A DNA stretch of 42,620 nucleotides from an uncultured Bacteroidales bacterium. Lineage in GTDB: Bacteria > Bacteroidota > Bacteroidia > Bacteroidales > F082. Every line of letters starts with the position of its first letter. Position 1 is the first letter of the stretch. A model generated the notes under the pieces. That model saw only the letters and a program-made list of their open reading frames with translations. It made no database searches and was not told the origin of the DNA. The translations under genes and the position numbers were made by a program. The DNA lies in contig CAMOCK010000045.1 of NCBI GenBank assembly GCA_946610645.1, forward strand, positions 1 to 42,620. The letters run 5' to 3'. This document shows, in pieces, positions 1 to 42,620 of this stretch.

Positions 1-57
1 AAGAGTTTACAATGCGAACAGTCGACGGTTGTAGGGAATTGGGCAAAATAATAAATG

Positions 58-96
58 AAAAAAAAAAAGAAGTAAGAAAAGTTCCCCCCCCCCCCC
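58..96. repeat. Adjacent homopolymer tracts: A11 (58-68) and C13 (84-96), ending 46 nt upstream of the first CDS
   Basis: Counted directly: gaaaaaaaaaaaga...gtt followed by 13 c then tcgg. Confidence 0.9.
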
Positions 97-141
97 TCGG
101 CACACTTAACTTATTCAGAGGTTGAGAGTAAGCGATTTGGA

Positions 142-858
142 TTGCGTATTTATCGTGGTCAATACGAGGAGTTTGACACGAAAGATGTTAATGACATCGT
201 GAACGGAAACAACTTTGACATTATCATTGTTCGTTACCCAACATCAACTATCTATGAGCATTATCGCCTTGTTTGTTTCAAGAATTGCAGAACCGTTCAC
301 GCCGATAGTCTTGTGTATTACTCCGCTCCTTTGCAAGAAATCGAGATTAAACCTCTTCGAAACGATTTGCAATTTGAGATCCTTACTGATAGCGTGGGAG
401 GTCAGCTTGGCTTTATGGTGAAATCGATTTTTTCGGGCTATCAGAACCATTATTATTCTGATCCTTGTCTGCCGAGACAAGCCATTGTTGACGGCTATTT
501 AGAGTGGGCGATGTCTTTCGCGAAGTCTGTCGACGATGGCGTTACGTGGATGATTAAGGATAGGACGACAAAAGCCAATGTGGCTTTTTTGGCTTGCTCG
601 TTTGATGAGCAGAAATCGGTGAGTGAGTTGAAATTGGGAGGGGTGATGCCCGAATACGAGGGACTTGGTATTTATTCGGACTTCGTCAGATATGCCCAAC
701 GGCATTTCAGAGAGATGGGGCTCCGCACATTGTTGACTTCTACTCAATTACAGAACGTGGCTGTTCAAAGGGCATGGCAAAAGCATGGATTCAGGTTTGA
801 TAAGTCATACGAGACTTACCATCTAATAAATAAGAATCTTTGGGATAGAGTGGCGTAA
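142..858 (+). CDS. GNAT-fold N-acetyltransferase, WecD/RffC-like (candidate dTDP-fucosamine acetyltransferase)
   Basis: 238-aa ORF with a TTG start as given by the ORF track, so the start is uncertain. C-terminal GNAT-like region GLGIYSDFVRYAQRHF...QNVAVQRAWQKHGFRF. The two-domain layout and the FSGYQNHYYSDP...YLEW segment resemble E. coli WecD as I remember it. A wecE-type gene lies in the same operon. Confidence 0.55.
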   Translation: MRIYRGQYEEFDTKDVNDIVNGNNFDIIIVRYPTSTIYEHYRLVCFKNCRTVHADSLVYYSAPLQEIEIKPLRNDLQFEILTDSVGGQLGFMVKSIFSGYQNHYYSDPCLPRQAIVDGYLEWAMSFAKSVDDGVTWMIKDRTTKANVAFLACSFDEQKSVSELKLGGVMPEYEGLGIYSDFVRYAQRHFREMGLRTLLTSTQLQNVAVQRAWQKHGFRFDKSYETYHLINKNLWDRVA

Positions 859-893
859 TAATGTTTTTTTTGTCATTTTATGATTGTCGTTTT

Positions 894-983
894 ATGACAA
901 AATCAATCCTGACCTACCTCGCCCTCGTCGGCGTGAACCTCGTCTATGCCTGCACGAGCATCTTTACAAAGAATGGATTTCGG
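894..983 (+). pseudogene. Truncated 5' fragment of an ArnE-like small membrane protein gene (relic copy of the start of the CDS at 2394)
   Basis: atgacaaaatcaatcctgacctacCTCGCCCTCGTCGGCGTgaacctcGTCTATGCCTGCACGagcatctt... aligns with 2394-2485. Peptide YLALVGVNLVYACTSIFTK versus YLALVGVNIVYACTGIFTK. The frame runs into a stop about 39 codons in. Confidence 0.7.
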
Positions 984-1007
984 CTGCAACTTGCATGTTC
1001 TTCCAAC

Positions 1008-1183
1008 AACTTTTGAAGATTTTTTCAGTAAGAATCGCAGATTTTTATGGTAACTTTTGAAGATTTTTCCGTGAAGAATCGGAGATTTTTTTCTGAACTT
1101 TTGAAGATTTTTCCGTGAAGAATCGGAGATTTTTTCCTGAACTTTTGAAGATTTTTCCGTAAAGAATCGGAGATTTTTCCTAC
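1008..1183. repeat. Four tandem copies of a 44-bp unit (AACTTTTGAAGATTTTTCCGTGAAGAATCGGAGATTTTTTCCTG), each built from two related ~22-bp halves
   Basis: Unit starts at 1008, 1052, 1096 and 1140. Copies 2 and 3 differ at one base and copy 1 is more diverged. The last copy runs into the TACCTTTG box. Confidence 0.95.
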
Positions 1184-1188
1184 CTTTG
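1181..1188 (+). promoter_or_regulatory. Bacteroidetes-type -7 promoter box TACCTTTG (TAnnTTTG) for the ATPase gene
   Basis: Exact match to the TAnnTTTG consensus, ending 21 nt upstream of the ATG at 1210. Confidence 0.45.
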
Positions 1189-1209
1189 CCGCCTCAAAAC
1201 AAATGAGTT

Positions 1210-2397
1210 ATGATTAGGCGTGAACAAAACGATAATCTTGTTTCGTGTATCAACGAACCCCGCCGCACCATTTTGGTTGTGGCAGGGCCGAGGCAGGTAG
1301 GGAAAACGACCATGGTGAAGCAGGTGCTGAAGGAAATCGACATGCCTTCGATGTTCTTCAACGCCGATGCGGTTCCCCCCGACGACAACACTTGGATTGC
1401 CGAGCGTTGGGAAGAGGCACGGGCCCAGCTCCGGTTCAACCAAAGCGGCGAGTTCCTGCTGGTGTTCGACGAAATCCACAAGATTGACAACTGGAGCGAG
1501 CAGGTGAAGAAGGAATGGGACGCCGACACCTTCAACGACGTGAATTTGAAGGTGGTCTTGCTCGGATCGTCGCGGCTATTGCTGAAGAAAGGGCTTACGG
1601 AATCGCTCGCAGGTCGTTTCGAGTTGCTGCCCATGACGCACTGGACGTTTCAGGAGATGCGCGATGCCTTTGGCTTCGACATCAACCAATACGTCTATTT
1701 CGGCGGCTATCCGGGCAGCGCGGCCTATCTGCCCAACGAGAGTCGTTGGAGACGGTATGTCCGCGAGTCGATTGTGGCACCCGCCATCGAGAAGGATGTG
1801 CTCCAAACCACCTATATCTACAAGCCAGCCTTGATGCATCAGCTGTTCCGTTTGGGTTGCGCTTATTCTGCCGAGTTGCTGTCGTACAACAAGATGCTCG
1901 GACAGTTGCAGGACGCAGGCAACGCCACCACGTTGGTCAATTACCTTGAGGTGCTTGGCGAGAGCAAGATGCTTATTGGATTGCAGAAATATGCCGTCGA
2001 CAAGTCGCGGAAATACCGTTCCATACCCAAGTTGCAGGTGTTCAACAATGCGTTGCTCACCGTGATGACGGACGGCATGACCTACGAGAAGGCCTATACG
2101 CATCCCACCTTGTGGGGGCGTTGGGTCGAGTCGGCGGTCGGTTGCTACCTTTTGGACAAGGCCGACGAGTTGGAATACCAGTTATATTATTGGAGAGAGA
2201 ACAACGAGGAAGTGGATTTCGTGATTGCCCGTGGCGAAAGCTTGGTTGCTATTGAGGTGAAGAGTGGCCGGAGGCAGAATAATACAGGTTTAGGTACTTT
2301 CCGCAACATGTATCACCCGCAGTATTCGTTGGTGGTGGGCGGCGAGGCCATGCCGTTGGAGAAGTTTTTTACGGGTAATTTGGGTAATTTGTTATGA
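1210..2397 (+). CDS. AAA+ superfamily ATPase with C-terminal DUF4143/endonuclease-like domain (COG1373-type)
   Basis: 395 aa. Walker A GPRQVGKTT, Walker B LLVFDEIHK, C-terminal EVDFVI...AIEVKSG motif typical of this family. Stop overlaps the next ATG (ATGA). Confidence 0.8.
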   Translation: MIRREQNDNLVSCINEPRRTILVVAGPRQVGKTTMVKQVLKEIDMPSMFFNADAVPPDDNTWIAERWEEARAQLRFNQSGEFLLVFDEIHKIDNWSEQVKKEWDADTFNDVNLKVVLLGSSRLLLKKGLTESLAGRFELLPMTHWTFQEMRDAFGFDINQYVYFGGYPGSAAYLPNESRWRRYVRESIVAPAIEKDVLQTTYIYKPALMHQLFRLGCAYSAELLSYNKMLGQLQDAGNATTLVNYLEVLGESKMLIGLQKYAVDKSRKYRSIPKLQVFNNALLTVMTDGMTYEKAYTHPTLWGRWVESAVGCYLLDKADELEYQLYYWRENNEEVDFVIARGESLVAIEVKSGRRQNNTGLGTFRNMYHPQYSLVVGGEAMPLEKFFTGNLGNLL

Positions 2398-2741
2398 CGT
2401 CAACGACCAAACCCTACAAAACCTATCTCGCCCTCGTCGGCGTCAACATTGTCTATGCCTGCACGGGCATCTTCACGAAGATGGCTTCGCGGCAGGAAAT
2501 GCTGTCGTGGCCTTACCTGCTATGGATGACAGGCGCGGTGGGCGTGATGGGCGTTTATGCCATCCTTTGGCAACAGGTGCTGAAGCGTGTGGAGTTATCT
2601 ACGGCATACATGTTCAAGGGCACGGGCATGATCTTTGGCTTGCTCATAGCCTGGCTCATTCTTGGCGAGCAAATCACCATAAACAACATGATAGGCGCAG
2701 CTATCATCATTGCGGGAATAGCCTTGTTTGCCAAGTCGTAA
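2394..2741 (+). CDS. Small 4-TM EamA/SMR-like membrane protein, ArnE-like (candidate undecaprenyl-phosphate-aminosugar flippase subunit)
   Basis: 115 aa and hydrophobic. The C-terminal half LWQQVLKRVELSTAYMFKG...GEQITINNMIGAAIIIAGIALF parallels E. coli ArnE as I remember it. It is paired with a second gene of similar size. Confidence 0.6.
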   Translation: MTSTTKPYKTYLALVGVNIVYACTGIFTKMASRQEMLSWPYLLWMTGAVGVMGVYAILWQQVLKRVELSTAYMFKGTGMIFGLLIAWLILGEQITINNMIGAAIIIAGIALFAKS

Positions 2742-2752
2742 ATTGGAACGGT

Positions 2753-3088
2753 ATGTTGTATTATATCCTTTGCCTTGTTTCGGTGTTTTCGGCAGCCTGC
2801 GCCCAGATGTTGCTCAAGCAGGCGGCGAGAAAACAATACCCTTCCTTTTTGCGGCAGTACCTGAATCCTTGGGTGATAAGCGGCTATGCCATCATGGGCT
2901 GCGGCCTGCTGCTCAACATCTATTGTTTGAGCAAGGGCGTGATGGTGAAGGAGCTGGGGGGCATCGAGTCGCTGAGCTACCTGTTTGTGCCTACGCTTTC
3001 GTGGCTGTGCTTCAAGGAAAGAATCACATGGCGCAAGGCAGGGGCCATCGCAGTGATTATGGTTGGGGTGGTGGTGTTTTTTGTTTGA
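2753..3088 (+). CDS. Small 4-TM EamA/SMR-like membrane protein, ArnF/ArnE-like partner subunit
   Basis: ATG at 2753 inside ORF 2507..3088, giving 111 aa. SAACAQMLLKQAA near the N-terminus resembles the ArnE GQLCQKQA region. The upstream part of the ORF overlaps the previous gene and is not hydrophobic. Confidence 0.6.
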   Translation: MLYYILCLVSVFSAACAQMLLKQAARKQYPSFLRQYLNPWVISGYAIMGCGLLLNIYCLSKGVMVKELGGIESLSYLFVPTLSWLCFKERITWRKAGAIAVIMVGVVVFFV

Positions 3089-3111
3089 AACCAAGAAGTA
3101 AAACTGAGTAT

Positions 3112-4641
3112 ATGGATATTCTGCAAAAAGTTAGGAATGTGTTTGACAAACATACATTTGTGTTTTTGTTGGCTGCCAATGTAGTGTTCTTTGCCTTGGT
3201 GGTGGCGGCGCTTCCGTTTGCTTTTGAGTTGGTGGATGATTGGCACATGGCGTGGATTACTTCTGGTTATCTTTCAGGTGAGCCTGATGCCCACACGCTT
3301 TTCATGAATTTTTTCTATGGTTGGCTATTGGTTGGGTTGTATGATGTTATGCCAAGCGTCGAGTGGTATTCCTGGCTGATGCTCGGCACCCATCTTGTCA
3401 GCCTAACCATCCTCGGAAAATGCATTGTGAAAAGCAAACATGGCAAAATCACGGAAGTGTTCTCGCTTTTGATACTCTATGTCGTTGAGATACGCTGTCT
3501 TGTGAATTTTGGGTTTACGACAACGGCTGGCATAGGGGCGACTGCCGCTCTGATGCTTATTGTCCATGAGCGGAAATATTGGCAAGGATGCCTTCTTTTC
3601 TTGATTGCCTCCATGGTGCGGTTCCATTCAGCCATGTTTTGTGGATTGTGTGTCGCAGCCATGTATCCTTTGATCATATTACGGCGGGGATTCTGTTGGC
3701 AACAATTGGTAGCGCTTGGCTTTTGTGCTTTTGCGGGGGGTGGGGTGAAATATGCCGACAAATTGGTTTACATGAGCGATCCGGAGTGGAAGGAAACGTA
3801 TGAATACAATGGCATAAGGGCCAAACTGTATGACAACAGCAACATTTGGAGGCTTTATTCTTCCGCCATCGTGAGCGAAGAGGATTTGAATTCATGGAGC
3901 GGTGGAATGGATGTGGATTGGCCAGTTGAAAGATTGGAGTCGTGTTTGGGTTACATTGAAAAGGAAACTTCCTGGCATGGCATACCTGGGCTGAAGAAAG
4001 TGAAAAACATTCCACGTGAGTTGGCCTTTTTTTGGCCTTGGCTTTTAATGCTTGCGTTTGTTTTCATCGGCAGCGCGCTGAATTGCAATAGCCGTAAGGA
4101 AATGGGATTGTTGATGATAGGGGTAATCGCAATGCCATTGGCGTTGGCGTTGGTTTCACTGAACACAAGGCTTAATGAAAGGGCTTTCTTGTGTGGGTGG
4201 ATACCTTGTGTGTTGCTGCTTGTCATCCTCGTTCCGGTGAAAAGGCATAGGTTTTGGCTATCTTTGGCGGCCCTACTTGCGCTTGCGTATGTGATTGTGA
4301 AAATGCCCTCAAGCCATCCGCGAATGATATACCGCAAGCAAAAGGAAATGGTGGATTGCGGCCAACGGCATGGCGCGGAATGTCTTATTACAAAGGTTGA
4401 TGCCGTCACATATCCCTTTGGAATCAGGCCTTTCCTTTATACGACATTGATTCAAACGTCGGATGTCACCAAGGAAATGCTCGACGAAGGAGCTTGTGTG
4501 GCATTGCTGAAGAATGAGAGCAGCCAAGAGGATTCTTTGACAATCAAGGAACAGATGGGCGACAAACTTGGCGTTGACATTGAGACCATCGAGTTGTGCA
4601 GCAACGACGCTTATGTTCTTGTCCGTCTGTCAAATAAATAG
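3112..4641 (+). CDS. Polytopic membrane protein with acidic first-loop motif (ELVDDW); candidate GT-C-type periplasmic glycosyltransferase or polymerase
   Basis: ATG at 3112 inside ORF 2728..4641, giving 509 aa. Many hydrophobic spans. The VDDWHM motif follows TM1 and is shared with the CDS at 5776 (SDDWTM). C-terminal soluble tail. Confidence 0.6.
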   Translation: MDILQKVRNVFDKHTFVFLLAANVVFFALVVAALPFAFELVDDWHMAWITSGYLSGEPDAHTLFMNFFYGWLLVGLYDVMPSVEWYSWLMLGTHLVSLTILGKCIVKSKHGKITEVFSLLILYVVEIRCLVNFGFTTTAGIGATAALMLIVHERKYWQGCLLFLIASMVRFHSAMFCGLCVAAMYPLIILRRGFCWQQLVALGFCAFAGGGVKYADKLVYMSDPEWKETYEYNGIRAKLYDNSNIWRLYSSAIVSEEDLNSWSGGMDVDWPVERLESCLGYIEKETSWHGIPGLKKVKNIPRELAFFWPWLLMLAFVFIGSALNCNSRKEMGLLMIGVIAMPLALALVSLNTRLNERAFLCGWIPCVLLLVILVPVKRHRFWLSLAALLALAYVIVKMPSSHPRMIYRKQKEMVDCGQRHGAECLITKVDAVTYPFGIRPFLYTTLIQTSDVTKEMLDEGACVALLKNESSQEDSLTIKEQMGDKLGVDIETIELCSNDAYVLVRLSNK

Positions 4642-4646
4642 TTATC

Positions 4647-5762
4647 ATGCACATTCCATTCAACCTCCCTCATCTCACGGGCAAGGAAGCCCACTACATG
4701 TACCAAGCCGTGTATGACGGCAAATTGAGCGGCAACGGCGTGTTCACCAAGCGTTGCCAACGCTTCTTCGAGGAGAAATACGGTTTCAGGAAATGCCTGC
4801 TCACCACGAGTTGCACCGATGCGCTCGAAATGGCAGCTATGCTTTGCGGAATTCAACCTGGCGACGAAGTCATCGTACCGAGCTATACTTTTGTGTCGTC
4901 GGCGTTGGCGTTTGTGCGCGCTGGGGCAAAGATTGTCTTTGCCGACAGCATGAAGCGTAATCCCAACATTGATGCTGAACAAATTGAGGCACTGATAACG
5001 CCAAGGACGAAAGTCATTGTTCCAGTGCATTATGCGGGTGTGGCCTGCGACATGGACCGCATAATGGAGATTGCCGAGAAGCATCATCTTTTGGTGGTTG
5101 AGGATGCCGCGCAAGCCATCGATTCATACTACAAAGGCCGTCCGTTGGGTACGATAGGCCATCTGTCGGCCTTCTCGTTCCACGAGACGAAGAACATCAT
5201 ATCGGGCGAAGGCGGAATGCTTGGCATCAATGACGAGCGTTTCGTCCGCCGTGCCGAGATCATTTGGGAAAAAGGCACCAACCGTGCCGAGTTTTTCCGT
5301 GGCGAGGTGAACAAATACGGCTGGTGCGACATCGGTTCGTCTTTTCTCCCGAGCGAGGTGGTTGCGGCTTTCCTTTGGGCTCAGCTTGAAGCGTTGGACG
5401 ATATCCAAACCAAGCGCAAAAGCCTGTGGAATAAGTATTACGAGCTATTGAAGCCTATGGCCGAGCAGGGCTGCTTCCGTTTGCCCGACATTCCAGACTA
5501 TGCCACCAACAATGCGCACATGTTCTATCTGGTGTGTAACAGCCTTGCCGAGCGCACAGCTTTGATCAAAAAGTTGAAAGACAACGATATATTGGCCGTG
5601 TTCCATTACCTGAGCCTTCACAGCAGCGAGTATTACAAAGGCAAGCACGACGGACGGCAACTGCCCGAATGCGACCGCTACGCCGATTGTTTGGTGCGGC
5701 TGCCGATGTATTATGAGTTGGGATTGGAAGATGTGGAGAGGATTTGCGCATCATATTATTAA
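4647..5762 (+). CDS. wecE: dTDP-4-amino-4,6-dideoxygalactose transaminase (WecE/RffA type, DegT family, PLP-dependent)
   Basis: 371 aa. Near-collinear resemblance to E. coli WecE as I remember it: IPFN.P...GKL.G.G.FT.RCQ, PSYTFVS, VPVHYAGVACDMD, VVEDAAQ, FSFHETKN (PLP lysine), EKGTNR..FFRG.V.KY.W.DIGSS, AHMFY, VFHY.PLH. Confidence 0.85.
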   Translation: MHIPFNLPHLTGKEAHYMYQAVYDGKLSGNGVFTKRCQRFFEEKYGFRKCLLTTSCTDALEMAAMLCGIQPGDEVIVPSYTFVSSALAFVRAGAKIVFADSMKRNPNIDAEQIEALITPRTKVIVPVHYAGVACDMDRIMEIAEKHHLLVVEDAAQAIDSYYKGRPLGTIGHLSAFSFHETKNIISGEGGMLGINDERFVRRAEIIWEKGTNRAEFFRGEVNKYGWCDIGSSFLPSEVVAAFLWAQLEALDDIQTKRKSLWNKYYELLKPMAEQGCFRLPDIPDYATNNAHMFYLVCNSLAERTALIKKLKDNDILAVFHYLSLHSSEYYKGKHDGRQLPECDRYADCLVRLPMYYELGLEDVERICASYY

Positions 5763-5775
5763 AGGTTTTTGTTAT

Positions 5776-7398
5776 ATGGAAAAGGGAAAGGTAATTGAAA
5801 TTGTCGCTTTTGTAGCGGTGATGGTAATGGTGGTAGTGTTTTTCATCATTAGCCGAAGTGGTTTTTTTGTGAGCGACGATTGGACAATGGGACTAGGTAT
5901 TAAATCAATAAATGATGTTTTCAACGAAACATTTCATTTTGTTCTCAATGTAAGTGGAAGGTTGTTTGCTACATTTGTGCAGTATCTGTTCTGTGGATTT
6001 CTGGGAGGGAACAAACTATGGTTTGATGCCGTCAATACGTTGTTTTTTTGCGCTTTAATCATAATAAGTGGTTGCCTTTTGTCAGAGGGAGGAATACAAT
6101 GGAAAAGAATATTATTGTTTGCATTGGTTTTCTGGTTCGTTTGTCCTGCTCCCGATGAAGCCCTTTTTTGGGTCGCAGGAGCTACAGTTTATTTCTGGAC
6201 TTCAACATTGACATTGTTGTTTATTAAGGTTTTCATGTGGAGCAAGAATAAAGAGTTGTCATTGGGTGCTGAAATCATATTGTTCGTGTTTTCGATGATA
6301 TGTGCAAGTGAGATGATATCAGCCACAGCAGTTTGTGGAGCCATTGTGCTTATTGGCATTTTTAATTGGAAAAACCTGAAAAGAAATGAGCTTGTTTTGG
6401 CTGTTGGTTTTCTGTTAGGAACACTTGTTTTGTTGTTTAGTCCTGGTAATTTTGCGAGGATGGATTCGGGGGCAGACGGGTTTATGTTGTCTAGATACCT
6501 GGAAAATATGTTTTCGCCATCTCGTTTGTTGGTAGAGATTGTCAAGTATAAGGCATTATGGGCGTTTGTTGTGACTTGGTGTGTTTCTATGGTGGTAAAG
6601 AAGAAAGAGACTGTTGAATGGAGTAAAAAAAATCTTTTTTTGGTGTTGACTCTATTTATTTCAGTTGTTTCGGTCAGTTTTTTATATTCAGGGTACGTTT
6701 CCTCAAAACGCTCCTTGTTGTTTCCTGAGATTTTGTCGATAATACTTATGATGAGTTTGGTCGTACCATATTTCAATAGCAAATTGTTGGACGGTTTTTT
6801 GAGCAAAGCGGGAAGTGCTTTTTTTGTTCTGCTATTTGTATTGTTCATGGTGGACGCGTATCATGCCGTTGGAGAGACAAAAAGGCAGAGTCGTATCAAC
6901 GACGAGTTGCTCGCAGAGATTAAGGATGCCGGAGGAATTGTTGCGGTAGATGTTCCTCAATCTTCTCATAGGATGGCATTCGCCTCTTCTTTCCCTCGGT
7001 GGGCGTGGAAAGGAATGGCTCAAAAGATGGGTCTTGATTCGGTACATATTTATCCGTTTTATTGCCAAGACAAGTATTATGAGGAACCGCTACGATTTGC
7101 TGAAAACATATATATTGACAAGTTGGGATTGTATGATTCGCATGGTCTTGTGGTGATACGCTGTCAAGAAGCAGATTCATTACAGGGTTATGTTTGCCAT
7201 ATCGACTATGATAGACCAAAGAAATGGTATAAGGCATGGTTGGACAAGTTTAGGAATTATCAATACCGGCGTTCTGTGGAAGTGGGCCTTGGAATCCCAG
7301 ATTGTTGTCATGGAAGATACTGTTACCATGTCATATATATGGATAAAGAGAATTGCAAAGGCATTAAACATATTGAGATTGCCGAAGAAAAGTTGTAA
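5776..7398 (+). CDS. Polytopic membrane protein with SDDW first-loop motif and soluble C-terminal domain (DUF6056-like or GT-C-like, function unassigned)
   Basis: ATG at 5776 inside ORF 5713..7398, giving 540 aa. About 10 or more hydrophobic spans followed by a roughly 170-aa hydrophilic tail. AT-rich codon usage. Confidence 0.6.
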   Translation: MEKGKVIEIVAFVAVMVMVVVFFIISRSGFFVSDDWTMGLGIKSINDVFNETFHFVLNVSGRLFATFVQYLFCGFLGGNKLWFDAVNTLFFCALIIISGCLLSEGGIQWKRILLFALVFWFVCPAPDEALFWVAGATVYFWTSTLTLLFIKVFMWSKNKELSLGAEIILFVFSMICASEMISATAVCGAIVLIGIFNWKNLKRNELVLAVGFLLGTLVLLFSPGNFARMDSGADGFMLSRYLENMFSPSRLLVEIVKYKALWAFVVTWCVSMVVKKKETVEWSKKNLFLVLTLFISVVSVSFLYSGYVSSKRSLLFPEILSIILMMSLVVPYFNSKLLDGFLSKAGSAFFVLLFVLFMVDAYHAVGETKRQSRINDELLAEIKDAGGIVAVDVPQSSHRMAFASSFPRWAWKGMAQKMGLDSVHIYPFYCQDKYYEEPLRFAENIYIDKLGLYDSHGLVVIRCQEADSLQGYVCHIDYDRPKKWYKAWLDKFRNYQYRRSVEVGLGIPDCCHGRYCYHVIYMDKENCKGIKHIEIAEEKL

Positions 7399-7409
7399 GT
7401 GATAATTAA

Positions 7410-8021
7410 ATGAATTGGAATAGGATAGTAAGGTTTTTTAGGACGCGCCGAGTGAAGAAGGGTTTGGTTGTGTATCGTCCTTGTATGTGTTGCATACATC
7501 CACAAGCAAAGGTTGAGATTAAAGGCCGTTTGGATTTTAATTGCCAATGGGATGATGATAGGATAAGGAGGAATAAAAAGGTGGGGTCTTTATTTATGGA
7601 TCAAGATGCGTTTCTGAAGGCGGATGCTTTTGTTGTTTACTCTGGATGCAGTATTTCAATTGAAAAGGGCGCATTATTGTCATTGGGAAGTGGCTACATG
7701 AATTATGATTGCGTCATTAGTTGCTTTTCATCCATTACCATCGGTAATGATGTCGCTATTTCGGAACGTGTGGTGTTGCGGGATTCTGATAACCATTCGA
7801 TTAGTTATGATGATGGAAGAAAGACGAATGTAGAATCTGAACCGATTGTTATTGAAGATCATGTTTGGATTGGTATGAATGCGACAGTGCTTAAAGGTGT
7901 GACGATAGGTGAGGGTTCGGTGGTAGCAGCAGGCAGCTTGGTAAACAAGGATGTCCCGTCGCATTGCATGGTTGCAGGTGTGCCTGCCAAAGTGATTAGG
8001 ACAAATATTACATGGAGCTGA
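7410..8021 (+). CDS. Left-handed beta-helix (hexapeptide-repeat) O-acetyltransferase, LacA/WbbJ-like
   Basis: 203 aa. DHVWIGMNATVLKGVTIGEGSVVAAGSLVNKDVPSHCMVAGVPAKVIR hexapeptide region. Paralog of the CDS at 10869. Confidence 0.85.
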   Translation: MNWNRIVRFFRTRRVKKGLVVYRPCMCCIHPQAKVEIKGRLDFNCQWDDDRIRRNKKVGSLFMDQDAFLKADAFVVYSGCSISIEKGALLSLGSGYMNYDCVISCFSSITIGNDVAISERVVLRDSDNHSISYDDGRKTNVESEPIVIEDHVWIGMNATVLKGVTIGEGSVVAAGSLVNKDVPSHCMVAGVPAKVIRTNITWS

Positions 8022-8074
8022 GACAAAACGCCATTGTCAAGTAATGATGCTTTAGATTTTAACTCATTTGTATA

Positions 8075-8509
8075 ATGACTGTAAAGACGGACTGGTCAGG
8101 GGGTGGCTCCATGGTCGATAGGATTGGGCTTTTCATTGGAAAGCGATCGGTAAGGGAATTCTTTCGTTTCTGTATTGTGGGGACATTATCCACTGGAATT
8201 CATTACGGAATTTATCTGTTGCTTTTGAAGTGGATAAGTGTGAATGTAGCCTATTCGGCAGGCTATGTGGTTAGTTTGGGTTGCAATCTTTTGATGACCT
8301 CGTTTTTCACTTTCCGTGAAAGAATTACTTGGAAAAAGGCGACTGGCTTTTTGGTCAGTCATGGGGTGAATTACATTTTGCATATCTTGTTTTTGAACCT
8401 GTTTTTGCGGTTGGGAATAGTTGAACGTTGGGCACCTATTCCTGTTTATTGCATTGTGGTTCCGATTAATTTTATTTTGGTGAGAACCGCTTTTAAGAAA
8501 CTGAAATGA
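8075..8509 (+). CDS. GtrA-family membrane protein (polyprenyl-phosphate-sugar translocation)
   Basis: 144 aa (132 aa if the ATG at 8111 is used). FFRFCIVGTLSTGIHYGIYLLLL N-terminal signature, 4 TM. Stop overlaps the start of the GtrB-like gene. Confidence 0.8.
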   Translation: MTVKTDWSGGGSMVDRIGLFIGKRSVREFFRFCIVGTLSTGIHYGIYLLLLKWISVNVAYSAGYVVSLGCNLLMTSFFTFRERITWKKATGFLVSHGVNYILHILFLNLFLRLGIVERWAPIPVYCIVVPINFILVRTAFKKLK

Positions 8510-9441
8510 CAATGAAGACAATCAGTATTTTGGTGCCTTGCTATAATGAGGCAAAATCCTTGGCTCTTCTGTTTGACGAATTGAATCGTGTCATATCACA
8601 AATGGATATGTACAATTGGGAAGTTCTGTTTGTGAATGATGGTAGTCGAGACAATACGATGGAGGTGATACGTGACCTACGGAGAAAGGATTCCCGTGTG
8701 TCGTATGTGGATTTGAGCCGTAATTTTGGAAAAGAGAACGCCATGTTGGCCGGATTTGACTATGCCAAAGGTGACGCTGTGATTATCATGGATGCCGATT
8801 TACAGCATCCGCCGGCGGTGATACCCGACATGATTCAAAAATGGGAAGAAGGTTATGATGATGTTTATGCGCAACGCAAGGCAAGAGGCAAGGAATCTTG
8901 GCTTCGGAAAAAACTAACCAAATTGTATTATAAGATGTTGCAGGGCAGTTCGCGCATGGACGTGCTCCCCAATGTGGGAGATTTCCGACTGCTTGACAGG
9001 AAATGCGTAGATGCCTTGTGCCAGATGAGGGAATCGGGTCGCTATACGAAAGGTATGTACTGCTTTATAGGATTCAGGAAGATAGGTGTCGAGTTTGAGA
9101 CTCAAGATAGGGTTGCTGGCGAGTCGAGCATGAGTTATCGCAAACTGGCTAATCTTGCTTTGGAAGGAATAACTTCCTATACCACGGCACCATTGCGTTG
9201 GGCCACTTTTATTGGAATAGTTGTTTCTGTTACAGCTTTTGTCTATATGCTTTTTGTATTGATCAAGGCTTTGTTGTATGGGGATCCTGTCGCGGGTTAT
9301 CCTACCCTGCTTGTAATTATACTTTTCTTAGGAGGCATACAGTTGTTCACCATAGGAATCATAGGAGAATACCTAGGGAAGGTGTTCGTGGAAGCGAAAA
9401 ACAGACCTGTTTATTTTGTTAGGGAATATAACGAAAAATGA
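8506..9441 (+). CDS. GT2 polyprenyl-phosphate glycosyltransferase (GtrB/ArnC-like) with two C-terminal TM helices
   Basis: 311 aa. ISILVPCYNE, VNDGSRDNT, MDADLQHPP, then hydrophobic C-terminal helices and IGEYLG. This is the architecture of GtrB/ArnC/DPM1-type enzymes. Confidence 0.85.
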   Translation: MTMKTISILVPCYNEAKSLALLFDELNRVISQMDMYNWEVLFVNDGSRDNTMEVIRDLRRKDSRVSYVDLSRNFGKENAMLAGFDYAKGDAVIIMDADLQHPPAVIPDMIQKWEEGYDDVYAQRKARGKESWLRKKLTKLYYKMLQGSSRMDVLPNVGDFRLLDRKCVDALCQMRESGRYTKGMYCFIGFRKIGVEFETQDRVAGESSMSYRKLANLALEGITSYTTAPLRWATFIGIVVSVTAFVYMLFVLIKALLYGDPVAGYPTLLVIILFLGGIQLFTIGIIGEYLGKVFVEAKNRPVYFVREYNEK

Positions 9442-10703
9442 TTGTGTATATGGATGAGACTTTCAGATTTGTTGCATTGAAAAACTCGAGGATAGGGGCT
9501 CTCTTGTCAAGTTATAAGATGCCCATAATGTTGGTGTTATTGTTCATCCCTCAATTGGTGCAGATGGTGACGTTCTCATTAGGTGATATTACAAGCATAT
9601 ATCATAATTATTATTTCGTGGGTTATGAAACTGGGTTCGGTGGTCGCAAATTACTCGGAACGATTTTTGGCTGGTTTTTCTCAGGGTATGTAGGGCATGG
9701 GAAATTGTTACCGGTGATATGGGGGATAAATGCTGTTTTTATTGGACTACTTTGTTGGTTGTTTCAAGAGTGCAAAAGTGGTTTCAATGGGAAAGGGAAC
9801 TTCGCCATTGCGTTGATTGTTGTTGTGTGGATGGTGTCTCCGTTTTCGATTCTTCGTTATGTTAGGGATGGAATGAGCGTTCAATACATCGATATCTATA
9901 ATATGTCGTTGACATTGGTTTTTGTGTTGTTGTTTCTTTATCGTAGAGGAAGGGTTTCATATTATTTGTGTACATTGCTAATTGCTTTGGCAGGCATTCT
10001 GATACACCATGTTTTTCTTTTCCTGTTTTTCCCTTTGTTTTTATCCTTGTTTATTTATGATTGTTGGGATGGACACCGTGTCAATATAGTGAAATCGCTA
10101 TGGTATGGTGTCATTTTGTTGTTGGTTGTATTTGTGGTTGCTGCAATTTGGCGGTTTGGTCACATGAATATAGGATTAGATTCGCTCTATTCCAGCATTG
10201 TTGACCGGACTCCATCTGGTATTATCAAAAGAGATGGAGGATACGCATTGAACATTTTGTATTATGCTTCTCAAGAAGAAAATATAGCATCCAATGCGGA
10301 GATATTGCCGATAATGTATAGAATCCATTTGCCTGTTACAATTTTAGTGATGATACCAATGCTATTGCTTTTATGGGCTCCGTTTTTGTTGGCGATGAAT
10401 TCCTGTAGTGGTGGAGCGAGATGGCGCTATTTTTTTGTTTGGGCTTCATCTGCATTTGGCACATTGCCTGTTTTCTTCATTGCAATAGACTATGGACGTT
10501 GGCTTTATTCCTATTTCTTTGTTCAAGTGATACTGCTTATAGTGCTATCTCAGCTTAAAGATTCGGTTTTTGCTCGGGGGGTGGGCGTTTTTGGGAAATG
10601 GTTAAGAAATCATCCTTGTTTGGTGGCAATGATTATTATATATATGGCTTCTTTGGCTGCTTCTCATGTGTTTGGCCTTCCTATTGTGTCCAAGAACAAC
10701 TGA
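9438..10703 (+). CDS. Polytopic membrane protein (candidate GtrC-type acceptor-specific transferase or polymerase; unassigned)
   Basis: 421 aa, highly hydrophobic throughout. ATGA-coupled to the GtrB-like gene, which is the position of the serotype-specific transferase in gtrABC-type modules. Confidence 0.55.
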   Translation: MIVYMDETFRFVALKNSRIGALLSSYKMPIMLVLLFIPQLVQMVTFSLGDITSIYHNYYFVGYETGFGGRKLLGTIFGWFFSGYVGHGKLLPVIWGINAVFIGLLCWLFQECKSGFNGKGNFAIALIVVVWMVSPFSILRYVRDGMSVQYIDIYNMSLTLVFVLLFLYRRGRVSYYLCTLLIALAGILIHHVFLFLFFPLFLSLFIYDCWDGHRVNIVKSLWYGVILLLVVFVVAAIWRFGHMNIGLDSLYSSIVDRTPSGIIKRDGGYALNILYYASQEENIASNAEILPIMYRIHLPVTILVMIPMLLLLWAPFLLAMNSCSGGARWRYFFVWASSAFGTLPVFFIAIDYGRWLYSYFFVQVILLIVLSQLKDSVFARGVGVFGKWLRNHPCLVAMIIIYMASLAASHVFGLPIVSKNN

Positions 10704-10868
10704 TTTAGGATAACAGAATTGCCAGGAAACATGGTTCTCGCTTGCTAATCTTGTGGGTACATGGTGCCCAAAGAGGTTTTACTCGAAATTACAACTGGCA
10801 ATGGGAAAGAATGGGAAGTTAGAGATGTTGGATTTGGGAGTGAATTGTTGTAAAACCTATATTGCATC

Positions 10869-11492
10869 ATGAACATTACCGATAAAGTGTTGCGTTTCCT
10901 TTGCACTAAGCATTTCACCAGAAAAGGAATCAGGGTTTATAAGCCTTGTATGTATTATGTGCATCCCAAAGCCAATGTGAAGATTGATAATTACTTGAAT
11001 TTCAATAGGCAGTGGGATAGAAAAATGATTTGGAAAAACAAATTGTCAGGTTCCTTGTTTGTGTGTGAAAAGGCACGATTGGAGGTTGATGCTTTTGATG
11101 TGTATGCAGGAAGTCGGATTAATGTTAATGCAGGTGCCGAATTAGTGCTTGGTAGCGGATACATGAACCATGATTGCGTAATAGATTGTTTTTCATCTAT
11201 TCGGATAGGTCAAAATGTGGTTATTTCTGAGCGGGTGGTGATTAGGGATTCCGATAATCATTTCATCACATGGAGAGGAGGCAATTGTAATGAAGATAAA
11301 CCTATGTCCGCCCCAATCGTAATCGGTGATCATGTATGGATTGGAATGAATGTTATTGTTTTGAAAGGAGTAACAATTGACGAAGGCGCGGTGGTGTCAG
11401 CTGGCAGCGTGGTGACCAAGGATGTGCCGCCTCATAGTTTGGTGGCAGGTGTACCTGCAAAGGTAGTAAAAACAGATGTTGAATGGAACTAA
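10869..11492 (+). CDS. Hexapeptide-repeat O-acetyltransferase, paralog of 7410..8021
   Basis: 207 aa. DHVWIGMNVIVLKGVTIDEGAVVSAGSVVTKDVPPHSLVAGVPAKVVK. The N-terminal halves also align (LGSGYMN.DCVI.CFSSI.IG..V.ISERVV.RDSDNH). Confidence 0.85.
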   Translation: MNITDKVLRFLCTKHFTRKGIRVYKPCMYYVHPKANVKIDNYLNFNRQWDRKMIWKNKLSGSLFVCEKARLEVDAFDVYAGSRINVNAGAELVLGSGYMNHDCVIDCFSSIRIGQNVVISERVVIRDSDNHFITWRGGNCNEDKPMSAPIVIGDHVWIGMNVIVLKGVTIDEGAVVSAGSVVTKDVPPHSLVAGVPAKVVKTDVEWN

Positions 11493-12493
11493 GTAAACAA
11501 GACACGACCGCAATTAAGGGCATAGCTATCTGCTTGATGTTGTGGCATCATGTATTCCAAGATACAACGAACTATGGAGGTTTGGGTGTGCATCTTGGTG
11601 CCGTTGATTTGTTTTTGCTCCTTAGTGGATACGGTTTGGCAAAGCAATATGCCAACATAGACAAGCCATATCTAAAGAACACAGCCATGTTTTTAGTAAT
11701 ACGCTATCTAAAATTCTTTTTGTCATATTGGTTTTGTTTTGTAGTTGTGGTTTTGGTCGGAAACCTTGCAGGTTACACATTCCAAGATGCCTATCCAGCT
11801 TCGCTAAACGTAATGAAGTGCTTTCTGTTTGATATTTTGGGTTATTCAGGATGGAATTCCTATCTTAAGACATGGTGGTTCAATAAGATGATTCTTCAGT
11901 TGTATTTTGTTTTCCCGTTGTTGTACATGATTGCCAGAAACAAATTTACTGCGATTGTGGGGTTGCTGTTTGTGTTTTTTTTACATCTTAATGCAATGAA
12001 AATGCCGGGTAATGTGTTTTCCATTGTTGAAGGGGGCTTTCCCGCTTTCTATATAGGTATTGTTTTAGCTAAGCATCAGTTTTCTTTTAATGGAGAAAAA
12101 TGCCGTCGGTGGTGGCTCTTTGTTGCTTCTTTGTTGACGGTTGGCCTGCTTTATTATGTTGTATTAAATTGTGGTTTAAGTGTTTATGTATGTATTTTTG
12201 TAAGGGCATTGTTGGCTGTTTCGATAGTCGTGTCTTTTAGTTTATTTCCACTGAAAAAGAACAAAGTGTTTCCAATAATTGGCAAATATTCTACCATCAT
12301 TTATCTAACTCATGCGCTTTGGCTTAAATTGATGCCAAGTGTAATTTATGCCCCAAGATACCCAATCCTGATCTTCCTTTGGTTTCTGGCCTTGTCGTTG
12401 GCTGGAGCCGTACTCATCGGGTATTTGCAGAAATTGGTCCGTTACGACAAGTTGCAAGGTTTTGTTTTGGGTAAAGTGAACCGAATATTATGA
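11483..12493 (+). CDS. Acyltransferase family 3 (OafA/WecH-like) integral membrane O-acyltransferase
   Basis: 336 aa. N-terminal IKGIAICLMLWHHVF motif (AT3 catalytic His region) and about 10 hydrophobic spans. Confidence 0.75.
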   Translation: MELSKQDTTAIKGIAICLMLWHHVFQDTTNYGGLGVHLGAVDLFLLLSGYGLAKQYANIDKPYLKNTAMFLVIRYLKFFLSYWFCFVVVVLVGNLAGYTFQDAYPASLNVMKCFLFDILGYSGWNSYLKTWWFNKMILQLYFVFPLLYMIARNKFTAIVGLLFVFFLHLNAMKMPGNVFSIVEGGFPAFYIGIVLAKHQFSFNGEKCRRWWLFVASLLTVGLLYYVVLNCGLSVYVCIFVRALLAVSIVVSFSLFPLKKNKVFPIIGKYSTIIYLTHALWLKLMPSVIYAPRYPILIFLWFLALSLAGAVLIGYLQKLVRYDKLQGFVLGKVNRIL

Positions 12494-13323
12494 AGCTCCC
12501 CCAAGTATCCATATTGATGCCCGTCTATAACACGGCTCCATACCTCCGCGAGGCGATTGACAGTATGCTGTCGCAAACCTTCACGGATTTTGAGTTGATT
12601 GTGCTCAACGACTGCTCGCCCGACAACGCCGAGGAGATTCTGGACACCTACAACGACCCGCGCATCGTGCGCTATCGAGGCGAAAGGAACGTAGGGCTTG
12701 CCAATGTGCTGAACGTAGGCATCGAAATGGCATGCGGAAAATACATCGCCCGAATGGACAGCGACGACATCTCGCTGCCCAACCGCCTGAAAGTGCAGGT
12801 GGATTTCCTCGAAAAGCATCCCGACATCGACTTGGTTTCGGTGGCCATGCAACTGTTTGGCGCGAAAGAGGAGGTCTGGGTTCGCGAGCAGAACCCAGAG
12901 AAAGTGAAAATCAACGCCTTGTTCTATTCACCCGTGCTTCATGCCTCCAGTATGTGGCGCAAGGAGTCGTTTGAGAGGCACGGGTTGCGCTTCCGGCAGG
13001 ATATGGTGCCCGCCGAAGATTACGACCTTTGGACACGGGCATTGGTGCGAGGCCTCAAATTGGTCAATCTGCCCGATGTGCTTTACCGGTACCGTTTGCA
13101 TCCTAACCAAGCCACGCAGCAAAAGGAAAAAACCTTTGAGAAAGTCAGGATCGTGAGGCGCAACTATCTGAAAGCCACGCTGCCTTCCATCTCGGAGACA
13201 TCCATAGAAGCTTTTCCCAAAAAAGTTTGGCCAGTGTTTGCGGCCAACCTGCGGTCGGGATTCTTCGACAAGAAAATATTGGCCAAGCGGCTCTACAAAT
13301 ACAAAAAGGCTGGCTGGAGCTGA
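12490..13323 (+). CDS. Glycosyltransferase family 2
   Basis: 277 aa. VSILMPVYNTAPYLREAIDSMLSQTFTDFELIVLNDCSPDN, MDSDDIS (DxD). Confidence 0.9.
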   Translation: MKLPQVSILMPVYNTAPYLREAIDSMLSQTFTDFELIVLNDCSPDNAEEILDTYNDPRIVRYRGERNVGLANVLNVGIEMACGKYIARMDSDDISLPNRLKVQVDFLEKHPDIDLVSVAMQLFGAKEEVWVREQNPEKVKINALFYSPVLHASSMWRKESFERHGLRFRQDMVPAEDYDLWTRALVRGLKLVNLPDVLYRYRLHPNQATQQKEKTFEKVRIVRRNYLKATLPSISETSIEAFPKKVWPVFAANLRSGFFDKKILAKRLYKYKKAGWS

Positions 13324-13329
13324 GCAATC

Positions 13330-14232
13330 ATGCTGTTTTCCATCATAATACCTGTCTATAACGTCGAGAAATACCTTCGCGATTGCCTCGATAGTGTTCT
13401 CGGTCAGACCTTCGCCGATTGGGAAGCCATTTGCGTTGACGACGGCTCCAGCGACGGGTCGTCTGCCGTTTTGGAGGATTATGCGAAAAACGACAGGCGA
13501 ATAAAAGTGATAAGCCAAGAAAATGGCGGAACGGCCAAGGCCCGCAACACAGGGATGGAAGCTGCCCAGGGCGACTACATCTTCTTCCTCGACAGCGACG
13601 ACTGGATTGAGCGCAACGCATTGCAAAACATAGCGACCCGTTTGGACGGTCAGGATGTGCTTTGTTTCAGCGGAAGGCGCTATTTTGAGGATTCAAACGA
13701 CTATCATCCCGCCGACCAACTGCCCGAAAAGCGGTACGAAACAGGCATGACCTACTACAACGAGAATGCCTTGCTCGACCGCGATTTCGCTTTTGTGTGC
13801 GTGGTGCTGCGTGTCTATAAACGAGGTTTTTTGCTTGATAATCGGTTGTGTTTCGACGACGACGTGTCGTTTGAAGACAACCTTTGGGTGCCTATCGTCC
13901 TGTTCTATGCCACTTCCGTCACGGTTATCTCGGATGCGCTCTATGTTTACCGCGTGCGCGAAGGAAGCAAGATGCAAGGTTTCCCTTTTGAAAGGCGAAA
14001 GGATATGCTCAAGGTGGCCAACCGCCTTGCGGCGTTCTTCATGCAAAGCTATGGTTTGGACAAGACGGTGGCATACCGAGCCATCACGCACCATTACCAA
14101 GTGGTGTTTGTCGGTGCCTCGAGAGAAGAAAGGAACGAGTTGAAGAGGCTGTGCGACTGGGCAGCCTATAAAGCCGTGAGCCGCACGAAGTTGAGGCATA
14201 AGGTGAATTATTGGAAAAACAAGTTGGGATGA
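13330..14232 (+). CDS. Glycosyltransferase family 2
   Basis: 300 aa. FSIIIPVYNVEKYLRDCLDSVLGQTFADWEAICVDDGSSDGS, LDSDDW. Confidence 0.9.
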   Translation: MLFSIIIPVYNVEKYLRDCLDSVLGQTFADWEAICVDDGSSDGSSAVLEDYAKNDRRIKVISQENGGTAKARNTGMEAAQGDYIFFLDSDDWIERNALQNIATRLDGQDVLCFSGRRYFEDSNDYHPADQLPEKRYETGMTYYNENALLDRDFAFVCVVLRVYKRGFLLDNRLCFDDDVSFEDNLWVPIVLFYATSVTVISDALYVYRVREGSKMQGFPFERRKDMLKVANRLAAFFMQSYGLDKTVAYRAITHHYQVVFVGASREERNELKRLCDWAAYKAVSRTKLRHKVNYWKNKLG

Positions 14233-14244
14233 GGCAAAAAAACT

Positions 14245-14252
14245 TATTTTTG
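14245..14252 (+). promoter_or_regulatory. TAnnTTTG -7 box (TATTTTTG) upstream of the ATPase/nuclease gene
   Basis: Exact consensus match ending 20 nt before the ATG at 14273, inside the only 40-nt gap in this part of the operon. Confidence 0.4.
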
Positions 14253-14272
14253 CACATCGAAACAGGAAAACC

Positions 14273-15874
14273 ATGGAACGCTTTTTCAACACGGCAGGCC
14301 CGATAAAGACGGACTTGCACTATTACATCGACCCGCTGAAGCGGTTTGACTTGGAGGAGGTGTTGCTGCTCATCCGCCAGCAGAAGTATTTCGTGATGCA
14401 CGCGCCCCGTCAGACTGGCAAGACCTCGTGCATGCTCGCCTTGCGCAACTATCTGAACGCCCGCGACGAATACATAGCGGTCTATGCCAACGTAGAGGGC
14501 GGGCAGGCTGCGAGGAACGACGTGGGAAGCGTAGTGGCCACGGTTTGCTATACCATAGCACGGGAGACGAATGCCGTTACGGGCGACCAAACGGCTTCCG
14601 AAGTCTACGAAGCGGTTAAGGGCGAGGACACGAATTCTCGTCTAACGTCCTTTTTGGCGCGATTGTCCGAGACCCTGTCGAAGCCTGTCGTTTTAGTCAT
14701 CGACGAGATCGATGCCTTGGTGGGCGACAGCTTGGTGAGCGTGTTGCGCCAGATCCGATCCGGCTATGCCAACCGTCCTGCAGCGTTCCCGTTGTCCATC
14801 ATTTTGTGCGGTGTCCGCGACGTGCGCGACTACCGTATCGTGCTGTCGAACCAGGACATCGTTACGGGCGGCTCGGCGTTCAACATCAAGGCCGAGTCGC
14901 TGCGATTGGACAACCTGACGAAAGAGGAAATCCACGAATTGTACATGCAGCACACCGAGGCGACGGGCCAAGAGTTCGACGAGGCCTGCTTCCCGATGAT
15001 ATGGGATGCGACGGAAGGCCAGCCTTGGCTGGTGAACGCGTTGGGCTACGAGGTGACGATGAAGATGCGAGAGAACCGCGATCGCAGCATAAGGATCATC
15101 CCTGAGATGGTATACAAAGCGCAGGAGAACATCATCTACAGGAGGGAGACTCACATCGACATATTGATCGACAAGCTGAAGGAGGAACGCGTGCGTCGCG
15201 TGATAGGGCCGATATTGGCCAACGACACCGAGGTTGACGATGCCTTGTTCCCGCAAGACGACATGCAGTATGTGATCGACATGGGACTTATAAAACGTGA
15301 GTGCGGCAAGCCCATCCGCATCGCCAACGGCATCTACAGGGAAATCATCCCGCGAGAGTTGACGTGGACGACACAGGAGAGCCTGACTCAGCAACCGATA
15401 TGGTACCTCAACCCCGACAACAGCATTGACATGGAGAAACTGTTGCTCGACTTCCAACAGTTTTTCCGGCAGAACGCGGACGCGTGGATCGGTAAGTTCG
15501 ACTACAAGGAGAGCGGCCCGCAGCTGCTGTTGCAGGCGTTTTTGCAGAGGGTAGTGAACGGCGGCGGCTACATCGACAGGGAGTACGGCTTGGGCCGAGG
15601 CCGCACGGACCTTCTCATCCGCAAGCCTTTGACCGACCATTATGGCGGCCCGTTCCAGCGCATTGTGCTGGAGTTGAAGATCAGGCGCAACAGCCTTGAG
15701 AAGACCATCGAGGACGGGCTGCGCCAGACGTGGGAATACATGGACAGGGCGGGCTCGGTCGACGAGGGCCCCTTCATCATCTTCGACCGCACGCCCGGCA
15801 AGCCGTGGGACGAGAAGCTCTGGCACGAGGAGCGGGAATACAACGGACGGAAGATCGGGGTCTGGGGAATGTAA
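14273..15874 (+). CDS. AAA-ATPase-like protein with C-terminal PD-(D/E)XK nuclease-like domain (AAA-ATPase_like + PDDEXK_9 architecture)
   Basis: 533 aa. N-terminal FFNTAGPI...YYIDPL, Walker A APRQTGKTS, Walker B VLVIDEIDAL, C-terminal GRGRTDLLI...IVLELKIR (D...E.K). Confidence 0.75.
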   Translation: MERFFNTAGPIKTDLHYYIDPLKRFDLEEVLLLIRQQKYFVMHAPRQTGKTSCMLALRNYLNARDEYIAVYANVEGGQAARNDVGSVVATVCYTIARETNAVTGDQTASEVYEAVKGEDTNSRLTSFLARLSETLSKPVVLVIDEIDALVGDSLVSVLRQIRSGYANRPAAFPLSIILCGVRDVRDYRIVLSNQDIVTGGSAFNIKAESLRLDNLTKEEIHELYMQHTEATGQEFDEACFPMIWDATEGQPWLVNALGYEVTMKMRENRDRSIRIIPEMVYKAQENIIYRRETHIDILIDKLKEERVRRVIGPILANDTEVDDALFPQDDMQYVIDMGLIKRECGKPIRIANGIYREIIPRELTWTTQESLTQQPIWYLNPDNSIDMEKLLLDFQQFFRQNADAWIGKFDYKESGPQLLLQAFLQRVVNGGGYIDREYGLGRGRTDLLIRKPLTDHYGGPFQRIVLELKIRRNSLEKTIEDGLRQTWEYMDRAGSVDEGPFIIFDRTPGKPWDEKLWHEEREYNGRKIGVWGM

Positions 15875-15880
15875 ACCACA

Positions 15881-16840
15881 ATGAACAAACCACTTGAAAT
15901 GAAACTCTCCATCATCATTTGCACCTATAACAGGAAGCAGGAACTGGAACGCGCCCTCGATTGCGTGTTCGGCCAAAAGACGGATTTCACTTTTGAGGTC
16001 GTCGTGGGCAACGATTGCAGCACCGACGGCACCGACGAAGTGCTGAAGACTTACAAGGAAAAATACAATGAAAGGCTTGTCGTAAGCACTTTGGAGAAGA
16101 ACTGCGGCGTGGGCACCAACTGGGCCAAGGCCGTGATGCTGGCCCAAGGGGAATACCTCGCATTCTTGGACGACGACGACTATTGGACCGACGACCGCCG
16201 GATGCAAACCATGGTGGACTACCTCGATTCGCATCCCGACGTGAACTTGCTCTACACCAACGGCTTTGCCGAGAACGAGAAGGGCAAACGGAAGCCCATC
16301 GTCTATCCTGAAAACTATCCCGACCTCCATTTGATGTGGCAAGGGAAACAGAATTGCATCCAATTGAACATGATGATGGTGCGCAAAAGCCTTGTCGACG
16401 AATGTGTCAACTTGGAGGATTATGTGCGGTATCGCTTTCCCATCCAGGATTGGAACACCAACATCCTGCTGTTGCGCAAGGCCAAGTGTGCCTATTTGGA
16501 CATGCCGACTTGCGTCTTGGCATACACGTCGGGGGCTTTGTCGCGCCCCAAGTCGTATGAGCAGGTCAAGGAGAAATACGAGCGCGAGGCCGTCATGACG
16601 AAATATTTGGCCGATTGTTTCCCCGACGACCCGCTCATCAGCTTCAGCGAGGCCGACAGCGACCGATACATCAACCACATCCTGACCACGCTCGCCTACC
16701 GCCGCGGCGACTACAAGGAAGCCAAGCACTATTCGCGACTCGCAGGCGAAACAGCCCTGCGCGACAAGTGCACACGCACAAGGATCACGTTCCACCTCTT
16801 CAGGTTGGCAAAACGTCTGAGGTGGAGTGTGGCGGATTGA
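15881..16840 (+). CDS. Glycosyltransferase family 2
   Basis: 319 aa. LSIIICTYNRKQELERALDCVFGQKTDFTFEVVVGNDCSTDGT, LDDDDYW. Confidence 0.9.
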   Translation: MNKPLEMKLSIIICTYNRKQELERALDCVFGQKTDFTFEVVVGNDCSTDGTDEVLKTYKEKYNERLVVSTLEKNCGVGTNWAKAVMLAQGEYLAFLDDDDYWTDDRRMQTMVDYLDSHPDVNLLYTNGFAENEKGKRKPIVYPENYPDLHLMWQGKQNCIQLNMMMVRKSLVDECVNLEDYVRYRFPIQDWNTNILLLRKAKCAYLDMPTCVLAYTSGALSRPKSYEQVKEKYEREAVMTKYLADCFPDDPLISFSEADSDRYINHILTTLAYRRGDYKEAKHYSRLAGETALRDKCTRTRITFHLFRLAKRLRWSVAD

Positions 16841-16937
16841 TAGTTTGTCAGTTGTCGTATTCGGCATATAATTGGTATATGTATTGTACGCCGAGGCATC
16901 AACGATTGGATTGATAAAAACGAATAGAGTAAAACCA

Positions 16938-17945
16938 ATGAGCGAAAAACCCACCATCATCGTCATCACACCAGTGCGCAACGAGGCTTGGGTGCTTGAT
17001 GCATTCCTGACCTGCGCATCGTCGTGGGCGGATTACATTATCCTAGCCGACCATCACAGCGAGGACAACACGAGGGAAATAGCAAAGAAATACGAGAAAG
17101 TCATTCTGATTGACAATCCCACTTTCGAATGGTACGAATCGGAATGTCGCACCCGCTTGCTCGAGGAAGCCTGCAAGATTCCTGGTGACAAGGTCATTTT
17201 CGCACTCGACGCCGATGAGTTCCTTTCCGAAGGTTTCGAAAAGACGGAAAGCTGGCAAAGAATCATCAATTCCAAGAATAACGAGATCTTCTGCTTCAAT
17301 TGGTTGAACCTTTACGACAACTTCAAGACGGCAGAATACACCACCATGCACTTTGAGTGGGCCGCGCATTTTGATGCCTCGGTCGATGTTGTTGAGGAGT
17401 ATAGGAAGAGGGAAGCTCATGCGGTGCATTGTCAGCGTGTGCCTTGTTTGGAGACCGAACGATGCAAGTACACCAATGTGGATGATTTCTGGGTGGTGCA
17501 TCTGGCAAAATTGAACCACGAGAAGATTCGCCAAAAGAATGATTTCTATCAGGTTACTTGGGTGGACAAGAACAAGGAGAAAGCGAATCCGATAAACATG
17601 TATCGTGGCTATTCCAAGTATTATCCTGACAGATTGGTACATCTTGACGAACCTGTGAAATTGTGTTGCATGGGCGATAAAAAGGATTATGCCATTTTGG
17701 TGCAGACTGCCGACTACGGCAAGCATTATGTTGATGAAATGGTGCGGGTGTTTCAGAGAGAGGGAACAGACAAGTTCGCCAAACTCTGCATTTGGGACAA
17801 TCCTTATCTGAAAGCCGCTAGTATCAACCCCAAGCTGCCGTTGCGCATTAGGTTGCTACATTGGTATTTGCGGAAAACACAAAGTCACTCTTCTGCAAAG
17901 GTTATCAAGGGGATTGATAAAATAATTAAATTGTTGGTTTTATGA
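16938..17945 (+). CDS. GT-A fold (GT2-like) glycosyltransferase
   Basis: ATG at 16938 inside ORF 16872..17945, giving 335 aa. IIVITPVRNEAWVLDAFL...ILADHHSEDNT, ALDADEF (DxD). Confidence 0.7.
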   Translation: MSEKPTIIVITPVRNEAWVLDAFLTCASSWADYIILADHHSEDNTREIAKKYEKVILIDNPTFEWYESECRTRLLEEACKIPGDKVIFALDADEFLSEGFEKTESWQRIINSKNNEIFCFNWLNLYDNFKTAEYTTMHFEWAAHFDASVDVVEEYRKREAHAVHCQRVPCLETERCKYTNVDDFWVVHLAKLNHEKIRQKNDFYQVTWVDKNKEKANPINMYRGYSKYYPDRLVHLDEPVKLCCMGDKKDYAILVQTADYGKHYVDEMVRVFQREGTDKFAKLCIWDNPYLKAASINPKLPLRIRLLHWYLRKTQSHSSAKVIKGIDKIIKLLVL

Positions 17946-18841
17946 GCATAGAAGAACAAAAAGCCGTTTTGGAAAATGCCATGTCCCAGATGATTGAAGG
18001 GGATTATGTGTACTTGGATGTCCCTGGGTATTTTAATATTGGGGACCAGCTGATTTTTAATGGTGCCATGGCGATTCTTGACAAGGCAATCCCTTACAAA
18101 TGTGTATATCGTAGCATTGTTGAAAATGTTAGGGAGGATAGGATTCCGAAAAAAGTTAATATTATTTTACAGGGGGGGGGGAATTGGGGAGACGGTTATT
18201 ATACACGATTCAGGAACAAAATAATTTCTACTTTTCCTGACAACAAAATAATAATCATGCCGCAGACAATTCGCTATTTTGTATCAGATATAGAGAAAGA
18301 TGCCAAATTATATGCTTCACATCCTAATCTGCATCTATGTGCAAGAGATAATGCGTCTTATGACTTGCTAAAAAAGCATTTCTCTGCAAACCATATTTAT
18401 TTATTGCCGGATTCGGCAGTGGGATTATGGGATAGTTTGCCCAAATGGACCAAAGGTACGCAAAACAAATCTTTGTTTTTGAAAAGATTGGATGGAGAGG
18501 CAGCCATAGAGAAATGGGAGGTAAACAATGCCGATGTAAAAGATTGGGATTCGATTTTAGAAGATCTAAACTTTTCAAAAGTTCTGTTTCCTTATATGGG
18601 GATAAGAAGAATTAAGAAAGCCACGCGCGGTATGATGTTGAAAGATATGGCCAACCGTTATTTTCTTAATGTAATAGAGACTTTTTTAATGAAGCAAGTC
18701 CCGCAGTATTTTCTAAAGTATGACAAGTTATATACGACTCGTCTTCATGGCTTGATTCTGGCAAAGTTGTTGGAAATGCCAGTTGAGTATCAAGATACGC
18801 GATATGGTAAAATATCTGGGTATTGTGAAACTTGGTTTTAA
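17942..18841 (+). CDS. Polysaccharide pyruvyl transferase family protein (CsaB/WcaK-like)
   Basis: 299 aa. GYFNIGDQLI, QGGGNWGD and TTRLHGLILA motifs characteristic of PS_pyruv_trans. Confidence 0.8.
   Translation: MSIEEQKAVLENAMSQMIEGDYVYLDVPGYFNIGDQLIFNGAMAILDKAIPYKCVYRSIVENVREDRIPKKVNIILQGGGNWGDGYYTRFRNKIISTFPDNKIIIMPQTIRYFVSDIEKDAKLYASHPNLHLCARDNASYDLLKKHFSANHIYLLPDSAVGLWDSLPKWTKGTQNKSLFLKRLDGEAAIEKWEVNNADVKDWDSILEDLNFSKVLFPYMGIRRIKKATRGMMLKDMANRYFLNVIETFLMKQVPQYFLKYDKLYTTRLHGLILAKLLEMPVEYQDTRYGKISGYCETWF
18172..18181 (+). repeat. G10 homopolymer inside the pyruvyl transferase CDS (codons caG GGG GGG GGG, the conserved GGG of QGGGNWGD)
   Basis: Counted directly. The frame was verified from the start at 17942. 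Confidence 0.95.
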
Positions 18842-18848
18842 GTGATAT

Positions 18849-19799
18849 ATGCTTTTCTCCGTCATCATACCGCTTTACAACAAGGCACCTTATGTGGCCA
18901 AGGCCATCGAGAGCGTGCTTGCGCAGACGTTCAATGACTTTGAGTTAGTCATTGTTGATGACGGCAGCAAGGACAATTCTGCCGAAATTGCTGCTCAAGC
19001 CATCGAAGGTCATGACCATTGCCGCCTGATTCGGCAAGAAAACGCAGGCGTTTCGATGGCCCGCAACAACGGCGTGGCATCGTCGCAGGGCGAATACCTA
19101 TGCTTCCTCGACGCCGACGACTGGTGGGAACCTGCGTTTTTGGAGGAGACGGCAAAGCTGATTGCGGAATTTCCGGAAGCGGGCATCTATGGCACTAATT
19201 ACACAATAGTGAATGAAACCAAGCGCAAGACACGAGTGTCGCCCATTGGCGTGGAGCCGGGCTTCGTGAAAGGCTACATCAACTATTGCCAAGTGTATGC
19301 CAAGACTTTGGCCATGCCCTTGTGGACGGGTGCGGTGTGCATCCCGCGCGGTGTTTTCGAGGAAGTGGACGGATTCAACCCTCGACTGAAAATGGGCGAG
19401 GATTTCGACCTTTGGCTGCGCATCGCGATTCGCCACAAAGTGGCATTCCTGAACAATCCGTTGGCCTTCTACAACCAAGACGTGGACGTGCGACACAGGG
19501 CCATCGGCACCCTGCCGCCTCCCGAAACACAGTTTGCGTTTTGTGCTGATTATCTGAGCGATGACATAAAACGCGATCCTGATTTGAGACACATCGTGGA
19601 GTGCATACAGATTATTTGCCTGCGCAACTACTATTTGTCGAAAAACTATCACGACGAAGCCAAGTCGGTGCTTGGCAGCATAAACCTCGAACCTCATTTG
19701 GGAAAAAACTATGCCGACTATCTTGGCCGCCCGCGATGGATGAGCAGGCTGCTTGAGCGGGTCGCATACGGCGTTGAAAAACTGAAATATGGAAGATAA
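18849..19799 (+). CDS. Glycosyltransferase family 2
   Basis: 316 aa. FSVIIPLYNKAPYVAKAIESVLAQTFNDFELVIVDDGSKDNS, LDADDWW. Confidence 0.9.
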   Translation: MLFSVIIPLYNKAPYVAKAIESVLAQTFNDFELVIVDDGSKDNSAEIAAQAIEGHDHCRLIRQENAGVSMARNNGVASSQGEYLCFLDADDWWEPAFLEETAKLIAEFPEAGIYGTNYTIVNETKRKTRVSPIGVEPGFVKGYINYCQVYAKTLAMPLWTGAVCIPRGVFEEVDGFNPRLKMGEDFDLWLRIAIRHKVAFLNNPLAFYNQDVDVRHRAIGTLPPPETQFAFCADYLSDDIKRDPDLRHIVECIQIICLRNYYLSKNYHDEAKSVLGSINLEPHLGKNYADYLGRPRWMSRLLERVAYGVEKLKYGR

Positions 19800-20895
19800 G
19801 GTTGTTTTGCAAGTGATGGGCATGGATTCCTCCAAGTATGGGGGCATCGAGCGCTTCAATGTGGAATTGGCGAAAAATCTTCGCGCAAAGGGTTTCAAGG
19901 GCGTGTTCGTCTATGAGGAAGAACCGGCCAACCATGTTTTCGTCGATGACCTTGAAGCCGCCGGAGGCGAAATCGTCATCCTGAATTCAAGGAAAAGCAA
20001 GTTGCGGTTTTGCAAAGGTTTTGTGAAGCTCATGAAACAGTATCGTCCGGTTTTGGTCCATGCGCATTTCACCAAAGCAAGGTTTTATGCCATCCCGATT
20101 GCTTATTTCATGGGAGTCAGGAAGTTGTTCGTCACCATTCATAGCACGATGGTGCCCAAGCGCGAAATCAAGCCGCACACACGGTTGTGGTGCTGGTGGG
20201 CCAACAAGGTCTCGAAAGTGGTCGCGGTGAGCGAGAACATTCGCACGGTTTACAAAGAGAACTGGCCAGATGCCGAAGTGAAAAGGATTTATTTAGGGGT
20301 GGAGCGGATTGAAGGCGACAGGGGTGAAAGCCGGGAAAAGTTGGGCATCGGCAACGGACAAACGATGCTCTTGACAGTTTCCAACTTCAACCGCATCAAG
20401 GGGCTGGACGTGTTGTCCAAGGCGGTTAAGATACTGAAGGACAGTGGAATGATGCATGATGCCTGTCTGTATATTGTTGGTCAGCCGGAGGCCGACAAGG
20501 CGGAGTTGACCACGTTGGTTGGCGAATTGGGCATCGACGAATGCGTGAAAATGGAAGGGATTTCCAACGAGGTTCCTACCTACCTTATGGCGGCTGACAT
20601 CTATGTCCAGCCGTCAAGGAGTGAGGGAATAGGTTTGGCCTTGATGGAGGCTGCTTCGGCTTCGTTGCCCTTGGTTGGGACGAGGGTCGGAGGCATTCCC
20701 GAAATCGTGCGCGACGGCGAAAACGGCCTTTTGGTGGAGTCGGAAAACGCGGAGCAACTGGCCGAGGCCATAGCGAAGCTGATGCGCGACGAGGCAATGA
20801 GAAAGCACTTTGCGAGCAACAGTTTGAAGGTTTACAAGGAGGATTTTTCGGTCAGTGGCGGTGTGAGCCAAACGATTGATTATTACGGGATTTGA
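19789..20895 (+). CDS. Glycosyltransferase family 4 (GT-B, RfaG-like)
   Basis: 368 aa. SRSEGIGLALMEAASASLPLVGTRVGGIPEIVRDGENGLLV (EX7E region). Confidence 0.9.
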   Translation: MEDKVVLQVMGMDSSKYGGIERFNVELAKNLRAKGFKGVFVYEEEPANHVFVDDLEAAGGEIVILNSRKSKLRFCKGFVKLMKQYRPVLVHAHFTKARFYAIPIAYFMGVRKLFVTIHSTMVPKREIKPHTRLWCWWANKVSKVVAVSENIRTVYKENWPDAEVKRIYLGVERIEGDRGESREKLGIGNGQTMLLTVSNFNRIKGLDVLSKAVKILKDSGMMHDACLYIVGQPEADKAELTTLVGELGIDECVKMEGISNEVPTYLMAADIYVQPSRSEGIGLALMEAASASLPLVGTRVGGIPEIVRDGENGLLVESENAEQLAEAIAKLMRDEAMRKHFASNSLKVYKEDFSVSGGVSQTIDYYGI

Positions 20896-20906
20896 ACGCG
20901 AATGAC

Positions 20907-21626
20907 ATGATACCCAAAACAATTCATTACTGCTGGTTTGGACGAGGCGAAATGCCTGAGATGGCTAAGAATTGCATTGCCTCGTGGCACAAGTATATGC
21001 CCGATTGGGAATACAAGCTTTGGAACGAGGACAATTTCGACGTGAACCAAACTCACTACACCAAAGAGGCATACGAAGCCAAGAAATTCGCCTTCGTGAG
21101 CGACTATGTTAGGCTTTGGGCATTGCACAATGAAGGAGGCTTGTACTTAGATACGGATGTTGAGGTGTTTAAGGCTTTTGACGATTTGCTTGGAAATCAT
21201 GCTTTTGCAGGATTCGAGGGAAGCAAGCATGTTCCCGTCGGGACTTGCGTGATGGCAAGTGTGGCCAACGGCGAGTGGGTGAAAGAACAGCTCGGTCATT
21301 ATCAAGGCAGGCATTTCGTCCTTCCCGACGGCTCGTTTGACATGACCACCAACGTGCAGTTCATCACCGCCAAGATGCGAGAAAACGGTTTCGTCCAAGA
21401 CGGCAAGGAGCAAAACTACAAAGACTTGCATGTTTTCCCAACCGACTATTTTTGTCCGCGCCAAACCACGGGCGAATATTTCCGTACAGAAAACACTTAT
21501 TGCGACCATCTTGGTATGGGTTCGTGGGCTGAACAGAGCAACGGGTGGAAAACCAAGATTGCCAGTTTTGTCGGGAAGAAGAACATGGCACGTCTGATAA
21601 AGTTGAAAAGAAAACTAATTGGTTAA
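20907..21626 (+). CDS. Glycosyltransferase family 32 (Och1/Caps_synth-like, DXD)
   Basis: ATG at 20907; the ORF track begins at a TTG at 20892. MIPKTIHYCWFG...SW.KYMPDWEYKLWNE...FVSDYVRLWAL...GGLYLDTDVE. Confidence 0.8.
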   Translation: MIPKTIHYCWFGRGEMPEMAKNCIASWHKYMPDWEYKLWNEDNFDVNQTHYTKEAYEAKKFAFVSDYVRLWALHNEGGLYLDTDVEVFKAFDDLLGNHAFAGFEGSKHVPVGTCVMASVANGEWVKEQLGHYQGRHFVLPDGSFDMTTNVQFITAKMRENGFVQDGKEQNYKDLHVFPTDYFCPRQTTGEYFRTENTYCDHLGMGSWAEQSNGWKTKIASFVGKKNMARLIKLKRKLIG

Positions 21627-21636
21627 GTCCGATACG

Positions 21637-23031
21637 ATGCTTACTTATTTCCCAAATATGGTTTCACGCAAGGCGATGACATTTTATTTCATCACCTTGG
21701 CCGCTTCATCAATCGTGTTTCTCCAATATGTGTTGCCGGTTGGGATGATGTTGTTTGGCATAGTGGAGGTTTGTGCCTTCTTCTATTTCAGTACAGAACT
21801 CACGCGACGTTGGCGATTATTGTCGCCCAAAACGTTTGTCAAAAAAATGTTCTGGACCGCACTGGTTGTCAGGTTGGTTTATATGGTGTTTGTATATTAT
21901 TACTATGAAGCCATGACCGGACGTCCTTTCATGTTTCACTCAGCCGATGAGTTTGTTTATTACAACACCAGCAAGATTTGGCACGATCAGGGTTTTGATG
22001 CCATTATGAGGGCCCTGGAAGACAGTCTTGACGACAGTGGCGAGATTTTTTTCACGGCTTTTCTCTGTCGCATTTTCGGCACTTATATTCTTACGGCACG
22101 CATCGGCCATAGTGTGGTGAGTGCTTTGACTTGCGTGCTCATTTATCGGTTGGGGAAGCGTCATTTTGGCGAGAGTACCGGGCGGATGGCAGCTATCTTC
22201 TGTATGCTGATGCCCAACTTGATCTATTATTGTGGCCTTCATTTGAAAGAGGCCGATATGGTTTTCGTTACGGTCCTTTTCGTGGAAGCCGCTGATTTGC
22301 CTCTCTCCAAACGCAAGTGGGATTGGAAGCTTATACTGCTTGTCTTGGCATCGGGGTTTTCTATGTTCACATTCCGATCAGTGCTTGGCGCTGTGGGTCT
22401 GCTCGCACTTGGTGTGGCATTGGCATTCAACAAAGGATATATCGTCTCGTGGTGGAAACGTATCGCTTTGGCGACAGGGGTTGTTGTCGTGTTGGCCACC
22501 ACTTCCGTCGGGATGAGGATAATGAGTGAAATTGACACGGCGTGGTCGAGAAGGGAATCCAACCAAGCCCAGGGCATGGAATCGAGGTCGCACCGAGGCA
22601 ATAGTTTTGCGGAATACGGTACCGCGGCCGTGTTCGCCCCATTGGTTTTCACCATTCCGTTTCCCACTATGGTCAATACTGAAGGCCATGAGAACCAGCA
22701 GATGCTGCATGGAGGCAATTTTGTAAAAAATGTCATGTCGGGTTTCACGATTTTCGCTTTGGCTCTTCTTCTTCTGAGTGGAGAATGGCGGAAACACACT
22801 CTCCCTATGGCGATGATGGTGGGTTATTTGGCGGTCATCGCTTCAAGTAATTTTGCCCACTCCGAGCGTTTCCCCCAGCCGGCATTGCCATTCGAGCTGC
22901 TTTTTGCTGCTTTTGGCATCTCCCAAATGAAGGCCAAGCACGCCAAATGGTTTGAATATTGGCTTGTTTTTTTGCTTGTGGCCGATGTGGCATGGGCTTG
23001 GGTCAAGTTGGCAGGCAGGGGACTCATATAG
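21637..23031 (+). CDS. Polytopic membrane protein, GT-C/PMT_2 (ArnT-like) candidate; tandem paralog A
   Basis: ATG at 21637, giving 464 aa. First-loop acidic motif FMFHSADEFVYY, then ARIGHSVVSALTCVLIYRLGKRHFG, and many TM spans. Confidence 0.6.
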   Translation: MLTYFPNMVSRKAMTFYFITLAASSIVFLQYVLPVGMMLFGIVEVCAFFYFSTELTRRWRLLSPKTFVKKMFWTALVVRLVYMVFVYYYYEAMTGRPFMFHSADEFVYYNTSKIWHDQGFDAIMRALEDSLDDSGEIFFTAFLCRIFGTYILTARIGHSVVSALTCVLIYRLGKRHFGESTGRMAAIFCMLMPNLIYYCGLHLKEADMVFVTVLFVEAADLPLSKRKWDWKLILLVLASGFSMFTFRSVLGAVGLLALGVALAFNKGYIVSWWKRIALATGVVVVLATTSVGMRIMSEIDTAWSRRESNQAQGMESRSHRGNSFAEYGTAAVFAPLVFTIPFPTMVNTEGHENQQMLHGGNFVKNVMSGFTIFALALLLLSGEWRKHTLPMAMMVGYLAVIASSNFAHSERFPQPALPFELLFAAFGISQMKAKHAKWFEYWLVFLLVADVAWAWVKLAGRGLI

Positions 23032-23053
23032 TTTTCAAAAAGACAAAAGAACA

Positions 23054-24457
23054 ATGGTTTCCATTTTCCCAGATAAGATTTCCCGTAAGGCTATGACGAC
23101 ATATTTCATAGCACTGGTATCGGTTTCTGTAGTTTTCATAAGTCACATTATGCCGTTTTACATGATGCTGTTCGGCATCGTGGGAGTATGCGCGTTTTTC
23201 TATTTCAGTACGAATCTCACCAAGCAATGGGTGACCCTACATCCCAAAGTGTTTGTGAAGAAACTTTTTTGGACAGCTTTGGTTGTCAGATTGGTATATG
23301 TTGTTTTCGTGTATTTCTTCTATGACGCCATGACAGGGCGGCCTTTCATGTTCTTTTCAGCCGACGAATTCGTTTACTTTAATTCGAGCAAGCTGTGGGC
23401 AGAGTCGGGGTTTGAAACGTTCATGGATTCATTACGTTTTTTTGGAATCGACGACACGGGGGAAATCTTCTTTACAGGATTGCTGTGCAAGGTTTTTGGC
23501 CCCTACATCCTTACGGCGCGTATCGGCCATGGCGTCATGAGTGCTTTGACATGCGTGATGATATATCGGATCGGGAAGCGACATTTCGGTGAGAGCACAG
23601 GACGCATGGCAGCCATTTTTTGCATGTTGATGCCCAATTTGATTTATTACTGCGGTCTTCATCTGAAAGAAGCGGATATGGTTTTTGTAACGGTATGGTT
23701 CGTGGATAGTGTGGATATGGTTGTCAGCGACCACAAGGCGGATTTCAAGCATATATTTTTCGCTTTGTTCTCTTGTTTTGCCATGTTCACTTTTAGGACT
23801 GTGCTGGGAGCGGTAGGTGTCGTTTCGATAGGTATTGCCGTTGCTTTCCACAAAGGGAAAATTGGATCATGGTGGAAGCGAATCTTGTTGATAGTTCTGG
23901 TGGCGACAGCTTTGGCTACCACTTCTATAGGGATGAGGATCATGGGCGAAGTGGATACCGCATGGTCGAGGAGGGAGAGCAATCAGGAAGTGGGCATGGC
24001 GGCACGTGCGCAAAGCATTGGCGGCAACTCCTTCGCAAAATATGCGACAGGTGCGGTTTTCGCACCTTTTATCTTCACCATACCCTTCCCAACGATGTAC
24101 AACATCGAGAGCCAGCAGAACCAACAAATGATTCATGGCGGCAATTTCGTGAAAAACGTCATGTCTGGATTCACCATCTTCGCACTGGTTCTCTTGCTGT
24201 TGAGTGGCGAGTGGCGCAAACACACACTGCCTATCGCCATGATGTGCGGCTATTTGGCGGTCATCGCATTCAGTAATTTCGCCCATTCCGAGCGGTTCCA
24301 CCAACCAGCCATTCCTTTTGAGTTGCTGTTTGCCGCCTTCGGCGTTTCGCAGTTGAAACAGAAGCATTTGAAATGGGTGGATTATTGGTTGGCCATCGTC
24401 TTTATGGCCTGCATTGCTTGGGGTTGGTTCAAACTGGCAGGAAGGGGTGCTATTTGA
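23054..24457 (+). CDS. Polytopic membrane protein, GT-C/PMT_2 (ArnT-like) candidate; tandem paralog B
   Basis: ATG at 23054, giving 467 aa. Collinear with paralog A, including a 41-aa identical run GKRHFGESTGRMAAIFCMLMPNLIYYCGLHLKEADMVFVTV that is encoded with many synonymous differences. Confidence 0.6.
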   Translation: MVSIFPDKISRKAMTTYFIALVSVSVVFISHIMPFYMMLFGIVGVCAFFYFSTNLTKQWVTLHPKVFVKKLFWTALVVRLVYVVFVYFFYDAMTGRPFMFFSADEFVYFNSSKLWAESGFETFMDSLRFFGIDDTGEIFFTGLLCKVFGPYILTARIGHGVMSALTCVMIYRIGKRHFGESTGRMAAIFCMLMPNLIYYCGLHLKEADMVFVTVWFVDSVDMVVSDHKADFKHIFFALFSCFAMFTFRTVLGAVGVVSIGIAVAFHKGKIGSWWKRILLIVLVATALATTSIGMRIMGEVDTAWSRRESNQEVGMAARAQSIGGNSFAKYATGAVFAPFIFTIPFPTMYNIESQQNQQMIHGGNFVKNVMSGFTIFALVLLLLSGEWRKHTLPIAMMCGYLAVIAFSNFAHSERFHQPAIPFELLFAAFGVSQLKQKHLKWVDYWLAIVFMACIAWGWFKLAGRGAI

Positions 24458-25389
24458 TGAAAACACTTGTCGTTTGCAGTTTCAAGGAGCGTTGCGATGG
24501 CAACATCGCCCCGTTTGTAAAGGAGCAAATGGAAGCCTTGCGGTCGGCAGGTGTGGAGTGCGAAAGTTTTTTGGTCAAAGGGAAGGGCATGAAAGGCTAT
24601 CTGAAGCAGGTCAAACCGCTGAAAGCCAAAATAAAAGGCTCCAATCCTGATGTCATCCATGCGCATTTCGGGTTGTGCGGCCTGTTGACCAACCTGCAGC
24701 GCAAGGTGCCGGTCGTGACCACCTACCACGGCTCCGACATCAACGACAAAAAGGCTTTTCCCTTCTCAAAGATGTCCATGCGGCTTTCGGCGTGGAACAT
24801 CTTCGTCTCGCGAAAGACGATGGGAATCGCAAAATCCAAGAAAAAATGCACTCTTTTGCCTTGTGGTATTGATTTCTCAGACTTGCAACTGACTGAAAAA
24901 CATGGGGTAAGACAAAGAATGAACTTGGCCGAAAGCAAGCGTTATGTTCTATTTGCTGGAGCGTTCGACAATGCAGTGAAAAACGCTCCCCTTGCCAAGA
25001 AAACAGTTTCATTTTTGCAAGATGAAAATGTAGAATTACTTGAATTGAAAGGCTATACGCGCGATGAAGTGACTTTGCTGATGTGTGCCGCCGATGCCCT
25101 GTTGATGACCTCGTTCACCGAAGGCTCGCCGCAAGTGGTCAAGGAAGCCTTGGCCTGCGGATGCCCTATCGTAAGCGTGGATGTGGGTGACGTGAAGGAA
25201 CGAACAGATGGCGTTGGAGGTTGCTATGTGGCCAAAACACGCGAACCGATAGAATTGGCAGGCCTGCTTCGGAAGGCCTTGGCTTTTGAGGGCAAGACGA
25301 AAGGCCGGGAAAAACTTCTCACCGATGGCTTGGATAATAGGCAAGTGGCGGAGAGTTTGGTTGGAATTTATAAAACTGTTTTGAAATGA
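24457..25389 (+). CDS. Glycosyltransferase family 4/1 (GT-B)
   Basis: ATG at 24457 (TGATG junction), giving 310 aa. MTSFTEGSPQVVKEALACGCPIVSVDVGDV. Confidence 0.8.
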   Translation: MKTLVVCSFKERCDGNIAPFVKEQMEALRSAGVECESFLVKGKGMKGYLKQVKPLKAKIKGSNPDVIHAHFGLCGLLTNLQRKVPVVTTYHGSDINDKKAFPFSKMSMRLSAWNIFVSRKTMGIAKSKKKCTLLPCGIDFSDLQLTEKHGVRQRMNLAESKRYVLFAGAFDNAVKNAPLAKKTVSFLQDENVELLELKGYTRDEVTLLMCAADALLMTSFTEGSPQVVKEALACGCPIVSVDVGDVKERTDGVGGCYVAKTREPIELAGLLRKALAFEGKTKGREKLLTDGLDNRQVAESLVGIYKTVLK

Positions 25390-26390
25390 AAAGCTTGATA
25401 GAGATTCAAGATATTGACAAGTCCCAATGGGACGCTTTGATACAATCATCTCCTGTCGCCACGTGGTTCCAGACGCAGGAGGCTTTTGGATTTTTCGACA
25501 GCCTGTCTTTCATGGAGGCTTTTGTCGTGGTGGTCGAATCGGAGGGCAAGTTGAAAGGCTTGGTCGTTGGCTATGTGCAAAAGGACGGCGGCAGGCTGAA
25601 GCAGTTCCTCTCGCGGCGGGCCGTCATCCTCGGCGGGCCGTTGCTTGCCGACGACATCAGCGACGAGGAATTGGCGACCTTGCTCAATGCATTGAAAGAC
25701 AGATTGAAACGTAAGGCCATCTTCATCGAAACACGCAACTTCAACGACTACAGCCGCTGGCAGAGCGTGTTTGAAAGTTGTGGGTTTGCTTACGAACCAC
25801 ACTACAATGTGCAAATCGAAACGACGTCGACGGAGGCTGTCAATGGACGGCTCGATCGCAACCGCCGACGCAACATTAAGAAAGCGACGGAGAACGGCCT
25901 TGCCATCGACGAAAACCCGACGAAGGCTGATATGGCGAAATTCTATGCCATGCTCGACGGTTTGTTTCGCACCAAAGTGAAATCGCCGCTCTATCCTTAC
26001 GAGTTTTTCGAGAAATTGCGGGCATTGCCTTCGTCGCGTTTCTTCATGGCGAAAAATGCTGAGGGCGAGTTGCTTGGCGGCATTGTGTGCGTGGTCATGG
26101 AAGGCCGTGCGGTTTACGCATGGGCGGCTTGCGGCGACGACCAAAACCACCGCAGCCTGTCGCCTTCGGTCATGTCCAACTATGCGGGCATTTGCCATGC
26201 CGCCGAAAATGGCTATCCACGTTTCGACTTCATGGGCGCCGGCAAGCCCGACGACGGCGGCTATGGCGTGCGCGACTTCAAACTGAAGTTCGGCGGCGAG
26301 TTGGTCGAACACGGGCGTTTCATCCATGTTTGCAACCCTGTCTTGTTCAGCCTCGGCAAGTTAGGCGTAAAGATAATGAAAAAGCTATGA
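25386..26390 (+). CDS. FemAB-like / Acetyltransf_6 (GNAT-superfamily) protein, copy 1
   Basis: 334 aa. The size, the W...L........F.T..W N-terminus and the C-terminal YDFMGAG......G...FK.KFGGE pattern are typical of FemX/FemAB-like peptidyl or aminoacyl transferases found in glycan loci. Confidence 0.6.
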   Translation: MKSLIEIQDIDKSQWDALIQSSPVATWFQTQEAFGFFDSLSFMEAFVVVVESEGKLKGLVVGYVQKDGGRLKQFLSRRAVILGGPLLADDISDEELATLLNALKDRLKRKAIFIETRNFNDYSRWQSVFESCGFAYEPHYNVQIETTSTEAVNGRLDRNRRRNIKKATENGLAIDENPTKADMAKFYAMLDGLFRTKVKSPLYPYEFFEKLRALPSSRFFMAKNAEGELLGGIVCVVMEGRAVYAWAACGDDQNHRSLSPSVMSNYAGICHAAENGYPRFDFMGAGKPDDGGYGVRDFKLKFGGELVEHGRFIHVCNPVLFSLGKLGVKIMKKL

Positions 26391-27403
26391 AACCGCGCGT
26401 GGAGGTCGATTTCAACGCCGATGACCGACGGACGTTCAGGAGCAGGAAACCAGGTTATAGTCCGAAAACCAATGAGTTTCTGTTCAACCATGCCCGCAGT
26501 GGCCTGCTACTTGCCTTGCAGTCGCTGGAATTGCCAAAAGGCAGCAAGGTGGGCGTGATGGTTTACAACTGCCACACGGTGATGAACGCCGTGGCGCAAG
26601 CCGGATGCGAGGTGGTCTTTATCGACATCGACGACCACATGAGAATCGACCGAGACGATTTGGAAAGGAAGTCAAATGGTCTTAAAGCGTTGATTGTTAC
26701 GCATTTGTTCGGCATAATTAACGATATTGATGCCATTCGCAAGCAATATCCTCAGCTGCCCATCATCGAGGATTGCGCCCATGCTTTCGGCAAGGAAATC
26801 GTCGGCGATTTTGGGGTCTATAGCATCGGCCAAGGGAAGCTGCCCTCGCTTGGCGACGGTGGCATCCTGACGGTGAACAACGAGAAGTTTGCCGATGCCG
26901 TAAAAGCTTTGTACGACAAGCTCCCAAGCTATTCGCGCCTTGACGATCTTAGGTTGTATTTGAAACTACGGCTGACTGACCTTGCGCACAAGCCGTGGAT
27001 TTACGGTATCACAAGCCGCCTGAAACAAGGCAAGAAACCGCAGGCGGGCCGCGAGCCAATCATGGCAAAGCGGATGTCGGCAGGGGTGCAAGCCATGCTT
27101 GCCTTGCGAAATAGCGAAGTGGAAGGAAAAGTGGAACGCCGCCTCGAAAACGTCATGGAAGAAACAATCCGTTTGAAACATAATAGTTTGGTTACAAGTG
27201 TTTTGTGCGGCAAAAACGCCTTTATGTTGGTGACATTCAGCACAAGTCCTTCGGCACTGAAAAAGCAATACGCGAAACGCGGCATTGAGACGGCCACCCA
27301 TTTCGCCAACAGCATCCATTGGGCGCGAGAATTCGGCTATCGTGGCGACTGCCCCAATGCCGAAAAGTTAAGGAAGGAATTACTGATGATTCCTGTGTAT
27401 TAA
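26387..27403 (+). CDS. DegT/DnrJ/EryC1/StrS-family PLP-dependent enzyme (sugar aminotransferase-like, divergent)
   Basis: ATG at 26387 inside ORF 26087..27403, giving 338 aa. IIEDCAHAFG and YSIGQGKLPSLGDGGIL (candidate PLP lysine) motifs. Confidence 0.65.
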   Translation: MKPRVEVDFNADDRRTFRSRKPGYSPKTNEFLFNHARSGLLLALQSLELPKGSKVGVMVYNCHTVMNAVAQAGCEVVFIDIDDHMRIDRDDLERKSNGLKALIVTHLFGIINDIDAIRKQYPQLPIIEDCAHAFGKEIVGDFGVYSIGQGKLPSLGDGGILTVNNEKFADAVKALYDKLPSYSRLDDLRLYLKLRLTDLAHKPWIYGITSRLKQGKKPQAGREPIMAKRMSAGVQAMLALRNSEVEGKVERRLENVMEETIRLKHNSLVTSVLCGKNAFMLVTFSTSPSALKKQYAKRGIETATHFANSIHWAREFGYRGDCPNAEKLRKELLMIPVY

Positions 27404-27440
27404 ATTGAAAGTGAAATAGTTATATGAATTGGTATTTTTA

Positions 27441-27527
27441 GACACGAGACTTCGGGACGCGGGACGCGAGACATTTGTAAAGTCCCGCGTCTCGCAGTCC
27501 CGTGTCTCGCGTCAATTGATTATACGG
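27441..27527. repeat. GC-rich imperfect palindromic intergenic element, copy 1 (built from GGGAC/GTCCC and GAGAC/GTCTC words)
   Basis: cgagacttcgggacgc (27445-27460) and gtcccgtgtct (27497-27507) are identical to 32162-32177 and 32192-32202. Copy 1 carries extra internal duplications (gggacgc; gtcccgcgtctcgca). The shared right flank is attatacg. Confidence 0.85.
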
Positions 27528-27547
27528 TTTAATTTTCATGGTTACTT

Positions 27548-28558
27548 ATGTACGATTTCAAACGAATTGACCCCACCGACGACGACTGGAAAGCCATAGA
27601 AGCGACATACGATGGCACGGTCTACAAGACCAAGGCATGGTTCGACTATTTGGCCTACCAGCATTGCCTGCCATTCATCGCAAAAGTTTTCCAAGATTCC
27701 AACCTGATTGGCTATTTTGTTGGCGCTCTGCTCAAACGGGGCGTTTGGACGCTCGGTGCGCCGTTGGAAGGCGTGGGCACGGGCAACCAAGGATTGGCCA
27801 TGCTGCGAGAGACGTTGCCGCCAGAACGCATCGAGATTTACAAGGCGTTGGCCAAGTGGGTGTTCAAGAACCGCTATGCGGTATGGCTGCAAGTGGAGGA
27901 TTGGCAACTTGAGATTTACGACTTTGAGGGCAACGAGGACATCATGGAATACCACGACTCCAGTTGGGTCGACCTGACCGCCGACGAAGAGACGATGTGG
28001 CGTAGGACTTCGCAAAAATCATGTCGATACATGATAAACAAGGCCAAAAAGCAAGGTGTCTTCGTTAGAGAGGCGGAAGATGAAGAATCTTTCCTGAACG
28101 TGCATTTTGAGCAGCATTTGGATGTGATGGAACGAAAAGGATTGTCGCCACTGAGAAGCAAGGAGAACCTGAGGGAATTGATTAAAGCAACTTATCCGGA
28201 CAAGCTTTTGCTTTTGGAGGCCGTTACCTCGGATGGGAAAGTAGTGGGAACGGGGATGTATCCCGTTGGCGGTGGCAGCAGTTGCCTTTTCATGGTTGCG
28301 GCCAAGCAAGAGGACTTGGTTTATTGCCCAAATGAAATCCTGATGTGGGAGGCTTTGGTGCGATGCAAGGCAAGAGGTGCCCGCTTTTTCAATATGAATG
28401 GTGTCATGCCTTACAAATTGAAATATGGCACACTTCGCGACTTCAGGCCACGCCTCGTTTTCCAGAAACATAAAGGATTAGCCGTATTCAGGAAGTTTTT
28501 CAAGGACATCTATCATAAATTGAGGTTTAGCCTGTTCAAAATCAAGGAAGAATCATGA
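27548..28558 (+). CDS. FemAB-like / Acetyltransf_6 (GNAT-superfamily) protein, copy 2
   Basis: 336 aa. Same overall layout as the CDS at 25386 (W..I........KT.AWFDYL; C-terminal FFNMNGV..YKLKYG) but distantly related to it. Confidence 0.55.
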   Translation: MYDFKRIDPTDDDWKAIEATYDGTVYKTKAWFDYLAYQHCLPFIAKVFQDSNLIGYFVGALLKRGVWTLGAPLEGVGTGNQGLAMLRETLPPERIEIYKALAKWVFKNRYAVWLQVEDWQLEIYDFEGNEDIMEYHDSSWVDLTADEETMWRRTSQKSCRYMINKAKKQGVFVREAEDEESFLNVHFEQHLDVMERKGLSPLRSKENLRELIKATYPDKLLLLEAVTSDGKVVGTGMYPVGGGSSCLFMVAAKQEDLVYCPNEILMWEALVRCKARGARFFNMNGVMPYKLKYGTLRDFRPRLVFQKHKGLAVFRKFFKDIYHKLRFSLFKIKEES

Positions 28559-29655
28559 AAACCTACCTCTTTTCCCTCGGCCATCCTGCGCATTTCCACA
28601 TGTTCAAGCACACGATGCGTGCCTTGAAAGATGAAGGGCACAAGGTGATTGTCGTCGTAAGGCCGAAAGACGTCTTGGAACAGTTGTGTATCAACGAAGG
28701 TGTTGAATATCACAGCATTGGCCAACGTCCCGACAAGGGCGGGAGGCTGAGCCGCGCCATGGTGGTTGTGCAGCGCTTCTTTGCCATCGCAAGGATTGTC
28801 AGGAAGGGAAAGCCTTGCATGCTCATCGGCTCCGATGGCGTGATGGCCTATCTCGGCACGATGTTCCGCACGCCTTCCTTCGAGTTTTTCGACGACGACT
28901 ACGCTATCATCAAGCTCTATGCCTGGGCCTTCTTCCCGTTCTATTCCGACTTGGTGTGCCCCAACGTCACCGATGCAGGACGCTGGTCGAAGAAGAAAAA
29001 GACGGGCTATGAGGGCTACCAGAAATTGGCTTACTTGCACCCCAACCGCTTCGCGCCCGACCGGAGCGTGGTCGAAAAGTATTTCCCCTCCGACAAGCCT
29101 TACTTCTTGCTCCGCTTCGCCAAACTCAATGCGCACCACGACAAGGGCATTGGCGGCATCAGTGGCGAAGTGGCGCAGCATCTCATCGACATGCTTCTGC
29201 CACACGGCAACGTCCACATCACCTCCGAGAGGCCGTTAGACGCTCGTTTTGAGCCATATAGGCTGCATATCAACCCGTCCGACATGCACCATATCCTCGC
29301 TTTCGCCAACCTTTACATCGGCGACAGCCAAAGCATGGCGGTGGAGGCGGCCATGCTCGGCACACCAAGCCTGCGCTTCAACGACTTTGCGGGAAAAATC
29401 TCGGTTTTGGAGGAATTGGAGCACAAATACGAACTTACTTTTGCCATCCCGCCTTCCGACCCCGAAAGGCTATATATGAAAGTGGATGAGTTGTTGTCGT
29501 TGCCCGATTTGCGCGAGACTTTCCAACAGCGGCGGCAAAAGATGCTCTCCGAGAAAATCGACGTGGCGGCGTTCTTTACTTGGTTCGTCGAGAACTACCC
29601 GGAAAGCCGCAAAATCATGCGCGAGAATCCGGATTACCAGTGGCGCTTCAAGTAA
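28555..29655 (+). CDS. DUF354 family protein (GT-B/epimerase-like fold, uncharacterised)
   Basis: 366 aa. The N-terminus MKTYLFSLGHPAHFHMFKHTMRALKDEGHKVIVV matches the pattern I remember for DUF354 (...HPAH.H.FK..I..L...GHEV). Confidence 0.5.
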   Translation: MKTYLFSLGHPAHFHMFKHTMRALKDEGHKVIVVVRPKDVLEQLCINEGVEYHSIGQRPDKGGRLSRAMVVVQRFFAIARIVRKGKPCMLIGSDGVMAYLGTMFRTPSFEFFDDDYAIIKLYAWAFFPFYSDLVCPNVTDAGRWSKKKKTGYEGYQKLAYLHPNRFAPDRSVVEKYFPSDKPYFLLRFAKLNAHHDKGIGGISGEVAQHLIDMLLPHGNVHITSERPLDARFEPYRLHINPSDMHHILAFANLYIGDSQSMAVEAAMLGTPSLRFNDFAGKISVLEELEHKYELTFAIPPSDPERLYMKVDELLSLPDLRETFQQRRQKMLSEKIDVAAFFTWFVENYPESRKIMRENPDYQWRFK

Positions 29656-29676
29656 CTGTCAGTAATATTGTTGTTT

Positions 29677-30252
29677 ATGCAATTCGAAATACAAGAACCA
29701 CATGCCATCCCGTTCTACGGCGGCGACAAGAAATTGGGCGAGGCCGTGAAAAGCGCGGGCGCAAGGCGCAACATGGGGCCTTTGCGCTTCGCTTTCAGGA
29801 AGATAAAGAACATTATCCTTGCGCGAATGTCGTATTTTTGCCCGCTCAACGGATGGCGGGTGAAGATGAACCGCTGGCGTGGCGTCCATGTCGGGAAGAA
29901 CGTCTATATCGGGATGCATTGCGTGATCGACAATGCTTATCCGGAGTACGTCTACATCGAGGACAACGTCTCGCTCGCGGGCGAGGTGACGGTCATCGCG
30001 CACATGAACCCCTATCCGCATTTCGAGGGGGTCATCGAGCCGAAAGTAGCGCCGGTGGTCATCCGCCGTGGGGCTTGGATTGGCGTGAAGAGCGTGGTGC
30101 TTTGCGGTGCCGAAGTGGGGGAGTATGCCATCGTCTCTGCCGGCTCGGTGGTCGATAAGAAGGTGAACCCGTGCACGATAGTGGCTGGAAATCCCGCACA
30201 CAAGAAAGTCGGCTTTTCCACGTTAATGAAAGACAAAATGACGAAAGAATGA
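29677..30252 (+). CDS. Hexapeptide-repeat (LbH) acyltransferase
   Basis: ATG at 29677, giving 191 aa. GKNVYIGMHCVID...VVIRRGAWIGVKSVVLCGAEVGEYAIVSAGSVVDKKVNPCTIVAGNPA. Confidence 0.85.
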   Translation: MQFEIQEPHAIPFYGGDKKLGEAVKSAGARRNMGPLRFAFRKIKNIILARMSYFCPLNGWRVKMNRWRGVHVGKNVYIGMHCVIDNAYPEYVYIEDNVSLAGEVTVIAHMNPYPHFEGVIEPKVAPVVIRRGAWIGVKSVVLCGAEVGEYAIVSAGSVVDKKVNPCTIVAGNPAHKKVGFSTLMKDKMTKE

Positions 30253-31178
30253 AGACAGCATTGATATTTCCGGGCCAAGGGTGCCAGAAAGAGGGCATGG
30301 GGAAAGAGCTTTACTCCGCGTTCCCCGAAGCCGAGGCCTTGTTTGAACGCGCCAACGACTTCTTCGGTCGCCGTATCACGGATGTGATGTTCCACGGCAC
30401 GGAACTGGAGTTGATGGAAACGAAAAACACCCAGCCCGCCGTGTTTATTTATGAGGTGGCCGCCGCCCTGACCCAGAAAAAAGTTGTCCCCGATGTGGTG
30501 GCGGGCCATTCGCTTGGCGAGTTTGCCGCCTTGGTGGTGAGTGGCTGCTTGAGCTTCGAGGACGGACTTGACTTGGTGTATCACAGGGCCTTGTTCGGGC
30601 AAAAGGCGTGCGAGAAAACGCCCACGGCGATGGGTGCCGTCATCGGTTTGGACGACGATTATGTGGCAAGGCGTGTCAAGGAGGTTTGGGACGAAACGGG
30701 CGAACCGGTGTATATGGCCAACTACAACGGCCCTGGCCAAGTGGTGATTACGGGTAGCAAGATGGGCATCCGCACCGCGCTCAAGGCCCTGAAAGAGGAA
30801 GGTGCGAAGAAGGCCGTCCTGCTCGGCATCGGAGGGTCGTTCCATTCGCCTTACATGGACGAAGCGCGTGAGGAATTGGGCGAAATCATAAAAAAAACGA
30901 CATTCAATGTGCCAAAATGTCCAATTTACCAGTGTGTCGACGGCAAGCCTCACACCGACCCTGACGAACTGAAAGCCAACCTGATAGAACACATCACACA
31001 CCCTGTGCTTTGGACGACGATGGTGCGCAATATGCAGTCCGACGGCGTTGGCACATATTTTGAGGTCGGCACCGACGACACGCTCCAGAAAATCGTGGCA
31101 CGCATGTGTCCCGAAAGTGAAGTGCGTTCCATTTGGGAAGTGGAAGATTATAAACCATTAAATATCTTAAAACCATGA
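30249..31178 (+). CDS. fabD: Malonyl-CoA:ACP transacylase (FabD family)
   Basis: ATG at 30249, giving 309 aa. ALIFPGQGCQ, VAGHSLGEFAAL (active-site Ser), ANYNGPGQVVITG, GSFHSP. Confidence 0.85.
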   Translation: MKTALIFPGQGCQKEGMGKELYSAFPEAEALFERANDFFGRRITDVMFHGTELELMETKNTQPAVFIYEVAAALTQKKVVPDVVAGHSLGEFAALVVSGCLSFEDGLDLVYHRALFGQKACEKTPTAMGAVIGLDDDYVARRVKEVWDETGEPVYMANYNGPGQVVITGSKMGIRTALKALKEEGAKKAVLLGIGGSFHSPYMDEAREELGEIIKKTTFNVPKCPIYQCVDGKPHTDPDELKANLIEHITHPVLWTTMVRNMQSDGVGTYFEVGTDDTLQKIVARMCPESEVRSIWEVEDYKPLNILKP

Positions 31179-31402
31179 CATTAGACCAATTTGTACAGCA
31201 ATTTGCCGAGCAGTTCGACGAAACTCCAGCCAACCAATTCACGCCTGCTACCGACTACAAGTCGTTGGACGAATGGGGTTCGCTGACCACTCTCGGCGTC
31301 ATCACCATGGTGGATGCCGAAATGGAGAAACGCATCACCGCCTCTAACTTGCTGGCATGCACCACAATTGAGGAACTTTACAACTTTATCCAAAGGATTT
31401 GA
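31175..31402 (+). CDS. Acyl carrier protein-like (dedicated carrier)
   Basis: 75 aa and acidic. LDEWGSLTTLGVITMVD sits at the position of the DSL phosphopantetheine-attachment motif. Flanked by fabD and the SDR with overlapping stop/start codons. Confidence 0.65.
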   Translation: MTLDQFVQQFAEQFDETPANQFTPATDYKSLDEWGSLTTLGVITMVDAEMEKRITASNLLACTTIEELYNFIQRI

Positions 31403-32151
31403 TGAACGGGCGTTTTTCGTTGGAAGGGAAGACCCTTCTCGTGACGGGAGCCTCGTCGGGAATCGGGCGTTGCGTGGCGGTGGAATGTGCCAAAATGGGC
31501 GCGAAAATCGTCATCAACGGGCGCAACCAAGAACGTTTGAACCAAACGCTTTCCATGTTGGAAGGCATTGGCCATCAAGCCATTGCCGCCGACCTTGCCG
31601 ACCCTGAAGCCGTCGAAAAGATGGTGGCGCAGTTGCCGCCGTTGGACGGCGTTTCGCATAACGCCGGAGTCTCCAACATCGGCATGATCAAATTCTTGAA
31701 GGAGAACGACTGGAACGACCTTTCGCAGGCCAACGTTTTTTCCGCCATTTGGCTGACGCGCTGCCTTGTAGCCCGCAAAAAACTCAACCGCCCCGCGTCC
31801 ATCGTGTTCACTTCGTCCATTTCGGGCAACGACAGCGTGCGTCACGGCGAAGCGCTTTATGCCGCCACCAAAAGTGCCCTAAGCGGTTTCGCGAAGGCGG
31901 CGGCGCTTGATTTGGCCTCTCAAGGCATCCGAGTGAATTGTGTGCATCCCGGAATGATTGAGACGGAGTTGTTCCATTCAGCGCAAGAGGTTATGAACCA
32001 AGATCTTGACGAGTTGAAGAAACTGTTTCCGCTCAAGCGTTTTGGCCAGCCGGAAGACGTGGCCGATGGCATCATCTATCTCTTGTCTGGCGCCTCGGCG
32101 TGGGTGACAGGCACGGAACTGAAAATTGACGGAGGATATACCTTAACATGA
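31402..32151 (+). CDS. Short-chain dehydrogenase/reductase (FabG-like 3-oxoacyl-ACP reductase)
   Basis: ATG at 31402 (TGATG junction), giving 249 aa. GKTLLVTGASSGIGR (TGxxxGxG), YAATKSAL (YxxxK), VHPGMIET. Confidence 0.85.
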   Translation: MNGRFSLEGKTLLVTGASSGIGRCVAVECAKMGAKIVINGRNQERLNQTLSMLEGIGHQAIAADLADPEAVEKMVAQLPPLDGVSHNAGVSNIGMIKFLKENDWNDLSQANVFSAIWLTRCLVARKKLNRPASIVFTSSISGNDSVRHGEALYAATKSALSGFAKAAALDLASQGIRVNCVHPGMIETELFHSAQEVMNQDLDELKKLFPLKRFGQPEDVADGIIYLLSGASAWVTGTELKIDGGYTLT

Positions 32152-32230
32152 CGCGTGACGGCGAGACTTCGGGACGCGAGACACTGGAGCAGTCCCGTGT
32201 CTGAAAGTCACGTGTCAAAAATTATACGAC
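32151..32230. repeat. GC-rich imperfect palindromic intergenic element, copy 2
   Basis: acgcgtgac(32151-32159)/gtcacgtgt(32207-32215), gagac/gtct and gggac(32171-32175)/gtccc(32192-32196) can form a segmented hairpin. Shares its cores with copy 1. Confidence 0.85.
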
Positions 32231-32231
32231 A

Positions 32232-33233
32232 ATGAAAGCCTACATACAAGCCTTGGCCTACAGCCTGCCTGAAAAAGTGCTGACCAATGCCGACCTCGCG
32301 AAGGAATTTCCTGAATGGACCGAGGAGAAAATCATGAAGAAATTGGGCATCGCCGAGCGGCACGTGGTTGCCGCCGACGAAACCGCTTCCGACATGGCCG
32401 TTTCCGCTGCCGAAAAGTTGTTCTCTGAAAACCAAATCGACACTGAAACGGTTGATTATCTGATATTTTGCACCCAAAGTCCCGACTACATTTTGCCCAC
32501 CACGGCCTGTCTGATTCAGCAAAGGTTGGGTCTGAAAGACAGCATCGGGGCTATCGATGTGAACCTTGGCTGTTCGGGCTGGATCTTTGGGCTTTCTTTG
32601 GCCAAGGGTTTGGTTTTGGGCGGCATGGCGAAGCGCGTGCTGTTGCTGACGGCGGAAACCTATTCGAAATATCTTCATCCTCGCGACAAAGGCAACCGCA
32701 CCATCTTCGGCGACGGCGCGGCGGCCACTTTGGTCGGATGTGACGGCATCGCCGAAATCGGGAACTTCAGCTTCGGTACCGACGGCAACGGCGCGGAGAA
32801 TTTGATAGTGAAATCAGGTGGCGCACGGCATAGAAAGCAACTTGATGATTTACAGTTCGATAACTTTGGAAATCCCAAGTCGTCGGACTATATTTACATG
32901 AACGGTGCCGAGATTCTGAACTACACACTCGACCGCATCCCCGGACTGATTGAGGAAGTGCTGCAAAAGAACGGTTGTGTCATGGAAGACATTGACTTGC
33001 ACGTCTATCATCAAGCCAACAAATACATTGCTAACCTGCAGCGCGTGAAGATGAAAATCGCGCCCGAAAAATACTACTGTTGTTTTGAACATGTGGGCAA
33101 TACGGTTTCATCGACCATCCCGATTGCCTTGAAGGAAGCCTTGAATGACGGCTCCATCAAGCCCGGAAACAAGGTGCTTTCGGTGGCACAAGGTTTGGGT
33201 TACTCGTGGGGCGGTGTGATGATGCAATTCTGA
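32232..33233 (+). CDS. 3-oxoacyl-ACP synthase III (KAS III, FabH-like)
   Basis: 333 aa. Cys-His-Asn triad context: NLGCSGWIFGL, YHQANKYI, HVGNTVSSTIP. Confidence 0.85.
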   Translation: MKAYIQALAYSLPEKVLTNADLAKEFPEWTEEKIMKKLGIAERHVVAADETASDMAVSAAEKLFSENQIDTETVDYLIFCTQSPDYILPTTACLIQQRLGLKDSIGAIDVNLGCSGWIFGLSLAKGLVLGGMAKRVLLLTAETYSKYLHPRDKGNRTIFGDGAAATLVGCDGIAEIGNFSFGTDGNGAENLIVKSGGARHRKQLDDLQFDNFGNPKSSDYIYMNGAEILNYTLDRIPGLIEEVLQKNGCVMEDIDLHVYHQANKYIANLQRVKMKIAPEKYYCCFEHVGNTVSSTIPIALKEALNDGSIKPGNKVLSVAQGLGYSWGGVMMQF

Positions 33234-33244
33234 CGTTTTGGACT

Positions 33245-34165
33245 ATGCCAAATGACCGTTTTTGCTTGATTACCAACGACGTTGAAACCACGTCGATTCT
33301 GAACCACAAGTTGCGCGACAAAACAGGCGAGTATGTGCTCAACCAAGGGATGCCGCGACTTTTGGACTTGTACGCGAGATACGGCGTGAAGGCCACGTTT
33401 TTCTTTACGGGCCATATCGCCAAGCTCTATCCAGAAGTGGTGAAAATGGCCTACGAGCGTGGCCACGAGGTTGGTTCTCACGGACTTACCCACGAAGTGA
33501 GCAAGGCTTTTGATGTGATGCCTCCCGAGGAGCAACTTTCGCACCTCAAGCAATCCAAACAGATTCTGGAAGACATTGTGGGCGAAGAAGTTGTGTCGTT
33601 TCGCGCTCCAGCGGCGCGGGTCGATAAGGCGTTTCCGAAAGTCTTGAGAGAGGCTGGCTTCAAGGTGGATAGCTCGGTTTCGTCGCAACGGATGGACATG
33701 ATGTTCTCGTTTGGCGCGTTGAAAAAACTCCATTGGTTAGTCGCACCGAGGAAGGCTTACTTCACCAGTGAAGGCAACATCTTCCGCAAGGGCGATTCGC
33801 CCATCCTTGAAGTGCCCATTTCGGCAATGGGATTCCCATATATCGGCACTTTCATGCGCATTGCGCCTGCACTTAACCGATTCACGCGCAGACTGTTGTA
33901 TTGCGAAACGCTGTGCAATGGTCGGCAGTTTGTCTTTCTCACCCATCCTAACGAGTTCATTGACGAGGACAAGGAAACCGACGAAATCGAGCGTCGCGCC
34001 AAGAACTATATCGCTTATCTTCTTGGCGATGTGCTTCGCCACAAGTTGAAAGTCAGGAACTTGGGCGAAAGTGCTTTGCCGATTTACGAGCGCGAATTGG
34101 TGTTTTTCAAAGACAAAGGCTTTGAATTCCTGACATGCAAGGATTTGTTGGCCAAAAAGAGTTGA
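33245..34165 (+). CDS. Polysaccharide deacetylase (NodB/CE4 homology domain)
   Basis: ATG at 33245, giving 306 aa. ITNDVET, ATFFFTG, GHEVGSHGLTHE metal-binding His motif. Confidence 0.8.
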   Translation: MPNDRFCLITNDVETTSILNHKLRDKTGEYVLNQGMPRLLDLYARYGVKATFFFTGHIAKLYPEVVKMAYERGHEVGSHGLTHEVSKAFDVMPPEEQLSHLKQSKQILEDIVGEEVVSFRAPAARVDKAFPKVLREAGFKVDSSVSSQRMDMMFSFGALKKLHWLVAPRKAYFTSEGNIFRKGDSPILEVPISAMGFPYIGTFMRIAPALNRFTRRLLYCETLCNGRQFVFLTHPNEFIDEDKETDEIERRAKNYIAYLLGDVLRHKLKVRNLGESALPIYERELVFFKDKGFEFLTCKDLLAKKS

Positions 34166-34167
34166 TT

Positions 34168-34977
34168 ATGCGCGACTTCACCCTGAAATCATACCGCTCA
34201 TTGCTGGTGGCATTCCAAAAGGCAGGCTATCGGTTCCAGACTTTTGAGGCATTCACGGAGCATCCCGCCGAAGGCAAGACAGTGGTCATGCGGCACGATG
34301 TGGACGAGAAAGCGCCCAACGCGCTGAAAATGGCGCAATTGGAGCATGAATTGGGCATCCGTGCGACCTATTTTTTCCGCATTGTCAAGCAGAGCAATGT
34401 TCCGGAAGTGATTCGTGGCATTGCGGCTTTGGGCCACGAAATCGGCTATCATTACGAGGATTTGGCCACCGCCGAGGGCGACATGGAAAAAGCAGTTGGA
34501 GCCTTTAAGAAAAATCTAACGTATTTCCGTGATTATTACCCAGTTAGGTCGGTGTGTATGCATGGTAGTTCCACTTCGAAATTCGACAACCGACTGCTTT
34601 GGGAAACGCACCAACTTTCCGATTTTGGGTTGGTAGGAGAGCCTTATCTCAGCGTCGATTTCGGCAAGGTTTTCTACCTCACCGACACAGGCTACGCTTG
34701 GGACGGCGGCAAGTTTGCCACCCGCGACGTCGTTGAAAACCATTTTGGCTTAAAATTCCACACCACCGAGCAAATCGTGGCTTGCATCGCGTCTGGCAAT
34801 TTCCCCGAAAAGGTTCTGATACTCGCCCACACTTTGTGGACCGATAGTTTCTCACAATGGACAACCTTGCATTTGCGCGAGTTTTTCAGGAACAATTTGA
34901 AACTATTGGCCCAAAACAACGAGGGTGTTGCGAAATTGTACAAGAAAATGGTCAATTTGTATTGGAAAAAAGTGTAA
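34168..34977 (+). CDS. Polysaccharide deacetylase-like protein (second, divergent CE4-like)
   Basis: ATG at 34168, giving 269 aa. VVMRHDVDE, IRATYFFR, GHEIGYHYE. Confidence 0.6.
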   Translation: MRDFTLKSYRSLLVAFQKAGYRFQTFEAFTEHPAEGKTVVMRHDVDEKAPNALKMAQLEHELGIRATYFFRIVKQSNVPEVIRGIAALGHEIGYHYEDLATAEGDMEKAVGAFKKNLTYFRDYYPVRSVCMHGSSTSKFDNRLLWETHQLSDFGLVGEPYLSVDFGKVFYLTDTGYAWDGGKFATRDVVENHFGLKFHTTEQIVACIASGNFPEKVLILAHTLWTDSFSQWTTLHLREFFRNNLKLLAQNNEGVAKLYKKMVNLYWKKV

Positions 34978-34982
34978 TTTTG
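34975..34982 (+). promoter_or_regulatory. TAnnTTTG -7 box (TAATTTTG) upstream of wza
   Basis: Exact consensus match overlapping the stop codon of the previous CDS, ending 25 nt before the ATG at 35008. Confidence 0.35.
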
Positions 34983-35007
34983 CGCTCCGATAATAGAAAA
35001 TACTTCA

Positions 35008-35799
35008 ATGAATATGAAAAAGAACAAGTCATTCTGGGCCATTGTGTTGCCGTTTTTAGCGGCGATGGCCAGCTCGTGCGTTGCTCCCAAAGATGTTCGC
35101 TATCTTCAGGACATGGAGCAAAAACGCGTTGTTGCGCTGAACCGTAAGTTTGAGGCTGTCATCAGTCCTTCAGACATTTTAAGTATTAGTGTCCATAATG
35201 ACAATATGGACAACGAATTGGCCAACCCGTTTAACCAAGGCAGGGGTGGGGCAGGAACTTCCGGTAATTCTGGCTCGGGCTACCTCGTTGATGTGAATGG
35301 CGACATCGAGATGCCGGTTCTCGGTCATCTTCATGTGGCCGGTTTGACACGTCTCCAATTGATAGACACCATCAGGCGCCGCTTGACGGAAGAGTCGTAC
35401 ATGGGCAAGCCGAGGGTCGATGTCAGATTCTCGAATTTCAAGATTTACATACTGAATGCTGAAGGCGGTAGTTCCATCTCCATAAACAACGAGCGTTGCA
35501 CTTTGCTGGAAGCCCTTGCGCTTTCGGGTGCCGCCGATCTCTACACACGGAGAGACAAGATTGGCGTGTTGCGTGAAGTGGATGGCAAGATGACGCTTCG
35601 CTACCTCGACCCGCGTTCCTCGGAGGTGTTTGAAGATCCTTTCTTCATGCTTCAGCAAAACGACATCATCCTCACGGATCCGTTCAGAAGTATTTATTTC
35701 AAGCAATGGCTGAACTCAGGATGGTCGGTGGTGGCTACCATCATGTCGGTGGTCACTTCGGGTTTGGCAATTTATGCTTTGATTAAGAATAATAAATGA
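35008..35799 (+). CDS. wza: Polysaccharide export outer-membrane lipoprotein (Wza family, Poly_export + SLBB)
   Basis: 263 aa. Lipoprotein signal ...FLAAMASSC, DILSISVHN, GDIEMPVLGHLHVAGLT..QL, C-terminal TM helix. Confidence 0.85.
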   Translation: MNMKKNKSFWAIVLPFLAAMASSCVAPKDVRYLQDMEQKRVVALNRKFEAVISPSDILSISVHNDNMDNELANPFNQGRGGAGTSGNSGSGYLVDVNGDIEMPVLGHLHVAGLTRLQLIDTIRRRLTEESYMGKPRVDVRFSNFKIYILNAEGGSSISINNERCTLLEALALSGAADLYTRRDKIGVLREVDGKMTLRYLDPRSSEVFEDPFFMLQQNDIILTDPFRSIYFKQWLNSGWSVVATIMSVVTSGLAIYALIKNNK

Positions 35800-35817
35800 T
35801 AATAACGGTAATTCACT

Positions 35818-38322
35818 ATGGCAAAAGTAACTATAGACAACGGTAGCAACGATCAGGTTTTTGCTGAAGAGGAAAACGGTGGCGGTATCCAGATCATGGA
35901 AATCCTGTGGCTCGTTTTGCGCAACCTCCATTGGCTGGTGCTTTGCGCGGCGATAGGTGGCCTGTATTCCTATTACAAAGTGCGCGGCGAGCAACGGTTG
36001 TATTCCAGCGGGGCATCAATCATGATCAAGACCAACGCCGATGTGGGTACAGATTCCGACCGTGCTTCGTCGCTCGTGAACCAATTGACAGGTTCGGTCA
36101 CCATCAGCTCCATCAACAACGAAATCATGATCTTGAAGTCGCGAACCTTGATGGAACGTGTGGTCCGCGATTTAGGCATCAACCAGAATTACAGTTCCAT
36201 AAGTAAAATGGCCCATCGTAGGAACGACCTTTACAAGACAACGCCAGTGCTGTTGGATTTGCTTGATGCAGGCGATGCCATGTCGATTGTGTTGAAAATT
36301 AAACCCATCAACGATTCAGAGGTGGAGATTTCTGGTTTCGCCGACGGGCAACAACTGGTGGTAAAGACGGGCGACACGGTGATTTCGCCTGTAGGCAGGA
36401 TAGTCGCCACTTTTACCCAGTTCTACAATTCGGGTTACAACGACCAAGTCATTGACTTTAGACGTTCTTCGGTGGCTTCTGTTGCCAATGGTTATCGTGG
36501 CCGTGTGAATGTTACGCGTGACGACCCTAAGAACACGATATTGCGGCTCTCGCTCACCGACACTTCCCCGATGCGTGCCGCCGATATACTCAACACACTC
36601 ATCACTGTCTATAACGACGACGCTGTGGCCGACCAAGAGCGCATCCTCGATTACTCCTACGAGTTCATCAACGAGCGTATCGCCAATCTTGGTGGCGACC
36701 TCGACTCCATCCATCAACAAGTGGCCTCGTTCAAGCGTAGCAACAACCTCATCAGCCTAGGCAACTACGGACAATCGTATGTGGCTGCTAGCGCTGAGGA
36801 ATCCAGCAAACTCGCCCAACTGACCAACCAAAGGGAATATCTGCGCAGCATCGTGACATTCATTGAAGAAATCGATGAGAGCTCGATGATTCCTGTCGGC
36901 AATGTCGATGGGGAAGCCTCTGGGCTCATCACGCAATACAACAACAATGTCATCAGGTTGGAGAAATACGACGAAAACGACCGCAACAATCCTGCTGTGA
37001 CCAAATTGTTGGACCAACAGGAGATCCTGAAAAACAGCATCCTGTCGTCCATAGCTATCCGACTTTCCATGCTTGATGACAAAATTGATGTGGCCCGTCG
37101 TAACAAGAATCTTGCTGAAGCCCAAGTGCGTGCCGTTCCCGAAAGGCAGATAGAGATCAGTTCGGTGGAGCAAATGCGAGGCATCAAAGAACAGCTTTAC
37201 CTTACCTTGCTAACCAAGCGCGAGGAATTGCTTCTGAACAAACCCAAGCTTGAATCCATGGCCAAAGTGATTGACGTGGCCTCGCCCAATTTCGGCCCCA
37301 TCGCACCCAACGAGAAGCAAAGAACCACTCGCGGCATTTTGATTGGATTGGCTATCCCGTTAGCCATCATTCTGCTCAGCAAGTTCCTCGACTCACGCAT
37401 ACACTCGCGTCGCGATGTGGAAAAAGGAACCAAGGCTCCCTATCTCGGCGACATCCCGTTGAAGAAAGACCTCGAACAGCACACCGTTGTGGTGAAAGAT
37501 TTCAGTCGCGACCCCGTTTCGGAAGCTTTCAGGCTCGTCAGGTCGAACATGGAATACATGAAAAACAAGGATTCGAAAAGCCAAGTGGTATTGTTCACTT
37601 CGTTCTTCGTTTCGTCGGGAAAGACGTTTGTCTCCACCAATCTTGCCAGCAGTTTTGCCTTGGGAGGGAAACGCTGCGTTTTTGTGGACTTGGACATCCG
37701 TAAGGGTACGGCAACAAAGGTGTTTGGCGTGAAAAACAGGATGGGCGTGTCAAACTACCTTTCGGGGAAGACCGACGACTTCAACGACATCATTTGGGCT
37801 AACGAACATGTGCCAGGCTTGGATGTCATATTCTCGGGCCCCGTTCCGCCCAATCCAGCCGAGCTTCTGATGAGTGATAGATTGGATACCCTCATTGAGT
37901 ATCTCAAGCAACACTACGAGTACATCTTCCTCGATTGTGTGCCTCTCGGTTTGGTGGCCGATGTAGATATAGTGAAGCGATTGGCTGACCTCACCGTGTT
38001 TGTGCTCCGTGCCGAAAAAATCAACAAGAATATGCTGCCCGAGCTTGACAAGATATACAAGGGCGAGAAACTGCCCAATCTTGCCATCGTGCTTAATGGT
38101 GTCAAACACAAGAAACGTCGCGGCTATGGCTACGGCGGTTACGGTTACGGCTATGGCGGTTACGGTTACGGCTACGGCGGTTACGGTTACGGCTATGGCG
38201 GTTACGGTTACGGCTACGGTTATGGTTATGGTTATGGCAACGAAACCGAAAACGAAAACAAGAAGAAAAAAATCAGACTCAGGAAGAAACACAAGAAAGA
38301 CCAGACCAGTAACGACGTATGA
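35818..38322 (+). CDS. wzc: Wzc-type polysaccharide co-polymerase / BY-kinase (tyrosine autokinase) with extended Gly-Tyr tail
   Basis: 834 aa. N-terminal Wzz-like domain with 2 TM. Kinase domain FTSFFVSSGKTFVSTNLA (Walker A), LDCVPLG (Walker B region). C-terminal Y cluster. Confidence 0.9.
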   Translation: MAKVTIDNGSNDQVFAEEENGGGIQIMEILWLVLRNLHWLVLCAAIGGLYSYYKVRGEQRLYSSGASIMIKTNADVGTDSDRASSLVNQLTGSVTISSINNEIMILKSRTLMERVVRDLGINQNYSSISKMAHRRNDLYKTTPVLLDLLDAGDAMSIVLKIKPINDSEVEISGFADGQQLVVKTGDTVISPVGRIVATFTQFYNSGYNDQVIDFRRSSVASVANGYRGRVNVTRDDPKNTILRLSLTDTSPMRAADILNTLITVYNDDAVADQERILDYSYEFINERIANLGGDLDSIHQQVASFKRSNNLISLGNYGQSYVAASAEESSKLAQLTNQREYLRSIVTFIEEIDESSMIPVGNVDGEASGLITQYNNNVIRLEKYDENDRNNPAVTKLLDQQEILKNSILSSIAIRLSMLDDKIDVARRNKNLAEAQVRAVPERQIEISSVEQMRGIKEQLYLTLLTKREELLLNKPKLESMAKVIDVASPNFGPIAPNEKQRTTRGILIGLAIPLAIILLSKFLDSRIHSRRDVEKGTKAPYLGDIPLKKDLEQHTVVVKDFSRDPVSEAFRLVRSNMEYMKNKDSKSQVVLFTSFFVSSGKTFVSTNLASSFALGGKRCVFVDLDIRKGTATKVFGVKNRMGVSNYLSGKTDDFNDIIWANEHVPGLDVIFSGPVPPNPAELLMSDRLDTLIEYLKQHYEYIFLDCVPLGLVADVDIVKRLADLTVFVLRAEKINKNMLPELDKIYKGEKLPNLAIVLNGVKHKKRRGYGYGGYGYGYGGYGYGYGGYGYGYGGYGYGYGYGYGYGNETENENKKKKIRLRKKHKKDQTSNDV
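38122..38238 (+). repeat. Coding tandem repeat: 39 codons of pure Gly/Tyr (17 Tyr) built mainly from a 21-nt unit GGTTACGGTTACGGCTAYGGC
   Basis: Peptide GYGYG GYGYGYG GYGYGYG GYGYGYG GYGYGYGYGYGYG, counted directly, followed by a Lys-rich tail NETENENKKKKIRLRKKHKK. Confidence 0.95.
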
Positions 38323-39050
38323 TAGGCCTGTTCAGAACAAAATTGTCCCACGATTTCTTTCATGGGGCGTGTGACGTGCATTGCCACCTTCTCCCAGGTG
38401 TTGATGACGGATTCAAGACTGTCGAGGCATCGGTGGAGGCCTTGCGGTTGCTTGAGGATCATGGCATAGAGAGAATGGTGCTTACGCCTCATTTCATGAA
38501 AGAATATGCCGAAAACGATAGAGAAAGCATCTTGGCCAAGTTTGAGGCATTCAAGGCAGAGGCAGAAAAAGCGTGCAAAATCGAATTGCGACTCGCGGCG
38601 GAATACATGCTCGATGTCGGTTTCAGGAAGCATTTCAAGCAAGGGTTCCTAACTTTGGACAAAGGCGGTCGTAATGTGCTTTGCGAAACATCATACATGA
38701 TGTATGAACACGATGCCTTCGAAATGCTATACGAGATTATGTTGGAAGGCTATCAGCCGGTCATCGCCCATCCTGAGAGGTATGTGTATGCCTCGCAGAA
38801 GGATTACCAGAACTGGAAAGACAAGGACTATTTGTTTCAGCTCAACCTGCTTTCATTGGCAGGCGCCTATGGCGGCGAGGCGGTTGCCAAGGCGCATTAC
38901 ATGCTCGAAAAAGGAATGTACGATTTCGTGGGTTCCGACATGCACAATCTGGATAACTACAAGCGTTTCATGCCTCGGATCAAGTTGGGCAGGAAAGCGT
39001 TGGACCAATTGGGAATCCTGTTGGAGAACAACAGGAAATTGGTTTCCTGA
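38319..39050 (+). CDS. PHP-family protein-tyrosine phosphatase (CpsB/YwqE-like)
   Basis: 243 aa. DVHCHLLPGVDDG N-terminal motif and VIAHPERY. ATGA-coupled to wzc. Confidence 0.85.
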   Translation: MIGLFRTKLSHDFFHGACDVHCHLLPGVDDGFKTVEASVEALRLLEDHGIERMVLTPHFMKEYAENDRESILAKFEAFKAEAEKACKIELRLAAEYMLDVGFRKHFKQGFLTLDKGGRNVLCETSYMMYEHDAFEMLYEIMLEGYQPVIAHPERYVYASQKDYQNWKDKDYLFQLNLLSLAGAYGGEAVAKAHYMLEKGMYDFVGSDMHNLDNYKRFMPRIKLGRKALDQLGILLENNRKLVS

Positions 39051-39078
39051 CCCCATAAACCATAACGTCCCGAAAAGC

Positions 39079-39112
39079 AATCCCGATGACGAAAGTCGTC
39101 GGGATTTTTTGT
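39079..39112 (+). terminator. Rho-independent terminator closing the polysaccharide operon
   Basis: aatcccgatgac-gaaa-gtcgtcgggatt stem-loop (one G-U pair) followed by tttttgtt, 29 nt after the stop codon. Confidence 0.7.
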
Positions 39113-39361
39113 TGGCTGTCAGAACGAGTATGTATCTGTTCACACCGAACCTGCCTTTCCGATACAGCCATTGGGTTTGCTCCTTGCTGCCGCTTTGGTT
39201 GAAGCGGATGTCGCTGATGAAGACAGGCTGGTCGGCCAAGTTGCGTGCCTTGATGGCGATGGTTTTGGTTGGGGGCTGGGCATGGATGCTTAAAACTCCC
39301 ATAATAATGGTTGCTAATGCCAATAAACGCTTCATTTCATTGTGTCTTTTGTCCTTCGTTT

Positions 39362-39470
39362 CGGCAGGGGTTTGCACCTCCTGTCGTTTTTGTCGGCAGG
39401 GGTTTGCACCGCTTGCCGTTTTTTTTGTCGGCAGGGGTTGCATTTCATTTCACCCCTGCCTAATGTCCGT
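39362..39470. repeat. Three direct copies of CGGCAGGGGTT(T)GCA (starts 39362, 39394, 39429; spacing 32 and 35 bp) plus one inverted copy of the GGCAGGGG core (CCCCTGCC)
   Basis: Read directly. The third copy and the inverted core form an 8-bp stem separated by a 15-nt loop, just downstream of the minus-strand peptidase stop. Confidence 0.85.
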
Positions 39471-39485
39471 CGTCACTCCGTGACT

Positions 39486-41615
39486 TTATTTCAGGCCTCG
39501 TGCCTTCAGATAAGGCTCATAGGCAGGGTCTTGGCCACGGAACTTGCGGTATTGCACCATGCCTTCGTCGTTGCCGCATTCCTGCAGGCAGTTCTTGCGG
39601 AACGAGGCGGCCAGTTCGGGATTGAACAAATCGCCCGACGACTTGAAGTAGTTGAAGGCATCCTTGTCTAAAACCTCGGCCCAGGTGTAGGCATAATAGC
39701 CTGCGCTGTAGCCGCCGTTGAAGATGTGGCTGAAGTTGGTGCTGCGATAGCGGGGCAGGATTTCGGGCATCAGGCCGATGGCGTCCATCTGTTCTTTTTC
39801 GAAGGCATCCACGTCGAGGTCTTTCACTTCGGTCAGTTCGTGGAACTTCATGTCGAGGATGGAGGCGGCGATGAGTTCGGTGGTCATGAAGCCTTGGTTG
39901 AACAATGCGCTGTTCTCAATCTTCGTGATGAGGCTGTCGGGCATCACGTCGCCGGTCTGGTAGTGCTTGGCGAACATGCGGATGACTTCAGGCTCGGCCA
40001 CCCAGTTCTCCATGATCTGCGAAGGCAGTTCCACATAGTCGCGGGGCACGCTGCCGCAGGTGCGCGAGTAGAGGCCGTCGCTGAAGAAAGCGTGCAGCGA
40101 GTGCCCAAACTCGTGCCACATCGTCTCGGTTTCGTCCCAAGTGAGCAGGGCAGGGGTGTCGCCTGTGGCAGGGGTGAAGTTCATCACGAGCGAGACGACG
40201 GGATAGATCTTGTTGCCCTCGATGTCGTGGCCGCTCTCGCGGAAGCTGGTGCACCACGCGCCCCCGCTCTTCGACTCGCGCGGGAAGTAGTCCATGTAAA
40301 GAATGCCGAGGAAGTCGCCGTTGGCTTCTTTCACCTCATAGGTTTCCACGCCAGGATAATAGACGGGCAAGTTGGTATTTTGCGTGAAAGTAATTCCGTA
40401 CAACTTGTTGGCAGCCATGAACATACCATTTCGCACGTTGTCAACGGTGAGGTAAGGCTTGATTTGGTTCTCGTCGAAGGCGTATTTGGCCTTGCGGAGC
40501 TTTTCGGCGTAGTACCACCAGTCCCAGCCTTCGAGTTTGAAATCGTCACCTTCGGCTTTGGCGATGGCTTGCATTTCGGCGAGTTCGCGTTTGGCCAGTT
40601 TGTGCGCAGGGTTGAAGATGTCGATGAGGAACTTATCGACGGTGGCGGCGTCTTTGGCCATATTGACGTCCAGGATGTAGTTGGCGTGGTTGTCGAAGCC
40701 CATCAGTTGGGCCTTTTGCACGCGCAGTTTCAGCATCTCGTTGATGAGGGTTTTGTTGTCGTACTCGTTGCCGTTGTCGCCACGGTTGTAGTAGGCCTTG
40801 TACATCTGTTCGCGCAAATCACGTTTCTCGGAGAATTGCAGGAAGGGGATGAGGCTGGGCTTTGAGAGTGTGAAAACCCATTTGCCTTCCATTCCATCAT
40901 TCTTGGCTTGCTCGGCGGCGGCGTCGATGCTGGTTTTGGGCAGGCCGGCAAGGTCTTCCTTGTTCTCGATGACGAGTTTGAATCCTGCGTTCTCTTTCAG
41001 CAAATTGTTGCCGAATTGCAGGCTCAAAGTCGAGAGTTGTTCGTTGATTTTGCTCAATTCGGCTTGTTTGTCGGCGGGCAGGCCTGCGCCGCTGCGCACA
41101 AAGTCCTTGTAGTATTTCTCCACCACGCGGATTTGCTGGTCGTCGAGGCCCATGTCGTTGCGGTGCTGATACACATAGTCGATGCGCTCGAAAAGCTTCG
41201 GGTTCATCATGATGGCGTCGCCGTGCTTCGAGAGCATGGGCAGCACCTGCTCGGCAATGGCGTTCATCTCGTCGTTGGTGAGGCACTCGTTGAGGTTGAA
41301 GAACACGTTGCTGACGCGGTCGAGGGTTTGTCCCGACTTGTCGAAGGGCAAAATGGTATTCTCGAAAGTCGGGGTTTCGGTACTGTTTGCAATGGTCTCG
41401 ATTTCAGCCTGTTGCTCTTTGATACCCGCCTCAAAAGCAGGCAGATAGTGCTCGTTCTTGATTTGGTCGAACGGCGGCACTTGGAAGGGCGTCGTGTATT
41501 CCGTGAGGAATGGATTTTTAGGCTCGGCCTCGGTCTTAGGCTCGTTTTTCGTGCTGCACGAGGCCAATGTGATTACGCTTAAAGCGATCATGTTGATGAG
41601 TTTTTTGGACATCAT
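39486..41615 (-). CDS. dcp: M3-family zinc metallopeptidase (peptidyl-dipeptidase Dcp / oligopeptidase A-like), lipoprotein
   Basis: 709 aa. HEFGHSLH (HExxH), M3-typical C-terminal region, N-terminal signal ending LASC. Confidence 0.85.
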   Translation of the reverse strand: MMSKKLINMIALSVITLASCSTKNEPKTEAEPKNPFLTEYTTPFQVPPFDQIKNEHYLPAFEAGIKEQQAEIETIANSTETPTFENTILPFDKSGQTLDRVSNVFFNLNECLTNDEMNAIAEQVLPMLSKHGDAIMMNPKLFERIDYVYQHRNDMGLDDQQIRVVEKYYKDFVRSGAGLPADKQAELSKINEQLSTLSLQFGNNLLKENAGFKLVIENKEDLAGLPKTSIDAAAEQAKNDGMEGKWVFTLSKPSLIPFLQFSEKRDLREQMYKAYYNRGDNGNEYDNKTLINEMLKLRVQKAQLMGFDNHANYILDVNMAKDAATVDKFLIDIFNPAHKLAKRELAEMQAIAKAEGDDFKLEGWDWWYYAEKLRKAKYAFDENQIKPYLTVDNVRNGMFMAANKLYGITFTQNTNLPVYYPGVETYEVKEANGDFLGILYMDYFPRESKSGGAWCTSFRESGHDIEGNKIYPVVSLVMNFTPATGDTPALLTWDETETMWHEFGHSLHAFFSDGLYSRTCGSVPRDYVELPSQIMENWVAEPEVIRMFAKHYQTGDVMPDSLITKIENSALFNQGFMTTELIAASILDMKFHELTEVKDLDVDAFEKEQMDAIGLMPEILPRYRSTNFSHIFNGGYSAGYYAYTWAEVLDKDAFNYFKSSGDLFNPELAASFRKNCLQECGNDEGMVQYRKFRGQDPAYEPYLKARGLK

Positions 41616-41645
41616 AGTTAGTTTTTTGTGTTGCTAATTTTGCCG

Positions 41646-41653
41646 CAAAGATA
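41646..41653 (-). promoter_or_regulatory. TAnnTTTG -7 box (TATCTTTG on the minus strand) for the peptidase gene
   Basis: Plus-strand caaagata at 41646-41653, ending 30 nt upstream of the minus-strand ATG at 41615. Confidence 0.45.
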
Positions 41654-41725
41654 CTGCTTTAATGAAGCACAAGGGCCGGCGAACAAAAAAAACCACCAAA
41701 AAACTTGCAAAATGTTTTTTTTGTC

Positions 41726-41733
41726 GTATATTT
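41726..41733 (+). promoter_or_regulatory. TAnnTTTG -7 box (TATATTTG) driving plus-strand transcription into the 41.74-42.09 kb GC-rich region
   Basis: Exact consensus match preceded by a T-rich stretch containing TTTG, and divergent from the peptidase promoter. Confidence 0.45.
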
Positions 41734-41741
41734 GCAGCCTA

Positions 41742-42090
41742 AAACGACAACGACCCGTGAAACGCATGGCAGAAATACTATCCCGTTTCCTCCGAGCCGC
41801 TATCGCAAGATGGACACTCGCAGGCGTTGTGTTTCCCTATCCCTCCACAATCTTCCAGCCGTCTGACAACAAACGATTTACAGAGGGAGGCATGAAGCAG
41901 GGCAGGCGATGGTGTTGCCTTGCCACCGAACTAAGACGGTTGGGGAAGAACAAGTTCATTGAACCAGCTGTCCCGCCATTGCACAGGCTGCCGTTGGCGG
42001 GGCGAATCCGAAACATAGGCGGTGAGACAACAAGACACCCTTGAATCGCAAGGCAAAACGACGAGGGAAGCGCGAGAGGCCAACACAAGT
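41742..42090 (+). ncRNA. Candidate structured RNA or long 5' leader (unclassified)
   Basis: A roughly 350-nt GC-rich segment between AT-rich flanks and downstream of a consensus promoter. Long-range 10-bp helix ccagccgtct (41855-41864)/agacggttgg (41934-41943). 9-bp hairpin gtcccgcca (41970-41978)/tggcggggc (41995-42003). I recognised no known RNA family signature. Confidence 0.3.
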
Positions 42091-42140
42091 TAATTAGATA
42101 ATTAGAAAATATCTTTAATCATCCTTAATCAACACGCATT

Positions 42141-42332
42141 ATGAAACGACCAGTAGTTAGGCATTTTTTTGCAAGTGCCACGGGAGGAGCAATTGCCTTT
42201 CTCATCCTATTTCTTATAAATAAGGGAGAATCAAATGGGTTAATCAAGTCAATTTGTTTAGGACTGGGATGCGCCATAGGTGTTTTTCTTGCTTTCCGTA
42301 TCAAATCAAGACTTGGAAAAACTGATATTTGA
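42141..42332 (+). CDS. Small (63 aa) two-TM membrane protein, function unknown
   Basis: ATG ORF with two clear hydrophobic spans (GGAIAFLILFLI; ICLGLGCAIGVFLAF) and basic ends, followed by a terminator. Confidence 0.5.
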   Translation: MKRPVVRHFFASATGGAIAFLILFLINKGESNGLIKSICLGLGCAIGVFLAFRIKSRLGKTDI

Positions 42333-42357
42333 AAGATGTGTCAAGATAAGAACGGTC

Positions 42358-42392
42358 GAAACGCCAGCCCAACCGCTGGCGTTTCTTATTTT
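42358..42392 (+). terminator. Rho-independent terminator
   Basis: acgccagc-ccaacc-gctggcgt hairpin (42361-42382) followed by ttcttatttt. Confidence 0.7.
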
Positions 42393-42454
42393 GCCAATAT
42401 GCTTGTTATAAGCCAAAAAAGTTTTTCTTTTTTGCTTGCATAAAAGAAAATCAT

Positions 42455-42462
42455 TACTTTTG
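42455..42462 (+). promoter_or_regulatory. TAnnTTTG -7 box (TACTTTTG)
   Basis: Exact consensus match ending 26 nt upstream of the ATG at 42489. Confidence 0.45.
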
Positions 42463-42488
42463 TAAGTCGTTTTGAAAGAAAAACTATT

Positions 42489-42620
42489 ATGAGCTACATT
42501 TCCTGGGATAAGAAAAAATTAGTCAATCTTGAGTTTACGCTCAACCGCGAGGTGTTGCGCTCCAACGCGAAAGGGGCGTTCCTGGCCACCACGGTGATTG
42601 GCTGCAACACCCGAAAATAC
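42489..42620 (+). CDS. Glycogen debranching enzyme / amylo-alpha-1,6-glucosidase family, N-terminal fragment (runs off the window)
   Basis: MSYISWDKKKLVNLEFTLNREVLRSNAKGAFLATTVIGCNTRKY matches the N-terminal pattern of this family in Bacteroidetes as I remember it (...LRSN..G....T..GCNTRKYHG). Confidence 0.6.
   Translation, partial: MSYISWDKKKLVNLEFTLNREVLRSNAKGAFLATTVIGCNTRKY

Follow-up and report, generated by a model that had tools for sequence, protein, structure and literature searches.

The window, by which we mean the whole 42,620-nucleotide stretch of Bacteroidales DNA analyzed here, contains many GT2 and GT4 Leloir glycosyltransferases within a Wza/Wzc/CpsB polysaccharide locus. An initial annotation had proposed that the genes near its 5′ end form one lipid-carrier glycosylation pathway, and all of the genes it listed were recovered at the positions and on the strand given. 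We group them below into an Arn-like cassette A, consisting of the EamA pair (2394-3088), P1 and WecE, and a Gtr-like cassette B, consisting of GtrA, GtrB and P3 (8075-10703). The relevant features are:

1..48, + strand: 3′ end of a WecD-like GNAT gene, cut by the window edge (frame 1 reads ...KSLQCEQSTVVGNWAK followed by two stops)
142..858, + strand: GNAT acetyltransferase, 238 aa (Pfam Acetyltransf_1, 28 bits; WecD, 20.7 bits, cut-off 219)
1210..2397, + strand: AAA_14/DUF4143 ATPase (Pfam), between the GNAT gene and the EamA pair
2394..2741, + strand: EamA1, half-size DMT/EamA membrane protein, 115 aa (Pfam EamA, 42.9 bits, cut-off 28.2; NCBIfam ArnE, 29.9 bits, cut-off 92)
2753..3088, + strand: EamA2, half-size EamA-like protein, 111 aa (Pfam EamA, 27.6 bits, just under the same cut-off; ArnE, 25.1 bits)
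3112..4641, + strand: P1, polytopic GT-C-fold protein, 509 aa (AF2 model and Foldseek), DD motif at residues 42-43 (nt 3235-3240)
4647..5762, + strand: WecE-type dTDP-4-keto-6-deoxyhexose 4-aminotransferase (NF008687, 562 bits, cut-off 375; TIGR02379, 516 bits, cut-off 434.85)
5776..7398, + strand: P2, polytopic GtrC-type predicted transferase, 540 aa (PF19528/DUF6056, 144 bits, E 6e-42)
7410..8021, + strand: AcT1, hexapeptide-repeat acetyltransferase flanking cassette B, 57% identical paralog of AcT2
8075..8509, + strand: GtrA-family small membrane protein, candidate Und-P-sugar flippase (PF04138, 59 bits)
8506..9441, + strand: GtrB-type polyprenyl-phosphate GT2 with C-terminal TM helices (GT2, 129 bits; full-length PgfS, 307 bits, and ArnC, 190 bits)
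9438..10703, + strand: P3, polytopic, 421 aa, third gene of cassette B ('GtrC position'), with a start that overlaps the GtrB stop by 4 nt
10869..11492, + strand: AcT2, hexapeptide acetyltransferase with an ortholog in the allelic locus L014
11483..12493, + strand: Acyl_transf_3 membrane O-acyltransferase (PF01757, 72.6 bits)
21619..24457, + strand: two tandem PMT_2 (ArnT/PMT-type GT-C) paralogs, 70% identical to each other (PF13231, 33.3 and 30.9 bits, cut-off 26.1)

At the 5′ edge, the fragment at 1-48 is a diverged allele of positions 3580-4350 of the near-identical contig L001, where the complete GNAT matches WecD along the entire profile (87 bits, residues 2-224); the first ~100 nt of the window are far more diverged from L001 than the remainder of the aligned 17.4 kb. 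The GNAT at 142-858, which is 21% identical to this L001 protein (GNAT256) and missing from L014, appears from its sequence to be a distant paralog of the upstream enzyme and is possibly a second N-acyltransferase. Its GNAT assignment stood, but the WecD-like label it had been given is weak because its WecD score lies so far below the cut-off. The ATPase gene at 1210-2397, which had not been annotated previously, is an inserted gene outside the glycosylation machinery and is also absent in L014. The stretch upstream of it has a second, 53-bp copy of the EamA1 5′ end (912-964) and, at 1008-1187, tandem repeats of 44 bp.

Profile searches with P1 gave no match in Pfam or NCBIfam. Its AF2 model (pLDDT 91.8, pTM 0.92) was compared with the PDB using Foldseek, which revealed that the top 11 matches are all GT-C proteins, with ArnT (5f15) first (E 5e-4, prob 1.0), followed by ALG9 (TMq 0.48) and then DPY19, Pmt4 and EmbC, supporting the assignment of P1 as a predicted GT-C-fold glycosyltransferase. 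The P1 family comprises 4431 clusters at E<=1e-3, and D42, D43, E84, T136 and R170 do not vary among 53 of its sequences. As the DD pair directly follows TM1 and the K/R-rich loops KSKHGK, HERK and RRG lie on the opposite side, these five residues are placed in the periplasm, with the acidic motif in the first periplasmic loop as had been anticipated. P2 scores above the Pfam family threshold for PF19528 (DUF6056), currently named GT_STM0557_N, and belongs to the family of Salmonella GtrC (STM0557). The two proteins had been proposed to share a (V/S)DDW(H/T)M motif. The positions were correct, with DDW encoded at 3235-3243 inside VDDWHM (3232-3249) of P1 and SDDWTM at 5872-5889 of P2 (DD at residues 34-35, nt 5875-5880), and the DD pair is invariant in the 53 P1-family sequences as well as in 31 P2-family sequences, both consensuses reading DDxxM. 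The W, however, is conserved in neither family, and profile-profile comparison found no homology between the two, so that the common motif is a functional-site resemblance and not evidence of common descent.

P1-family membrane enzymes are almost always encoded beside an enzyme that makes a 4-amino-6-deoxy sugar. In all eight independent contexts looked up singly, a P1-family gene is accompanied by a WecE gene whose product is 69-93% identical to that of the window. A motif scan of P1-family loci other than the window that span 8 kb or more found WecE in 16/17, the exception (L043) having none within 7 kb. Of these 17 loci, 14 contain a GtrB/ArnC-type GT2, with no recognisable GT2 in the other three, 13 encode an enzyme for N-acylation (WecD-like GNAT, formyltransferase, WbqC or ATP-grasp) and 6 have a pair of EamA genes, while GtrA and DUF6056 occur in none. 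WecE lies within 150 nt of the P1-family gene in 17 of the 23 WecE-bearing loci. The 40 loci scanned include near-duplicates, and these counts thus overstate independence somewhat. The EamA pair stands beside WecE in the window, L006, L007, L010 and L014, and is also present in 9/40 further P1-family loci. This recurrent linkage strengthens the earlier proposal that a 4-amino-4,6-dideoxyhexose is tied to lipid-carrier machinery.

The donor sugars, acceptor and enzymatic steps that we infer for cassette A are as follows. WecE, whose assignment as a transaminase held, would convert dTDP-4-keto-6-deoxyglucose into a dTDP-4-amino-4,6-dideoxyhexose, predicted to be Fuc4N from the NCBIfam equivalog, with the gluco form as an alternative. 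A WecD-like GNAT may then N-acylate the amino sugar, with its main copy encoded directly before the window start and perhaps a second one at 142-858, and a GtrB/ArnC-type GT2 of the WecE-linked clade, also encoded upstream, would load the sugar onto Und-P. EamA1 and EamA2 (29% identical), candidate subunits of an ArnE/ArnF-like Und-P-sugar flippase, may flip the lipid-linked sugar, and P1 would transfer it to a periplasmic acceptor, most likely the polysaccharide built by the remainder of the Wza/Wzc locus. Judged from L001, cassette A's own GT2 and its better WecD-like GNAT would lie just upstream of the window edge; contrary to what had been claimed, the set of parts inside the window is incomplete.

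Cassette B appears to be independent of cassette A. Its three genes are joined by 4-nt ATGA overlaps, its GC3 is 0.40-0.47 versus 0.65-0.72 for EamA1, EamA2 and WecE, and the allelic loci L014 and L007 have no AcT1-GtrA-GtrB-P3. The window GtrB, with hydrophobic segments at residues 228-290 and a 361-bit match to the PHROG 'GtrB-like', is 80% and 60% identical to GtrA-linked GT2s of L016 and L015, respectively, and the window GtrA is 58% identical to the GtrA of both. The GtrB-type assignment was thus upheld, but clustering groups the enzyme with GtrA-linked GtrBs and outside the WecE-linked clades, not in the WecE route where it had been placed. Both of the flippase types noted earlier, the EamA pair and GtrA, are present. 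GtrB would load a sugar, presumably a hexose or HexNAc, onto Und-P, GtrA would flip it, P3 and/or P2 may act as the transferase, and the flanking acetyltransferases may add O-acetyl groups. AcT1 was not part of the initial annotation. Relatives of P2 adjoin either cassette type, occurring with GtrA-GtrB in L015 and L016, with WecE and the EamA pair in L014, and with WecE in L007. A PHROG with fused GtrB and DUF6056-like parts also exists.

Of the three polytopic proteins initially put forward as transferases, P1 and P2 were supported by fold and by Pfam family, respectively, while P3 was not. P3 has no family match in profile searches, and its AF2 model (pLDDT 90.4) gave no significant fold match, the best TM scores being the weak ones to PglB and AglB (0.30-0.34). 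It may not be a glycosyltransferase at all, being instead, for example, a Wzy-type polymerase or other membrane protein that follows gtrB by chance. Neither Wzx nor Wzy could be recognised in any part of the window, which would leave room for such a role, and homologs of P3 are encoded away from GtrAB, flanked by Wzm and Wzt within an ABC-transporter locus and beside PorP/SprF genes; a locus of the ABC-transporter type, however, would not be expected to encode a Wzy. P3, whose start overlaps the gtrB stop by 4 nt, takes the place of gtrC in a gtrA-gtrB-gtrC arrangement, its post-TM1 loop contains a pair of short helices along with an acidic position that is conserved, as in GT-C enzymes (E64; E in 35/40, D in 3/40), its best-scoring structures, although weak, are themselves PglB and AglB, and hhalign weakly matched it to the P2 family at a GGR motif common to both (prob 33%, E 4e-4). 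R70, K71, H190, H191, D351 and R354 are likewise conserved. We regard a non-transferase role for P3 as rather unlikely.

The arrangement of the genes, all on one strand within 10.6 kb and with short gaps, together with the lack of any further polyprenyl-phosphate GT2 inside the window, fits the single pathway originally proposed, in which the GT2 at 8506-9441 loads Fuc4N(Ac) onto Und-P, the two kinds of flippase carry it across, and each of P1, P2 and P3 draws on it. We consider this highly improbable, as L014 and L007 retain the EamA pair and WecE without GtrA, GtrB or P3, GtrA is missing from all 17 large P1-family loci scanned, the L016 GT2 with 80% identity to the window GtrB belongs to a stand-alone DUF6056-GtrA-GtrB cluster, and a different GT2 is encoded upstream in L001 (sharing 86% identity with the L014 equivalent and 63% with that of L011). 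It is also quite unlikely that WecE and the GNAT instead feed dTDP-Fuc4NAc to a cytoplasmic Leloir glycosyltransferase building the repeat unit, with P1 and the other GT-C proteins using an unrelated Und-P sugar such as a hexose and adjacency reflecting co-inheritance. To our knowledge, drawn also from reviews, synthesis of ECA through WecF is the sole documented use of dTDP-Fuc4NAc, GtrB/ArnC-type enzymes are known with UDP-sugars, and the window is rich in Leloir enzymes, all of which would suit cytoplasmic use. The WecE-P1 adjacency nonetheless persists among P1 proteins that share just 25-35% identity and across widely differing contexts, including a gene run outside capsule loci in which the glycosyltransferases found are only a GtrB/ArnC-type GT2 and a P1-family protein. 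In addition, the N-acylating enzyme varies (GNAT, formyltransferase, ATP-grasp or a LuxE/LuxC set) while WecE, GT2 and P1 stay constant, as expected if all act on one sugar. It is unlikely that cassette A acts on lipid A, LPS core or a glycoprotein rather than on capsule or EPS, which would make it a true functional analog of Arn that might affect antimicrobial-peptide resistance. The cassettes of Prevotella sp. 10(H) and L011 lie outside polysaccharide loci and adjoin an outer-membrane barrel-like gene, ArnT is the top structural match of P1, and the formyltransferase variant copies Arn logic, but cassette A of the window is embedded in the Wza/Wzc/CpsB locus, and no ArnD-like deacylase that would expose a cationic amine was found among 10 ORFs sampled. 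Allelic loci, moreover, differ in GT-C content, with P1 present or absent and P2 36-50% identical, versus 92-93% for WecE; serotype-specific GtrC enzymes acting on polysaccharide vary in the same way.

Taken together, our analysis suggests that this polysaccharide locus of a gut or rumen Bacteroidales probably holds two separate gene sets for loading sugars onto Und-P, flipping them and attaching them outside the cytoplasm. That they are parts of two independent Und-P-sugar systems decorating a glycan there, cassette A and cassette B, is the reading we hold to be fairly likely. The central idea of the initial annotation, periplasmic Und-P-sugar-dependent glycosylation, is well supported by the P1 fold, the P2 family and the conserved neighbourhoods; its union of all the genes into one route is not, since GtrA-GtrB-P3 is a separate cassette missing in allelic loci.

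Our literature search returned no description of a route in which a 4-amino-4,6-dideoxyhexose is carried on Und-P, and, as far as keyword searches show, no enzyme of the GtrB/ArnC type is known to act on a dTDP-sugar. STM0557, after which the P2 family is named, belongs to the gtr operon of Salmonella (STM0557-0559), which adds glucose to O-antigen (PMC3688519). For cassette A, the parallel with Arn is incomplete, as the sampled ORFs included no ArnD-like deacylase. ArnE is the top NCBIfam match of the EamA pair, which upholds the likeness to the ArnE/ArnF flippase noted initially, yet both proteins score far below the ArnE/ArnF equivalog cut-offs. A resemblance to Arn is seen in Prevotella sp. 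10(H), where consecutive genes for a GT2, a formyltransferase, a P1-family protein and WecE, followed by two DUF6044 genes and situated outside any capsule locus, mirror ArnC, the ArnA formyltransferase domain, ArnT and ArnB.

Between positions 142 and 10703 every gene of the window lies on the forward strand, with short gaps or overlaps between neighbours:

Genes of 142-10703 (coordinates, strand, assignment)
142-858, +, GNAT238: GNAT
1210-2397, +, ATPase: AAA_14/DUF4143 ATPase (HMM search)
2394-2741, +, EamA1: EamA-type, 115 aa; ArnE is the best NCBIfam match, far under cut-off
2753-3088, +, EamA2: EamA-type, 111 aa; ArnE is the best NCBIfam match, far under cut-off
3112-4641, +, P1: polytopic, 509 aa; without family match
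4647-5762, +, WecE: NF008687 562 bits (cut-off 375)
5776-7398, +, P2: 540 aa; PF19528/DUF6056, E 6e-42
7410-8021, +, AcT1: hexapeptide acetyltransferase
8075-8509, +, GtrA: PF04138
8506-9441, +, GtrB: GtrB/ArnC-type GT2; PgfS 307 bits, ArnC 190 bits, PHROG 'GtrB-like' 361 bits
9438-10703, +, P3: polytopic, 421 aa; without family match

The initial annotation had joined these genes into a single undecaprenyl phosphate (Und-P)-sugar pathway around dTDP-Fuc4N(Ac). Our analysis divides them into an Arn-like cassette A (EamA1, EamA2, P1 and WecE) and a Gtr-like cassette B (GtrA, GtrB and P3). The transaminase at the head of the proposed pathway stands as a WecE-family enzyme, since it passes the equivalog TIGR02379 (516 bits, cut-off 434.85) as well as NF008687, scores that do not tell a galacto from a gluco product. 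The WecD likeness proposed for GNAT238 is weak, as this protein reaches 20.7 bits against a cut-off of 219 in a match limited to residues 161-221. The ArnE/ArnF-like pair holds insofar as there are two adjacent half-size (~110-aa) DMT/EamA genes, separated by 11 nt and encoding proteins that are 29% identical, of which EamA1 passes Pfam EamA (42.9 bits) and EamA2 falls slightly under the cut-off of 28.2 (27.6 bits). However, both miss the equivalog cut-offs for ArnE (29.9 and 25.1 bits against 92) and ArnF (17.3 and 16.5 bits against 99).

Contig L001, which is 99.85% identical to positions 15-17398 of the window, extends beyond the window start and encodes there, in order, a 565-aa polytopic protein, a 311-aa GT2 and a GNAT. 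The GNAT matches the WecD profile over its full length at 87 bits, likewise under the cut-off of 219. The GT2 matches ArnC at 189 bits; its identity is only 32% to the window's GtrB, and 86%, 63% and 52% to the GT2 enzymes in loci L014, L011 and L012, respectively. The window opens with 48 nt that code for the C-terminal end of a diverged WecD-like GNAT, and its first ~100 nt are far more diverged from L001 than the remaining aligned part. From the sequence of L001 we infer an upstream GT2 and WecD-like GNAT for this genome as well. In both L001 (954-2651) and the allelic locus L014 (4884-6572), the gene for a polytopic protein of 562-565 aa runs into the start of the WecE-linked GT2. No family match was found for this protein, and the CDEGYY motif that follows its first transmembrane (TM) helix is one we take to resemble the DExxY of ArnT; it may be an additional GT-C enzyme of cassette A.

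The start of the window has further irregularities. Immediately upstream of GNAT238, within 55-145, are an A11 tract (58-68) and a C13 tract (84-96). The sole available start of GNAT238 is a TTG; the WecD-like N-terminal motif SEVESKRFGLRIYRG begins upstream of that TTG, and in L001 the upstream GNAT open reading frame runs through the same C13 tract. The tracts could reflect slipped-strand phase variation, gene fusion or decay, or a homopolymer assembly error. A 53-bp copy of the EamA1 5' region (912-964, 90.6% identical) is followed by a 44-bp tandem repeat of 4.1 copies (1008-1187), and the stop codon of the ATPase gene overlaps the start of EamA1. The ATPase block occupies the same place in the second allelic locus, L007 (90% nucleotide identity), and is missing from L014. 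Together these features suggest that the gene (859-2397 region) was inserted into the 5' end of EamA1.

The candidate transferase of cassette A, P1, has no Pfam or NCBIfam match, and a profile search against PDB chain sequences returned no GT-C match. Its AF2 model (pLDDT 91.8, pTM 0.92) has ~12 long helices followed by a C-terminal alpha/beta domain, concordant with the hydropathy profile and within the ~7-13 TM helices of GT-C enzymes. When the model was compared with the PDB using Foldseek, the best 11 matches were all GT-C enzymes with moderate TM scores, among them ArnT (5f15; E 5e-4, prob 1.00, TMq 0.41) and ALG9 (TMq 0.48), the remainder being DPY19, Pmt4, EmbC, EmbA/B, Pmt1/2 and GPI mannosyltransferase I. 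The DDW motifs noted in the initial annotation are where it placed them, VDDWHM of P1 at 3232-3249 and SDDWTM of P2 at 5872-5889. In an alignment of 53 P1-family sequences D42, D43, E84, T136 and R170 are invariant. The positive-inside rule puts the 34-84 loop of P1 in the periplasm together with every invariant polar residue, because the helix order of the model and the K/R-rich loops KSKHGK, HERK and RRG place the opposite side in the cytoplasm. The predicted topology of D42/D43 therefore agrees with the earlier proposal of a GT-C enzyme with acidic residues in its first extracytoplasmic loop after TM1. Membership of GT83 or GT39 does not follow, as P1 matches no ArnT, PMT or PMT_2 profile, 0/53 family members match PMT or PMT_2, and the same 53 show no consistent Pfam match, with scattered weak hits to TgpA_N and DUF6057 only. 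On the strength of the fold matches and the placement of the motif we take P1 to act like ArnT-type enzymes, and predict that it is a GT-C enzyme, ArnT-like in its working, outside the ArnT sequence families.

A full profile search assigned 4431 clusters to the P1 family at E<=1e-3 and 2271 at E<=1e-10, far more than the five clusters returned by a word-indexed search. Members that carry a name are all annotated 'hypothetical protein' and come from Prevotella sp. 10(H), Prevotellaceae or Bacteroidales. To place the family in its genomic setting, members were looked up singly and metagenome contigs were then scanned; a first scan gave no loci, and a second, using the motif FQFTTTA, gave 40, some of them near-duplicates, so that the following counts are not fully independent. 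A scan of GTDB species genomes with a small P1 alignment gave one 3.5-kb Paludibacteraceae contig only.

Genes found in P1-family loci (loci of at least 8 kb; all loci)
WecE, 69-91% identical to the window's: 16/17; 23/40
GtrB/ArnC-type GT2: 14/17; 19/40
N-acylating enzyme (WecD-like GNAT, formyltransferase, WbqC or ATP-grasp): 13/17; 16/40
EamA pair: 6/17; 9/40
GtrA: 0/17; 0/40
DUF6056: 0/17; 0/40

The initial annotation had suggested checking the gene neighbourhood, and around P1-family genes it is conserved: WecE accompanies them in nearly all of the longer loci, and in 17 of the 23 WecE-bearing loci the two genes are at most 150 nt apart. The GT2 found in 14 of the 17 longer loci is indirect evidence that P1 would take its sugar from a polyprenyl phosphate. 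Outside a capsule locus, Prevotella sp. 10(H) has a GT2, a formyltransferase, a P1-family gene and WecE in consecutive order, followed by two DUF6044 genes. ATP-grasp ligases stand in place of the GNAT or formyltransferase in L035, L043, L048, L049 and L052, as does a LuxE/LuxC set in L006, L026 and L036, with an AMP-ligase also in L006 and L036. These replacements suggest that the N-acyl group on the same amino sugar varies between P1-family loci. A search of 10 unassigned open reading frames from these loci found no ArnD-like deacylase. A membrane protein of ~380-400 aa also recurs (L020 1382-2575; L031 2990-4150; L032 6411-7544; L039 13518-14729 and 14828-16006); two copies scanned had no Pfam match, and an SD(L/M)x(D/A)H..(A/I)(R/Q)E stretch is conserved after the first TM helix.

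The GtrA and GtrB/ArnC-like assignments of the initial annotation are sound. GtrA passes PF04138 (59.1 bits, cut-off 26.1), and GtrB has a GT2 domain (129 bits), full-length matches to PgfS (residues 6-309) and ArnC (3-307), and hydrophobic segments at 228-290 corresponding to C-terminal TM helices; it lies under the equivalog cut-offs (500 and 529), so that the family fits and the match scores leave its sugar specificity unassigned. What does not survive is the single pathway. L014 encodes, in order, the 565-family protein, a GT2, a WecD-like GNAT, EamA1, EamA2, WecE (92% identical to the window's), a DUF6056 protein (50% identical to P2), an acetyltransferase, the Acyl_transf_3 protein AT3 (11483-12493 in the window) and two GT2s, and lacks GNAT238, the ATPase, P1, AcT1, GtrA, GtrB and P3. 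L007, which has two P1 paralogs, lacks everything from AcT1 through AT3. In a neighbour-joining tree of the GT2s (no bootstrap), most WecE- or P1-linked enzymes form one clade and a few, mainly from ATP-grasp loci, a second, while the window's GtrB falls with GtrA-linked enzymes; it is 80% identical to the GT2 of L016, a stand-alone DUF6056-GtrA-GtrB cluster, and 60% identical to that of L015. The GtrA-GtrB-P3 block, whose genes share 4-nt ATGA overlaps, is bracketed by AcT1 and a second acetyltransferase, AcT2 (10869-11492), which are 57% identical, and recombination between them could have inserted it. GC3 is 0.39-0.48 for GNAT238 and for P2 through AT3, 0.54 for P1, and 0.65-0.72 for EamA1, EamA2, WecE and the next two GT2 genes. 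Conserved genes alternate with variable ones in this mosaic region, and cassette B is an ordinary Gtr-type side-chain system, with predicted catalytic steps, separate from cassette A.

P2 and P3 differ in how far they can be assigned. P2 belongs to the family of the Salmonella GtrC protein STM0557, matching PF19528 (DUF6056, named GT_STM0557_N in newer Pfam data) over residues 10-425 at 144.3 bits against a cut-off of 27; all 39 of its homologs carry PF19528, and the DD pair is invariant in the family. In Salmonella, the gtr operon STM0557-0559 serves to glucosylate O-antigen galactose (PMC3688519). P2 and gtrA have an acetyltransferase gene between them in the window. Relatives of P2 adjoin GtrA-GtrB in L015 and L016, and occur without GtrAB in L014, with WecE, the EamA pair and the WecE-linked GT2, and in L007, with WecE alone. 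The profile phrog_34335 (825 positions) matches GtrB at positions 3-303 and P2 at 322-579, which indicates that natural fusions of GtrB with a DUF6056-like GtrC exist. P3 is confidently modelled (AF2, pLDDT 90.4), and Foldseek against the PDB gave no match with E<0.4 (best TM scores 0.30-0.34, to PglB/AglB, prob 0.2-0.44). No match to P3 was found among viral structures (BFVD), and sequence searches of PDB chains with P2 or P3 returned nothing relevant. In P3, TM1 is followed by a loop that has two short helices and an acidic residue that is conserved; RK, HH and D..R are invariant. Relatives of P3 lie in an ABC-transporter locus or beside PorP/SprF genes, there without GtrAB. P3 is a candidate transferase for cassette B, mainly through its position and its translational coupling with gtrB.

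That the polytopic proteins are instead Wzx flippases or Wzy polymerases was the alternative raised by the initial annotation. Neither P1 nor P2 matches a Polysacc_synt/MOP or O-antigen polymerase/ligase family in Pfam or NCBIfam, and the ligase WaaL stands at rank 21 (prob 0.13) in the P1 fold list, so this identity was rejected for both. P3 likewise has no Wzx/Wzy family match, but Wzy families are very diverse and P3 could still be one. We also rejected paralogy of the two DDW proteins: hhalign detected no relation between P1 and P2 with thin and then deeper profiles, and gave probabilities of 20% for P1 with P3 and, weakly, 33% for P2 with P3.

Elsewhere the window is a polysaccharide locus that encodes numerous GT2 and GT4 enzymes together with a pyruvyl transferase, FemAB-like and fatty-acid-type genes, and Wza, Wzc and CpsB:

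35008-35799, Wza
35818-38322, Wzc
38319-39050, CpsB phosphatase

Within 1-42620 we recognised neither a Wzx flippase nor a Wzy polymerase nor an initiating phosphoglycosyl transferase; these genes may lie upstream or be among the unassigned membrane proteins. Two tandem PMT_2 (ArnT/PMT-type GT-C) genes, 70% identical, occupy 21619-24457 and together with P1, P2 and possibly P3 bring the window to four or five candidate lipid-carrier-dependent transferases. The block at 25386-34165 holds two FemAB/Acetyltransf_6 genes, a DegT aminotransferase, a DUF354 protein, a hexapeptide acetyltransferase, FabD-, FabG- and FabH-like genes and a polysaccharide deacetylase. The content of this block suggests machinery that serves an acylated or aminoacylated amino sugar. 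Amid glycosyltransferase genes at 14273-15874 there is another AAA-type ATPase gene (AAA_22/AAA_35), whose GC3 is very high at 0.81.

Taken together, the best reading of cassette A is an Arn-like Und-P route for a 4-amino-4,6-dideoxyhexose, of which we infer each catalytic step. The WecE-derived sugar would be N-acylated and carried on Und-P, the EamA pair would flip the lipid-linked amino sugar across the membrane, and P1 would transfer it to an acceptor. In the window this acceptor is probably the locus's own polysaccharide, because the cassette lies inside the locus and the GT-C genes vary between alleles, where the WecE and EamA genes are 76-93% identical. More broadly, we give an even chance to the proposal that the P1 family is an unrecognised GT-C family that moves N-acylated 4-amino-4,6-dideoxyhexoses from undecaprenyl phosphate to envelope glycans, with a new, dTDP-sugar-derived class of donor and a modular N-acyl group. 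The family would then number thousands of sequence clusters, most of them, in the sampling so far, from Bacteroidota, and would be served by a dedicated clade of GtrB/ArnC-type enzymes that makes the lipid-linked donor from a dTDP-sugar, and the N-acyl group would be exchanged among acetyl (GNAT), formyl (formyltransferase), aminoacyl (ATP-grasp) and fatty acyl (LuxE/LuxC/AMP-ligase). If so, a large unnamed membrane-protein family annotated 'hypothetical' gains a function, and part of the surface-antigen diversity of gut and rumen Bacteroidales, which drives phage and immune interactions, would be explained. A P1-family gene adjoining WecE and a GtrB/ArnC-type GT2 offers a gene signature for finding such decorations. 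As single sugars on Und-P, glucose, GlcNAc, Ara4N, GalN, GlcN and pentofuranoses are known donors for glycan decoration in the periplasm; 4-amino-4,6-dideoxyhexoses would join these donors as a new class and, to our knowledge, as the first fed by a dTDP-sugar. A literature keyword search found no report of an Und-P-Fuc4N route or of P1's GT-C family.

Cassette A parallels part by part the Arn system of Enterobacteria and Pseudomonas (ArnB, ArnA, ArnC, ArnD, ArnE/F and ArnT), which adds Ara4N to lipid A. WecE, a DegT-family 4-aminotransferase, corresponds to ArnB; the new amine would be N-acylated by a GNAT or formyltransferase, as by the formyltransferase domain of ArnA; the cassette A GT2s match ArnC over their full length (189-201 bits); the two neighbouring half-size EamA proteins recall ArnE/ArnF; and ArnT is the closest structural match of the GT-C transferase. 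The Prevotella sp. 10(H) run follows ArnC, the ArnA formyltransferase domain, ArnT and ArnB gene for gene. Cassette A differs from Arn in its precursor, a dTDP-6-deoxyhexose rather than a UDP-pentose, in a transferase without sequence match to the ArnT, PMT and PMT_2 families, in the lack of an ArnD-like deacylase among the 10 open reading frames searched, in EamA and GT2 scores far under the Arn equivalog cut-offs, and in its likely acceptor, capsule or EPS in the window versus lipid A. Cassette B resembles the Gtr systems by which Salmonella, Shigella and their phages glucosylate O-antigen, with GtrA and GtrB in the classical order and a polytopic protein third, and a Gtr likeness extends to P2 and to the stand-alone DUF6056-GtrA-GtrB cluster of L016. 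Unlike those systems, its third gene lies outside known GtrC families, and it is found inside a Bacteroidales polysaccharide locus, not on a prophage.

Polyprenyl phosphate also carries amino sugars in Francisella (FlmF2/FlmK/NaxD), Bordetella (LgmA-C) and Mycobacterium (PpgS/Rv3779), where an N-acetylated amino sugar is attached to the carrier by an ArnC-like GT2 and passed on outside the cytoplasm by a GT-C enzyme. Cassette A shares this logic of an ArnC-like GT2 with a GT-C enzyme; these routes use UDP-GalNAc or UDP-GlcNAc and include a deacetylase, and we know of no 4-amino-4,6-dideoxyhexose and no P1-type transferase in any of them. Closest among published concepts are the three-component pentofuranose side-chain systems that founded GT136 (Kelly et al. 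2024; PMC11127046), in which a monosaccharide on a lipid carrier serves as donor, a small flippase moves it, and a GT-C enzyme from a new family modifies the finished polysaccharide in the periplasm; associated genes add variety to the sugar. In those systems a UbiA-like synthase makes the donor from PRPP and a MATE protein flips it, whereas the donor of cassette A would come from a nucleotide amino sugar via a GtrB/ArnC-type GT2 and be flipped by the EamA pair.

Follow-up and report, generated by a model that had tools for sequence, protein, structure and literature searches.

A twelve-gene block upstream of wza-wzc in a Bacteroidales glycan locus combines a widely conserved trio with two add-on cassettes

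Introduction

Do twelve adjoining genes for sugar- and acyl-modifying enzymes form one functional unit, and what might they attach to a glycan? This question is raised by a 42.6-kb stretch of DNA from an uncultured Bacteroidales bacterium (42,620 nucleotides; hereafter, the window), in which 12 consecutive, mostly overlapping + strand genes at 25386-34977 lie directly 5' of the genes for Wza, Wzc, and CpsB. A sequence-only reading had taken them as a self-contained module joining acylation on a carrier protein to decoration by FemAB-like enzymes.

Results and Discussion

Organization and conservation of the block

The block is preceded by two tandem PMT_2 (GT-C) membrane glycosyltransferases, copy a (21637..23031, +; Pfam PMT_2, 33.3 bits; called in locus L001) and its paralogue, copy b (23054..24457, +; ~70% identical to copy a), followed by a GT4 glycosyltransferase (24457..25389, +; Pfam Glyco_trans_1_4 and Glyco_transf_4) whose best NCBIfam match, TuaC-like, is far under the cut-off. 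On the other side, Pfam matches identify the export and regulation genes that close the locus: a Wza-like OPX protein (35008-35799, +), a Wzc BY-kinase (35818-38322, +), and a CpsB/CapC phosphatase (38319-39050, +). Hydrophobic segments are absent from all 12 block proteins, which are therefore taken to be cytoplasmic. The earlier description of twelve co-directional genes and their domains holds, with two corrections: the second CE4 enzyme has no Pfam match, and the LbH acyltransferase is not of the PglD type.

A survey of 46 species-representative Bacteroidales loci (per-gene counts over 37-44 of them) showed that the block is made up of three separate pieces, a conserved trio and two add-on cassettes. 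The conserved core, consisting of Fem1, a DUF354-like enzyme, and the deacetylase CE4b, is set within the order GT2-GT(DXD)-PMT_2-GT4 ... Wza-Wzc-CpsB, and its genes are found in 36-40 of ~40 loci, compared with 1-6 for the accessory genes. PMT_2 copy a is a flanking part of this core, with a homologue 5' of GT4-Fem1 in 31 of 39 loci; GT4 is directly upstream of Fem1 in 40 of 44, the DUF354-like gene adjoins Fem1 in 40 of 41, and CE4b is present in 36 of 37, with Wza-Wzc-CpsB kept 3' of it in most. Cassette A comprises a DegT-like enzyme (6/39 loci) and Fem2 (4/39). In cassette B, the fatty acid synthase (FAS) genes FabD-ACP-SDR-KAS III (1/37) are inserted between a recurrent LbH/CE4a pair, which adjoins in L031 and is separated by the four FAS genes in the window and in L005. 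In other species, the slot between DUF354 and CE4b holds different pairings of a deacetylase with an N-acyltransferase (PIG-L with an LpxD-like protein in Gabonibacter, L030) and WecB 2-epimerases.

The twelve genes are tightly packed and co-directional, and close relatives of the window (L001, L002, and L005) carry them together in an unchanged order, which would suit a single co-inherited, self-contained decoration module. Over the 37-41 informative species loci, however, the trio is near-universal, while FabD, ACP, SDR, and KAS III were each found once, CE4a five times, DegT-like six times, and Fem2 four times, and the accessory genes turn up elsewhere in other combinations and positions. 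A single module is thus highly improbable, and the notion of self-containment was abandoned: the core occurs in ~40 species, and DegT-like plus Fem2 and LbH-FabD-ACP-SDR-KAS III-CE4a are accessory insertions. Our best overall explanation, held with middling confidence as a whole, is that the block is the export-proximal, conserved end of a Bacteroidales exopolysaccharide (EPS) locus, with core aminoacylation, a hydroxyacyl group from cassette B, and a further acylated amine from cassette A. From the observed gene content, conserved catalytic motifs, predicted folds, and co-occurrence, we infer every substrate, donor, and product named below. Two parallel pairs that first unmask an amine and then re-acylate it are likely, CE4b/Fem1 (aminoacyl) and CE4a/LbH (hydroxyacyl); both steps would be cytoplasmic, with sugar precursors linked to a nucleotide or a lipid as their substrates.

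The conserved core

Fem1 (25386..26390, +; Pfam FemAB, 45.7 bits against a cut-off of 24, and Acetyltransf_6) is a FemABX-family double-GNAT transferase with more than 3500 homologues. Its AF2 model (pLDDT, 89.6) has the double-GNAT FemX fold, and the best 11 Foldseek matches are all aminoacyl-tRNA-dependent transferases (FemX, FemA, and Sba18/Sbb17). In the profile search, the best PDB match was Sba18 (E, 8.9e-8), with G-V-R-D-F-K-L-K-F-G-G-E of Fem1 aligned to G-I-N-R-F-K-L-G-F-G-G-E and the F-K catalytic motif kept. Sba18/Sbb17 and Orf11 are aminoacyl-tRNA-dependent amide synthases of streptothricin-type antibiotics (PMC12945691; PDB 9wqy and 9wqw), and Orf11, which is described as Gly-tRNA-dependent, provides a precedent for aminoacylating a sugar (PMC12945691). 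Sba18/Sbb17 are the best solved-structure profile matches to Fem1 (Foldseek TM, 0.71-0.72 query-normalised and 0.82-0.83 target-normalised), have G-x-x-x-F-K-L-x-F-G-G-E in common with it, and act on an amino sugar amine (streptothrisamine for Sba18); however, they belong to Streptomyces small-molecule pathways and are ~20% identical to Fem1. The earlier suggestion of an aminoacyl substituent is strengthened by this resemblance to tRNA-dependent enzymes, one of which aminoacylates an amino sugar, and we predict that Fem1 uses aminoacyl-tRNA to N-aminoacylate a de-N-acetylated sugar. The Fem fold alone is not proof of tRNA dependence, since other tandem-GNAT proteins (Foldseek ranks 13-50) use acyl-CoA.

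The DUF354-like protein (28555..29655, +) scored 21.3 bits against DUF354, just under the cut-off of 22, and many of its homologues have a precomputed PF04007 match. Its AF2 model (pLDDT, 89.1) matched GT1/GT28 glycosyltransferases and UDP-GlcNAc 2-epimerases in Foldseek (TM of 0.70 or less), suggesting a GT-B fold enzyme that is either a glycosyltransferase or epimerase-like. CE4b (34168..34977, +) had no match in the Pfam scan and was assigned as a divergent CE4-like deacetylase from its profile-profile match to CE4a (hhalign probability, 93%; E, 3.5e-7), weak matches to CE4 enzymes in the PDB (e.g., 2c1g; E, 0.02), and the invariant motifs H43-D44-x-D46 and H90-x4-H95. An in-frame fusion joins DUF354 to CE4b in L045, a single MAG. 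In the proposed core pathway, the DUF354-like enzyme would install or prepare an N-acetyl-hexosamine, CE4b would take off the N-acetyl group, and the freed amine would receive an amino acid that Fem1 takes from aminoacyl-tRNA.

The closest analogue is the pair formed by HfsH, a cytosolic CE4 deacetylase, and HfsK, a Fem-like GNAT, of Caulobacter crescentus, for which sequential action on holdfast precursors has been proposed (PMC5362036). In both systems, an EPS pathway of the Wza/Wzc type is accompanied by a cytoplasmic polysaccharide deacetylase and a double-GNAT protein of the Fem-like kind, and in both the deacetylase is proposed to expose amines that the Fem-like protein then acylates. 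The likeness is at the level of family and association: the phylum differs, and the genes are adjacent in the window and accompanied by a conserved DUF354 GT-B enzyme. A Fem-like protein and a CE4 enzyme are likewise paired in Wza/Wzc EPS loci of XrtA/PEP-CTERM systems (FemAB, TIGR03019; deacetylase, TIGR03006). These families are the best NCBIfam matches of Fem1 and Fem2 (42 and 29 against a cut-off of 260) and of CE4a (91 bits against 276), but all three scores are far under the equivalog cut-offs, and no exosortase turned up in those window ORFs that the Pfam scan covered. The core trio of Fem-like transferase, DUF354 enzyme, and divergent deacetylase is widely conserved and still uncharacterised.

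The DegT-like enzyme and Fem2

The DegT-like PLP enzyme of cassette A (26387..27403, +; PF01041, 89.9 bits) is divergent and N-terminally short (338 aa); its Schiff-base (PLP) lysine aligns with that of 7n63, and all NCBIfam equivalogs are far under their cut-offs. No enzyme forming a keto-sugar for it is encoded in the window. Fem2 (27548..28558, +; FemAB, 25.0 bits against a cut-off of 24; Acetyltransf_6, 37.5 bits) is 23% identical to Fem1 over its full length by BLASTP, with GVMPYKLKYG aligned to GVRDFKLKFG. The subtype of the DUF354-like enzyme co-varies with the presence of the DegT-like gene, and together the two may supply a further amino group for Fem2 to acylate.

The FAS genes and their product

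FabD (30249..31178, +) is a malonyl-CoA:ACP transacylase with a GHSLGE motif (TIGR00128, 266.8 bits against 260.9). The ACP (31175..31402, +) has 75 aa and scored under the PP-binding threshold (19.5 against 20.8 bits). Its Ser36, which had been put forward for checking as the phosphopantetheinylation site, does not vary among 26 family members and lines up with the AcpP Ser36 of E. coli; an alignment with the putative ACP 2lml spans the W-D-S-L site. The FabG-like SDR ketoreductase (31402..32151, +; adh_short_C2, 174 bits; KR, 62.9 bits; TGxxxGIG and YxxxK motifs) scored 156-171 bits with FabG models, all under the FabG equivalog cut-offs. The block's sole condensing enzyme is the FabH-like KAS III (32232..33233, +; NF006829, 267 bits against 249). 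It represents a distinct subfamily (3gwa, 344 bits; E. coli FabH, ~155 bits), and the alignment with 3gwa shows that its catalytic Cys, His, and Asn are kept. In agreement with the sequence-only reading, the set looks dedicated rather than housekeeping, being embedded in a glycan locus and having an ACP from a small family (104 clusters, all ~75 aa) that occurs in such loci, and neither a dehydratase nor an enoyl reductase was found in the scanned main + strand ORFs and one large - strand ORF of the window.

FabD would load malonate onto the dedicated ACP, KAS III would condense malonyl-ACP with acetyl-CoA, and the SDR would reduce the product to 3-hydroxybutanoyl-ACP; with neither a dehydratase nor an enoyl reductase encoded, the chemistry would go no further. 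Homologous cassettes with the arrangement [acyltransferase]-FabD-ACP-KR-KAS III recur in other Bacteroidales glycan loci (L051-L056), adjoining amino-sugar genes (DegT, FdtA, and PglF-like), with one or two KAS and KR genes (1+1, 2+1, or 2+2), and they match the one predicted for the dihydroxyhexanoyl amino sugar of F. psychrophilum. Only the larger versions include a weak MaoC hot-dog candidate. Since C6-type cassettes have two KAS genes and the window has a single, acyl-CoA-primed KAS III and one ketoreductase, C4 is favoured of the two products first considered, C4 and C6 dihydroxy.

Being diffusible, type II FAS enzymes act in trans, and some systems with a dedicated ACP are known to borrow from the housekeeping set. 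FabD, ACP, and KAS III might accordingly do no more than initiate a chain that housekeeping FabZ, FabI, and FabF extend to a medium or long (hydroxy)acyl group, such as an EPS lipid anchor or hydrophobic decoration, and KAS III, being of a distinct subfamily, may have a primer specificity of its own. We regard this as improbable: the ACP is far from AcpP (16% identity) and each cassette has its own FabD, suggesting poor cross-talk with housekeeping enzymes; the scaling of KAS and KR numbers, with the hot-dog candidate confined to larger versions, is as expected for self-contained short-chain chemistry; and the precedent for which the product structure has been solved carries a C6 dihydroxyacyl group. 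Most likely, then, cassette B puts 3-hydroxybutanoyl on the exported polysaccharide.

The Flavobacterium dihydroxyhexanamido precedent mentioned earlier was traced to wfpC-wfpG of F. psychrophilum, where two KAS, an ACP, a KR, and a PglD-like transferase are linked to a 3,5-dihydroxyhexanoyl amide and predicted to build N-(3,5-dihydroxyhexanoyl)-Qui2NAc4N, the pathway itself being only predicted (PMC6519341). As in the window, a dedicated ACP, KAS, and ketoreductase lie by an LbH acyltransferase in a glycan locus without dehydratase or enoyl reductase, and a sugar is predicted to end up bearing a short hydroxyacyl group. In contrast, the window has one KAS III rather than two different KAS (favouring C4), its own FabD, an LbH of the WlbB/WcaF/MAT type, and a CE4 deacetylase partner in place of adjacent PglE/PglF-type amino-sugar genes.

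Transfer to the glycan

The LbH gene (29677..30252, +; Hexapep, 40.9 bits) overlaps FabD start to stop, and an acyltransferase holds the same place 5' of FabD in L051, L052, L054, L055, and L056. LbH is predicted to take its acyl group from the dedicated ACP. Its best NCBIfam matches are of YvoF, WcaF, and MAT types and its best PDB match is the sugar N-acetyltransferase WlbB (E, 3.7e-12), so N- and O-acylation both stand. A PglD-type assignment was rejected, the NeuD/PglB family scoring only 41 against a cut-off of 160.8.

A different donor scheme would have Fem1 and Fem2 use acyl-CoA or acyl-ACP instead of aminoacyl-tRNA, with Fem2 the most plausible consumer of 3-hydroxyacyl-ACP and LbH an ordinary O-acetyltransferase. 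LbH does resemble the O-acetyltransferases WcaF, MAT, and GAT, the slot 5' of FabD holds GNAT-type transferases in L052, L054, and L055, and the donor of HfsK is unknown (PMC5362036). Yet those GNATs are single-domain Acetyltransf_3 proteins, not Fem-type; LbH, FabD, ACP, and SDR overlap start to stop, whereas Fem2 is set apart from them by DUF354; Fem1 occurs in ~40 species without any FAS cassette; and its nearest solved relatives in sequence and structure are all aminoacyl-tRNA-dependent, with F-K kept in Fem1 and Y-K in Fem2. We therefore consider this scheme rather unlikely and retain LbH as the predicted hydroxyacyl transferase.

CE4a (33245..34165, +; Polysacc_deac_1, 81 bits) has LbH nearby in every one of its five loci of 37 (L007, L014, L031, L035, and L005). 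Loci that lack FAS genes also have CE4a paired with LbH homologues (31-57% identity), so LbH is not obligatorily ACP-dependent. Because this pair recurs without FAS genes and the Gabonibacter PIG-L and LpxD-like proteins fill the same slot, the hydroxyacyl acceptor is more likely an amine unmasked by CE4a, to which LbH would move the acyl group. Of the two amine sources first proposed, the deacetylase thus gains and the DegT-type transaminase loses ground, and the N-acylation assigned to LbH is widened to an N or O linkage. In lipid A synthesis, LpxC deacetylates the sugar before LpxD, an LbH N-acyltransferase, uses 3-hydroxyacyl-ACP, the same order of chemistry as proposed for CE4a, LbH, and ACP. 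The window differs in having a CE4 enzyme rather than LpxC, a short WlbB/WcaF-like LbH rather than LpxD, a dedicated ACP, a short chain, and EPS rather than lipid A as the target; the LpxD-like LbH of Gabonibacter stands, with its PIG-L partner, in the equivalent slot.

The gene block is a mosaic across Bacteroidales loci

ORF listing and translation revealed 12 genes at 25386-34977, all in one direction and mostly abutting or overlapping by a few bases, with start/stop overlaps at Fem1/DegT-like, Fem2/DUF354, LbH/FabD, FabD/ACP and ACP/SDR. Downstream on the plus strand, Pfam identified Wza (35008-35799), Wzc (35818-38322) and a CpsB/CapC phosphatase (38319-39050). ORFs, translation, Pfam and NCBIfam confirmed the block at the position described in the sequence-only reading. 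The two profile libraries also agreed with the domains listed there, except that the last gene, CE4b (34168-34977), had no Pfam match; the DUF354 and PP-binding matches scored slightly under the gathering cut-offs (21.3 bits versus 22 for PF04007, and 19.5 versus 20.8 for the ACP). None of the 12 proteins has a hydrophobic segment, so cytoplasmic action is expected. Alignment showed that the DegT-like protein retains the PLP lysine.

To define the distribution of the block, an alignment of Fem1, the first of the two FemAB-like proteins, was scanned against one genome per species. This yielded 46 loci, mostly from uncultured rumen or gut Bacteroidales, with others from Paludibacter, Porphyromonas-like MAGs, Gabonibacter massiliensis and one Fibrobacter MAG. 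The window proteins were mapped onto these loci, and the counts below refer to the loci informative for each gene. The order GT2 - GT(DXD) - PMT_2 - GT4 - Fem1 - DUF354 - CE4b - Wza - Wzc - CpsB was conserved, with Fem1, DUF354 and CE4b as its core trio, and in closer relatives this whole run is followed by the same M3 peptidase gene as in the window. DUF354 was present in 40 of 41 loci and CE4b in 36 of 37, alongside GT4 (40/44) and PMT_2 (31/39). In contrast, the DegT-like gene was found in 6/39 loci, Fem2 in 4/39 and CE4a in 5/37, while FabD, ACP, SDR and KAS III each occurred in a single locus of 37, L005. The sequence-only reading had taken the 12 genes for one self-contained acylation and decoration module; with a near-universal core and rare cassette genes, the block is instead a mosaic, and that interpretation is supported only in part.

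The variable slot is the interval between DUF354 and CE4b, whose contents differ by species. It holds WecB-type UDP-GlcNAc 2-epimerases in L014, L024, L033, L034 and L038, with a dehydrogenase additionally in L036; an LpxD-like LbH and a PIG-L deacetylase in the Gabonibacter locus (L030); a single LbH in L017; and IS elements or toxin genes in other species. CE4a was accompanied by an LbH every time (L007, L014, L031, L035), and in L031 the two are neighbors in the same order as in the window. In the window and L005, the four fatty acid synthase (FAS) genes lie exactly between LbH and CE4a. Identity of DUF354 to the window protein was 76-89% in loci with a DegT-like gene, 52-55% in two others and about 40% in loci without one, indicating that the DUF354 subtype covaries with the DegT-Fem2 cassette. 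In L045, from a goat-rumen Bacteroidales MAG, DUF354 and CE4b form one in-frame ORF of 597 amino acids (10984-12774), possibly a natural fusion joining two activities; an assembly error that lost a stop codon is also possible. In L029, what looked like an LbH-CE4b or CE4b-Wza fusion proved to be an artifact of ORF extension past a stop codon, leaving only the fusion of L045.

Enzymes of the conserved core

Both FemAB-like proteins scored above the Pfam FemAB cut-off of 24 bits (45.7 for Fem1 and 25.0 for Fem2), and Fem1 has thousands of homologs at 66-93% identity. The AlphaFold model of Fem1 (pLDDT, 89.6) predicts a double-GNAT fold with TM scores of 0.69-0.72 to FemX structures, and its best 11 PDB matches are all aminoacyl-tRNA-dependent enzymes (Staphylococcus aureus FemX and FemA, Weissella viridescens FemX, and Sba18/Sbb17). 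Among solved structures, the top sequence-profile match is Sba18 (E value, 8.9e-8), whose G-I-N-R-F-K-L-G-F-G-G-E aligns to an invariant Fem1 motif, G-V-R-D-F-K-L-K-F-G-G-E. Residues F298-K299 are invariant in 26 Fem1 homologs and align with the F-K of Sba18 and FemA. Fem2 shares 23% identity with Fem1 along its entire length and carries Y-K-L-K-Y-G in the corresponding position. In W. viridescens FemX, the catalytic Lys305 lies in the region matching the Fem1 F-K motif (PMC12945691). Orf11, of the streptothricin type, is reported to use Gly-tRNA for attaching glycine to the amino sugar of streptothrisamine (PMC12945691), a precedent for a Fem-fold enzyme aminoacylating a sugar amine.

CE4a matched Polysacc_deac_1 with 81.2 bits versus 23.1 and possesses the Asp/His/His metal site of the CE4 family. 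CE4b aligned to CE4a with 93% probability in hhalign, its H-D-x-D and H-x4-H motifs are invariant, and its PDB matches, although weak (E values, 0.016-0.1), are PgdA-type CE4 deacetylases. These results support CE4b as a probable divergent CE4 relative.

For DUF354, many homologs at 53-84% identity carry a precomputed PF04007 match. The AF2 model (pLDDT, 89.1) predicts a GT-B fold, in agreement with Foldseek, and is about equally similar to GT1/GT28 glycosyltransferases and to UDP-GlcNAc 2-epimerases (TM up to 0.70). Searched against solved structures, the DUF354 profile returned no more than marginal matches, to MurG and 2-epimerases, and hhalign against the locus-encoded WecB epimerases gave 9% probability. 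A full-text literature search for DUF354 returned only unrelated DUF354x families.

The best NCBIfam matches of Fem1, Fem2 and CE4a are XrtA/PEP-CTERM models, at scores far under cut-off (TIGR03019, 42.1 for Fem1 and 29.2 for Fem2 versus 260.35; TIGR03006, 91.3 for CE4a versus 276.2), indicating that the three proteins lie outside both families. Deacetylase and Fem-like pairs are genetically tied to exopolysaccharide systems in several phyla, including the Caulobacter holdfast and PEP-CTERM loci; to our knowledge, the group that such pairs add has never been identified. A possible parallel, taken here as a lead and not as evidence, is the Myxococcus spore coat, with exoG-exoH-exoI for a GNAT, a DegT and a GNAT, and ExoL as a deacetylase; this coat may involve glycine-rich bridges. 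Among described systems, the closest analog of the core is HfsH/HfsK of the Caulobacter holdfast, a deacetylase and a Fem-like GNAT. The authors of that work suggest that HfsK acylates amines exposed by HfsH and call the role of HfsK unclear (PMC5362036). A literature search linking FemAB, polysaccharide deacetylase, acyl carrier protein and exopolysaccharide found nothing.

The FabD-ACP cassette and its predicted product

FabD passed the equivalog cut-off of TIGR00128 (266.8 versus 260.9 bits) and contains the nucleophile motif GHSLGE. In the ACP, Ser36 is invariant across 26 family members and aligns with Ser36 of Escherichia coli AcpP, the check proposed in the sequence-only reading; it is thus the predicted phosphopantetheinylatable serine, at the start of helix II. 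KAS III passed NF006829 (267 versus 249 bits) and fell under TIGR00747 (254 versus 292), and alignment to 3gwa shows an intact Cys-His-Asn triad. The SDR scored 156-171 bits with the best FabG models, versus cut-offs of 222-333; it lacks an equivalog match and is a classical SDR that is only FabG-like, with TGxxxGIG and YxxxK motifs. LbH is not close to PglD/NeuD; it scored 41 bits versus 160.8 with the NeuD/PglB/VioB family and has no PglD_N domain. Its closest models are YvoF, WcaF and maltose/galactoside O-acetyltransferase, with a match also to the sugar N-acetyltransferase WlbB (PDB 3mqg; E value, 3.7e-12).

The ACP belongs to a family of 104 clusters, all of about 75 residues, whose members lie in other Bacteroidales glycan loci in the arrangement [acyltransferase]-FabD-ACP-KR-KAS III, with a varying acyltransferase and varying neighbors. 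Because this family is confined to glycan loci, and 36 of 37 syntenic loci lack the four FAS genes, the possibility that they are housekeeping copies was rejected. Among other loci with such cassettes, L051 has a PglD-like LbH and two KAS III genes near DegT, a PglF-like dehydratase and Bac_transf; the Odoribacter loci L052 and L053 have a GNAT, one KAS III and one SDR near an AMP-ligase and a second ACP; L054 and L055 have a GNAT-like acyltransferase plus a PglD-like LbH, two KAS and two SDR genes, near FdtA, DegT and a weak MaoC hot-dog candidate; and L056 has an LbH and two KAS genes. A metallo-beta-lactamase-fold gene (~210 amino acids) lies downstream of KAS III in four independent cassettes (L051, L052, L055 and L056), two of which also carry a glyoxalase-fold gene; these genes, neither of which is in the window, might act in release or modification of the acyl-ACP product.

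No dehydratase or enoyl reductase was found in the scanned ORFs of the 42.6-kb window (main plus-strand ORFs and one large minus-strand ORF), in line with the earlier observation. The cassettes recur without FabZ/FabI, and only the larger ones have the hot-dog candidate, which supports a deliberate omission of these steps. The same pattern would be compatible with housekeeping enzymes helping the chain, which is conceivable. KAS III enzymes are primed by acyl-CoA, not acyl-ACP. The window cassette is minimal, with one KAS III and one KR, compared with two KAS genes in L051, L054, L055 and L056. The sequence-only reading had allowed a C4 or a C6 product; a single, acyl-CoA-primed KAS III suggests one condensation, so that C4 3-hydroxybutanoyl-ACP is favored as the predicted product over C6.

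The gene logic of these cassettes is the one inferred by Cisar and colleagues in Flavobacterium psychrophilum for the 3,5-dihydroxyhexanoyl amide on Qui2NAc4N, where wfpC and wfpE encode KAS, wfpD an ACP, wfpF a KR and wfpG a PglD-like transferase (PMC6519341). The window cassette would likewise yield a short hydroxyacyl group by this logic, itself a prediction for wfp; the FAS-like cassette is a recurrent device that had already been predicted. The window cassette is a new member of this predicted type and differs from wfp in its acyltransferase, which is of another class than PglD/NeuD (a PglD-like LbH is present in the related cassettes L051 and L055), in having its own FabD and a single KAS rather than the two distinct ones expected for a C6 dihydroxy product, and in having a deacetylase partner in place of adjacent PglE/PglF-type genes. 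In Vibrio cholerae O100, both 3-hydroxybutanoyl and dihydroxyhexanoyl amides occur (PMC12024518). A search for 3-hydroxybutanoyl, acyl carrier protein and polysaccharide gene cluster returned only unrelated papers.

Two observations argue for an amide formed after de-N-acetylation: a deacetylase repeatedly accompanies LbH, and an LpxD-like/PIG-L pair can fill the same slot. The affinity of LbH to WcaF and maltose acetyltransferase, together with LbH/CE4a pairs lacking FAS genes, calls for caution on this linkage. FabD-ACP-KR-KAS III cassettes are a modular and apparently common Bacteroidales route to short-hydroxyacyl diversity in surface glycans, which bears on antigenic variation and on phage and host recognition in the gut and rumen communities.

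Working model

The Fem1-DUF354-CE4b trio is more interesting and less explained than the FAS cassette. In our working model, DUF354 would install or prepare an N-acetylhexosamine, CE4b would unmask its amine, and Fem1 would aminoacylate the amine so exposed. Gene adjacency in about 40 species and the L045 fusion support this order; every substrate is one that we infer. We propose tentatively, and consider it rather doubtful as a whole, that the trio, conserved in many gut and rumen Bacteroidales, aminoacylates an exopolysaccharide repeat unit in a tRNA-dependent manner and that this lineage adds a 3-hydroxybutanoyl amide built on a private ACP. If true, the exopolysaccharide would be decorated with amino acids or peptides and possibly cross-linkable, DUF354 would gain its first function, and the missing chemistry of HfsH/HfsK-type and PEP-CTERM-type deacetylase and Fem pairs would be supplied. 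Here such a pair is fixed beside a DUF354 enzyme in about 40 Bacteroidales species, and natural variants with and without the extra Fem/DegT and ACP cassettes form a comparative series for solving its chemistry.

Other features of the window

The 42.6-kb window lacks a Wzx flippase, a Wzy polymerase and an initiating phosphoglycosyl transferase. It encodes a GtrB/ArnC-like GT2 (8506-9441), an EamA-like small membrane protein (2507-3088), DUF6056 (5713-7398), two unannotated polytopic membrane proteins (2728-4641 and 9438-10703), two PMT_2 GT-C proteins in tandem, and a WecE-type dTDP-4-amino-4,6-dideoxygalactose transaminase (4647-5762; 562 bits versus a cut-off of 375). Together, these genes suggest that Und-P-sugar-dependent glycosylation takes place in the periplasm beside the cytoplasmic steps.

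The run of glycosyltransferase genes is broken by two AAA-ATPase genes, at 1210-2397 (AAA_14/DUF4143) and 14273-15874 (AAA_22/AAA_35). The DUF4143 ATPase is near-identical (89%) in the locus of another species, L022, and the variable slot of L018, L022, L024, L034 and L038 contains ATPase, IS and HipA-like genes of a similar kind. G+C content is 0.39-0.42 at 6000-12000 and 18000-19000, versus 0.50-0.56 in the rest of the locus. These low-G+C stretches, which hold the DUF6056, LbH, GT2 and acyltransferase_3 genes and a pyruvyl transferase gene (17942-18841), are consistent with recent acquisition.

Two related GC-rich hairpins, at 27444-27513 (DegT-like/Fem2) and 32150-32216 (SDR/KAS III), fill the only sizeable gaps of the block. 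They share the core ACTTCGGGACGCGAGACA, with folding energies of -50.3 kcal/mol (z score, -7.8) and -37 kcal/mol (z score, -4.7), respectively. At the matching junctions of L005, both are missing and the genes abut. The core recurs as exact copies on nine unrelated metagenome contigs, always in palindromes of GACRCGRGAC-like units, and Rfam returned nothing in the window, hairpins included; the hairpins resemble a dispersed family of REP- or MITE-like elements.

At the C terminus of Wzc (38121-38238), this BY-kinase has a tyrosine-rich tail made up of an unusually long and regular Gly-Tyr repeat that includes GYGYGGYGYGYGG. A 21/42-bp tandem DNA repeat encodes it, and a lysine-rich tail comes after it. 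Between cpsB and the convergent M3 peptidase gene, at 39361-39439, there is a 32-bp tandem repeat (2.4 copies; 87% matches).
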